64,000 nt of DNA from the NCBI GenBank assembly GCA_964016885.1, contig OZ024744.1:40672001-40736000 (forward strand), given 5' to 3'. The position numbers and the translations under genes were made by a program. The notes below the pieces were generated by a model. The model was not told the DNA's origin and did no database searches. It was given only the letters and a program-made list of their open reading frames with translations. Shown piece by piece: positions 1 through 64,000 of this stretch (positions are counted from its first letter, which is position 1; every line of letters begins with the position of its first letter). This stretch comes from Eledone cirrhosa (lineage: Eukaryota).

Positions 1-713
1 ACAATTATTTGCGATGTAGCCTGGTCACTTGCAGTGATAGCAACTATAGCTGGCTTCGGCTCTCTGCAGTCTCATGCCATGTACGGGCCCTGGGACCTGA
101 AGCACCGGGCTCCGAACGCAGGCGGACGACTATTCACAGCGGCTGGTTTCATTTCGTCATACGTCGGTCGCTGTCGACTGCCATGGGCTTCCGTTGCTTC
201 CAGCACTGCAACACTCCACCTTGTGTCCTGTGTTATTACGCGGGCATATACGATGAGCTCGCTCATGTTCATCTCCCTGTTGCCGTGCAGCTGTTGGAGC
301 TTCACGGAGATTTCGTCGGGGAACCCGTTCATAAAAGCAAACTGCACGACGCATTCGCGTTCTACCGTGAATCCGGCCATCGTAGTGAACCGCCGTAACT
401 CTGTCGCGAACACGTCCACGTGCTCTCCCCGCCATCTTGCTCTGCCTAGCTTGGCAAAAGCAGCGTACGGCCCCTCGGTGAATGCTTCCTTAAGTCGCTG
501 TCCTATCCTCGCCGCGTTCAGTTGGTCGATCTCATCCATCTCGAGGTACAGGGCTAGGGCATCTTCATCGAGATATAGAGCGATCAAACCATCAACATTG
601 TCAATGCCTTGCAGCGAGGCGACCAATGTGACCTTTCTCAACCAGGCCACAACATCTCCTTCGCTGTTAAAAGCCTTGACCGTCGCGCTATTCAATCTCA
701 GTTTCACTGCCAT
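1..713 (-). pseudogene. gag: Ty3/Gypsy-like gag remnant with two degenerate CCHC zinc knuckles; continues off the window edge
   Basis: ORF 72..713 ends CFRSQGPYMA*DC (decayed Cx2Cx3Hx4C). Another frame at about 1-42 reads CYHCK*PGYIANNC. GC-rich island in AT-rich DNA. Confidence 0.7.
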
Positions 714-1081
714 CTCCCCTGCGAGATCGTGAAAAAAATCAACAACGATACTTTACGAAAGAGAACAAAACAAAAACAAAAAAAGCTAAACTAAAGGGCT
801 GCCGTGCCGGGAGTAAAAATGCCGAAAGATGAGAAATTTCATTAAACGCCAAAATAGCTTGTAGCCGGAGGCATTCAGACTTACCTTGCGTTTCTCTGGT
901 TCACGTGGGGGTACTTTCCGCTTGCGTCTGTCCTCGCACGTCCGTCACCTTCCAGGTGTGTGGCTAAGAGGCCCCTGTTGACCGCCTGGTCCCTCGAGTC
1001 GCTTCCGTCCTCCTGCTTCCGGTCAGGCATCCTCCAACTTCCGGCAATCTCCCACTATCTCGCGGCAGCCCCACAGATATA

Positions 1082-1230
1082 AGGGCAGTGGATTTGCAGA
1101 ATTGCTAAGTACGCGAGACAAAATACTTTGCAGTATTTAGTCCTGGCTCTTTACATTCTGAGTTCAAATCCCACTGAGGTCAACTTTGCCTTACATCCTT
1201 CTGGGGTTGATAAAATAAAGCACCAGTCAA
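1082..1230 (+). mobile_element. tRNA-derived SINE with Meta/MESC-like central domain
   Basis: B-box gagttcaaatccc followed by gaggtcaactttgccttacatccttctggggttgataaaataaagcaccagt; many homologous copies in the window. Confidence 0.75.
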
Positions 1231-1505
1231 CAACAACTTCATCACCACCTCATATAACAACACCATAATCACCGTCAGCACCAACATCATCAACACCTTC
1301 ACTACCATCATCACCACCATCACCAAGCCCAGCACTATCATCACCATTTCTGATACCACTGACAACAAAAAGATTTCCATCAATAACAACACTATTAATA
1401 GCACTATCACCCACAACAATACCATCACTATCACAATGATTACTATCACCACCACCACCAACAAGAACAACATTATCGCCTCCATCACTGACACCTACGA
1501 TGATA
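1230..1505. repeat. degenerate (CAC/CAT/CAA)n low-complexity tract
   Basis: Trinucleotide-rich run; explains spurious hydrophobic ORF 1180..1494. Confidence 0.85.
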
Positions 1506-1550
1506 ACTGTTAACTATTTGTTAGTTTGAATGAATCAGCAACAACTGTAT

Positions 1551-1775
1551 TGGCATGTGACCTCGTGGTAAGTGTGTTGGACTTACGATCATAATGTTGT
1601 CGGTTCGATTCTTGGGCAGGTTTATGTGTTGTGCTCTTGAGCATTATACGTTGCTTCAGTATCTTCAATGAAAATGAGTACCAGAGGGAAGTCTTGTACT
1701 CTCAGTTGCTTCACACAATAAAACCGGGATAAACACCGGCCTAACAAGCCTTCTGGCTTAAGACAGACTTTAAGA
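1551..1775 (+). mobile_element. degraded tRNA-derived CORE-like SINE
   Basis: A/B-box-like head (ggttcgattc) and tgtgttgtgctcttgagca, homologous to the SINE at 62385. Confidence 0.55.
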
Positions 1776-1819
1776 TGTATTACAGCAGTACCAACTACAA
1801 CCATTTTCATTACTGGTAT

Positions 1820-2010
1820 TAATAATTGTTTCTACTTTTGGCACAAGGCCAGTAATTAACCAGTACATTACTGGTACTTTATTTTATCGACCCCGTAAGG
1901 ATGAAAGGCAAAGTTAACCTCGGCGGGATTTGAACTCAGAATGGCAAGGGCCGTAACTCTATGCGTCAAAGCATGGCGTCCGACCCTCTACCGATACTGC
2001 CAATCTACCA
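1820..2010 (-). mobile_element. young tRNA-derived Meta/MESC-like SINE
   Basis: Near-identical to copies at 24627, 37056, 41093 and 41752; gggatttgaactcag (B-box, reverse) and atcgaccccgtaaggatgaaaggc core. Confidence 0.85.
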
Positions 2011-2042
2011 CTAATGCTAATAATATTTGCTGATTTCACCGA

Positions 2043-2410
2043 CACAAGAAAATGTTTCTTTTACAAGAATGAGTTGTTTTGTAAAATGTGTACATACTTT
2101 TACAAGAATATGCAGTCTTGGTACGTTTACAAAATGTTTGCATACTTTTACATGTATGTGTAGTCTTGGTAAATGGTTTCAAAATATTTATATATTTTCA
2201 CAAGAATGTGTAGTCTTGGTAAATGTTTATAAAATCTTTACATACTTTTACAAGAATGTTTGCATACTTTTACATGCATGTGTAGTCTTGGGAAATGTTT
2301 ACAAAATGTTTACACATTTTTACAAGAATGTGTAGTCTTGGTAAATGTTTACAAAATGTTTACACATTTTTACAAGAATGTGTAGTCTTGGTAAATGTTT
2401 ACAAAATCTT
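2043..2410. repeat. 50-bp minisatellite, about 7 units
   Basis: Unit tacaagaatgtgtagtcttggtaaatgtttacaaaatgtttacacatttt at 2321-2370, repeated from 2371; more diverged upstream. Confidence 0.9.
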
Positions 2411-2709
2411 ACATCTGAGCTTTTCTTCCCTTGGTGAGAATATGCAAATATAACATTTAATTTGATGTAACACATCAAATAGACAATGTTTAAGCAAACA
2501 ACAACTTTTTAAAAATTATTATCATCTTTTTTTTTTTGCTTTGAGAATTCCTTCTTTATTCTTTGTTGTTCAAATTTTTTCTTTCCGAAGAATATTCCTA
2601 TCTCATTTTAGTGAAAATATTTTCCTTAACACTAATAGCTAATACATTTTGTTGGAAGAGGTATTTCAGATAAATTTGAAGTTACCATTTTTTTTAGTTA
2701 CATTGTTAC

Positions 2710-4155
2710 TGTGGATTGGCAGATTCATTAGAGCATCACAGAAAATGCTTTACAGTATTTAGTTACAGCTTTTTACGTTCTAAGTTCAAATCCTGCTGAG
2801 GTCAACTTTGCCTTTTATCCTTTTGAGGTTGATAAAATAAAGTACCAAACATGTACTGGTGTCAATATAATCGACTTTCCTTTTCCCATAAATTGTTGGC
2901 CTTATGCCTAGATTAGAAAACATTCAGACATGCTTGGCGGCATACAATTATGGACCTTTATGTTCTGAGTTTAAATCCTGCCATCTTTGCCTTTCATCCT
3001 TATAGGTTGGTAAAATAGAGTACCAGTACTGGCTACTTTCCCCTTCCCTTCAAATTGCTGGGCTTATGGCAAAAGTAGAAATAACTATTATTGTTACTTC
3101 ATAGTTAGGGTGTTGGGCTTATGATTGTAATGTCAAATGTTTGATTCTTGGACTGTGCAGCATATAGAGTTCTTGAACAAAACACTTTACATCATATTGA
3201 AAATGAGTACCAGCAGCAGTATGGTATGGTCCCATAACTCCTGATGGGGTCATAGGGATGCCATATTGACATGAAGGGTTTTGGGAGCACTTTAAGACAG
3301 GCGGAGCCCATGCTTTTCCTGGCCTGAGTAAAGCAGATTTTTTCTAGATGAGGATAGAAAGTGAGAAAGAGATATAGAGGAAGAATCGACCCCAGTACTA
3401 GACTGGTACTTTTTTTTTTATTAACCTCAAAAGGATGAAAGGTAAAGTTTACCTCAATGGGATTTGAACTCAGAGAGCTGGAACTAATACCACAAAGCAC
3501 TCTATCCAGCAGTCAAACAACTCTGCTAATTCACCACCTTACCAACAATAGTAACTGGGAGTTAACCCTGTGATGGACTGGCATCCAGTCTTGTATTCTT
3601 AGTTGCTTATTAACAATGAAATCCAGGTAAGCTTCAACCTGAGTGACCTCCAGACTTAGGACAGACTTTAACCCTTTTTTTAATCATTGTCAGCTTCAAA
3701 GTATACAGCTTTTATTTTCCACATCTTTTTAAAAGCTATAAGATTAGACAATTTTATTGCCAAATTTAGAAGATTTTCTTATGTTTATTTTTACCCTTTT
3801 CTAGACCAATGAACATATTTTCATTACATTCTGAGTTGAAATCCTGCCATGGTCAACTTTGCCTTTCACCATTCTGGAGTTGATAAAATAATATTCCAGT
3901 CAAGTACTGGGATTGATATCATTGACTTCTCCTGCCCACCCACCTCAAATGTGTGGCCTTGTATCTATGTTAGAAACCAATGCATTAATGCCATGTAATC
4001 ATAGTTGAGTTGGGGTTAAGAAGTTTACTTTGAAATTATGAAGTCCTGGGTTTGGTCCCACCCATCTTGGGAAAGTGTCTTTACCATAGCCTAAGATTGA
4101 CCAAACCCTTGCAAGTTAAATTTGGTAGACAGAAACTGTGTGGAGATGCCTGTGG
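2710..4155. mobile_element. cluster of old SINE copies (about 2710-2920 +, 2950-3090 +, 3380-3540 -, 3825-3980 +, 4000-4155 +)
   Basis: Repeated ttctgagttcaaatcc / tttgcctttcatcc / gataaaataaagtacc motifs; the last copy belongs to a different SINE family (cttgggaaagtgtc...tttggtagacagaaactg). Confidence 0.7.
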
Positions 4156-6847
4156 TATGAAGTACCTGAAATTAAAAAGTTTGGCTTGGTCACATATTCT
4201 ATTTTGCTGATTCTGCCCAGGGAGTATGTTAAAGATACACATGTTGAGTCACTTTACACATTAATTTAATGAGAAGGTAGTTCAGATGATGTTCATCATT
4301 GATACAAACAGAGTATCCATCTTATAAATTACTGTAAAGATGCCTTTGGCAAATAATAAAATTGATGTTGACATACTTAATTTTGTTAGTCAAGAAATTT
4401 TCATAGATTATAATTAATTCTGGCCAAAATAGTGTAATTTTAATTAAATACAAATAATAACAACAACAAAAATGATGATAGCAACCATGACAACTACAAC
4501 AACAACAACCACTAGAACCACAATGACAACAACGATGATGGCTACAGCAGCAATAATCACAACAACAATGATTACAAGAACAACAATAACCACTACAACA
4601 ATTACAACTGCAACATTACGTAGAATGCCATAGAAGCAACATTAAGGCAGCTTGATGTTATTTGAAGAAAAATTTGGTTGCCAACTTTAGCTGATTGTTT
4701 GTTTAATTCATCTTTAATTTCAATTAAAAAAAATATATATTTTTTAATATTCCAGTTTAACAATGTTTGCTTTCCACCATTTTTGTTAGGGGAAAGGGGA
4801 GAAGGATTATTGCTATATGTCTCTTATGGAAATGATTTTGAATCACTTTGCAAATATTCTTCAAATGTTATGGGTATATTTAGAGCATGAGGTGAATTCA
4901 CATGGTGAGAATTATGATGTGGTTTCAATTTCCAGTTGAATTTGTATCAATTCATTTAATTACTAAATGTTAATGAGAAAGACATGAAAGATTATGATTT
5001 CCTTTTAAAATGTAACGTATTGACTGAGACCAGTCCAATATAATTATTTCACATTTTTAGATTTTAATATTTAAAGCTAACCTTGGTGAGATTTGAAATC
5101 AGGAAGTAAAGAGTTATGACCCTTTACATTCTGATTTTAAATCCCGCCGAAGTTAGCTATGCTTTTCATCCTTATGGGGGCCGATAAGATATTTAACATC
5201 ACATGTTGTCCAACCCTTATTAGCAGGAAAAAAATTAATGTTAAATGATGATGATGACATGTGGTAACTAGCAGAATCTTCAGTGTTAGATAAAAAAAAG
5301 GTCTTTTAGGATTTAGGTACACCCCTTTAGATTTTGAGTTCAAGTTCCAGCAAAGTTTACTTTACCTTTGATTTATCAGTAGCTTGATGGAATAGGTGCC
5401 AGGGAAGTACAGAGGTTGAGACTAATTAATGTTAGAAATCTGTATTTAAAAATGTTTCAATGTCTAATATGATGATTGAAGCCACATGAGATACAGTACT
5501 ATTATAGGATGGCCTAATCACCACTCCTGATAATACATCTCAGGGCAGCCACTTTCAATATGGGCACTTTGAAAGACAGATTCAAAGAAATTGTTCTGTT
5601 ACTTGGATTTATGTTGTTTTCAAGAGCTAAGATGGAGTGATGCTATATAAAACACCATGCACCAAAAGCAGAACTAAGTAGGGAACAAAAGGATTGTTTT
5701 TATGAGGAACTTTACACACAGCCTTGGTTACAATAATTTTAAGTTGGAGTTTCAGAATAAATACATCAACATACATTTTTCTAAACCTCAAGAAAGAGTA
5801 TTGAAAATAGGAGGGGGCGGGGAGAAGTGCTGGGAACTTTACTGGGAATTATACTGTCTGAAACATGGGATCCAGCCTGGCAGATAAATGACCATTGTGA
5901 TGAATTGCTGGACAAATAGATAGTTCCCTCAACAAATTTTTCAGTGAGACCAGAACTGGAAAATAATATCTCCTCAGAGTTGTAATAATATATCTTGAAC
6001 TTACTATTCTTGGTAAGTATTGGGGGTCAGATGTAAAATGTATTTTGGCTATGTCGGAGACAGTCCAATTTTTTTTTCAGTTTTCTATAGTACACCATAC
6101 TTTCAAACACTCTAGTCTCTGTGATCAGGTACGATCTATGTCACTTGATGTGTTTGCTTGTAATTGTATGTCTTAGTCAACAAAGGATCCCTTGTGTTCT
6201 TCCATAAAACTAGAAAGATCAACTAAATCTTACTAAGATCATGATGATGTCAAGGGTGGGTGAGAAGAGAAGATGAGTATGATGTTATAAGTGTATGATT
6301 AGTGTTGTAGGATTTCAAGAGGGTGATGCGAGGGAAAAGTGAGGAGAAAAATTATTTCATGCCTTTATGAAAATTGTAGCAAGATTTAAGGGGGTAGTGT
6401 GAGGGAGGAAAAGAGTGGAAGTTATCTCAGATAGAGTAGAGGGGAGTGTGATCACGAGAATGGTTACTAAAGAGCTATGACTGGTGTGGAATATAATGGT
6501 GATGTGAGGGAGAAATGGAATGAGGAGGATCCTGGATGGAATGATATAGATGGAAGAAAGTCAGCAATTCACTTGATAATGTGTTGGATATATTATTTGA
6601 AGTGAAAAATTGGGATGGATGTGGCTAAAATGCCTTTAATCATAGATCTGTTTAATCATGCACAAAATAGGATTGTATTGACAAGATTCTATTATTGTAT
6701 ACTAGCAGAATGGCCCGGCATTGCTCGGGATTTGCTCTAGGGTTCTTATATATTTGATATATATTTATCCTTATTGAGCCTCGTGAAATAAATACGTTTG
6801 TTTATATTTTGTTATTGTGTATGCAAAAATATCTGTACACGAATATA

Positions 6848-6887
<40 letters not shown>

Positions 6888-7029
6888 TACCAGATTAAAG
6901 TTTAAGCAAAGGATCGCTGGTTTCACCCTTAACGGGATCTTGTGAAACTAAAAAAATCAATCTGTGAACACAGAAGTAAATATTTCGAAAAACGTTACAC
7001 ACTATATATATATATATATATATGTAGGA

Positions 7030-9090
7030 GGTGAGTTTTAGTGCCTTAAATAAATGCTTCCCTCCCTCACATATCTATAGTAAAATATTTAACAAACATA
7101 CAATAAAATTTTCCTATTCGACCTCCTCCAACATCTCCAACATTATCTCTAAACACAACAATAAAATACTAAATCACTTCCTTCCAACACTGAATGTCAT
7201 AATAATAGCAGTAGTACTCCCGACGTCATTGTTAACTCTAGGCTAGATTCTGTAAACTCAAATACGACGTCAACCGTAACTTCGTCAAATGTTCTTAATA
7301 CCAATCTAAATCAGGAAACTATTATTCCTATCGTAAATAACTTTTCCAATCCAATTCCTCCTATAGATAACACTAGGTCACTTGTTAATAACTCTGTTAA
7401 TTTCTCTAATCGTAATTGTAATTGCCCTGTTAAAAATAAATGTCCTCTCAACAACCATTGTCTTGAAAAAAACTTAGTCTATGAATGTAAAGTTATAACT
7501 GATACCAATTCCTTTACCTATTTCGGCTCCACTTCTACCTCCTTCAAAGCTCGTTTTTATAATCACAATTCTTCTTTTAAATACCAACTTAAAAGAACCA
7601 ACACAGCACTCTCAGAACTCATATGGTCCTTGAAAGACAAAAATATTAACTATAACATCTCTTGGAGGAAAGTTTGTTCTGCCTCTCCGTACTTGAATGC
7701 CTCCCTATCCAGAACGTGTAATCTTTGTTTATGTGAGAAATTTACCATTATATCTAATTTAGATTCTATAATAAATAGACGCACTGACTTATTTTCTCTC
7801 TGCTTGCATAAATTCCACAGAACATTCCATAAAGTATACAGCTAATATCTAATAATTTACCAGTTTAAAATCTTTTTTCTCAAAGGCTTATATATATATT
7901 TCTTTAAAAATATACCCATCTTTCTACCTTATTTCAATATTATTTATTATATAATACTAGTTACTCATTCTATATCATTCCTATTTATCATTTTCCTTTC
8001 TTTCTCTTTTCTTTTAATTTCTAACCTCTAATCTGTACTTTTTATTCCTAAATACTTCTCAATTCTTATTATTACTCACCACAACATATCCACTCTTCCA
8101 TCTTTCTTCATATCATTGGCCATAAAAATTATTATTACCTTTTAAATACTTTATACCATTACCTTTAAAAATCCTTCGTAAACATAAACATTTTTTTGAC
8201 GTTAGATTATTCCTCCTCAGTTCATTATATTTTTCTCCCTTTTATGCTCGTCTGACTTTTACATATAAACATATCACTATACATAAAAACAAACTTAAAC
8301 CCTAACTAATCTCCTTTATTACATTATATTATCACCATTAGAAAATACTTCATAAACATATATATTTTGATGTTAGAGTCTTCTCTTCCTTAAACACCAC
8401 TTTCTTCTTTGCTTTCTGCGCTCATTTGTAAACAAACTATGTATTACGCATACATATTACATTACATAAAAACAAACTTAAACACTAACTAATTCCTCTA
8501 AATTCATAATTCATCCACTCTTCTTCTTTTCACCTTATATCCTTAATAACATTAATATTTTTATTTTAATAATACATATTAACAATTTCTTTTCATCGCA
8601 CATATTATTAAACCCTTCAATATACAAACCTTAATTTAATATTATTCTTAATTTTTTTTTTCTCTTCATCAACTTTGTATTTTCAAATTCTTTTAAATTA
8701 TATATTATCTTCCAATGGCTTTTTAACCTCTCTCTGTGAAACAATATATGTTTTTTCTCAGTTATAAAGGCTATCTCTCTCTTTCTTTCACCCATCTCTC
8801 CTCCTATCTCATCCTTCCTTATTATACTCCTCCCCACCATTTTTTACTCTCATCTCCTCTTTTTCACCCTTTCCAACCCGCCTCACTTTTTCCCAATATC
8901 ACACATCAATCTTAAATTACTTTTCATATGTTGATTTAAAACTTCACTATTCACAAGTGTTTTTTAACCTTCATATCATGTATCCCTATTTTATCTGACG
9001 AAAACGCAAATGTCATCTCATGATGATATTTGTTTTTGAAATGCGCATAATAAAATACATGGAACTCTTTTAACCATATTTTGATCTTAT
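7030..9090 (+). mobile_element. 5'-truncated Penelope-like element: linker, GIY-YIG endonuclease remnant, long 3' region / pLTR
   Basis: KIFNKHTIKFSYS, CNCPVKNKCPLNNHCLEKNLVYECKV...YFGST, CNLCLCEK...NRRTDLFSLCLH; hammerhead near the 3' end. Confidence 0.85.
8987..9057 (+). ncRNA. minimal type I hammerhead ribozyme in PLE pLTR
   Basis: Stem I tattttat/ataaaata; CTGACGA 8995-9001; stem II caaatgtcatc/gatgatatttg; GAAA 9038-41; palindromic stem III tgcgca; AUA cleavage triplet. Confidence 0.8.
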
Positions 9091-9117
9091 ATTATATATA
9101 TATATATACACACACAC

Positions 9118-9198
<81 letters not shown>

Positions 9199-9199
9199 C

Positions 9200-11511
9200 G
9201 TCATAATATAGTAATGCAGACAGCCAGACATACAAACAGATATTATAAGAGCGCGACGTTATATAAGAGCCTCGTGCCAAACGTAGAAACAATTACTGAT
9301 AAGAAAAAATCAAAATTTATTCAGTTTGATATTGATGAATATTATTCCTCAATTTCACCTGATACTCTACATGAAGCTCTTTCGTTCGCTAAGGATAATT
9401 CCGACCTTACGGATGCTGAAATTAAAATTATTATGGAAGCGAGGAAAACTATAGTTAAATTCGATGATAGCTACTGGGTTCGCAAAGATAGACCTTCTAA
9501 TTTTGATATCACTATGGGTTCTAATTATTCGGCGGAAGTAACAGATCTTGTGGAAATTTATATCACCCACAGATTACAAGGAAAATTCCAGGATCTCCAC
9601 GGTAGAATCTACCGTGACGATGCGCTCCTATTAGTTAAGCATATGAATAACCAGAATTTAGAAAGGATGCGTAAACATATCAGAAAGCTTTTTTAAGGAA
9701 CTAGGATTAAATATTACATTTGAATATAACCTCAAAGAGGTCAATTTCCTTGATGTTACTTTGAATCTCAATACAGATACGATTAAACCGTTCCATAAAC
9801 TTAATGAGAACCTTAAATATGTAAATACGAGTTCTAACCATCCACTCTCTATAATTAAATCCATCCCTAGAAATGTCTCTCTTAGAATCTCCCGCCTGTC
9901 GTCCAACCAACAAACCTTCAAAGAACATGCCGAATATTATGATGATGCACTTAGGAAAGCCGGTCACCTAGATAATATAGAGTATATAGTCGAAGATCAG
10001 CAAAACACCCAAAATAAATCCCATAGGAGTAGAAATAGCACAGAATCACCACCATACATACACTACCGCAATAGACACAATAATAGTCGCACACCACCAA
10101 ACAGAAGGCGATGTAAGGAGTATATCTGGTACAACCCGGTCTATAACAACTCCATTAAAACCAATCTACCCTCAAAATTCTTTCGATTAGTTAGAAAACA
10201 CTTTCCAACATCACATAAATATAATAAAATCTTAAACCCTAACACTATTCGACTTTCATATTCAACCGCCCCTAATATTGAACAACATATAAAAAAGCTT
10301 AACGCAAAACGGTTGTATAAACGCCTTCCAACACATAACAATACACGTAAAACATTAGCTATAACATCACAAAACAACAAACAACATCAACCCATCCATG
10401 ACAATACAACAACGCAAAATTATAATTGCAACTGTGTCCAACCAGGAATGTGTCCGTTGAACAATCAGTGTCTTGAACGCAACATCGTATACAAATGTAC
10501 TATCGAATCGGATAGACAGAAGTGGTACTATGTGGGATCTACAGCCACCTCCTTCAAATCACACCTTTATAGACATCGTTACTCGATAAAACATGAAAAC
10601 CAGCGTTATGTAACAACACTCGCAGACAAGGCTTGGCAGCTGCGTGAAAATAACCAACAATTTCACCTAAAATGGGATACAATAGCGGCTCCCCCCCCCC
10701 CCCATATTCCCATGGACAGGAATATTGTAGATTATGTAATGTAGAATTATTTTGTATTATGAAATCCAAAAACATTTTATTAAATAACAGAATAGAGCGA
10801 TCGTTATACTGTAACCATCGCTTAAAATCTACATTTTCATATTATAAATACTACCAGGATTGAACGCCTGTCTCTATCTCCGTTTGATTGTCAAAATAGA
10901 TACTAACATTCTTTATTAGTCTTAATTCTATCAACTCTTCTATTATTTACCTTTTAATATAAACTGCTATAGATAAAATGAGATTTCTGATTTCTTGATT
11001 CAATTCCCTAATGCATATACCAGCTGGCTACTAAGATTGATGTTATTCAGTAGCAATCGAAATCTCCCCCTTCCCCAATTGACACTTTATAATTAATACT
11101 ACTACACCAAATGACCAGCCCTGTCCACTGTCCAATTGGTCAAGTAGAGATTAAAATTGGCACTCCCAAAAATTCATATTTAGATAAAATGAACCATTTA
11201 CTCATGGTATTCTCATTAGAAACCCATTATATACTTGTTTAGCAGTAAATTGATTTACCATCTGTCATATACTATCCCCTCTTTTTCTTCCTCTATTACT
11301 AATATAAATACTTCAATTTTTCTGATTTTATCCAATTTATCCAAAATCTCTGAAGAAGTGACAACTGATTATACATTTGCTATCGAATACTTGCTAACAT
11401 TATATGATTACGCAAGCAGCGATACATAGGTATTCCGTCTGTTACAGAAACATATGTCAATACCTAATAAATTCCTTTTTAAAAAAAGCACTTTCATTTT
11501 ATATTCATCCT

Positions 11512-11515
<4 letters not shown>
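9200..11515 (+). mobile_element. Penelope-like element: RT + GIY-YIG ORF broken by a stop and frameshifts, then 3' pLTR
   Basis: ORF 9214..9696 has RT motifs FDIDEYY, MGS, YRDD. ORF 9761..10744 has SNHP thumb, CNC..CPL..C linker and IVYKC...YYVGST. ORF 10672..10863 has CRLC..E..LLNNR. Confidence 0.9.
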
Positions 11516-11569
<54 letters not shown>

Positions 11570-11659
11570 GTATATATATATATATATATATATTCGTATA
11601 CAGATATTTTTGCATGCAGAAAAACAAAATATAAACAAACGTGTATATTTCACGAAAGC

Positions 11660-12925
11660 ACAGACGGCGTATCGTCATTGTTACTGCCGATATGCTACCC
11701 AAAAATCCCACTACTTTTGGCACAATACCGTCATCCCTCGTGATGAAGGCCTCCGCGCTCTCCAACAATTTTTAGATTTACGGCCTACCCTTTACCCCAG
11801 CACTACCACTCTTCTCCCTCTGGCTGAGCTTGTTTTCACCCTCAGTGGATTTTCTTTTTCGGGTGAATTTTATCAACAGGTCTCTGGTTAGCGATGGGAA
11901 CCAGTATGGGTCCAAACTGTGCCATCTTGTTTGTTGGCTACATCGAAGCCCAGATCTTCTCCCAGTACGCTGGACCTACTTCAGAGCTATATGGTCGTTA
12001 TATCGACGACTTTATTGGCGCTACCTCCCTATCACGAGAACAGCTCGACTGTTTTCTTTCTTTTGTCCAATCTTTCCATCCTGCCCTCAATTTCACCACC
12101 TCTGTCTCCGATTCTTCTGTCTCTTTTCTAGATATCTCTCTATCTATTAATCACTCTCACCACACCCTCTCTACTTCCATCTTCATTAAACCAACAGACT
12201 CCCACTCTTACCTCGACTTCACCTCCTCCCATCCAACCCACACCAAACACTCCATACCCTATTCCCAATTCCTCTGTCTTCGTCGACTCTGTAGCCAGGA
12301 CGACAATTTCGAAACCCATTCCCTTCGCATGGCTTCCTGCTTCATCCAGCATGAATACCCCTCCCACCTCACCCCGCGTTCCTTTCCCTCTCACCTCTCA
12401 TCTACCACCCCATCACCCTACCAATCCGGTGACATATCCTCCATTCCTTCCGCATCCTCTCTTCTGGCCCCGTCACGTCTCATTTTTTTCCAAACCCACC
12501 CATTACTGGTTTTAAGCACGTCGCAACTTCCGCGACCTCCTGGTTTGCAGTTCCTTTTCGTCCTCTCCCACGACTCCACCCGGCTCTCATCCTTGTTCCC
12601 GTTCCCGCTGCAACACTTGTCCCTTTATTTCCACCCTCACCACTCTTACAGGCCCTAACGGGTCTTTCCCTATCCACCATTCCTTCACCTGCACATCCAC
12701 CCACGTTGTCTATGCCCTCCGGTGTTCCCTTTGCGGGTCTTTATATATCGGAAAAAAGGGACGCCATATGGCGGACCATTTTGCCGAACATTTGAGGGAC
12801 ATACGACTCGGTTTGGATGCTCCTGTCACCCGTCATTTCTGTTCTCCTGGTCGTTCTTCCCTACAAGTTTCAGTCCTGGGTGTCCTTTTACATCATGGAT
12901 CACAGGCCTCACACACCAGGACTGA
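11660..12925 (+). mobile_element. second PLE family fragment (Neptune-like): RT, Cys linker, GIY-YIG
   Basis: QQVSG.AMGT, YIDD, FLD, SSHP..K.SIPYSQ; linker CSRSRCNTCP; VVYALRCSLCGSLYIG...FAEH. Confidence 0.85.
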
Positions 12926-12933
12926 ACAAAGTC

Positions 12934-13357
12934 CAGTTAAGCCTGAAATGCATAGACGGTGGTCCCCCTTGCTCCTGCTGGACATCACCAGAGGGTGTTA
13001 GCCCTCCCCCCTCTCGGAGTTTGCCTAGCTACGGCTTCCTAAAACCGTATTTCTTTGAAGATACTAAAGTTCTATACATATTTTATAAAGCTATGCTTGA
13101 AGCGAAATCTTATTTCTTTTCTATTATAAGTTGAGCTAACTTCTTCAGCTTCATATGCAAATGAGATTAATCACCTAATTTACACGAGAAAACTATATAT
13201 TCTCGGCTATCTTCTAGTCCAGCAGTCGCAAGCAGTGGGAGTGATCGTCAGTTAAGCCTGAAATCCATAGACGGTTGTCCCCCGTGCTTCTGCTGGACAC
13301 AACCAGAGGGCATTATCCCCCCTACCCCGGTGTTTGCATAGCTATGGCTTCCTAAAA
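12934..13357 (+). repeat. 315-bp tandem repeat (about 1.3 units), retrozyme-like family C
   Basis: cagttaagcctgaaat...cttcctaaaa at 12934 and 13249; octamer 13155-62, TCACC 13171, TATATA 13194; hairpin 13217-13298 with half a hammerhead core. Confidence 0.65.
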
Positions 13358-13391
13358 TTTCTATACATACATATATATAATATATATATCT

Positions 13392-13424
<33 letters not shown>

Positions 13425-16202
13425 TTCGTTTAACGTCCATCTTCCAGCATGGGTTAGACGGGAGTTGTCCCACATGAGGCAGGGTTCGTCGAGTGACCGT
13501 GTCTCGCTCATATAGGACTATCTGGCAGGTTTTCTATGGCTGGATGCCCTTCCTAACACCAACCACATTACAGCGTGGAATGTGTGTTTTTTTGTCGGAC
13601 ACCTACACGATCTCAATCTCATTATCTCATTTATTTGGACTGAATGTTGAGGTACCAACTTTACAGAGAGAGGGTGGTGTTGGTGGGAGTGGGGGGATGG
13701 AGTAGGGGTAGTGGGATGGGGGTGTATATTTGGTTAAGAGGTGCTTATGACTGTAGGTTTCGCTTTGTACATAGACAAGGCGGGTCTTCTGTATTACTGC
13801 GTAGCGCCAAAGATCTCGGTCCAGTGACATTGTCTTAGAGAGGTGCAAGTGTGTAAGGACGGAATTTATCAAATCGTCCCAGGTTTTTCTGGGTCTACTA
13901 ATCATCAATTTTGATCGCCCTGCACTGTTTTATATGTCGACTTTCATGCGCATCACGTGACCATAGCAACGTAGTCTTCTCTCAAGTAAACAGCATCTGA
14001 TCCCTCTTATTCCTAATTTCTCACTCAGTTCATTTATGCTTTGCCGTTCACGTATATTACTATTACACATCCAACGGAGCATGCATGCTTCGTTCCTTTC
14101 CAGTCTGCGCAGGTACTCTGCACGTAATGCCCATGTCAAACTGCCATGTAGCATTACTGTTCGTATACAGGCATCATACAATCTGCCTTTCATTTTTAGA
14201 GAGAAACCTTTTGTGGCCAACAGCGGTATAAGCTCTCTGAACTTTTTCCATCTCTGACTACTGTACTTTCGGAGCACACTCCACCACTGCTGATTTTGTG
14301 ACCCAGGTAACGGAAAGTGTCCACTATTTCTATAGAAACATCTGGGCAATAGAAGGAGCTAGTATCCTGTGGGCACTTGCTACTTATTGCACCTGCGTAT
14401 CGGCCACATATAAAATCTACGTTCTTGGATAGTTTACATGTGATCCCACTACATCTTTTATGTACACATAGCTTGCATGTGGGACATAAAATGGAATTTC
14501 TGCCTACTCCTTTCCTACACACTGAGCATGGCCATTTCCCTGAAGGCACCTGTGCTCTATTTTCCTTTCTACAAACTAGAACTTTAGTCTTAGACAAGTT
14601 ATCTTTAAGGCCTTTTGATTCTAGGTCATTCTTCCATGTTTGGAATTTCTTCTCTAGTTCAGCCATAGATTCAGCTATGAGAGTTAGATCATCTGCGTAT
14701 AGGAGTTCCTATGGGCAGCCATTCTTAAACTCCTCTGTTTTAGCCTGAAGGGCAATAATAAATAGGAGGGGGCTAAGGACAGAGCCCTGATGAAGACCAA
14801 CTTTTACACTAAATTCTTCAAAATATTCATTGTTAATTCTAACCTTACTGATTGTTTCGTTATACATAGCTTATATAGTTCTCACAAGTCCTTCATCTAC
14901 ACCTAGTTTTTTAAAGGCTCACCAGGTAATGGAGCGGGGGAGGGGGGGACTCTGTCAAAGGCTTTCTCCAGGTCTACAAAAGCTAAGTAAAGGGATTTAC
15001 TTTTAGCTAGGTACTTCTCCTGTAGTTGTCGTACAAAGAAAAGAGCGTCTGTGGTAGTTTTGCCTGACACAAACCCAAACTGCATTTCATCTAGATCAAT
15101 TCGCTCTCTGATTAGTTGCGCTATAACTCTTTCTGTGACCTTCATGACCTGGTCAACTAACTTAATGCCTCTATAGTTTCCCTTATCTAGAGCATTCCCT
15201 TTACCCTTGTAGCAAATAATGATGATGATGCTACGCCAGTCTTTCGGTATGACCCCATTCTGTATTACTTGGTTAACGATACGGGTGACCATAGTGTGTC
15301 CCACCATACCAGATGCCTTCAACATCTCAGCAACTGTCTCCGAAGGCCCAGCTGCCTTGCCTGTCTTCATATCTTTGATTGCCTTACTTATTATACTACC
15401 TTCAACTTGCACTGCTTCTATTGGATCGATTTGGAGCAGACATTTTCCCATTTATTGTCCTCATTTAATAGTCTCTCGTAGTGACACTTCCAAGCTATCT
15501 TCTTATCAGTATCAGTGAGAAAAAGTACACCGTTATCATTACGGACACACTTTTCCCCGACAATATCACGGTTTTCCATGACACATTGTCTAGCAATCCT
15601 GAACACCTCACGTTTTTGATCCTCACGTTGTAGAACATGCTTGAACTTTCTATCCTCTGCTTCCCTTTTTGCAAGGTACACTTGTCTCCTAGCCTCTCTC
15701 CTGGCCACTTGATAGTGTTCTCTACTTCCCCCATCCTGCTATACTTTCCAAGCCTGCTTTTGGCCTTGATTGTCTCCTCCACCTTACTGTTTCACCACCA
15801 AGTTACTCTCCTCCTACAAATAGGTCTGCTCTAGCCACAGATTTCATCCGTTGCTTTCAGCTGGTTCACTTTCAAGAATTGCCACTGTTCCTCTATATCG
15901 CACGTCTCTAATTGCTCTTCCTTACTGTCAAAAGCATCACGTAATATGCTTTTAAATTTGTTACTGGCTGTGGGGTCCGTTAACTTCCATATTTTTCTCC
16001 TCAAGGTAGGCCTCCTCTGTCGTTGAGTAAGTCTCTTTCTGACTATGAGGTCACTAACTACTAGGCTATGTTGGGAGGTGCATTCTTCACGGGGGAGGGA
16101 TTTAGTGTTTACAACATACACTTTGTCACATCTTCTAGAAAGGATATAATCTATCTGGCTGGCGTGTTCCCCTGATCTATAGGTGATCAAGTGGTTTTCT
16201 CA
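13392..16202 (-). mobile_element. RTE-clade LINE, 5'-truncated within APE, frameshifted
   Basis: QIDYIL/SQHSLV (APE), NYRGI, QFGF, FVDLEKAFDRV, YADD; (GAT)n tail at 13392-13425. Confidence 0.9.
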
Positions 16203-16262
16203 TTTACAGTATATATATATATATATATATATATATCTATATATATATGAGCTCACTGAGTT

Positions 16263-17280
16263 GAAAAGTCGGGGATGTTTGAAATTCTACAACTCTATGG
16301 GATTCCTGATAAAATCATCGCGGCCATACGTGTAATGTATACAGATACCAAATCAACTGTCCTGACCCCAGATGGGGAAACACCACCTTTCTCAATCCTC
16401 GCTGGAATTTTACAGGGCGATACCCTTGCTCCGTATTTATTTATCATTGTTGTGGATTATGTTTTGCGCATGTCTGTGGATAGGATTCAGGATAGGGGAT
16501 ACCAACTACAGCCTAGGAGAAGCTCACACTATCCAACAAAATACTTGACCGACACCGACTTTGCTGACGACATCGCATTGATCAGTCGGTCACTGGAAAA
16601 TGCTGAGAGTCTTTTGAAGTCATTAGAGCAAGCGTCCAACTGTGTTGGACTGTGCCTCAAAGAATCCAAGACTGAGTGTGTGAACAGATGCGCAAACAGC
16701 CCAAACTACCCATCAGAACCCTTAATGGTACCACCCTTAAGCAGGTGGAAGATTACAAGTATCTTGGCTCATATATCTCCTCCTCTAAATAAGATTTTCT
16801 AACCAGGAATGGTATGGCATGGTCAGCGTGCAATGACATGCATGCCATATGGACATCTCAACTTACCAAAATGCTAAAACTGGAAATATTCCAAGCAACC
16901 ATTAAGCCCATATTACTTTATGGATCCGAAACTTTGACACTAACATCACAACTTGAGAGGAGATTGGATGGCACATATACCCGCCTCTTAATGAGAGTGC
17001 AAAACCTATCCTGGAAACGACATCCCACCTTGTCTAAAAAATCCCGGAGAGCTCAATTTGCTGGCCACTGTCACCGTGCCAGCAATGAAAGCATATCCGC
17101 TGTCTTGCTCTGGAACCCTGACTCCAGCCTGACTAGGAGTAGGAAGCTGTCATTCCCTGACGTTATCTCTAGGGATACGGGAATCAGCAGACAGGACTCG
17201 GGGGCAGCGATGGGGGACAGGGGATTCTGGGGCATGAGAGTGAGATCCATCATCTCGACAGTAGTCGACGAGTGATGTGA

Positions 17281-17281
<1 letters not shown>
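16263..17281 (+). mobile_element. 3' part of a second, distinct RTE-like LINE family (no PHD insert)
   Basis: GILQGDTLAPYLFII, DFADD, PILLYGSET; flanked by (TA)n. Confidence 0.85.
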
Positions 17282-17325
<44 letters not shown>

Positions 17326-17496
17326 ACGTAACATCACTGCCACGTAACATCGCTGTTCGTATGCAGGCATCATACAATCTGCCTTTCATTTTTTGAGAGA
17401 AACACTTAGCGGCCTTTAGTGGTATACACTCTCTGAACTTTTTCCATCCCGTTCTGACTCTAGCTACAGTACTTTCGGATATATATATATATGTAC

Positions 17497-17565
<69 letters not shown>

Positions 17566-17568
<3 letters not shown>

Positions 17569-18215
17569 GATATTAAATAAATGGAAACTATATTTATAAA
17601 ACCATATTTATTTCATTATATATATTTCAGGGATATCATATTAACAATATGTTATGCCTTCTTCAGACAAAATACAATATAGACAGTTTTATAGATAAAT
17701 AGATTTGACATACCGGATGTTCAACTACCTACTTTTCTCTATATATATCTATCTCTATCTATTTCCTCTCTCTATATATCTCTCTCTGTTTCTTTACATG
17801 AAGTTCTTCTCTTTATCTATCTTTCCATCTCTATTTTGTTGCATGCATTTCTTCTTTTTTTTTTCTTCTTTTTCTTCGTTTTCTTTCTTTCTTTCCTTCT
17901 TTCTTTCTTTCTTTCTTTCTGTTTACAATTTTTCACTGCCAAATCAACTTTTTCAAATACAAGTCGATGTTGAACGGTATGTCAAATCTATTTATCTATA
18001 AAACTGTCTATATTGTATTTTGTCTGAAGAAGGCATAACATATTGTTAATATGATATCCCTGAAATATATATAATGAAATAAATATGGTTTTATAAATAT
18101 AGTTTCCATTTATTTAATATCGTAAATATACTCCAAATACTTGTTGAGTGCTTTTATATCAGTTATAAATATTTACTAGTTGTAACCCAACAATTTAAAT
18201 ATAACTTTCCATATA
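17566..18215. mobile_element. PLE-type pLTR fragment with inverted 5' copy (arms 17566-17714 and 17975-18124)
   Basis: About 150-bp near-perfect inverted repeat containing a hammerhead; flanked by (TA)n. Confidence 0.75.
18016..18081 (+). ncRNA. minimal type I hammerhead ribozyme (mirror copy on - strand at about 17608-17673)
   Basis: Stem I tattttgt/atgaaata; CTGAAGA; stem II agg..ata.catatt/aatatg.tat..cct; GAAA; palindromic tatata; AUA. Confidence 0.65.
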
Positions 18216-18492
18216 TATATATATATTTATTATTTATTAAAATAACAGATTAAAGTTTAAGCAAAGAATCGCTGCTTTCACCCTTAACGGGATCTTCTGA
18301 AACTAACAAAGTCAATCTGTAAACGCAGAACTGGATATTTCAAAAAACGTTGCAAAGGGTGAAAGCAGCGATTCTTTGCTTAAACTTTAATCTGTTATTT
18401 TAATAAATATTTGTTCTACGGTTCTTATATATTTGATATATATTTTCCTTATCGAGCCCTCTTTGGATTTTAGTCTTCAATTTTATTATTAT

Positions 18493-18567
<75 letters not shown>

Positions 18568-18577
18568 TATATATATA

Positions 18578-19492
18578 TCCGAAAGTACTGTAGCTAGAGT
18601 CAGAACGGGATGGAAAAAGTTCAGAGAGTTTATACCACAAAAGGCCGCTAAGTGTTTCTCTCAAAATATGAAAGGCAGATTGTATGATGCCTGCATACGA
18701 ACAGCGATGTTACGTGGCAGTGAGACATGGGCCTTGTGTGCAGAGGATCTACGCAGACTGGAGAGGAATGAAGCTTGCATGCTCCGTTGGATGTGTAATA
18801 GTAATATACGTGAACGGCAAAGTATAAATGAACTAAGTGAGAAATTAGGAATAAGAGGAATCAGATGTTGTTTACTCGAGAGAAGACTACGTTGGTATGG
18901 TCACGTGGTGCGCATGAAAGACGACAGCTGTATAAAAAAATGCAAGAGCGATAAAAATAGATGGTAGCTACGGAGTAGGCAGACCCAGAAAAACCTGGGA
19001 CGACTTGATAAATTCCTACCTCACACACTTACACCTCTTCAAGACAATGTCACTGGACCGAGATCTTTGGCGCTACGCAGTAATACAGAAGACCCGCCTT
19101 GCCTAAGTACAAAGCGAAACCTACAGTCAGTAGGCACCTCTTAACCAAATATACACCCCCGTCCCACTACCTCTATCCCCACCGCCATCTACACCACACC
19201 TTTCGGTGTAAAGTTATGTTGGTACCATAACATCCAGTCCGAAATAAATGGGGTCGTGTAGGTGTCACAACAAAAAAACACAATCTAAGCTGTAATGTAG
19301 CCATGTAGGTAACACGGTAAAAACCTCCCAGTCCACACTGTAAATGTGGTTGGTGTTAGGAAGGGCATCCAGCTGTAGAAAACCCGCCAGACAGTCCTGA
19401 GCAAGACAACCAATCTTGCCTCAAGTGGGACAATCCCCGTCCAGACCCATGCAAGCGTGGAAGGTGGACGTTAAACGATGATGATGATGATG
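18578..19492 (+). mobile_element. RTE LINE 3' fragment, with an inverted partial copy at about 17333-17478
   Basis: ARVRTGWKKF...LRWYGHV...GRPRKTW, conserved 3'UTR, (GAT)n tail. Confidence 0.9.
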
Positions 19493-19619
19493 ATAAATAT
19501 ATATACTGTAAATGTGATCAACAAGATCCCATCCCCCATTCGCTTAATGAATGAGGTGGAGCTTGTCAAATCTGACTGAGGAAAGAATGTTTCCATTTGT
19601 CTTTCCAATTTCTAATACT

Positions 19620-19765
19620 ATCTATAGCTCGCAAATCCAGATAGAAGGAGCAACGTGAAATAAAGTGTCTTGCTCAAGGACATTAAGCATCGCCTTGTAC
19701 AGAAATAGAACTCACAACCTCATGATTGCGAATCTAATTCTCTAACCACTCAGCCACGCATCTTC
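19620..19765 (-). mobile_element. CORE-like tRNA SINE
   Basis: Reverse complement of the head and ccttgagcaagacactttatttcac domain seen at 62385. Confidence 0.7.
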
Positions 19766-21218
19766 CCATGTGGTTGGTGTTAGGAAGGGCATCCAGCTGT
19801 AAAAACCCCGACCAAATTTAGAGTACCGTTTGAGCAAGGTCCAGCATGGCCAATTCTGTCAAGATTTTTTTTTTGATGCAGACGATACATCTGACCCATG
19901 CAAGCATGGAAACATTGGATGTCAAATGGTGATATACTAGCCTATTACCAATCAAAAATGATACAGTTTAGAATAGAACAAATTCTCTGTGAAGATGCTT
20001 AAATCTTTGATTATCTTGAACTTTCGCTCTCTTGTCACTACAAATATTGCCATATTTCATTTTACATTGATTTAAGTCAATTACAATAATTTTCATCTAA
20101 ATTTTCTTTAATTATTATTAAACATATATCCACTAAATTATCGTGACATTGTTCTGACTATGTACCTAGCTAGCTGCCTTTGGATTGCTTTTGGACTTGT
20201 ACTTTGTTATTGCTGTTATTGTTGATCTTGACTGAAGGCAGATACATTGGTAACTATACATCTATCAAGATAGATGTATTTGTGAGTGTGAGTGTAGGTC
20301 GTTAGTTAGGAAGTATGACACCAAGAATAGACATTAACAATGTCTTATCAAAATCATCATCAGCCCTTATCTAAAAACATTTTAACGGTGCCATAAATTA
20401 TGATAAATTTGACAACTACCTAAAACGTATATACAACAAACATTCTGTGTTGCTCACAAGCTGGGATGGCCAAACGCACTTGACCAATCAATGGTAAGCA
20501 CCACTGACCATGGCGAACCACGCCCATCAAAAACATTTTATCCCATGCATCCAAGATCTCATCTACAGTACTCTACCTCCTCCTCTACCTATTTTCTTCT
20601 TTTCTTCTTCCCTTCTATTGCATTTATCTTCCCACACTCCCTCAGGTGTGTAAATATCTTTTTTTTTGTATATTACAGTGAATTTTTGTGTATTTTTGTA
20701 CATTATTCTATGTGTAACTTATAAGGCTGCCGTGATGAATATCTGGCTCTCTGTTTTGATATTCGCCAGTAACATTGTCATTATTTTCTGTATTTTGTAA
20801 ATTGAGTTTTCACAATTGATTATTGAGACTAGCGATTTCAAGACAAAAATCGATAACACCTGGTGATGAAACATATGTAAATGCTTGTAATAAAGCCTAC
20901 AATATCGCTTATCTGTGTTAATCCACTTTTTACCTTTTGTAACTACTCCAAGGATTACTGATCACGGAACTATCAAGGAACTACACTTCGATCAACCTAC
21001 CATAGTAAACATCTTGTTGAAACAACCACCACTGTATGCTGAAACACTCCTCGTTATAGGCTACCTTAACCCTGAACTAGGGAAACCCAATACGTTTACT
21101 TATATATATATATACACATATATATATAAGTTATTAAGACATTTCAATGAATTATGAGTAAAACAGACTTTTTAGTTTCTCTAGTTTATATTCCAACAAA
21201 TTGAGATTTTGGATAAAG

Positions 21219-21285
<67 letters not shown>

Positions 21286-22134
21286 TATGTATACGTACAT
21301 ACATATATGTATACAGACGTACAGTAGTATGTATATATATATACATACATGCACACACATATATATATATGTACGTATGGATTCACCGAACATTTATTAT
21401 AATGCTCGGTGTGTTTGTAAACAAACATCCCGTATTAAGCCGTAGTGTCTATCAACCATCGTTCCTCATTTGTTCAACACTGACAGGGGAACGCTGTACT
21501 AGTTTCAAGCTTATTAGCTATCGTCAGCAACGTATACCTTCCTGCCAGATGATTGAACGTCTGAAAGTATATACTTTCCTTATGCATATTAACGGCTGAG
21601 CAGCCTAATGTGCATATTGAGTGAGTTAATCGGCCGGGCGCACCGAAAACGATAAACGGAAAAGATGAAACGAAATTTCATTTCTCACTCTTAGTGCGGC
21701 TGTTACTTAAATATAAGTATGTATACGTACATACATATATGTATACAGACGTACAGTAGTATGAATATATATATACATGAACACATATATATATGTACGT
21801 ATGGATTCACCGAACATTTATTATAATGCTCGGTGTGTTTGTAAACAAACATCCCGAATTAAGTCGTACAGTGTCTAGCAACCATCGTTGCTCATTTGTT
21901 CAATACTGACAAAGGAACGCTGTACTAGTTTCAAGCTTATTAGCTATCGTCAGATGATTGAACGTCTGAAAGTATATACTTTCCTTATGCATATTAACGG
22001 CTGAGCAGCCTAATTTTATCGTTTTCGGTGCGCCCGGCCGATTAACTCACTCGATATGCAAATTAGGTTCAACCGTTAATATGCATAAGGAATGTATATA
22101 CTTTCAGACGTTCAATCATCTGGTAGGAAGTTAT

Positions 22135-22177
22135 ACGTTGCTGACGATAGCTAATAAGCTTGAAACTAGTACAGCGT
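22135..22177 (+). ncRNA. minimal type I hammerhead ribozyme, family A reference copy
   Basis: acgttg CTGACGA t-agct-aata-agct-t GAAA ctag TA cagcgt: all core nucleotides, stems I and II, palindromic stem III, GUA site. Confidence 0.88.
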
Positions 22178-22492
22178 TCCTTTGTCAGTGTTGAAGAAAT
22201 GAGCAACGATGGTTGCTAGACACTGTACGGCTTAATTCGGGATGTTTGTTTACAAACACACCGAGCATTATAATAAATGTTCGGTGAATCCATACGTACA
22301 TATATATATATATGTGTGTTCATGTATGTATATATATATATATACATACTACTGTACGTCTGTATACATATATGTATGTACGTATACATACTTATATTTA
22401 AGTAACAATCGTACTAAGAGTGAGAAATGAAATTTCGTTTCATTTTTTCCATTTAACGTTTTCGGTGCGCCCGGCCGATTAACTCACTCGAT

Positions 22493-22545
22493 ATGCAAAT
22501 TAGGCTGCTCAGCCGTTAATATGCATAAGGAAAGTATATACTTTC
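22493..22545 (+). promoter_or_regulatory. putative snRNA/H1-type promoter cassette (octamer, PSE-like, TATA) in family A unit
   Basis: ATGCAAAT 22493-500 and TATATA 22535-40; equivalent spacing in families B and C. Confidence 0.5.
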
Positions 22546-22967
22546 AGACGTTCAATCATCTGGTAGGAAGGTATACGTTGCTGACGATAGCTAATAATCT
22601 TGAAACTAGTACAGCGTTCCTTTGTCAGTGTTGAACAAATGAGCAACGATGGTTGCTAGACACTGTACGGCTTAATTCGGGATGTTTGTTTACAAACACA
22701 CCGAGCATTATAATAAATGTTCGGTGAATCCATACGTACATATATATATATATATGTGTGTTCATGTATGTATATATATATATACATACTACTGTACGTC
22801 TGTATACATATATGTATGTACGTATACATACTTATATTTAAGTAACAGCCGTACTAAGAGTGAGAAATGAAATTTCGTTTCATTTTTTCCGTTTATATAT
22901 ATATATATAAGAAAGTGAGGTTTTTTTTTACAAAATGAAAAATAACCGGTGTCCTACACGTGTGAAA

Positions 22968-23751
22968 GTATAAAGGAAAAAAGATGAAATAGAAAATGCA
23001 ATTGGAGTCTTATTTTAAAATATATATATATATTTATTTGGTTCCTTTACCGGTTTCACAGTTCTTCTGCTTTTCAAAAGTAGAATTGAGATGGAGGGTC
23101 TGTGGTTTTTCTCACATCTGGTTGGTCTCTGAATGTTACTTGTTTTATATGGAAAAAGTGGCTCGAAATGCCAGGTTTTTCGAGAAGTAATTTGATTGGT
23201 TGGTCAATAATTATAATAAATTTCGTGTTACAAAGGAGGGTGGGGGTGTCACAGGTTGTTTTTTCATATATGAGTGATTGTATTTCTTTTTACTTAAAAA
23301 AAAGTGGTTCACGAAGGCTTTTTTTTAATAGACGTAATTTGATTGGTTATAATTTCATTTATAACCAATCAAATTACGTTTATTTAAAAAAAGCCTTCGT
23401 GAGCCCCCTTTTTTTAAGTAAAAAGAAATACAATCACTCATATATGAAAAAATAACCTGTGACACCCCCCCCCCCCCCCCCCTTTGTAACGTGAACTGGC
23501 GCGAAATTTATTATAATTATTGACCAACCAATCAAATTACTTCTCGAAAAACCTGGCATTTCGAGCCACTTTTTCCATATAAAACAAGTATCATTCAAAG
23601 ACCAACCAGATGTGAGAAAAACCACAGACCCTCCATCTCAACTCTACTTTTGAAAAGCAGAAGAACTGCAAAACCGGTAAAGGAACCAAATAAATATATA
23701 TATTTTTTTTAAAATAAGACTCCAGTTGCATTTTCGATTTCATCTTTTTTT

Positions 23752-23758
<7 letters not shown>
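22968..23758. repeat. about 790-bp fold-back palindrome, centre near 23355, flanked by (TA)n
   Basis: Arms are reverse complements with few mismatches (ORFs 23102+ and 23434- encode the same peptide start). Confidence 0.9.
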
Positions 23759-23786
<28 letters not shown>

Positions 23787-24626
23787 GGAATTTGCTATCT
23801 TACAGATAGTGTATTTGTCTTGCTATATATATATGCTTTACTATAATGTTTGCTTAGTAAGTCTTCCCTAAGCGCATTTTAGTGGCCAAAGGTTTATAGT
23901 GAGAACTAACCTCATAAAGTGCTTATGGTAAATCAACTTTATTGTTTCTCTAATTCTAACTCTAAACTGCATATATTGACTACATTCAATGACATACACT
24001 GTGTATTGTTTACCCATAATTTTAAAACGAAAATATTTATTTAGATATCAGTTGATTATAATAGTTGTGATTATAGGGCTAATCGCACCTGACCACAGGA
24101 CCACAACTAATTATGACAATGAGTAGGAGGTTTTTGACTCTCCCACAGCAATAAAAACAATTATAATGATTGCATTACCCAGACATGTCATGAATTAATA
24201 TCAGTATCAACTTCACTGATAGCTGATTCAGCTGTCTAGTATAAATAAAGTAAAGAGATTGATAGGTTTTGAAGCTGTTATCAATTTTGAAGATCGGTGA
24301 TGATCATAAAAATAATTTCCTACATAATAACAAGGCTAGACATATTTGGTTGATAGGTATAATCAATTAGATCAATATACAGTCCTTAACTTATTTTATA
24401 AATCCCTGGTGGCAATTTGATTTTCTTTATGACAACAATAACAACACCTTAGTGTCCTTCCCTGCAAGATCAGAAAATATGAGCTACAGAAGATCAGGCT
24501 ACTAGGAACAGCACACATTTCCAGATGAGTTCTCTCTCTACAATGAAAACATCTATTGCCAGGTTCAAAGCCTGAACCTGGCAATAGAGAAACAGAACTG
24601 AGTTAAATGGAATAACACAACAATAA

Positions 24627-24816
24627 TAATAATTGTTTCTACTTTTGGCACAAGGCCAGCAATTACCCAGTACATTACTGGTACTTTATGTTATCGACCC
24701 CGTAAGGATGAAAGGCAAAGTTAATCTCGGCGGGATTTGAACTCAGAATGGCAAGGGCCGTAACTTTATGCGTCAAGGCATTGCGTCCAACCCCCTACCG
24801 ATACTGCCAATCCACC
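24627..24816 (-). mobile_element. Meta/MESC-like SINE
   Basis: Near-identical to 1820-2010. Confidence 0.85.
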
Positions 24817-25224
24817 ATGCTTTCTGATTTAGGCACAAGGCCAACAATTTTGAGGGAAGGGAAAAGTCAATTAAATCAATGTTATTGGTGTTTATTTTAT
24901 CGACCCCATAAGAATGAAAGGCTAACCTTTGAACTCACAACATAACGGGATATAACAATATGCCACAAAGCATGCTGACTGTCACACTACCAATACTGCA
25001 ATCCATAATAATTATAATAAAGTTGCCTCAATAAAAGAAATACTGGTGGTTATGACATCTTATCAGCACAAACCTCATTATGAATGGAAAATGTCTTTAA
25101 ACAATTCATTGAGCCATCACGTGAATGAAACTGGAACAGATAACAGTTAAAATCTATCATCTCTCACACTGGCAGATGTCCCACATGACAGCAGAGTGTG
25201 CCTGGTTGTTATATAACTACTGCT

Positions 25225-25420
25225 AAGAAAATGAAAAGTGGGGAGATCAACTGGAAAGATTTAAAGTTTACTGTGATGATATGTTATCCAAGAAGTGATC
25301 CAGAGAAACTAGGCTACGTGGATAGAATGAGATGGATATGGGTAGACAAAGAAATGTTTGAATTGATACATCAATGCTTGAGTGATCAAGTAAGACAGAT
25401 ACAGAAAAATGATGGCAGAA
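25225..25420 (+). pseudogene. N-terminal fragment of an R4/Dong-like non-LTR ORF
   Basis: VMICYPRSDPEKLGYVDRMRWIW...QCLSDQVRQIQK resembles the CY.S.P..GY..RM..IW...Q.L.DQ.R.I N-terminus of RLE elements. Confidence 0.5.
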
Positions 25421-25444
25421 TGATGTGCAAATATATGAAACAAC

Positions 25445-26097
25445 AGAGATCTCGATCCTGTGCCATCGCATTGTGCAAGGACGGCTTTTATCAGCTTATC
25501 CCAAATCTTCCTACTCCATGGCTTCCATCAACTTTGAGTGCTCTGCACCTTTTTATACAGCTGTCATCCTTCATACGTATCACATGCCCATACCAATGCA
25601 GTTTCCTCTCCTTCACATTGCATCTAATTTCTATTATGCCTAGTTTCTCTCTCAGTTCATTTATGCTTTGCCATTCATGTATATTACTATTACACGTCCA
25701 TCAAAGCATGCCAACATTATTTCTTTCAAATCTTTGTAGGTCTTCTACACACAGCACCCAGGCCTTGCCACCATGTGACATTGCTGTTTGTATACAGGCA
25801 TCATACAGTCTACCCTTCAATTTGAGCAAAAAGCCTTTTGTAGCTAGCTGTGGTAGTAGTTACCAGAACTTCTTCTGTCCCATTCTCATTCTGGCTACTG
25901 TACATTCAGAACACTTGCCTCTGCTGCTAATTTGGTCACCCAGGTAACAGAACCTGTATACCGCTTCTACCAAACCTTCCCAGAATTTAATAGAACTTGT
26001 TTCCTGTGGTTGTTTGCTGCTTCCTGCTCCAGTGCAATGGCTGCATGTAAAACCTACATCACCTAGCTAAATCACCTAAATCACCTGACATCCCACT
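25445..26097 (-). mobile_element. degraded RTE LINE 3' fragment
   Basis: Reverse-strand homology to the RTE C-terminus at 58800-59500. Confidence 0.8.
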
Positions 26098-26108
26098 ATA
26101 TATATATA

Positions 26109-26144
<36 letters not shown>

Positions 26145-26147
<3 letters not shown>

Positions 26148-27485
26148 GTGCATAAAAGATGTAGTGGGATCACAGGTAAGCTAACTAAGAACATAGATTT
26201 TACATGTGGCCGGTGCTCTGGTGCAATAAGTAGCAGCAAGTGCCCACAAAATACTAGCTCCTTCAACTGCGCAGAGGGTTCTATAGAAATAGTGGACAGC
26301 TTCCGTTACCTGGGTGACAAAATCAGCAGTGGGGGAGGGTGCTCTGAAAGTACAGTAGCTAGAGTCAGAACTGGATGGAAAAAGTTCAGAGAGCTTATAC
26401 CACTATTAGCCGCTAGAGGGTTCTCCCTAAAAATGAAAGGCAGGTTATACGATGCCTGCATCAGATGTTGTTTACTCGAGAGAAGGCTACGTTGGTACGG
26501 TCACGTGATGCGCATGAAAGACAACAGCTGTATAACAAAGTGCAGGGCAATAAAGATAGACGGTAGCCATGGAGTAGGCAGACCCAGAAAAACATGGGAC
26601 GAGCTGATAAATTCCGTCCTCACACGCTTACACCTCTCCAAGACAATGTCACTGGACTGTGACCTTTGGCGGTACTCAGTAATAGAGAAGACCCGCCTTA
26701 CCTAAATACAAAGTAAAAACCTACTACAGTCAGTAGGCATCTCTAACAAAATACACCCCCGCCCCATCCACACCGCCCCCTTCTATGTAAAGTTATGTTG
26801 GTGCCACACCATCCAGGCCGAAACAAATGAGATCGTGTAGGTGTCACAACAAAAAAACACACAGTCCACGCTGTAATGTGGCCGTGTAGGCAACACGGTA
26901 AAAACCTCCCAGACCCACACTGTAAATGTGGTTGGTGTTAGGAAGGGCATCCAACTGTAGAAAACCCGCCAGACAGTCCTATGCGAGCAAGACAACCACT
27001 CTTGCCTGAAGTGGGAAAACCCCCGTCCAAACCCATGCAAGCGTGGAACACGGACGCTAAACCTGATGATGATGATGATGATGATATATCCTTGGAGTGA
27101 GGAGACCCAAGAAGACCTGAGATGAGGTGATAACAGCTGACTTTGCCCAATTGCACCTCTCAAAGGCTATGACACACAATCGTGACCTCTGGCAAGACCC
27201 AACTTCCCACAGGTTCAAGCCGAAGCTGAAGCATATAGACAATATGGCCCCATCCCCTCCCACTGCAAAGTGGTCATGGAGGCACCACGGCAAAAAAGCA
27301 CCCACCACTCACTGTAAATGAGGTTGGTGTTAGGAAGGGCATCCAGCTGTAGAAATCAGCCAAAATCAAATCCCATATGAGCAAGACAAGGTCACCCGAC
27401 CTGGCATTGCCCACAACAGGACAACCTGTCTAACCCATGCTAGCGTGGAATAATGGACGTAAAACGGTGATGATGATGATGCTGA
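26145..27485 (+). mobile_element. two tandem RTE 3' ends (26145-27085 with an in-frame internal deletion; 27095-27485)
   Basis: ORF 26148..26705 joins DACI directly to RCCLL; two 3'UTRs, each ending in (GAT)n. Confidence 0.85.
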
Positions 27486-28293
27486 TGTGTATATATATTA
27501 TATCTGCTTTCATCCTAAAGCAGGATCTTCTGAAATATTTGCTCTACAGGTTTATATGTACTAAATATAGTACAAAGCCATCTAAGAATTGTATATACAT
27601 ATAGATAAATTGTTATGGTAGTAGAAATTTTATTCATATTTTTATTTATATACTTTATCTATTTATTTATTTCATTTTTTAAATGTTATTTCTAGATTTA
27701 TTTCTATTATTTCTTTTTAGAATATCTAGAAAACAACTACTATGTAAATTAGATGAGAATAATCAGATTTTTCATTTTTTTTATCTTTAAAAAATAGTTA
27801 AACTGATGCCAAAGAATAATTGCGTAAATAAATCAGTAAATCCTGATGGCAAAATGTCAAGATCATAGCTAATTAGCTAACATAAATCAGTAATCTTTTA
27901 ATTTACCTGCTCCCAGCAATTTGTCTTATCTGATATTTTATTTGCTTATTTATAATTCAAAATTTGAATTAATGGCTTTACTCTTTATGCAGCTTCACTA
28001 TGTCTATGTGTAGTTGCGTATGTGTGTGCGTGTGAGTGAATGCGCATGGGTTTATGCAAGCATGCCTGTGTGTCTGAGTGTTTGTGTGTGTGTGTGTATG
28101 TATGTACATGTGTGCGACTACTTGTATGTACATGTGTATGTTTGTGTGTGTATTTGTGTATGTGTATGTTTGTGTATGCATTTGTGTGTGTGCTTGTGCT
28201 TGTGTGTATGTTTGTATTTGTATGTGTATTTGTGTGTGACTGTGTGATTATAATCACACACAAATACACATATACACTTACAAATACAAACAT

Positions 28294-30281
28294 ATATGTG
28301 TAACATATTTTTTGTTCCCCGGTTCTAAGTGTCATTTCCTGGTTTGTTATATCCCATTATTATAAAAAAAACACTATTATTTAATCAGAAGTTTGGGTTT
28401 CTGGTCAGGAGTTTGATATTTCAAAATTTTCATATTTTTCAAGAAAAAACACATTTAAAAAAAAATTTATCAGTTCACATAATTAAATCAACAGAGTATA
28501 TATTTATTTTATTACACAAGCTTATCAAAAGCAAACAAGTAAAAACAAATAACACTTATAAAGCAACTTATACACGTCAGAAATGACTGGATTTCCTGGA
28601 TTTGCGGTTGTAGTCCAGGTCGCATTCCCACACTAGCCCCAGATATAGTCCCCCATCATTTTTTCATTGTAGTGGCCCTGGTAGCTTCACTCTATCTCTT
28701 TCACATCTTGGTGGAATCGTTCGCCTTGTTCTTCTGAGTAGGCACCCATATTGTCCTTGAATTTTTCCAGGTGAGCATTCAGCATATGGAGTTTAAGCGA
28801 CATCCTGCATCCCGTGGTGCCCTTTTTCAAATCCTGCACCAGTTGCTGGTAGTTTTCAGCTCTGTAGTTGCCCAGGAAGCCCTTAACAACTGCCTTGAAA
28901 CAGTTCCATGCTATTCTCTCACTCCTATTGAGCTTATTGGGGAACTCGGTAGACTCAAACACCTTCTTTATCTGCGGTCCAACAAAAATTCCACCTTTGA
29001 TTTTGGCCTCAGATAACTTGGGGAAGAACTCAAGAAGGTACTTAAAAGCGGCTGATTCTTGGTTGAGAGCCTTCACAAACAGCTTCATCAACCCCAACTT
29101 AATGTGCAGTGGCGGCATGAGCACAATCCTGGGATCAACCAGTGGCTCCCACATGACGTTCCGGGTCCCAACTACAAATTCTGTTCGCTGCTCCCAGTTC
29201 TTTCTTTTGTTGTGGTCAGAGGTGGCTCTGCTGTCCCAAAGGCAGAGGAAGCATTGGAATTTGATAAAACCTCCTTGGAGTCCAAGCAGGAAAGCCACCA
29301 CCTTGAAGTCTCCAATGATTTCCCAATTGTACTGGTTGTATTGCAGAGCTTCCAAGAGGACTTTCACACTGTAGTAATCTTTCTTCAGGCAGCCTGAATG
29401 ATCTAGGGGCAGTGTCGGGAACTTGCTTCCATTGTGGATGAGGACAGCCTTCAAACTTGTGGTGGATCTGTCTATAAATAGCCACCACTCCTTGGGCACA
29501 AACGGCACCCCAATAACATCAAACAGTCCAGGCACATCATGGCACAAGCAGAGGCCATCCCTAAGAGTGTAAAAGCCTGAGAAAGGTTTGTGTCGACTTC
29601 TCTGACTTGTCACCTGCACTTCCTCCTTGACCAAGTTCCACTGCTTCATCCTGGAGATGAATAGCTCTGCATTGGACTTGGTCAGACCCATATCCCTGAC
29701 CAAGTCATTGACTTCTTTTTGGTTTGGGAAGTGAGGAACTTTTTCTGGTACCTCAGGCAGGTAATCCAAGTCCTCAGCATCCATCTCCCCCTCTTCATCA
29801 GAATACTTGTCTTGGAAAATAAATTTGATATGCAATACAAAATAAATATTGGAAAGGGAAATACATATTTAAATAATATAAAAGAATACTAATCATACTA
29901 ATGAAAATTTGTGCTTAAAACACAACTTACCCTTTATTCAAGGTGCGAAAATCCAGTATCAATAAATCTCTTTAATCCACTTTTTAACAATTTTATACTT
30001 TATTGCACTTTTATAATTTTCTTTAGGTATTACTCTTTATTTTATAATTTTAATTAAACCTCAAACATATATAAAAAGAATCATTTAACATAAGCAAATT
30101 AAACTTACATACAACGTAAAATCCAGCATACAAATAATTCTAGTAAATAGCTTAGAAGTTTTACAAACCCCAACTTTTAACTATTTAATAGCACTTTTTT
30201 TTATTTATTTGGGACCTAAGCAACACAAAAAAAGTGATTACAAGCCAAGAACAGAGAAAAAAATTTTTTTGTTACACAGTG
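28294..30281 (-). mobile_element. Chapaev3-like (CMC) DNA transposon, internally deleted or decayed
   Basis: Imperfect TIRs tgtgtaaca (28297) and tgttacacagtg (30270-81) followed by tta; transposase inside. Confidence 0.7.
28620..29811 (-). pseudogene. Chapaev-like transposase exon with premature stop
   Basis: WLFID.S..SLKAVL.HNG, GDFK, CFLCLWDSR, PPLHIKLGLMK.FVKAL, SLKLH.L..H, SEEQGERFHQD; after the stop, YQG..MMGDYIW. Candidate intron about 29812-29930 (GTAAGT...TTTTCCAAG). Confidence 0.75.
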
Positions 30282-30501
30282 TTATGTATGCTTGCAATCT
30301 TTCTTGAAAAGATTGGTAAAAAGGAAGTGTTATAATATGGATTGCTCTAAATATGATTGTTATGTTCATTACTAGTGACATTGTCAGGTGAAATAGATGA
30401 GTAAACATCATCTTTGCTGAACTTTTGGAACTGGTGTAGGGAAAGGATGCAGTAACCTATATTCTAGAGAAGTTTTCACTACCTAATATCCTTTTATTTA
30501 A

Positions 30502-30710
30502 CCCATTAAGCATTCATATTACTCTATATTTACTATTGTATTTACACAAAAAAGGCTTTATCTCACATAATATTGAATCTATGAGATTTTGATATTATTT
30601 ATTTTGAGAACAATACCTTAACGTCAGTATGAGTGGCCAGTTACGAACAATTTGAACAGAAAGAGGTGAGAGAATTCTGGCCAAATGCAGACAGTTTAAA
30701 TGCTAAAGGG
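30502..30710. mobile_element. piggyBac-type MITE
   Basis: TTAA|CCCATTAAGCATT ... AATGCTAAAGGG|TTAA: imperfect TIRs with TTAA target duplication. Confidence 0.75.
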
Positions 30711-30896
30711 TTAAATAAATGATGAGAAAAATGTATTTATTTATTGTTAATATAACTATAAATTGGTCAAACACAAAAAAAGAAAGCAGCATTGGAAAAA
30801 TGTCATAAATGAGAGGAAAAAGAGGGGAAGAGCAAGGACTACTATACAAAGGAAGAAAGAAAGGGGGGAAGGGGAGATAGGGCCAGATTCCTATAT

Positions 30897-31045
30897 CTAG
30901 GTGAGAGGGATGTTTTGGTTGTCTTCCGTGGACAAAATGGCAAAGGCATTTCTGCGGACAATGACCAGCGGCGCCTGCTGCAACACCCATGCCACTTCGC
31001 GGGGCTCCTTCCTCAGTTGGGCTGCTATCAATTCGATTTTACGGA
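30897..31045 (-). pseudogene. C-terminal fragment of a CRE-like RLE retrotransposon
   Basis: LIAAQLRKEPREVAWVLQQAPLVIVRRNAFAIL resembles the PRE..WL.QR..IA..RGNA.AIL terminus. Confidence 0.5.
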
Positions 31046-31869
31046 GAATGATGATGATGATGATGATGATGAAATTTTCCCACATACCCCCGGCTACAAT
31101 TACTCCCCCTCCCATATTGCTATACAGAGAGGATAAAAATTGAAAGAGAGAAATGTATTATTAAGGAAGGATTGATATCCAATACTGTACATGTTTATAA
31201 CAAAGTCCTTGAAATTTTGATGTTATCTCAAGGACTCAAAATATTACCTTTGTGGATCCCAGGCTGAGAAATGCTTCCCTAGAGTAACCTGAGTTGCCAT
31301 TGCAGTATGATTAATATGCATCAGAGTGACAGACCTATCTCTACTTCAGAGTGATCTGAATTCTTGAAACAGCATTGTCTCTTCTAAAAATACAACACCC
31401 AAAGGCCAGGTGGAGGTGTTAAACCGGGTCTGCCATTTTAAAATTCAGAGCTCAAAAAAACTGAACTAATGCTGCAAAGCATCCTCAACTGATGTTCTAA
31501 TGATTCCACACCAATCAATCGCTCTCTACTGGAACTTTATTTCTTCAATCACTGAAAAGTTGTGGGACAAATTTGACTTAAGTTGTATTCAAACTCAGAA
31601 AACTTAGTGCCAGAAAAGGAATAAATAGATTTTTGACAGTGTTTTTTATATTTTTCAATTAATTCCATTTAACTCTGTTGTATGTATATATATATATGTA
31701 TATATCATGTTCCCACAACTGATGCAACCAATCATTGGGGTGCCACTCTAGACAATTTTGCAGTCATTCTTTTCCATTGCTCTCTATTCTCCATCATGTA
31801 TAGAAGGATCTCTGTGTTGTGACCAATTCAGTCAGACCAGGATTTTTTTTATCTGCCACTTCATATTGC

Positions 31870-32130
31870 TCAACATCTGACATGTCCATTGTGATAACTG
31901 AGTTTTAGTTTCTAGCTCCTACTCATACACCCACATCTCATCTCCAATTATCGTGGTGTTCAGAAACTCGGGATCCTTGTTGGCAGTATCAGGTGAAATA
32001 AATCTGTGAAAAGTAATTCTGCACTTGACACGATGACTGTCTAACTGTGACTGATACATCCAGCAAGCTTGCAATACATGAGCTTGAGTGTATGTAGATC
32101 AACTTTGCACACCTTTGTCTCCTTAAAATC
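31870..32130 (-). pseudogene. mariner transposase fragment
   Basis: Reverse strand reads DPEFLNTTIIGDEMWVYE*ELETKTQ (mariner TGDETWV..Y.PETK.Q motif). Confidence 0.7.
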
Positions 32131-32234
32131 ATTACTTTTCATGGAAAACAATGTATGGTCTGATGCTTTTACGATACACCCCATAAACATATGAACACAC
32201 ATACATACATGGGGCACTGTGATGTGTTAGTAAC

Positions 32235-32590
32235 TGACTCAATACAAATCTTGAGAAGCTAGGCTTCACAGAACAGAAAGAACACAACTAGTTAGGAAAT
32301 TACAAGTACAATCCATTAATGGAACAGTAAAAATATGTAAAACATTCCAAAAATGTTGCATCTAATAACTGCATATACACATGTACAGATGCAAAGCATA
32401 TACACATGCAAACATACAACTCAAAACATCCACATCCACACATACAATAACATCCATATCTACACATGCAGACATACATACATATCTACCTAGTAGATGT
32501 GTAAATTCCAATGAGAGAGTCTTGCGTCTATGTTAGAAACCGACTCTCTCTCTATTGGTAAAACTGTGTGAAATTATAAAACCAGAACAC
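32235..32590. repeat. unclassified dispersed repeat; inverted homologue at about 62050-62378
   Basis: aatacaaatcttgagaagct...aattataaaaccagaa is the reverse complement of the 62.05-62.38 kb segment. Confidence 0.75.
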
Positions 32591-33186
32591 ACATAGAAAC
32601 GTATATACATGCATACTTACATACATATGTACATACATACTTACATACATACACAAATACATACCTACATATACACGTACATACATGCATACACAAATAC
32701 ACACACCCATACATACATATATTCATACATACATTCATACATGCAGAAAGACAGATAAACAAACATCTGTGTGTCTGTGTTCCCATAGCTAATGAATTAG
32801 TTGCTAAGCATTTTTCAGGATTTTTTTTTTTCACATATTTCTCTTCATCTGTAACAAAGATTTCTTCTAATGGTTTCCTCTAAGAAAGTTGTTTGATACA
32901 TAATAATTTCTTTTAAAATACTTCAATGTATTCATATGTGTGTCCTTAATAATGAATGGAGAGAGGCCGTGGATAAACATGGTAAATGTGTTTTGATGAA
33001 GACTGTCTGGCAATATAGAAGAATTATAAATGTATATTTAAAGAAATAACTTAGAGGATTTCCTTTAATGTGTTCTTTATTGTTTACTACTTAGAGCTTA
33101 TTGTTCATCAAAAAGAAAAAAGAATTATTGGAATTGGAATGAAAGACATCTCTCATTCTCTTTCTCTCTCTCTCTATTTATCTATT

Positions 33187-33275
<89 letters not shown>

Positions 33276-33351
33276 CACCATCATCATCATTGTTTAACAT
33301 CTATGTTCCACACTAGCATCGGTTAGATATATATAATATATATATATATAG

Positions 33352-33925
33352 TTAAGAGGATAATGCATGGGAGAAAGAGACCCTACACCAAGTGGACCCT
33401 ATAGAGACCCAGCAATACAAGTCAGCAGCAGTGTAGTAAGTAAGGCAACAAAAGATATGAAGACAGGAAAGCAACCGGTCTATCGGGTATAGCTGCCAAG
33501 ATGCTGAATGAATCTGGGTCGGAAGGTCACACCATAACCACATATATTGTTAACCAGGTAATACTAGAGGGTGTCATACCAAAGGATTAGTGCAGCAACA
33601 TCGTTGTCAACTGCTACAAGGGTAAAGGAGATACACTAGATAGAGGAAACTATAGAGGTATAAAGCTGATATAAGTAATGGAAAGAGTTATAGCACAGTT
33701 GATTAGGGACCAGGTAAAACTAGATGAGATGCAGTTTGGGTTTGTGCCAGGAAAAGGCACCACTGATGTCCCCTTCCTTGAGAGGCAGTTACAGGAAAAG
33801 TACCTAGCTAAAAGTAAGCCGCTCTAACTGGCATTTGTCGATCTAGAAAAAGCCTTCAACAGAGTGCCCTGGGCTATAATCTGGTGGGCTCTTAGAAAAC
33901 TAGGAGTAGATGAATGGCTTGTAAA
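33352..33925 (+). mobile_element. RTE RT internal fragment
   Basis: NCYKGKGDTLDRGNYRGI, QFGFVPG, FVDLEKAF. Confidence 0.85.
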
Positions 33926-34500
33926 GGACAAACGATCATCCATGAAGCTCGCGAGCCACGTATAGTCCCTCAAAGACACAGGTATAGACTACTCCATTCA
34001 ATGGAAAACTATCACTAGGTCCAAGCCATACGCAAGAGGCAATCCGTCTTGTCAACTGTGTATTGAAGAAAGGATAAATATTCTAAGGAGATTAAACAAT
34101 AGTGATTGCCTAAAATCAAGATATGAAATCTTCTCACGTTGTCCACATGTCTGTAAACACCTCTTGAATAACTACAAAGCTCCGGATTGAATAACAACAA
34201 CATTCTAATTTTCTAATCAACTTGAACTTTTTATTCCGGACTTTCGCAGTTATCTCCTTTGCACCTTTTGCCCGTGGTTTTGTATCGCTTGGGTGAAGTG
34301 ACCATTCTGCGCGTGCGCGTTCATACGGTTATTCTTCCTAGTCCATACAACCATGACCAGTCCGAGCTGAAGATCCGCATAAGGTGAAACAATTGTTCTC
34401 GGTATGGTGAACTAACTGTTGTGTTATTACTTCTACCAAACTCGTCCCATGGACTGAGTGCTCTACCACTACGGATATTACCTTCCAGTGTTCTACCCCT
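33926..34500 (+). mobile_element. PLE 3' end (GIY-YIG C-terminus and pLTR) fused to the RTE fragment
   Basis: SSMKLASHV..LKD..IDYSIQWK...PY..GNPSCQLCIEE...FSRCPH; hammerhead downstream. Confidence 0.75.
34356..34408 (+). ncRNA. minimal type I hammerhead ribozyme
   Basis: ccgag CTGAAGA tcc-gcataa-ggt GAAA caattg TT ctcgg, with distal acca/tggt pairing; weak stem II. Confidence 0.7.
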
Positions 34501-34505
34501 CTCTT

Positions 34506-34580
<75 letters not shown>

Positions 34581-35037
34581 GTTCACTATTTTCACTATAA
34601 TCTCATATATATATCGATATATATATAGAGAGAGAGAGGGACGAGGGGTGGGGGGGTGGGGGGGGGGGTAAGAGAGATATAGCGTGAAGTAGGGGAGAGA
34701 AAAAGAGAGAGAGTGCGACATATATATATATATAACTATAACTTTAGCCGCAATAACTTAGAGACAGAAAAAAAATAATAATAACTAGCAAGCAGCCACT
34801 ACAAAGAATTGAACTCCACACCTTTCAAATTCTGACGGGAGGTACAGTTATTTTCTGTGCTTTTTAAGATTTTCAATCAACTGAATGATCCAATACATTC
34901 CATGTTAGGGGGAAAATGTACGGTAAACAGTGATGATTGATGATAATGATGATGATGATATATATATTTATATATAATATATATACATATATATGTGTGT
35001 GTGTGTTTCATTTACTTTGTTATTTCACTTTATTTTT

Positions 35038-35109
<72 letters not shown>

Positions 35110-36011
35110 AAAGGTAAAGTGAAATAACAAAGTAAATGAAACACAAAAAGTATAACTGAAGCACAAAAATCCATCTTCATTATATATATCATCATCATCA
35201 TCATCATTTTACGTCCGCTTTTCCCTGCTTGCAAGGAAAACTGATTCTGGCTTGATTTCTACAGCTGGATGCCCTTCTTAAAATTAAAGTTAGAAGAAAA
35301 ATGGTACATAAACATACCAAGATTACGTTTCTACCCCATGGGATTTCATTCGCTTTTGGAAATATCCGATCAAGGATAAATTCACGAGCTTCGAAATCAT
35401 CAGGAAACAAACTCACTGGGACGAAGATTTTTCTTAAATGATTCCCGCCAGAAACGAATTCAAAATGGCTAAGAACTGTGATGTGGCAGTGGTCAAGTCA
35501 GAAAGAATGTGATTGGTGCCTTACGGCGAGTGGGCTGCTGGCTAGAAAGCGCAGCCTAATATTGCCTAAAGCGAATGAAACCCCATGGGGTAGAAACGTA
35601 ATCTTGGTATGTTTATATACATTTTTTCTTCTAACTTTAATTTTATACCTAATTGTGTATGGTTGCCAATATATTTAATCGATTTCCACGTACTATTGAC
35701 ATGCTGGGTAAATATTCTACATCTGTTGATCGCGAATAGATGGCTGTCGTTTATTTATCTATTACTTCTCATAGGTGCCTTTTAATCTTATAGCCTGGTT
35801 TAATTGTTTTTTTGTGTGGTTGATTATGCTGATTGGGAGAAGAGATGGTGTATATATCTTATCAAATGATTCTATGGACATACGTTATTGTATATTGCTC
35901 TGATTGTTGATTATTTAATTAACTAATTCGTCATTGCGCCACGTTGTGAATGGTTGCAAAAAACATATATCTATCTATCTATGACTTTGTCTAGTTTGTG
36001 TATATGTAAAT

Positions 36012-36087
<76 letters not shown>

Positions 36088-37055
36088 TAAAATTTAAGCA
36101 AAGATTAAAGTTTAAGCAAAGAATCGCTGCTTTCACTCTTAACGGGATCTTCTGAAAGTAAAAAAATCAATCTGTGAACACAGAAGTAAATATTTCGAAA
36201 AACGTTGCAGCTGAAGGAAAACAGGAAGACGATACTTTGGTATGTGAACACATTCCCTGGCAATGAACGGAAAAAAGTGAAGATAATACATCATTTTGAG
36301 GAGCGATGAGAACAATTACACACAAAGACAAAACCACGTTTATGATATAAATGAAGTCGTAGGTTAATATTCTATTTAGGAAGCGGAATGATTCTCGGCT
36401 TCTGAGTTAAGAATAATGTAAATAAATTAGTAGAACGAAAATGACAGAGGTTATTAAAATCAATAATAATTAAATATATACATACACGCATCCATATACG
36501 TACATACACGGGCATACGCGAAAATACCCGCCATGGTATGCATATACAAGTACGTACACATAAACATGCGGACACATACATAAACCCGCGCACATACGAT
36601 TGTATACACCAAATACACGCGAAACAAAAAAATATATATATGGGTGTGTGTATATACATATAATTATATAAACGTATACAAATATACACACATAAATACG
36701 TATATAACGCACGCACACACATATGTGTAAAAACACATATGTTCACTAAAGGTACGTCAACCAAAACACAAAGTACACATATACACACCATCTATAAACA
36801 CGCATACACACACAAACACCAAACACACATATACACATAACCACATACACATATACCAATATACATAATATAATATATACACCTATAACAAATACAAGCA
36901 AATATACGTACGAGAAAGTATACGTACCCTCACAAAACATACGGGTAATATATACTTACCCATACAAATAAGTAATGATATTAACAAAATATACTTAGCT
37001 ACCACATCAAGACGTAAATTATCCGCGTATTGTTCGTACTATTATTGTTATTATA

Positions 37056-37258
37056 AGGGCGGTGGATTGGGAGTATCGGTAGAGGGTCGGACGCCATGCT
37101 TTGGCGCATAGAGTTACGGCCCTTGCCATTCTGAGTTCAAATCCCGCCGAGGTTAACTTTGCCTTTCATCCTAACGGGTGTCAATAATATAAAGTACCAG
37201 TAATAAACTGGGTTAATTGCTGGCATTGTGCCTATTGTAGAAACAATTATTATTATTA

Positions 37259-37260
<2 letters not shown>
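37056..37260 (+). mobile_element. Meta/MESC-like SINE, complete
   Basis: gggcggtggattgg head, gagttcaaatccc B-box, core, (TTA)n tail. Confidence 0.85.
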
Positions 37261-37301
<41 letters not shown>

Positions 37302-37319
37302 ATATATAAATATATATAT

Positions 37320-40300
37320 ATCATCATCATCAGCATCACCGTTTTACGTCCGTTCTTCCATGCTAGCATGGGTTAGACGGGTTGTCCTGTTGTTGGCAGT
37401 GTCTGGTTGGCTGACCTTGTCTTGCTCATTCAGGAACTGATTTTGGCTTGATTTCTACAGCTGGATGCCCTTCCTAACACCAACCTCATTTACAGTGAGT
37501 GCTGGGTGCTTTTTCGTGGCGCCTACATGCCCACTTTACAGTGTGGGCTGGGTGCTTTTTTGCCGTGGCACCTCCACGACCACCTTGCAGTGGGAGGGTG
37601 TGGCGTCATATTGTCTATATGCTTCAGCTTGTACCCATGGGAGGTCGAGTACTCTGTATTACTGCGTGACGCCAGAGGTCACGGTCGTGTGTCATCGCCT
37701 TTGAGAGGTGTAATTGGGTAAGGTCGGCTTTTATCACCTCATCCCAGGTCTTCTTGGGTCTCCTTACTCCGCGGTTTTCATTGACTTCTAGTGTTCTGCA
37801 CCTTTTTATGCAGCTGTCATCCTTCATACGCATCACATGTCCATACCAGCGCAACCGCCTCTCCTGCACACAGCATTTTATTCCTCTTATGCTCAGTCTC
37901 TCTCTCTCAATTCATTTATGCTTTGTCGTTCGCGTATATTACTATTACACATCCATCGGAGCATGCAGGCTTCGTTTCTTTCTAATCTACGTAAGTCTTC
38001 CACCTTCAGCGCCCAGGTCTCACTACCATGTAACATTGCTGTTCGGATACACGCATCATACAGTCTGCCTTTCATTTTGAGGGAGAAGCCTTTTGCAGTT
38101 AGCAGTGGCAGTAGTTCCCTGAACTTCTTCCATCCCGTTCTTACCCTAGTTATTGTACTTTCTGAACACCCACCTCCGCTGCTTATTCGGTTACCTAGGT
38201 AGCTGAAGCTGTCTACTGTTTCTACAGAGCCCTCCCAGAGATTGGTGGTACTTGTTTCCTGTGGCTGTTTGCTGCTTGCTGTCCCAGCACAGCTGCTGCA
38301 TATGAAGCCTACATTCTTAATTAAGCTTCCTGAGATCCCGCTACATCTCTTGTGTACCCATTGTTTGCATTTGGGGCAGAGAATGGTGTTCCTACCTACA
38401 CCTTTCCTACATACTGAGCAAGGCCATTTCCCTGAGGGGATCTGGGTTCTGTTTTCTCGCCTACTTACAATGACCTTAGTCTTTGTCATGTTGACTTTGA
38501 GACCCTTTCTTTCTAGTCCCTGCTTCCAAGTTTGGAATTTCTTCTCTAGTTCTACCATAGATTCAGCTATAAGTGCGCGGTCATCAGCATACAGGAGTTC
38601 CCATGGGCATCCGGTCTTAAACTCCTCCGTTATTGCCTGCAGGACTATGATGAACAGGAGAGGGCTAAGAACAGAGCCCTGGTGGACACAAACCTGTACC
38701 CTAAATTCCTCGCTATACTCATTGCTAATCCTAACTGACTGCTCCCCTATACATGGCTTGTACAGCTTTCATAAGCAATTCATCTACTCCTAGTTTTCTA
38801 AGAGCTCACCAGATTACAGCACGTAGAACTCTGTCAATGGCTTTCTCAATATCGGCGAATGCCAGGTAGAGTGGCTTACTTTTAGCTAGGTACTTTTCCT
38901 GTAACTGCCTGACAAGGAAGAGGGCATCAGTGGTGCCTCTTCCTGGTACAAACCCAAATTGCATCTTATTTATTTTCATCCGGTCCCTAATCAACTGTGC
39001 TATAACTCTTTCTGTTACTTTCATGACCTGGTTCATCAGCTTTATACCTCTATAGTTTCCTCTATCTAGTGCATCACCTTTACGTTTGTAGCAGTTGACA
39101 ATGATGCTACTGCACCAATCTTTTCGTATGACACCTTCTAGTATTACCTGGCTAACAATACGTGTGGTTATAGTGTGACCTACCGACCCAGATGCCTTCA
39201 GCATCTCGGCAGCTATACGCGATGGACCGGTTGCCTTCCCCATCTTCATATCTTTGATTGCCTTACTTACTACGCTGCTAGTACTGACTTGTACTGCTGG
39301 CCCCTCTATAGGGTCTACTTGGGGTAGGGTCTCTTCTTCCCATGCATTCTCCTCATTTAGTAATCTATCATAATGGCTCTTCCATGCATCTTTCTTCTCA
39401 GCACTTGTGAGGGCAAGCTCACCTTTATCATTCCGGATATACTTCTCTCCAATGACATCACAATTCTCTCTGACACACTGCCTCGCAATCTTGAACACCT
39501 CCTGTTTCTGGTCCTCACGTTGCAAAACATGCTTGAATTTTCTATCCTCTGCTTCCCTCCTGGCTAAGTATACTTGTCGCCTAGCTTGCCTCTTGGTCTC
39601 TATGTAATGTACCCTGCTCCCCCCGTTCTTCCATTCTTTCCATGCCTGTCTCTTGGCCTTAACTGCCTCATCTACCTTATTGTTCTACCACCAAGTCACT
39701 TTCCTCCTGATTGTGGTCTTACTCCAGCCACAGACCTCATCCGTCGCATCTAGTAAGTTATTTTTTAGGAACTCCCAGTGCTCTGCTACATTGAATGTCA
39801 CTATCTATTCTTCTTTACTGTCGTAGGCGTTGAGTAAAATATCTTTAAATCTGTTACTGGCTGAGGGGTCTTTCAGCTTCCAGATCTTTCTTCTCCAGGC
39901 TGGCCTCTGTTTCCAAGTTCGTCTAGCTCTGACCGCGAGGTCGCTGACAACTAAGCTATGTTGGGAGGTACATTCCTCACTAGGGTAGACTTTTGTGTTT
40001 ACGACCATCCATCTGTCACGTCCTCTGACGAGGATAAAATCTATCTGACTTGAATGCTCCCCTGATCTATAGGTGATCAGGTGGTTGTCGGGTTTTTTGA
40101 AGTTTGTGTTACATATCGACATGTCATTGGCGTTGCAGAATTCTTGAAGTCTGAATGCTTCCTTATTTCTTGTGCCAACCCCGTGGCCTCCATAGACTCT
40201 ATTGAAGCCGTCACAGTGTTTACCTACGTGTCCGTTAAAATCTCCTGCGATGATTAGGAAGTCATTGTCGTTTGTTAGAGCAGTAGTGTGCATTAGGGAC

Positions 40301-40830
40301 TCGTAAAATCTATCCTTAAGTTCGTCTGGCAACCCCGATTGGGGTGCGTAAGCTGATATTATTGTGGTAATTGTTTTATTCAGGACTAGTCTGAGTTTAA
40401 TGATTCTTGTATTTACCCTGTACACTGAGATTACTTTATCTACCCACTTGTCAGCTAGTGGTATACCTACACCACCCATCCCATCGTTATTTCCCACCCA
40501 GAAAAATGTGGAGCACTGACTTTTTCCTACAAGGACTCTAGCAGACTCTCCTCTCCATCTAGTCTCTTGCACACAGCATACATCAATTTCCTTTCGCTCT
40601 AGCATTTCTACGATTTCTCCTGCTCTTCCTTTCATTGTGCTTACATTGATGGTACCAACTTGGAGTTTTGGGCATTTGTCGACACTCGTAGGGAAGGGCG
40701 ATTTTTGCAGGGGTGTGTGTGTGCTTCCTCTCTCTGGATTGGGGCTTCACATGGGTGCTTGGTAGCTCGCGGATTCATATTCATTTCATCTATTAATTCA
40801 GAGTTGCTCCAATTTATTCTCAGCTCATCC
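37320..40830 (-). mobile_element. near full-length RTE-clade LINE (APE, RT, PHD-like finger, C-terminal domain) with several stops/frameshifts; 5' end approximate
   Basis: GTINV, VQETRW, SAYAPQ, GDFNGH, QIDFI, SQH (APE); NYRGI, QFGF, QGSVLSP, YADD (RT); (GAT)n tail. Confidence 0.93.
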
Positions 40831-41092
40831 ATACATAACGGTAGGAAAATTCAGGGCTAGAAGAACAGTGGTGGTGGTGGTAATAATGGCAGGGTGTGTT
40901 GGGCTGGGACGGGGGAGGAGAGAGTTAGGCAATAGTAGTAGAAGAAATGGCATGCTGAGGTTTGATTGGTCGAATAGGCTATGGTGGTGGGAAGGAAATT
41001 GTGAGGTAGGCAGCCAGTCATGGCTATCAAAATAACCGATAGAAGTGAATACAGCATGGCAAGATAACCGATAGAAATGAATACAGCTACAA

Positions 41093-41932
41093 TAATAATT
41101 GTTTCTACTTTAGGCACAAGGCCAGCAATTACCCAGTGCATTACTGGTATTTTATTTTATCGACCCCGTAAGGATGAAAGGCAGAGTTAACCTCGGCGGG
41201 ATTTGAACTCAGAATGGCATGGGCCGTAACTCTATGCGTCAAAGAATGGCGTCCGATACTGCCAATCCACTACAATAATAATAATAGCCAGTCATGGCCT
41301 GTAGCCTTTGATGGAAAAATAGACAGATAGAGAGGCAGCATGGTAAGAGAAAATGAGGGTAATAAAATAAATGTGTTGTGGGAGCTAGCGAAGTGATAAA
41401 TACAGCAATAGTTGCGAGCAGAACATTTGCTTGGGGAAATAGGGATACCTGAGAAGATTTGTATGGATGGATGGCTGGAACGTAGCTAAACAGCTCTTAG
41501 TGATTTATTTTAGTCTTTCAGAGTAGAGTGTGTCTTATCTCTTCAATAACTTCAAGATGAGTGAGGAGGAATGGGTGTAGAGGGAAAGGGAGGTAATAGG
41601 TGGCTTAGAGATAGATAGAGAGAGAGGGTAGCCATCATAGAGGGGGGGGGTAGCCATCATAGAGAGAGGGTCGCCGTCATGGCTATCAAAATAACCGATC
41701 AAATACAGCATGGCAAAATGGTAAAATAACCGATAGAAATGAATACAGCTACAATAATAATTGTTTCTACTTTTGGCACAAGGCCAGCAATTAACCAGTA
41801 CATTACTGGTACTTTATTTTATCGACCCCGTAAGGATGAAAGGCAAAGTCAACATCGGCGGGATTTGAACTCAGATCGTAAAGGGACGTAACTATGCTGG
41901 AAAGCATGGCGTCCGACCCTCTACCGATACTG
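41093..41932 (-). mobile_element. two Meta/MESC-like SINE copies (41093-41270, 41752-41932) inside a locally duplicated segment
   Basis: Both share the same flanks (gtcatggctatcaaaataaccgat... and gtcatggcctgtag...gagggtaa). Confidence 0.8.
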
Positions 41933-42022
41933 AGTCATGGCCTGTAGTATTTGATAGAAAAATAGACAGATAGAGAGGCAGCACGGTAAGAGAAAATGAG
42001 GGTAACAAAATAAATGTATTGT

Positions 42023-42091
<69 letters not shown>

Positions 42092-42399
42092 ATGTGTGTG
42101 TGTGTGTGTGTACACACATATATATTATGAAGATGTATTTTTGTGCTTCAGTTAATCTTTTATCACTCCCATAGCAAATGTAACTTGTTTCAAAATATTT
42201 CGTCGGTGGGTAAATGCTTATAGTTTGATTGATCAGGAAGGGGACTTTGTGATCAGTTGATGGAGGAAAAAAAGGAGAAAGGCTGAGAAAAATAGAAAAA
42301 TGTGAAAAGGGGAAGCAAAATGTTAGGGAAAGAAAAAGGAAAAGGAAAATATATGCAGCAAGAGCTGAAGAAACATATGAAGGGTACAGTTTTATCATT

Positions 42400-42750
42400 A
42401 TCATCATCATCCTCATCGTTTAATGCCCATATTCCACGCACGCTAGCATGAGTAGGACAGGGTGTCTCTTTGTGAGAGATCAGGTCAGAGGATTGTGCTT
42501 CACTCATACAGAACTGATTTTGGCTTGGTTTCTATGGCTGGATACCCTTCCTGACTCCCACATATTTACAGTGTGGGATGGGTGCTTTTTGTTGTGACAC
42601 CTACACAACCTGTTTAGTGTGGACTGGCTGCTTTTTGTTGTGACACCTACAAAACCACTTTACAGTGTGGACTGGGCGCTTTTTGTTGTGACACACCTAC
42701 ATGACCACTTTACAGTGTGGACTGGGAGCTTTTATCATGACACTTACATG
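42400..42750 (-). mobile_element. RTE 3'UTR-type tail with internal ~45-bp tandem repeats
   Basis: gctggatacccttcctga motif; repeated cagtgtggactggg.gctttttgttgtgacac. Confidence 0.65.
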
Positions 42751-42944
42751 TATATGTATGGTAATTAGTGGCGTTGATGTTAGTTATTTTCTTCATATCA
42801 TGTTTTATCTATTTTTAGTTTGATGTATATGCATGTTCATCAAATTCCTACATTGGATTTTCACTCTGGAACTGGAATTTTACCCAGACACTACTTGAAC
42901 TTCCACTTGGATATCTTTTTAGATCCCTGGATCTTCTGATATGC

Positions 42945-42980
<36 letters not shown>

Positions 42981-43562
42981 CTGATGGTAGCTAAGATGCT
43001 TCCATATGTGGTATGCCGGTTGAGCACTCTATGCTCTTACAGAGCAGAGTATGATAGAATAGAGAACGAAAAATCAGTGATGCATCTGAACTCACTTGTT
43101 TCCCCGGCGGACAGCAGGAGACGCGATCATTGTGTGGATCTGTCTGATTCTGGACCCGCAGGTTCGACGGACACTTCTATTGATTTTGGAGCAACCCTTG
43201 CAAGCAGGGAAAAGCGGACATAAAATGATGATGATTCTCTCACCGGGGAAACAATTGTAACACACAATAAACTGAGTTCAGATGCATCACTGATATTTCC
43301 TTTTCTATTCTATATATATAAATGAAGATGATGAAATGATGATATATATATATATCATCATTTCATCATCTTCATTTCATTTTACGTCCGCTTTTCCCTG
43401 CTTGCAAGGGTGGGACAGGAACAGATTCTGGGTTGATTTCTACAGCTGGATGCCCTTCCTAACACCAACCTCATTTACAGTGAGTGCTGGCTGCTTTTTT
43501 GCTGTGGCACCTCCACGACCATTTTGCAGTGGAATGATAGGGACATCTCATTTCTACAGCTG

Positions 43563-46088
<2,526 letters not shown>

Positions 46089-46113
46089 ATATAATTATAC
46101 ATTATATATATAA

Positions 46114-46969
46114 TCCGCTGAACCGGTGCGTACTCACACTCTATGCAAATTAGTCTGCCCACTACTAATTTTCATGGAAAAAGCATATAACGATATGTGC
46201 TTTTACAATTCTCCAGAAGGGCCGGTAGATAGGTAAATATTGCTGATGAGTTGTAACAACAACGAAACTAGTTCAATATTCCTTGTCTGGCTTTCTGGAG
46301 AATAGAGGGAAGGTGTTCCCCCGAAAACCAGTATGACTCTAAAAACCGGTTTGTCTTTGTGTTTACATACAGAATAGCTGGGTTGCTCACAGTAAAGCAA
46401 CCACTGAAAGACTTGTTACACCTACATATGTATACGTGTGTGTATTCATATACACACTAGTATTTCAGTATGCATATGTAGATGTACATTTTTAACTTAA
46501 TTGTTTAAGCGTCAGTCATACAAAAGTGAGTTACAAACGAAACGAAATTTAATTTCGTTTCGTTATTTGTTTTTATCGTCTCCGCTGAACCGGTGCGTAC
46601 TCACACTCTATGCAAATTAGTCTGCCCACTACTAATTTTCATGGAAAAAGCATATAACGATATGGGCTTTTACAATTCTCCAGAAGGGCCGGTAGATAGG
46701 TAAATATTGCTGATGAGTTGTAACAACAACGAAACTAGTTCAATATTCCTTGTCTGGCTTTCTGGAGAATAGAGGGAAGGTGTTCCCCCGAAAACCAGTA
46801 TGACTCTAAAAACCGGTTTGTCTGTGTGTTTACATACAGAATAGCTGGGTTGCTCACAGTAAAGCAACCAGTGAAAGACTTGTTACACCTACATATGTAT
46901 ACGTGTGTGTATTCATATACACGCTAGTATTTCAGTATGCATATGTAGATGTACATTTTTAACTTAATT

Positions 46970-46972
<3 letters not shown>
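46114..46972 (+). repeat. 467-bp tandem repeat (about 1.85 units), hammerhead family B
   Basis: Unit starts at 46115 and 46582; CTGATGA at 46243 and 46710; octamer at 46143 and 46610. Confidence 0.9.
46236..46280 (+). ncRNA. minimal type I hammerhead ribozyme, family B (second copy 46703-46747)
   Basis: aatattg CTGATGA gttg-taacaa-caac GAAA ctag TT caatatt: perfect 7-bp stem I and 4-bp stem II. Confidence 0.88.
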
Positions 46973-46996
<24 letters not shown>

Positions 46997-47000
<4 letters not shown>

Positions 47001-50000
47001 AGTATGTATACGAACATACATATATGTATACAGACGTACAGTAGTATGTATATATATATATATATACATACCAACACACATATATATATGTACGTATGGA
47101 TTATACGAACATTTATTATAATGCTCGGTGTGTTTGTAAACAAACATCTCGTATTAAGCCGTACAGTGTCTAGCAAGCATCGTTGCTCATCTGTTCAACA
47201 CTGACAAAGGAACGCTGTACTAGTTTCAAGCTTATTAGCTATCGTCAGCAACGTATACCTTCCTGCCAGATGGTTGAACGTCTGAAAGTATATACTTTCC
47301 TTATGCATATTAACGGTTGAGCAGCCTAATTTGCATATCGAGTGAGTTAATCGGCCGGGGTAACGACATCGATAAACGGAAAAAATGAAACGAAATTTCA
47401 TTTCTCACACTTAGTACGGCTGTTACTTAAATATAAGTATGTATACATACATACATATATGTATACAGACGTACACCAGTATGTATATACATACATGCAC
47501 ACATATATATATATATATGTAAGTATGGATTCACCGAACATTTATTATAATTCTCGGTGAGTTTGTAAACAAACATCCCGTATTAAGCCGTACAGTGTCT
47601 AGCAACAATCGTTGCTCATTTGTTCAACACTGACAAGGGAACGCTTTACTAGTTTCAAGCTTATTAGTTATCGTCAGCAACGTATACCTTCCTGCCAGAT
47701 GATTGAATGTCTGAAAGTATATACTTTCCTCATGCATACTAAGTGCTGAGCAGCCTAATTTTCATATCGAGTGAGTTAATCGGCCAGGGTACCGAAAACG
47801 ATAAACGGAAAAAATGAAACGAAATTTCATTTCTTACTCTTATTACGGCTGTTACATAAATAGAAGTATGTATACGTACATACATATATGTATACAGACG
47901 TACAGTAGTATGTATATATATATATACATGCACACATATATATATATGTACGTATGGATTCACCGAACATTTATTATAATGCTCCGTGTGTTTGTAATCA
48001 AACATCCCGTATTAAGCCGTACAGTGTCTAGCAACCATCGTTGCTCATTTGTTCAACACTGACAAAGGAACGCTGTACTAGTTTCAAGATTATTAGCTAT
48101 CGTCAGCAACGTATAACTTCCTGCCAGATGATTGAACGTCTGAAAGTATATACTTTCCTTATGCATATTAACGGCTGAGCAGTCTAATTTGCATATCGAG
48201 TGAATTAATCGGCCGGGGTACCGAAAACGATAAACGGAAAATATGAAACGAAATTTCATTTCTCACTCTTAGTACGGCTGTTACTTAACTATAAGTATGT
48301 ATACATACATTCATATATGTATACAGACGTACAGTAGTATGTATATATATATACATACATGCACACATATAGATATATGTACGTATGGATTCACCGAACA
48401 TTTATTATAATGCTCGGTGTGTTTATAAACAAACATCCCGAATTAAGCCGTACAGTGTCTAGCAACCATCGTTGCTCATTTGTTCAACACTGACAAAGGA
48501 ACGCTGTACTAGTTTCAAGCTTATCAGCTATCGTCAGCAACGAATACCTTCCTGCCAGATGATTGAACGTCTGAAAGTATATACTTTCCTTATGCATATT
48601 AACGGTTGAGCAGCCTAATTTGCATATCGAGTGAGTTAATCGGCCGGGGTAACGAGATCGATAAACGGAAAAAATGAAACGAAATTTCATTTCTCACACT
48701 TAGTACGGCTGTTACTTAAATATAAGTATGTATACGTACATACATATATGTATACAGACGTACACCAGTATGTATATACATACATGCACACATATATATA
48801 TATATGTAAGTATGGATTCACCGAACGTTTATTATAATTCTCGGTGAGTTTGTAAACAAACATCCCGTATTAAGCCGTACAGTGTCTAGCAACAATCGTT
48901 GCTCATTTGTTCAACACTGACAAGGGAACGCTTTACTAGTTTCAAGCTTATTAGTTATCGTCAGCAACGTATACCTTCCTGCCAGATGATTGAATGTCTG
49001 AAAGTATATACTTTCCTCATGCATACTAAGTGCTGAGCAGCCTAATTTTCATATCGAGTGAGTTAATCGGCCAGGGTACCGAAAACGATAAACGGAAAAA
49101 ATGAAACGAAATTTCATTTCTTACTCTTATTACGGCTGTTACATAAATAGAAGTATGTATACGTACATACATATATGTATACAGACGTACAGTAGTATGT
49201 ATATATATATATACATGCACACATATATATATATGTACGTATGGATTCACCGAACATTTATTATAATGCTCCGTGTGTTTGTAATTAAACATCCCGTATT
49301 AAGCCGTACAGTGTCTAGCAACCATCGTTGCTCATTTGTTCAACACTGACAAAGGAACGCTGTACTAGTTTCAAGATTATTAGCTATCGTCAGCAACGTA
49401 TAACTTCCTGCCAGATGATTGAACGTCTGAAAGTATATACTTTCCTTATGCATATTAACGGCTGAGCAGTCTAATTTGCATATCGAGTGAATTAATCGGC
49501 CGGGGTACCGAAAACGATAAACGGAAAATATGAAACGAAATTTCATTTCTCACTCTTAGTACGGCTGTTACTTAACTATAAGTATGTATACATACATTCA
49601 TATATGTATACAGACGTACAGTAGTATGTATATATATATACATACATGCACACATATAGATATATGTACGTATGGATTCACCGAACATTTATTATAATGC
49701 TCGGTGTGTTTATAAACAAACAACCCGAATTAAGCCGTACAGTGTCTAGCAACCATCGTTGCTCATTTGTTCAACACTGACAAAGGAACGCTGTACTAGT
49801 TTCAAGCTTATCAGCTATCGTCAGCAACGAATACCTTCCTGCCAGATGATTGAACGTCTGAAAGTATATACTTTTCTTATGTATATGCATATTAACGGCT
49901 GAGCAGTCTAATTTGCATATCCAGTGAGTTAATCGGCCAGGGTACCGAAAGCGATAAACAGAAAAAATGAAACGAAATTTAATTTCTCACTCTTAGTACG

Positions 50001-50079
50001 GCTGTTACTTAAATATAAGTATGTATACGTACATACATATATGTATGCAGACGTACAGTAGTATGTATATATATATATA
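46997..50079 (-). repeat. family A hammerhead tandem array, 7+ units of 427-431 bp with a 1287-bp trimer repeat
   Basis: Reverse CTGACGA (tcgtcag) at 47242, 47671, 48100, 48531, 48958, 49387 and 49818. Confidence 0.93.
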
Positions 50080-50578
50080 TGTAGCGACGTGGTTAGTCAG
50101 TCTAGTCACTACTTCTGATCAGATCCGAGAATAGCCCTTAGAAGGACTCTTATCGCATACGGCCTGATCAGATCTGAAGATAGCCTTTAAAAGGACTGTT
50201 GTCGCATATAGCCCTTAAAAGAACTGTTGAGGATGGACAGACGAAAGCACAAGTTGAAAGGACGAAGCAAGGCGAGATGTAAATTCGATCAGCTATTTAT
50301 TTTCACATGAAGCGACGATACGGGGTACAAAGCGTGTGTGAGTGACAAAGCGTAGCAGAGTAAAGGAACAACGATGCGCTAGCTGACTCTGCCAAAAGTC
50401 GACTCCCGAAGTGTTGGGAACCACTCTATTTATACAGGAACAATCGTTTGATGTTTAGTCAATGTATAGGCGTTTATTCTGGTAGGTTCTAAGGGTTCTT
50501 TTGTTTCACGTTGCGGTAGCTAGATAACAGGTAGATGGCGCTGTATATTTCACAGATGTTATTTCCGGTGGCTGTACA
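50080..50578 (-). repeat. 3' LTR (PPT-like agggggct adjacent at about 50581-50588)
   Basis: tgtagcgacg...ggctgtaca direct repeat of 54964-55455 with several substitutions and indels. Confidence 0.92.
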
Positions 50579-51512
50579 TTAGCCCCCTGACAGTTCTTTT
50601 GTACAACAAAAGAGCGAAATATCGTATAGTAATGGGCCAGTGGTGCATTTGTCATGACAATAGCCCCAGGAGTGTCCAGCACGTTGTGAAATTTTGTGAT
50701 CATCGAGTACAGGACAGAGTCGATGTAGAGATGATATGGCAAGATGTGTGTGTCAGGAAGAGAAAAAAGAAATAAACTATAAAATGACTTTGACCAGATT
50801 TATGCAGGCGTGATGAATGAGCCTGTTGCAATTTCGGTTGAGCTGCCTGTGAATTGCGTGACAAAAAGTCTAACTGGGCAGTGAAAATAACCGTAATGTG
50901 TGAACTGAATGGCCGTAAGCATGCTGCCTAAAATTACAGTTTGCTCCACAGCATATGACTTGAGCGAATGCATGTGGTAAAAAAAATAGCGAGGCATTCT
51001 CGAGCTATTGAGTGAATGTGTACGTGAAAAAAGAAGGCCAGTGTTTTGAGAATGCGATTTGTGAAATGCGTGATCAAAGAGAAAACATTTTGTAGTGTAA
51101 GAGTTAGAGGGACACAAATATCTATTGCTCAGTGTATGAACTAAAAGGGTGAAACAAACGTGGTTTTGTAGTGTGCATGAAAAACAGAATATGTACACGC
51201 CTTGTATGTATATAAAAATTATGGCAATTACACAATCAATGTTACAGAACAAGAAAAATATAAATTTTTGCAAAACAAGAGAGTGAAGATAAAAAAATGT
51301 TATACACAATGATATACACAATGTTTGTTCTTAAATAGAGTTTGTAATAAATAATGTTCATTATAAATAATGTTCTTCGTGACATGAGCACATGGTCACT
51401 AAAAATTGCAATTGTTCAAGCAGAAAGTTCATTGTATTTGAAACTGGAAATAGTAAACACAAGAAAAATGGAAATGTTTTGCACGAAGAATGATTAAGAA
51501 ACTCACTTGAGG

Positions 51513-54500
51513 TTAACGGTAATTCACATATTGTGCCAACTTTGCGGGCCAATGGACGCTTCGTCCGCTTCTCGTGACTGGAGATGAAACAGGTGGCTCG
51601 CTGGGACAGCAATCTGTTGGAGTTTCTGGTGTAGAGACTGTAACAGTATCCATGATGGCTTTTTTTAATCTGTCCACGCTGACAGAATTCTGTTTACCAT
51701 CTAGATCGAGAATAAAATATTTCTGATATTTTTTTAGAACACGACAAGGGCCAGAATATGGAGGTCGAAGATGAGCTGAGATGGTGTCGTTTCGAACGAA
51801 AACGTGTGTCCAATCTTTAATGTCTGAAGGTACGTGTGTGGCTGTGTTCTGTTGACGGGTGCTTGCAGGAGCAAGGTGAGACATATATTGTCGAATATGG
51901 TGTACGTATGATCCTGGAACATCCTGAGGAGAGATGGGAGCAACCATCTGACCAGGTAGAACCAGGGTGGTGCCGTACACTAATTCTGCAGATGTGTGTC
52001 CGAATTCCTCCTTAACGGTGGATCGAATAGCCAAAAGGATGAGTGGTAGGTATTCAAACCAGTGGGTCTTGTATGGATATGCTTTTATTGCAGCTTTCAA
52101 TTGACGTTGGAATCGTTCCACGAGACCATTAGCTTGCGGGTGATAAGCTGTCGTGCGGATGTGTTTACATCCTAATAGGCGAGTCAGTTCCCTGAAGAGG
52201 TGGGAGTCAAATTGGCGTCCTCTGTCCATTGTTATCTTCGCTGGGGCGCCATAACGTGATACCCAGTGTAAAACCAAAGTTTTAGCGACTGTTTCCGCTG
52301 AGGTATCATTTATGGGAAAAGCCTCAGGCCAACGGGAAATTCGATCTATGCAAGTGAGCAAGTGTGTGTAGTTCTGTGATGGTGGTAGAGGTCCGACGAT
52401 GTCGATATGCACATGATGAAAACGTGCATAAGGTTGCGCGAATGTGCCGAGTGGAGTTTTGATGTGTCTGTGGACTTTGGCTTTCTGGCAGGCAATGCAG
52501 CTCCTGGACCAGTCGCGCACGTCTTTGTTAATGTTAGTCCACACAAAACGAGCAGAGATGAGTTTCTGTGTAGCCCGGATTCCCGGGTAAGACAAGCAGT
52601 GTAAAGCAGAAAAAACTTGTCGACGTTGCATCTGTGGTACGTACGGTCGTTCATGACCGGTAGAAAGGTCGCACCAAATTTGTCCCGGAGAAGAAGGAAT
52701 GGGAACTTGCTGAAACTTGAGGGATGGCGAATCTCGGAGCTGGATAAACTCTTCGTCAGTCTCTTGGTCAGCTGCGATCTGTTGAAGGTCGATGCTTGAA
52801 TGCACATATATTGCGTTCAGTTGGATTCGGGACAGGGCGTCGGCTGCTACGTTGTCTGATCCCTTGATATGCCGAATATCAGTTGAATATTGGGAGACAA
52901 AATCCAGGTGTCGGAGTTCTCTCGGTGAATGTCGATCAGGTTTGGTACGGAACGCATAAATTAATGGTTTATGGTCCGTGTAGATCACGAAATCTGATCC
53001 TTCGAGCATGTGCCGAAAATGCTTAACCGAAAGATTGGTTGCCAAGAGTTCGCGGCTAAAGGTACTGTATTTCGTTTCTGCCGGCTGCAACCGCTTAGAA
53101 AAGAAGGATAAGGGTTGCCACACGCCGTCGACATGTTGTTGTAAAACGCCTCCAACCCCCGTGTCTGATGCGTCCACAAGCAGCGAAAGAGGAGCGCCAG
53201 ACCTGGGGAAAACGAGCATGGAAGCGTTTGCCAACATTTCCTTCAGGCGGTTAAAAGATGTTAATTCTTCCTCGTTTAGAGTGATCTCTTCATTTTTGCG
53301 AGACCGGTTACGAAGAAGGTCCGTGAGGAGTCTGGCTGCGTCGGAAGAATGAGGGATAAACCGCCTATAAAAATTCACCAGACCGAAGAATTCACGCAGT
53401 TTCCGAAGTGATGTAGGTGCAGGAAAACTGCGGATAGCTTCTACTTTCTCGGGAAGTGGGCGAATGCCGTCTTTATCGATGATGTGCCCGAGAAAGGACA
53501 GTGAGGAACGCCGAGAAGGCACTTGCTGGGGTTGTTGATGATACCGTACTCAGCCAAACGTCGGAAAAGGAGATCTAAGTGCTTCTCGTGTTCATTCTCG
53601 GAAGCACTTGCTACCAGTATGTCGTCAATATACGCGTATACGAAGGGTAGATCGCGTAACACGGTGTCGATAAACCGCTGAAAAGTTTGTGCAGCGTTGC
53701 GCAGACCGAACGGCATTCGCAGGAATTCGAATAAACCGAACGGTCTTGTGATTACGGTCTTCGGAATGTCTGCAGGCTCCATAGGTATCTGGTTATATGC
53801 ACGCACCAAATCTACCTTGGAAAAGATACGTGCGCCTTGCAGAGAGGCAGAAAAATCGTGCAGGTGAGGTACAGGGTAATTATCGGGCACTGTAGAATTG
53901 TTAAGTGCACGATAATCCCCACATGGTCGCCAATCATTCTCGGTTTTTTTTTTGGAACAAGGTGTAGGGGTGCAGACCAGTTGCTGGAGGAAGGGCGAAT
54001 GATTCCGAGGTCCAGCATGTGTTAGAACTCCTGCTTGGCGATTCTCAATCGGTCTGGAGGCAGTCTCCTTGGTCGGGCAGCTCTGGGTGGTCCCATTGTC
54101 TCGATGTGGTGCGTGACACTATGCTTAATGGGACCATCCTTAAATACCGGGCGAGTGATGTCTGGGTATTTCTGGAGAATGCCGTTGTACCGCGAAGGCT
54201 CTGGCTGGCAAATTACAGGGCTCACTGTGGATTGCGTCGTAAATATACCTCTCACAGTGAGGTTTGTGGTGGTGTCGATAAGCCTCCGGTTCTTCATATC
54301 CACCAGAAGGTTGAAGTTGTGGAGAAAATCGGCTCCTAGGATCGGGGTCGGCAGGTCTGCCACGACGAACACCCATTGAAAACGCCACCTCAGGCCTAAA
54401 TTGAGGGTCAGGGATTTTACCCCGAAAGTGGGAATTCACGATCGGTTCACTGCCTGCAGCTGCAGAAAGGACGGGGTTAGGTGTCTTTTGCCCGAGATTA

Positions 54501-54600
54501 GTGAAACAGGAATAACACTAACCTGAGCTCCTGTATACACGAGGTAACGGATGCCTGTCGCCTGGTCGTTAATAAAAAATAGACGACTTTTCTTTTCAGT
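51513..54600 (-). pseudogene. pol: pol: protease (LVYTGA, catalytic D lost), RT (YIDD), RNase H, integrase
   Basis: ORFs 54436, 54022, 53441 and 51513: [56 protein letters not shown]. Confidence 0.93.
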
Positions 54601-54944
54601 ACCAGGGGTGAACGTCGTCCCCAGGCCCTGGGTGGCATTCCGGAAAGAGCACGGGGCTTTGCACTTAGATGCCTGTGCGCCGAAATTTGTGTGATACCAG
54701 CAGAGGTTGCCAGGCACACGATTTTGACTGGGACTACTGGATCTTCGATTGTGAAAAGGCCTGGATCGATTGTTGCTGCGTCACCGGTGTGTTTGAAAGG
54801 TCAGGTTCTCTACTTGATTTGAGAGGGCTTTAATTTGAGAGCCCGCTCTCTGATCATAGCCCGCAGCTCTGAAATCTCGACCTCTGTCGTTTTTGCATGT
54901 CCATGTTGGTATTTTCTTAGATGCTATCTGGTTGCGCGTTCGAC

Positions 54945-54961
54945 TCACGTTCGGGTCACCA
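54945..54961 (-). promoter_or_regulatory. primer-binding site, tRNA-Trp-like
   Basis: TGGTGACCCGAACGTGA just inside the 5' LTR, close to the tRNA-Trp PBS TGGTGACCCCGACGTGA. Confidence 0.75.
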
Positions 54962-54963
54962 AT

Positions 54964-55455
54964 TGTAGCGACGTGGTTAGTCAGTCTAGTCACTACTTCT
55001 GATCAGATCCGAGAATAGCCCTTAGAAGGACTCTTATCGCATACGGTCTGATCAGATCTGAAGATAGCCCTTAAAAGGACTGTTGTCGCATATAGCCCTT
55101 AAAAGAACTGTTGAGGATGGACAGACGAAAGAACAAGTTGAAAGGACGAAGCAAGGCGATCAGCTATTTATTTTCACATGAAGCGACGATACAGGGTACA
55201 AGGCAATGCGTGTGTGAGTGACAAAGCGTGGTAGAGTAAAGGAACAACGATGCGCTAGCTGACTCTGCCAAAAGTCGACCGGCGAAAGTGTTTGGAACCA
55301 CTCTATTTATACAGAAACAATCGTTTGATGTTTAGCCGGTGTGTAAGCGTTTATTCTGGTAGCTTTTAAGGGTTCTTTTGTTTCACGTTGCGGTAGCTAG
55401 CTAACAGGTAGATCGCGCTGTATATTTCACAGATGTTATTTCCGGTGGCTGTACA
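54964..55455 (-). repeat. 5' LTR
   Basis: Direct repeat of 50080-50578, adjacent to the PBS. Confidence 0.92.
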
Positions 55456-56483
55456 TATATATACATACATACGTATGGATTCACCGAAGATTTATTATAA
55501 TGCTCGGTGGGTTTGTAAACAAACATCCCGAATTAAGCCGTACAGTGTCTAGCAACCATCGTTCAACACTGACAAAGGAACGCTGTACTAGTTTCAAGTT
55601 TATTAGCTATCGTCAGCAACGTATACCTTCCTGCCAGATGATTGAACGTCTGAAAGTATATACTTTCCTTATGCATATGCATATTAACGGCTGAGCAGCC
55701 TAATTTGCATATCGAGTGAGTTAATCGGCCGGGGTACCGAAAACGCTAAACGGAAAAAATGAAACGAGATTTCATTTCGCACTCTTAGTACGGCTGTTAC
55801 TTAAATATAAGTATGTATACGTACATACATATATGTATACAGACGTACAGTAGTATGTATATATATATATACATACATGCACACATATATATATGTACGT
55901 ATGGATTCACCGATCATTTATTATAATGCTCGGTGTGTTTGTAAACAAACATCCCGTATTAAGCCGTAGTGTCTAGCAACCATCGTTGCTCGTTTGTTCA
56001 ACACTGACGGTTGTTCAACACTGATCGTTGCTAGGCACTACTGCTTAATACGGTATGTGTGTTTACAAACACACTGAGCATTATAATAAATGTTCGGTGA
56101 ATCCATACGTACATATATATATGTGCATGTATGTATATATATACATACTACTGTACGTCTGTATACATATATGTATGTACGTCTACATACTTATATTTAA
56201 GTAACAGCCGTACTAAGAGTGGGAAATGAAATTTTGTTTTATTTTTTCCGTTTATCGTTTTCGGTGCACCCGGCCGATTAACCCACTCGATATGCAAATT
56301 GGGCTACTCAGCCGTTAATATGCATAAGGAAAGTATATACTTTTAGACGTTCAACAATCTGGCAGGAAGGTATACGTTGCTGTACGTCTGTATACATATA
56401 TGTATGTACGTGTACATAATTTTATTTAAGTAATAGCCCTACTAAGAGTGGGAAATGAAATTTCGTTTCATTTTTTCCGTTTA
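55456..56483. repeat. continuation of family A array; one hammerhead (tcgtcag 55610), fold-back near 56010, + strand unit with deleted core
   Basis: The unit resumes in register after the LTR; at 56380 gttgctg jumps to tacgtctg. Confidence 0.9.
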
Positions 56484-56499
56484 TATATATATATATATA

Positions 56500-57250
56500 T
56501 AAGTCCTTTTTCCATGCTAGCATGGGTTCGATGAGTTGTCTTGTGTGACAAGTAAGATAGAATGACCATATCTTACATATACAGAACTGTTTCTGGCTTG
56601 GTTTTATGGCTGGCTACTCTTCCTAACACCGACCACTTTACAGTGTAGACTGGGTGCTTTTTGTTATAGCACCAATACGACCACTTTACAGTGTAGACTA
56701 GGTGACTTTTGTGTTGTCACCAGCACAATCACTTTGCTGGGTGCACTGGGTGCTTTTTTTGTCATGTCACTAACATGAGCACTTTACAGGTTAGGCAAGA
56801 TACTTTTGTCATATTACCATCACGACCACTTTACAGGATGAACTGAGCATTTAGAACCATGGAATTTCACCAACACTATCACCCTACAGGGTGGACTGGG
56901 TACAATTTGTCCTGGCACTATCATCACCACCTTATAGGGCAGACTGTGTGCTCTTTGTTGTGACACCAGTTCGACCACTACACAGGGTAGATTTTGCGCC
57001 TTCTTTCATGCAATTAACATGACCACTTTACAGGGTGGACTAGGTTCTTCATGTCATGTCCCCAATATGACCACCTTACAGAGTGGACTGGGTGCTTATT
57101 TCTCATGACACCAGCACAACAACCTTACATGCTGGACTAGCAGATCTTGTTGTGTCACCAGCATGACAACCTTCTAGGGTGAACTGAGGGCTTTTTAGCC
57201 ATTTCAGCAACATTGTGAGAGAGTGTGTCCAGCCATCCATGCTTGTATAC
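56500..57250 (-). repeat. RTE 3'UTR-type tail expanded into a ~47-bp minisatellite (about 12 diverged units)
   Basis: Recurrent gaccactttacag.gtggactggg..cttttg..gt.accagcac from 56630 to 57200. Confidence 0.75.
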
Positions 57251-57454
57251 ATGGGTCAAGAGAGGCGTATCAGATGTGGAAAGTGGGGGTAGGAGTGCTT
57301 GTAAGTAGAGTAGGGATTGGTGAAGTAGGTCTAGGGAGGGATACTTAGCTGTTGAAGGGTGGAGTGATAAAATGTAGGAAAAGTAAAGTAGAGGGAAGGG
57401 AGAAGAGATGCATACTAGAGACCACTAGATGTTGCTTCACCTCAATATATATAT

Positions 57455-57864
57455 ATGGGCAACAACTGTAGAGGATATGCGACGGCTGGAGAGAAATGAA
57501 GCAAGCATGCTTTGTTGATGTGCGATGTCAATGTGTGTGAACGACCAAGCATGGATGAGTTGAGAGGGAAACTGGGTATAAGAGGTATAAGTTGTGTTGT
57601 GCAGGCGAGAAAACTGAGATGGTATGGACATGTGATGCGCATGGAAGATGACCGCTGGGTAAAGAAGTGCCAAGAAATCCCAGTAGAAGGAAGACACAGT
57701 AGAGGTAGACCATGAAAAACATGGGCAGAGGTGGTGAGAGCAGACCTCAGATCGCTGAAACTCACCGAGGAGATGATGAAGGACCGTGACAAGTGGAGAG
57801 ATGCGGTGCTGAAGAGGACCCATCCCACTCTTGCAAGTAGGGAAAATGGTGATGATGATGATGA
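57455..57864 (+). mobile_element. RTE 3' end, another subfamily with a short UTR
   Basis: LRWYGHVMRM...GRP*KTW; (GAT)n tail. Confidence 0.8.
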
Positions 57865-57880
57865 TATATATATATATATA

Positions 57881-59907
57881 TAAGTAAGGCAATCAAAGAT
57901 ATGAAGACGGGTAAGGCGGCTCGTCCTTCGGAAATAGTTGCTGAGATGTTGAAAGCCTCTGGAACGGTGGGACACACCATAGGCACCCGGATAGTAAACC
58001 AAGTCATACAGAATGGGGTTGTTCTGAAGGACTGGCGTAGCAGCATCATCGTTAACTGTTACAAGGGTAAAGGAGACGCCCTAGATAGGAGTAACTATAG
58101 AGGCATTAAATTAATCGACCAGGTCATGAAGTTCACGGAAAAAGTAATAGCGCAACTAATCAGAGAGAGAATTGATCTAGATGAAATGCAGTTCGGGTTT
58201 GTGTCAGGTAAAAGTACCACAGACGCTCTTTTCATTGTACGACAACTTCAGGAGAAGTACCTAGCTAAATGTAAACCCCTCTACTTAGCTTTTGTAGACC
58301 TGGAGAAAGCCTTCAACAGAGTCCCCCGTTCCATTATCTGGTGGGCTCTTAGAAAACTAGGTGTTGATGAATGGCTTGTGAGAGCTATACAAGCCATGTA
58401 TAAAGAAACAGTCAGCAAGGTTAGAATTAACAACGAATATAGTGAAGAGTTTAGCGTAAAAGTTGGTGTTCATCAGGGCTCTGTTCTTAGCCCCCTACTA
58501 TTTATTATTGCCCTTCAGGCTATAACAGTGGAGTTCAAGACCGGCTGCCCATGGGAACTCCTATACGCAGATGATCCAACGCTCATAGCTGAATCAATGG
58601 CCGAGCTAGAGAAGAAATTCCAAACATGGAAGCACGGCCTAGAATCAAAAGGCGTTAAAATTAACCTGGCTAAGACTAAAGTTCTAGTTTGTAGGAAAGA
58701 AAATAAGGCGCCGGTCCCTTCCGGGAAATGGCCATGCTCAGTGTGTAGGAAAGGCGTAGGTAGAAACTCCATTTTATGTCCCAAATGCAAAGTATGGGTG
58801 CATAAAAGATGTAGCGGGATCACAGGTAAGCTAACTTAGAATATAGATTTTACATGTGGCCGGTGCTCTGGTGCAATAAGTAGCAGCAAGTGCCCACAAA
58901 ATACTAGCTCTTTCAATTGCGCAGAGGGTTCTATAGAAATAGTGGACAGCTTCCATTACCTGAGTGACAAAATCAGCAGTGGGGGAGGGTGCTCTGAAAG
59001 TACAGTAGCTAGAGTCAGAACTGGATGGAAAAAGTTCAGAGAGCTTATACCACTATTAGCCGCTAAAGGCTTCTCCCTAAAAATGAAAGGCAGGCTGTAT
59101 GATGCCTGCATACGAACAGTAATGTTGCATGGCAGTGAGACCTGGGCATTGTGTGCAGAGGATATACGCAGACTAGAGAGGAACGAAGCTTGCATGCTTC
59201 GGTGGATGTGTAATAGTAATATACGTGAACGGCAAAGCATAAACGAACTAAGGGAAAAATTAGAAATAAGAGGGATCAGATGTTGTTTACTCGAGAGAAG
59301 ACTACGTTGGTATGGTCACGTGATGCGCATGAAAGACGACAGCTGTATAAAAAAGTGCAGGGCAATAAAGATTGACGGTAGCCACGGAGTAGGCAGACCC
59401 AGAAAAACCTGGGACGACTTGATAAATTCCGACCTCACACACTTACACCTCTCCAAGACAATGTCACTGGACCGAGATCTTTGGCGGTACTCAGTAATAG
59501 AGAAGACCCGCCTTACCTAAATACAAAGTAAAACCTACTACAGTCAGTAGGCATCTCTAACAAAACACAGCCCCGTCCCACTACCCCCACCCCATCCACA
59601 CGGCCCCTTTCAATGTAAAGTTATGTTGGTGCCACAACATCCAGGCCGAAACAAATGAGATCGTGTAGGTGTCACGACAAAAAAACACACAGTCCACGTT
59701 GTAATGTGGCTGTGTAGGTAACACGGTAAAAACCTCCCAGTTCCACACTGTAAATGTGGTTGGTGTTAGGAAGGGCATCCAGCTGTAGAAAACCCGCCAG
59801 ACAGTCCTATGCGAGCAAGACAACCACTCTTGCCTCAAGTGGGAAAACTCCCGTCCAAACCCATGCAAGCGTGGAACATGGACGTTAAACGATGATGATG
59901 ATGATGA

Positions 59908-59910
<3 letters not shown>
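57881..59910 (+). mobile_element. 5'-truncated RTE LINE (RT, PHD-like finger, C-terminus, 3'UTR)
   Basis: ORFs 57901..58839 and 58942..59520 in one frame separated by a TAG at 58837. Confidence 0.92.
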
Positions 59911-59946
<36 letters not shown>

Positions 59947-61139
59947 GAGAGAGAAAGATACATACATATACGGTATGTGTTACAACTGACTGTTGGAATA
60001 TACACGTATTTACATAATTATTACTAATAATCAGGCTTTTGGTAGAACTGGTACTAGTTTGGGTAAATATCAACATTTTCTTTGGTCTTTTTACTGACTG
60101 ACCCAATTATCAATTCTTTAATTAACATTAATTTTTGTTGATGACCATAATTAATTCGTGAGATATATCAATAACTTTGATGACATTATTGAATGATTTG
60201 ATGATTGTTAAGTCTTCTAGCTGTCAGCCTTTCAATATTCATAGCTAGGCTTTTAAAATGTTTAATCATAAACAAGCTGTATATGATTAGATATATGAAA
60301 TTCACATACTTATATGTATACAGCTATGCCAGAGTGAAAATTTGAGAGGTCCACGTAAGCGTTGATATATATATATGTATGTAAAAGGTAAACAGAAATA
60401 ACAACCCAATATTTTTTTTTCTTTTTTTTTTTAAATGTATAGGAAAAACAAACACTAGGCGTGAAGTATAGAAAAATTCTTCATTTTTCTATACTTCATG
60501 CCTAGTGTTTATTTTTCCTATACGTTTGAAAATATTATTACTCCATGATCTTCCACCTAGCTACTATAATCTGATCCCTCTTATTGGAGTATTACTGAAA
60601 CCTACAAGGAACATGTTGAGAAAAATACTTTGGTGAGTAATCTTGTTTTATTTTTGTTTGTACACTTATCTACACAGACAAATTTTACTCATACATTTAT
60701 TCATATATATATATAAGTGTTGTAGTTTGCTTAAAGCATCGTGGAATAAGAAACACAAATATAACTAGGAAATAAGTTTCAATATTTGGAAGCCTGACAA
60801 TGCATGTGAGATATAAGGGCCTAGGTAATAAGAATTTGAGAAAATAGGACAAAAACCTGAGAAAAGAGTGAGAATGGTAGAATATTACTTTAGCAATTTT
60901 AATGATCCCAAATATTTTCGTATTTACCATCCATAATCAGGGGGGAGGGGGGGGCGCTGCATGGGTGGGGTATGCATTGATGAACATTACACTTGGGTAC
61001 TTATTGCTATCATACCACAAGTTGACTTTATTAGTCTTCTTGAGTCTTTCTATTTTATTCCAAAATTTGCTCCCATGCGGAAAGATGTAGCAGGTGGACC
61101 AGACTCCCACAAACCAAAACTAAAAAAAGAAAATCCTTG

Positions 61140-61320
61140 CATATGTGGTGGGGGCCATTATAAGACTAACCCTTAGGGAACATATGTTTAAGTTCAATGG
61201 CAAAACATATGCCTAAGAGGAGGGGGCGGCCATTGGCGTCAGCATTACTGGTGACATAGCTAACCTCTTTATGGTATAGTGGGACAGGAGACTTATGGAA
61301 CACTTAGATGAGAACTCTAT
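61140..61320 (+). pseudogene. PLE-type RT fragment
   Basis: LREHMFKFNGKTYA*EEGAAIGVSITGDIANLFMV*WD. Confidence 0.6.
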
Positions 61321-62384
61321 AACCTAGCTATGTGTGCTTACATTCTTTACAAATTATTCCCTGTGATTGTTCCATATGTTTATTTCATATATATATATGT
61401 CAATCTATTTCTAGTTGATATGTATATATGTATGTTTGTATGTATGTATATATGTATGTCAGGTCTCTCTTGAGTGCAACTGGTAACGTCTAACCCAGTA
61501 CAACCTGTCGCATGGTCGGCTCGTCGGCGACTAAATCGGCAACCCCACCAAGTTTACTTGGTGAGGAGGGTGATTTTGGAGACCCTGCAAGACAAAAAAC
61601 AAAACCTGATAAAGGGCGGAAGAACTCATAAGAGTCAACGGCCATCTGAAATTGTGTAAATATGTATATAGACATGTACCGCCCGGTTAAACCACTGGGA
61701 GTGAAGGATCCCTAGCCTTTGTCAGGGCATTCTTCTAGAAGGCAACTCAGGAAACTGGGATAACTCTGATATAAAACCTGCGGCTCAGTAGTTACTGATG
61801 ATGTTGATGTTTTCTTCTTTTCAGGTTATAGCTACTGTCGCTCAGAGAGTGGGATTGGCTCAGTGCACAGTCTTTCCTCACCTTAAAAAATATCTTCACG
61901 CACAGGCATTGCATGATAGAATTACACGATAGAATTAATTAATAATTATTAATAATGGTATATCGTGCAATGGCCATACTCGATAACGAGGGGACAGCTA
62001 TCATATATGTATGTATATATGTATGTATGTGTGTGTATATATATATGTATGTTCTTCTGGTTTTATAATTTCGCCAATTTTTCCCAATAGAGAGAGAGTC
62101 AGTTTCTAACATAGACACAAGACTCTCTCATTGGAATTTACACATCAACGAGGTAGATATGTATGCATGTCTGCATGCATGCATGTGTAGGTATGGATGT
62201 TATTGTATGTGTGGATCTGTATGTTTTGAGTTGCATGTGTGCATGTGTATATGCAGTTATTAGATGCAAAATTTTTGGAATATTTTTACTGTTCCATTAA
62301 TGGATTGTACTTGTAATTTCCTAACTAGTTGTGTTCTATATATTCATGTGAAGCCCAGCTTCTCAAGATTTGTATTCAATAATG

Positions 62385-62730
62385 GAGGCATATGGCTTAG
62401 TGGTTAGAGCATTGGCCTTGCAATCGAAAGGTTGTGAGTTCAATTCTCAGACCGGGTGATGTGTTGTTTCCTTGAGCAAGACACTTTATTTCACATTGCT
62501 CCAGTTTACTCAGCTGTAGAAATGAGAAGATAGGGACTGGGATCCCTATCATTCCACTGCAAAGTGGTCGTGCAGGTGCCACGGCAAAAAAGCACCCAGC
62601 ACTCACTGTAAATGAGGTTGGTGTTAGGAAGGGCATCCAGCTGTAGAAATCAAGCCAGAATCAGTTCCCGTCCCACCCTTGCAAGCAGGGAAAAAGCGGA
62701 CGTAAAATGAAATGATGAATGATGATGAAT
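62385..62730 (+). mobile_element. complete tripartite SINE: tRNA head, CORE-like domain, RTE-shared 3' tail
   Basis: A-box tggcttagtgg, B-box gagttcaattc, ccttgagcaagacactt, ggttggtgttaggaagggcatccagctgtagaaa, (ATGA)n; partial - copy at about 43355-43560. Confidence 0.85.
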
Positions 62731-62731
62731 A

Positions 62732-62990
62732 ATAATGAAATTATTGTGTAAAGTGCTCAGGCGCACTACAACTCGTCAAAGGTGCATGTATAGTACATAG
62801 AATAATACACAAATGTCAGAGAAGTGAATAGTGTATGAGTCATGATATACATGTGTGTATGTGTATGGAGGGGGAACATTAGGTGTAGTGTTGGCGAATC
62901 TCGGGAAGCATGGAGGCCTTAAAGGATGCAGTGCCTCGACAGCTAACAACTGGTGCAGGTAGTTTGTTCCATGCTTCAGCAACTCTGAGC
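62732..62990 (-). mobile_element. CR1/L2-type LINE 3' end
   Basis: Reverse strand LRVAEAWNKLPAPVVSCRGTASFKA (WNxLP...S...FK terminus), then 3'UTR. Confidence 0.65.
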
Positions 62991-62994
62991 AGTT

Positions 62995-64000
62995 ACTATC
63001 ATATCCCAGTGCCCCAATAATCACAGGTGTAAATCTGAAGGTATAATCAGGGTGGTGTATCTGCAGATTTCTCATTAGTTCCGCATAAATATTCTCTTTT
63101 TTGCAAATCTTTGATATTATATTGGCATCTGTTGGGCAGCTAACTTCCACTACTGTGCATGCCTCCTTTTCCCTGTCCTCTATAATTATATCTGGTCTGT
63201 TATGCCTGCATTTTATTGGGGTTTTTACTGGAAGATTCCACCAGTACTCTTTCATATTATGTATATGTATGTCTTCCACATTGCTGTAGCTTTTAATGTG
63301 TTTATTATCGGGGCTATCTTTTCTACGGATTGCATTGTACAGTGTTTTGGCCACTACATCATGCCTCATAGGTAGATAGTACCGCGATGACAACTTTGGA
63401 CAGCTGCTTATGTCATGGGTGACATCTTCGATGTTAATTCTGCAGAGTCTGCACATGTTGTCACATCTAGGTGTTTTTCTTGCATCCCTATCTCTTATGT
63501 GAATCAGATACTTCGTGTTGATTTCCTGTTCCTGGATTGCAAAAGCGTATCCTTCAAAGTGGGAGCCAATATAGCGGTTGTTGGTCCAAGATAGACTACT
63601 TTCCTTATCTATATTACTCTCACTCTGGCGCTTCCTGGCAACATATCCATGCATGACATTTTGCTGATAAGCATACAGTTTTTCATCCTTGGATTCACTG
63701 CAAAACTGCTGAGCAACTTCCTTGGGTGTGAGTTTTTGATTATCACACAAGGAATATCTCTTGAGGAGTTCCTTCCCAACTCTCATGATCTTATCTGTTT
63801 CATGCAGACAGACTTGCTCAATAGATGGACTCCTATGCTTCGAGGTTCATAAATGTTGTTGGAGGGATAAAGAGCAGCACTGATAAGCTATCACCCTGAA
63901 AGATGCCTTTCTGTTAGTATATTGTATCAGTCTCAATGTGCTCCTTCTCACCTCTAGGAATCAAATTGATGTATCAGTTCTTGACCAGGTGTTCAACAGC
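62995..64000 (-). mobile_element. R4/Dong-like non-LTR retrotransposon C-terminus: CCHC knuckle and restriction-like endonuclease
   Basis: AIQEQ, CRLC..EDVTHDISSC, RHD, NRPDI, VEVSCP, K..IY.EL, PVIIGALG. Confidence 0.88.

What the first reader, a model, noticed from the sequence alone, without database searches (positions are those of the whole stretch)
46114..46972. Family B is a diverged relative of family A with fully compensatory ribozyme stems
Seen: shared promoter-side sequence (actcac..atgcaaattag.ctgc.ca; aatttcgtttc) and identical GAAA-ctag-T. Stem I is aatattg/caatatt versus acgttg/cagcgt, and stem II is gttg/caac versus agct/agct. Changed sequence with preserved pairing is direct evidence of selection on the fold. 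The array starts about 25 nt after a PLE pLTR and meets a family A array tail to tail across (TA)n.
Basis: partly seen in the sequence, partly recalled or inferred. Interest (0 to 1): 0.75.

Follow-up and report, generated by a model that had tools for sequence, protein, structure and literature searches.

The report
Hammerhead retrozyme repeat, family B
This is a short array of a 467-base repeat that carries a hammerhead self-cleaving RNA motif and is a diverged relative of the neighbouring repeat family; it is likely a parasitic element copied through RNA into TA-repeat DNA, an ordinary new member of a class already described in animals.

Summary
The sequence facts hold. Window 46114-46972 (+) is 1.84 copies of a 467-nt unit (family B). 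It is collinear with the 429-nt family A unit over its whole length: 59% identity against 43±2% for shuffles.

Each unit carries a type I hammerhead core, CUGAUGA...GAAA-CUAG-U. The predicted cleavage sites lie after 46273 and 46740.

Between A and B, five stem pairs changed on both sides and stayed Watson-Crick. A 61-sequence alignment from the same genome adds further events. "Fully compensatory" overstates this, because family A has U·U at 10.1/11.1 and two of its three unit types here have a broken stem II.

Only family B scores as a hammerhead in Rfam (HH9, 38.6 bits, below the 52-bit cut-off).

Genome-wide, B has at least 1,995 insertion junctions with (TA)n. Insertions have fixed 3' ends (unit positions 303, or 229-235), variable 5' ends and head-to-head inverted arms. 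A neighbouring Penelope-like element shows the same architecture.

Best reading: a metazoan non-LTR retrozyme, likely mobilised by Penelope-like machinery. This is a new member of a known kind. Cleavage, circular RNA and the proposed promoter are untested, and no RNA run was listed.

The parts
46114..46972 (+). Family B array: unit positions 308-467, 1-467, 1-234 (467-nt unit numbered from the predicted cleavage site)
   Evidence: copies 99% identical
46231..46284 (+). Hammerhead motif 1. Stem I 5' strand 46236-46242; core CTGATGA 46243-46249; stem II 46250-46263; GAAA 46264-46267; palindrome ACTAGT 46267-46272; predicted cleavage between 46273 and 46274; stem I 3' strand 46274-46280
   Evidence: HH9 38.6 bits, E 7e-8; own model, 74.4 bits; fold z -2.55
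46698..46751 (+). Hammerhead motif 2, identical to motif 1; predicted cleavage between 46740 and 46741
46535..46564 (+). Perfect 13-bp hairpin AAACGAAACGAAAT-TTA-ATTTCGTTTCGTT, just upstream of the element's long 3' end (unit position 303 = window 46576).
   Evidence: lies in the most conserved part of 46 B-like units
46132..46161 (+). Conserved block ACTCAC..TATGCAAATTAG.CTGC.CA (octamer-like). A second copy lies at 46599-46628. A promoter role is only an inference
46973..46996 (.). (TA)12 between the short 3' end of B (unit 234) and the short 3' end of A (unit 219)
46993..50078 (-). Family A array (429-nt unit, 7.2 copies, three-unit higher-order repeat). It continues at 55455-56008 beyond an inserted LTR element and has a short inverted arm at 56023-56484 ending at A unit 275
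46093..46113 (.). 21-nt TA-rich spacer between element X and the 5' end of the B array
45500..46092 (+). It is the inverted copy of 43758-44354 (95.5% identical)
   Evidence: protein-feature leads to RT/HTH_animal and GIY-YIG clusters in longer copies
43685..44354 (-). Left arm of element X with the ~72-nt tail extension, followed by (TA)61 at 43563-43684

Best explanation
Family B is a 467-nt tandem-repeat element that carries a type I hammerhead motif and is homologous over its whole length to family A. It is likely a non-autonomous 'non-LTR retrozyme': its RNA is predicted to self-cleave after U46273/U46740, probably as a dimer, and would be copied back into (TA)n microsatellites by the machinery of a Penelope-like element.

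Shown by the sequence and the calls:
- A and B are homologous.
- The hammerhead core is intact and stems I and II are kept by compensatory changes.
- Helix III is only A-U plus the palindromic tetraloop CUAG.
- There are thousands of dispersed, near-identical insertions.
- The 3' ends are fixed at unit positions 303 or 229-235 and fuse to (TA)n. The 5' ends vary.
- Arms are inverted head to head, with the ~70-nt tail on one arm only.
- Family A and the neighbouring Penelope-like element X have the same architecture.

Inferred, not shown:
- transcription, possibly from the conserved ATGCAAAT block;
- cleavage through a two-hammerhead dimer formed by ACUAGU pairing;
- ligation into a 467-nt circle;
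- target-primed reverse transcription from TA microhomology, running round the circle or along a multimer to give tandem units;
- the 3' hairpin acting as the signal the reverse transcriptase recognises.
For: Homology: 59.0% identity against 43.4±2.3% for 40 shuffles, with collinear conserved blocks.

Hammerhead:
- The motif occurs 14 times in the window and 0 times in 100 shuffles.
- Rfam HH9 scores 38.6 bits (E 7e-8) for both B copies. They are the only hammerhead hits in the window at E<=0.01.
- Covariation on 61 distinct copies: 81.8% paired against 27-41% slid; score 0.324 against 0.130 shuffled, reached by 0 of 500 shuffles.
- Subfamilies B2/B3 flip 10.2-11.2 from U-A to A-U.
- The B hammerhead fold has z -2.55.
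- The circular monomer has MFE -142.9 against -94.8±4.9 kcal/mol for 30 mononucleotide shuffles.

Mobility:
- The B unit gives 234 matches from 659 candidates on many contigs at 96-100% identity.
- The junction of unit position 303 with (TA)n has 1,995 exact hits and 0 in the control.
- (TA)n follows 9 of 9 long ends and 13 of 14 short ends.
- In 30 loci sampled by that junction, 20 have an inverted partner arm. All 13 clearly resolved partners end at 229-235 and none at 303.
- Nine loci of the first sample show the same 303 plus 229-234 pairing.
- Family A shows ends at 219 and 275 in two window loci.
- Element X shows a short end and a ~72-nt longer end, both fused to (TA)n.

Literature:
- Passages of PMC8557442 describe Penelope-like insertions with partial tandems, an inverted 5'-truncated copy, a tail at one end, and a (TA)n bias.
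- Passages of PMC7229834 describe non-LTR retrozymes of 150-450 bp and circular RNAs. They also describe an axolotl hammerhead with a one-pair helix III capped by a palindromic tetraloop that needs dimers, and another with U·U at the base of helix II.
- The abstract and Results of preprint 10.64898/2026.07.22.740005 report that animal retrozymes are related to Penelope-like pLTRs.
Against: - No RNA evidence at all. No listed run is on record as RNA, and the contigs laid were of unknown kind.
- The Rfam score is below the family cut-off of 52 bits, and the gathering-threshold scan gave nothing.
- Family A gets no hammerhead hit at E<=10, and its fold is no better than shuffles (z -0.51). It has U·U at 10.1/11.1, and two of its three unit types here break stem II. 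B2's fold has z +0.36.
- Pair 10.1-11.1 is unpaired in 52 of 61 sequences.
- Within 46 B-like units the hammerhead is only averagely conserved (0.93-0.97 per 20-nt bin). The 3' region (0.96-1.00) and positions 341-400 (0.99) are the most conserved.
- I looked for cDNA 5' ends at the cleavage site and found none. The apparent starts at position 1 were alignment artefacts.
- Element X has no detectable hammerhead and no sequence similarity to B, so it is a candidate partner by architecture only. Its ORFs have no Pfam hit.
- Tandem units could equally come from multimeric linear transcripts. Some arrays alternate two unit variants.
Confidence: 0.7

Rival explanations
1. A and B are ordinary satellite or minisatellite DNA spread by unequal crossing-over and segmental duplication. 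On this view the hammerhead is a decaying relic with no present role.
For: - The A array has a three-unit higher-order repeat, and two of its three unit types break stem II.
- Some B arrays alternate two unit variants.
- The hammerhead is not the most conserved part of B.
- There is no RNA evidence.
Against: - There are 1,995 junctions with the same 3' end fused to (TA)n.
- Arrays are short and dispersed on many contigs at 96-100% identity.
- The 5' ends vary, and inverted arms show a fixed asymmetry of ends.
- Stem changes between lineages are compensatory.
Confidence: 0.08
2. The units are mobilised by a LINE-type (APE endonuclease) reverse transcriptase. On this view the inverted arms arise by twin priming, and Penelope-like machinery is not involved.
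For: - LINE-like ORFs (APE, RT, PHD) lie in the window at 37893-40746 and 57865-58839.
- Fixed 3' ends with 5' truncation fit any target-primed reverse transcription.
- That LINE twin priming gives inversions is recalled knowledge and comes from no call.
Against: - The 3' end has no poly(A) or simple-repeat tail of its own.
- Partial tandems, an inverted arm and a tail at one end are what PMC8557442 describes for Penelope-like elements.
- Element X next door, with RT-like and GIY-YIG-like leads, shows the same features.
- Hammerheads of this minimal helix III kind are linked to Penelope-like elements and retrozymes in the literature.
Confidence: 0.12
3. The B and A units are not separate non-autonomous elements. 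They are the pseudo-LTR part of an autonomous Penelope-like element, seen here as ORF-less remnants.
For: - Minimal type I hammerheads map to pLTRs of Penelope-like elements (passages).
- Retrozyme families are sister to pLTRs in Xenopus.
Against: - In about 45 independent B loci examined, arrays consist of 467-nt units only, up to 10 or more in a row, with no ORF between them.
- The longest stop-free stretch in a B trimer is 70 codons.
- The one Penelope-like element identified (X) shares no sequence with B.
Confidence: 0.1

Closest known systems
Salamander satellite-2 / axolotl non-LTR retrozymes (HHR_Amex1 and HHR_Amex2; PMC7229834, passages read)
   Same: - Tandem units of a few hundred bases, each with a type I hammerhead.
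- Helix III of one base pair capped by a palindromic tetraloop (Amex1), as in A and B.
- U·U at the base of helix II (Amex2), as in A.
- Those ribozymes cleave well only as dimers.
   Different: - The unit sequence is different and longer (467 and 429 nt against 330-350).
- No activity or RNA data exist here.
- The (TA)n target, the fixed pair of 3' ends and the inverted-arm architecture seen here did not appear in the passages of these papers that I read.
Invertebrate non-LTR retrozymes (coral, mussel; PMC7229834, PMC7761336 passages)
   Same: - Low GC (37% here), no ORF, and tandem repeats.
- A predicted highly self-paired circular RNA.
- Co-occurrence with Penelope-like elements.
   Different: Those hammerheads have a more stable helix III and cleave as monomers. 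Here helix III is minimal.
Minimal hammerheads in pseudo-LTRs of Penelope-like elements (Cervera and de la Pena 2014; Lunse et al. 2017; seen only as citations and summary passages in PMC7761336)
   Same: Type I topology, minimal helix III, action as dimers, and tandem arrangement.
   Different: B units do not flank an RT-EN ORF. B keeps a bulge in stem I and a loop 2 like those of canonical type I motifs. Tertiary contacts were not tested.
Rfam Hammerhead_HH9 (RF02275)
   Same: Best-scoring Rfam family for both B copies. The full-length alignment covers stems I and II and the core.
   Different: The score is 38.6 bits, below the 52-bit cut-off. The model's helix III loop is deleted in B.
Penelope-like element insertion architecture (Craig et al. 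2021, PMC8557442, passages)
   Same: Partial tandems, an adjacent inverted 5'-truncated copy, an extension at one end only, and a (TA)n insertion bias.
   Different: The extension is 56-74 nt here against the 30-40 bp reported. The passages read name a (TA)n preference for Naiads and suggest an endonuclease-linker-mediated microsatellite bias in Neptune, not for retrozymes.

Membership tests
Hammerhead ribozyme, type I | Conserved core C3-U4-G5-A6-N7-G8-A9 ... G12-A13-A14 ... U16.1-H17 | tested here: met
   B has CUGAUGA / GAAA / U-U; A has CUGACGA / GAAA / U-A. The assignment of nucleotide numbers is recalled from the standard hammerhead numbering.
Hammerhead ribozyme, type I | Helices I and II supported by pairing and covariation; helix I open | tested here: met
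   Of the cells, 81.8% are paired against 27-41% when slid. Eight of 12 pairs show a change on both sides. B has 7 + 5 pairs and A has 6 + 4.
Hammerhead ribozyme, type I | Base pair 10.1-11.1 at the foot of helix II | tested here: inconclusive
   B/B2 have G-C. A has U·U and D has C·A. The pair is unpaired in 52 of 61 sequences. A U·U variant with reduced activity is reported for axolotl.
Hammerhead ribozyme, type I | Stable helix III | tested here: not met
   Helix III is only A15.1-U16.1 with the tetraloop CUAG. The six-base palindrome ACUAGU could pair between two copies. This fits the known dimer-dependent subclass, not the monomeric one.
Hammerhead ribozyme, type I | Rfam gathering score | tested here: not met
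   HH9 scores 38.6 bits against a cut-off of 52. There were 0 hits at gathering thresholds.
Hammerhead ribozyme, type I | Site-specific self-cleavage | not testable with these tools
   No RNA run was listed. The genomic 5' ends gave no signal at the site.
Metazoan non-LTR retrozyme | Head-to-tail repeats of roughly 150-450 bp (up to 972 bp in the 2026 preprint), each with a type I hammerhead; no LTR, PBS or PPT; no ORF; low GC | tested here: met
   The unit is 467 nt, with a hammerhead in every full unit. GC is 37% and the longest open stretch is 70 codons.
Metazoan non-LTR retrozyme | Dispersed multi-locus copies indicating transposition | tested here: met
Metazoan non-LTR retrozyme | Expression as unit-length linear and circular RNA | not testable with these tools
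   No RNA holder was listed. The only related result is a predicted stable circular fold.
   The architecture is met. Feature-based leads point to HTH_animal/RVT_1 and GIY-YIG clusters at 0.96. Against this, there is no Pfam hit and no hammerhead.

The most novel reading that the evidence does not exclude
The insertion footprints of families A and B have four features: (TA)n targets, two alternative fixed 3' ends, head-to-head arms, and a ~56-74-nt tail on one arm only. They copy the footprint of a co-resident, young Penelope-like element (X) feature for feature. If real, this is direct genomic evidence of which machinery integrates animal retrozymes, and it identifies the conserved 3' hairpin-plus-tail as the cis signal. 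A 2020 review stated that these repeats show no conserved motif from which the partner could be deduced (PMC7761336).
Probability: 0.45. Interest if true: 0.6.

Novelty: new member of a known kind. Interest (0 to 1): 0.4.

Why it matters
Animal non-LTR retrozymes and their link to Penelope-like elements are already in print, so the existence of families A and B is not surprising.

Two things are useful here.

First, this is a clean natural covariation series for a dimer-type hammerhead inside one genome. It runs from A/D with a mismatched 10.1-11.1, through A' with G·U, to B/B2/B3 with a canonical G-C and a flipped 10.2-11.2. This makes the fold, and the tolerance of the 10.1-11.1 position, easy to test.

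Second, the insertions are very regular: about 2,000 junctions with (TA)n, two fixed 3' ends, and a tail on one arm only. A Penelope-like element next door has the same architecture. This gives a concrete, testable handle on how retrozymes are integrated, a point that the passages I read of PMC7229834 and PMC7761336 leave open.

Tried and rejected
- RNA evidence: the look-up of sequencing runs listed no RNA holder. Read laying on X1, X4, X5 and X6 gave only short contigs of unknown kind. It showed no molecule ends and no usable cross-species stem data. This says nothing on expression or cleavage.
- cDNA run-off at the cleavage site: several arms seemed to start at unit position 1. Reading the junctions showed they start 3-11 nt upstream or continue into diverged sequence, so the idea was dropped.
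- Rfam at gathering thresholds gave 0 hits in the window. The many miRNA 'hits' at E-value thresholds are TA/CA low-complexity artefacts.
- My own model R1, built from the A/B/D hammerheads, found only the 14 A/B copies in the window plus one weak partial hit at 44323-44347 (15.8 bits, E 0.03).
- A regex scan found hammerhead-like strings with palindromic helix III at 8995, 17666/18024 and 35403. Neither Rfam nor R1 supports them.
- Pfam on ORFs of element X and on ORFs at 9085-12658 found nothing.
- No similarity was found between B and X.
- The search of earlier findings had nothing for this genome.
- The autonomous partner carrying a B-like hammerhead was not found, because searches with B sequence are swamped by B copies.
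- I did not confirm in any paper the recalled report that newt satellite 2 uses an snRNA-type promoter with an octamer. Search one search listed no paper that could confirm it, and the one passage check I made (PMC7229834) did not mention it.
Full report
**What is there.** Window 46114-46972 (+) holds 1.84 copies of a 467-nt unit. The two copies are 99% identical over 392-394 nt. Numbered from the predicted cleavage site, the array is 308-467, 1-467, 1-234.

Each full unit reads AAUAUUG-CUGAUGA-GUUGU-AACA-ACAAC-GAAA-CUAG-U-U|CAAUAUU. GUU ends at 46273 and at 46740. The motif CTGAYGA-N(8-30)-GAAACTAGT occurs 14 times in the window (2 B, 12 A) and in none of 100 shuffles.

Rfam gives nothing at gathering thresholds. 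At E-value thresholds both B copies align end to end with Hammerhead_HH9, at 38.6 bits against a cut-off of 52 (E 7e-8 in the local scan, 3e-6 in the whole window). They are the only hammerhead hits in the window. The family A copy inside the local scan gets no hammerhead hit at E<=10.

**A and B are homologous.** Family A has a 429-nt unit and lies on the minus strand at 46993-50078. It has 7.2 copies arranged as a three-unit higher-order repeat. It is collinear with B over the whole unit. Identity is 59.0% (249 matches), against 43.4±2.3% (maximum 47.8%) for 40 mononucleotide shuffles and 45% for the reversed sequence.

Aligning genomic copies of five lineages (B, B2, A, an A/D hybrid, D) gives 195 invariant columns. 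The conserved blocks are:
- the hammerhead core;
- TATGCAAATTAG.CTGC.CA, preceded by ACTCAC (window 46132-46161 and 46599-46628);
- GAAAT..AATTTCGTTTC.TT.TTT...TTTATCG;
- TTTAAG..CAG.

**The stems.** In the gap-free register (alignment A2), A and B compare as follows.

Stem I:

| Pair | A | B |
|---|---|---|
| 2.1-1.1 | G-C | G-C |
| 2.2-1.2 | U-A | U-A |
| 2.3-1.3 | U·G | U-A |
| 2.4-1.4 | G-C | A-U |
| 2.5-1.5 | C-G | U-A |
| 2.6-1.6 | A-U | A-U |
| seventh pair | U·U | A-U |

Stem II:

| Pair | A | B |
|---|---|---|
| 10.1-11.1 | U·U | G-C |
| 10.2-11.2 | A-U | U-A |
| 10.3-11.3 | G-C | U-A |
| 10.4-11.4 | C-G | G-C |
| 10.5-11.5 | U-A | U-A |

Five pairs changed on both sides and stayed Watson-Crick, and no change breaks a pair in B. 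Family A itself has two non-pairs, so 'fully compensatory' overstates the case.

**A wider covariation test.** I collected other relatives from the window's own genome with patterns that fix the core and GAAACTAGT and with the B unit. This gave 69 distinct 54-nt hammerhead segments. I dropped 8 of them: two unrelated ones (L047, L072) and six cut by an array end. The remaining 61 were aligned.

On the 12 pairs, 81.8% of cells are standard pairs, against 27-41% when the 3' partners are slid by 1-3 columns. The covariation score is 0.324 against 0.130±0.011 for shuffles (0 of 500 reach it) and at most 0.121 when slid. Eight of 12 pairs show a change on both sides.

Events beyond the A/B split are:
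- Pair 2.3-1.3 occurs as G·U (26 sequences), U·G (18), U-A (10) and A-U (5).
- Pair 10.2-11.2 occurs as A-U (39), G·U (11) and U-A (4).
- Within the B lineage, the window type has U-A at 10.2-11.2, while subfamilies B2 and B3 have A-U. These two are found at many loci.
- The long distal part of helix I also differs between B and B2 by an A-U to G-C change (read by eye).

Three limits apply. The sequences are related, so the independent events are few. The sample was chosen with patterns, so the invariance of the core says nothing. Pair 10.1-11.1 is unpaired in 52 of 61 sequences (U·U in A, C·A in the abundant family D, which has 1,701 pattern hits against 18 in the control).

**Fold.** The B hammerhead segment folds into helices I and II, with z -2.55 against dinucleotide shuffles. 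D gives z -2.43, A gives -0.51 and B2 gives +0.36.

Helix III is only A15.1-U16.1 closed by the palindromic tetraloop CUAG. The Rfam alignment deletes the whole helix III loop. A monomer therefore cannot form a normal helix III, but two copies can pair ACUAGU with ACUAGU. Cofolding favours a dimer by 3.4 kcal/mol, which is not decisive.

The 467-nt unit folded as a circle has MFE -142.9 kcal/mol, against -94.8±4.9 for 30 mononucleotide shuffles. Helix I continues for about 30 pairs. Part of this stability comes from low-complexity TA/CA stretches.

**How the family sits in the genome.** The window's genome is about 3.0 Gb. The B unit gives 234 matches (659 candidates, 40 scored) on many contigs at 96-100% identity.

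In about 17 independent loci, arrays have the form [x-467][1-467]n[1-303] or [...][1-229/234]. The 3' ends therefore fall at only two places, and the 5' ends vary.

The ends fuse to TA repeats. All 9 long ends read ...TTATTTGTTTTTAT|ATATAT, and 13 of 14 short ends read ...AACTTAATT|ATAT or ...TTGTTTA|TATA. The exception is L005. The long-end junction string occurs 1,995 times in the genome, and the backwards control 0 times.

In the first 30 such loci (81-100% identical to the window unit):
- 20 have a head-to-head inverted partner arm. All 13 clearly resolved partners end at 229-235 and none at 303. A 14th, L129, ends 2 nt from the edge of the fetched stretch.
- 3 loci have arrays that run off the fetched stretch.
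- 7 loci show no partner by BLAST. In one of these, L125, I saw a diverged inverted piece by eye.

Nine loci of the first sample show the same pairing of one 303 end with one 229-234 end.

Family A behaves alike. The window locus 21276-22896 is an inverted pair ending at A positions 219 and 275, both next to TA repeats. The large A array ends at 219 (46993), and its short inverted arm ends at 275 (56484). A-219 aligns with B-229/234 and A-275 with B-303.

In the window, then, the short end of B and the short end of A face each other across (TA)12.

**The neighbour on the left.** The stretch 45500-46092 (+) is 95.5% identical to the inverted 43758-44354. This element (X) is abundant and young, with 2,387 candidates and scored copies 95-97% identical.

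Its arms point outward and are flanked by TA repeats. It also has two 3' end forms. The short form reads ...TTATTATACATTA|TATATA. The long form carries about 72 extra bases before the TA repeat. In the window the right arm has the short form and the left arm the long form.

Longer copies carry collinear open stretches. These have no Pfam hit even at E<=5. By protein-language-model features, one stretch resembles clusters with HTH_animal/RVT_1/DUF8422 (0.96), and the next downstream resembles GIY-YIG clusters (0.96). These are leads, not proofs. No hammerhead is detectable in X.

So 'PLE pLTR' is plausible. The B array starts 21 nt after its short end.

**Comparison with print.**
- Passages of Craig et al. 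2021 (PMC8557442) describe Penelope-like insertions. These are partial tandems with an adjacent inverted 5'-truncated copy and a 30-40-bp tail often at one end only. The passages also name a (TA)n preference in Naiads and suggest an endonuclease-linker-mediated microsatellite bias in Neptune.
- Passages of Cervera and de la Pena 2020 (PMC7229834) describe animal non-LTR retrozymes: tandem 150-450-bp units with type I hammerheads, expressed as circular RNAs. [quoted passage not shown] Another has U·U at the base of helix II and is weakly active. These match the traits of B and A.
- The 2020 review (PMC7761336) says the repeats show no conserved motif from which to deduce the autonomous partner.
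- The 2026 preprint 10.64898/2026.07.22.740005 (abstract, Results and term search) links retrozymes to Penelope-like pLTRs by phylogeny. In the text I searched, it does not mention TA targets or inverted arms.

**Most likely mechanism.**
- Shown: the anatomy described above.
- Inferred: each unit is transcribed. Two hammerheads pair through ACUAGU and cut after U17. The 467-nt RNA is ligated into a circle by a host ligase. A Penelope-like RT-EN nicks a (TA)n tract, and the TA 3' end primes on an A/U-rich site of the RNA, just after the 13-bp hairpin (303) or at 229-235. Synthesis runs round the circle, or along a multimer, to give tandem units and stops at a variable point. A second priming event on the other strand gives the inverted arm with the other end form.

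Within 46 distinct B-like units (85-100% identical), the best conserved parts are 221-300 (0.96-1.00 per 20-nt bin; the terminal 20 nt are partly biased by my search pattern) and 341-400 (0.99). The hammerhead bins score 0.93-0.97. This fits a cis role for the 3' region and for the ATGCAAAT region. A promoter role for the octamer-like block is possible but untested.

**What speaks against this reading or stays open.**
- There is no RNA evidence, and the Rfam score is sub-threshold.
- A's hammerhead is weak and decayed.
- There is no cDNA-end signal at the cleavage site.
- Arrays with alternating unit variants could come from dimeric circles, multimeric linear templates or later duplication.
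- X shares only architecture with B, not sequence.

**Verdict.** The object is a new member of a known kind, the animal non-LTR retrozymes with a dimer-type hammerhead. The most useful extra result is the very regular, Penelope-like insertion footprint at (TA)n.

Noticed in passing
window 50079-55454: An LTR retrotransposon sits inside the family A array, between A unit positions 142 and 151. On the minus strand it carries RT at 53441-54118 and RNase H, zinc-binding and integrase core domains at 51513-53549. A 49-bp tandem repeat lies near both of its ends (50115-50208 and 54998-55092).
   Followed up: partly
window 43685-46092; L102-L105: Element X is an abundant, young inverted-arm repeat (2,387 candidates). 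It has two alternative 3' ends (short, or about 72 nt longer), both fused to (TA)n. Feature-level leads point to RT/HTH_animal and GIY-YIG, but there is no Pfam hit and no detectable hammerhead.
   Followed up: partly
G000 genome-wide; L031-L059: Family D (CTGATGA-C-AGCT-AATA-AGCT-A-GAAACTAGT) has 1,701 pattern hits against 18 in the control. Its 10.1/11.1 position is C·A, and its stem I is ACGGUG/CAUCGU. It is about 86-88% identical to A. Rare copies have C-G at 10.1/11.1 (L031).
   Followed up: partly
G000:C3:12272007-12288625: A long array with a period of roughly 500-600 bases carries an A-like hammerhead with G·U at 10.2-11.2 and loop AACA (CTGATGATGGCTAACAAGCTT). At least 28 units lie in a row on one strand.
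   Followed up: no
G000:C5:62051138-62054445; L005: Some B arrays alternate two unit variants (467 and 480 nt, or two point variants). The window's A array has a three-unit period. The possible sources are dimeric or trimeric templates, or later duplication.
   Followed up: no
L007, L008, L118 (5' junctions): Three arms begin 8-11 nt upstream of the cleavage site, inside GAAACTAGT at the 3' foot of stem II. This may be a stalling or template-switch point. Three cases are too few to judge.
   Followed up: partly
window 8995; 17666 and 18024; 35403: A simple regex scan found hammerhead-like strings with palindromic helix III loops (ATGCGCAT, ATATATAT, CCCATGGG). The pair at 17666(-)/18024(+) is identical and inverted. 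Neither Rfam nor my model R1 supports any of them.
   Followed up: partly
window 37893-40746 (-) and 57865-58839 (+): LINE-like ORF pieces lie here. 39805-40746 has an APE endonuclease domain, 38806-39684 an RT domain, and 37893-38768 RT plus a PHD finger. 57865-58839 has RT plus a PHD finger.
   Followed up: no
window, throughout: (TA)n tracts of 30-150 bp are very frequent, at more than 15 in 64 kb. They repeatedly flank repeat arms (A at 21223-21370; X at 43563-43684). This suggests they are a general landing site in this genome.
   Followed up: partly
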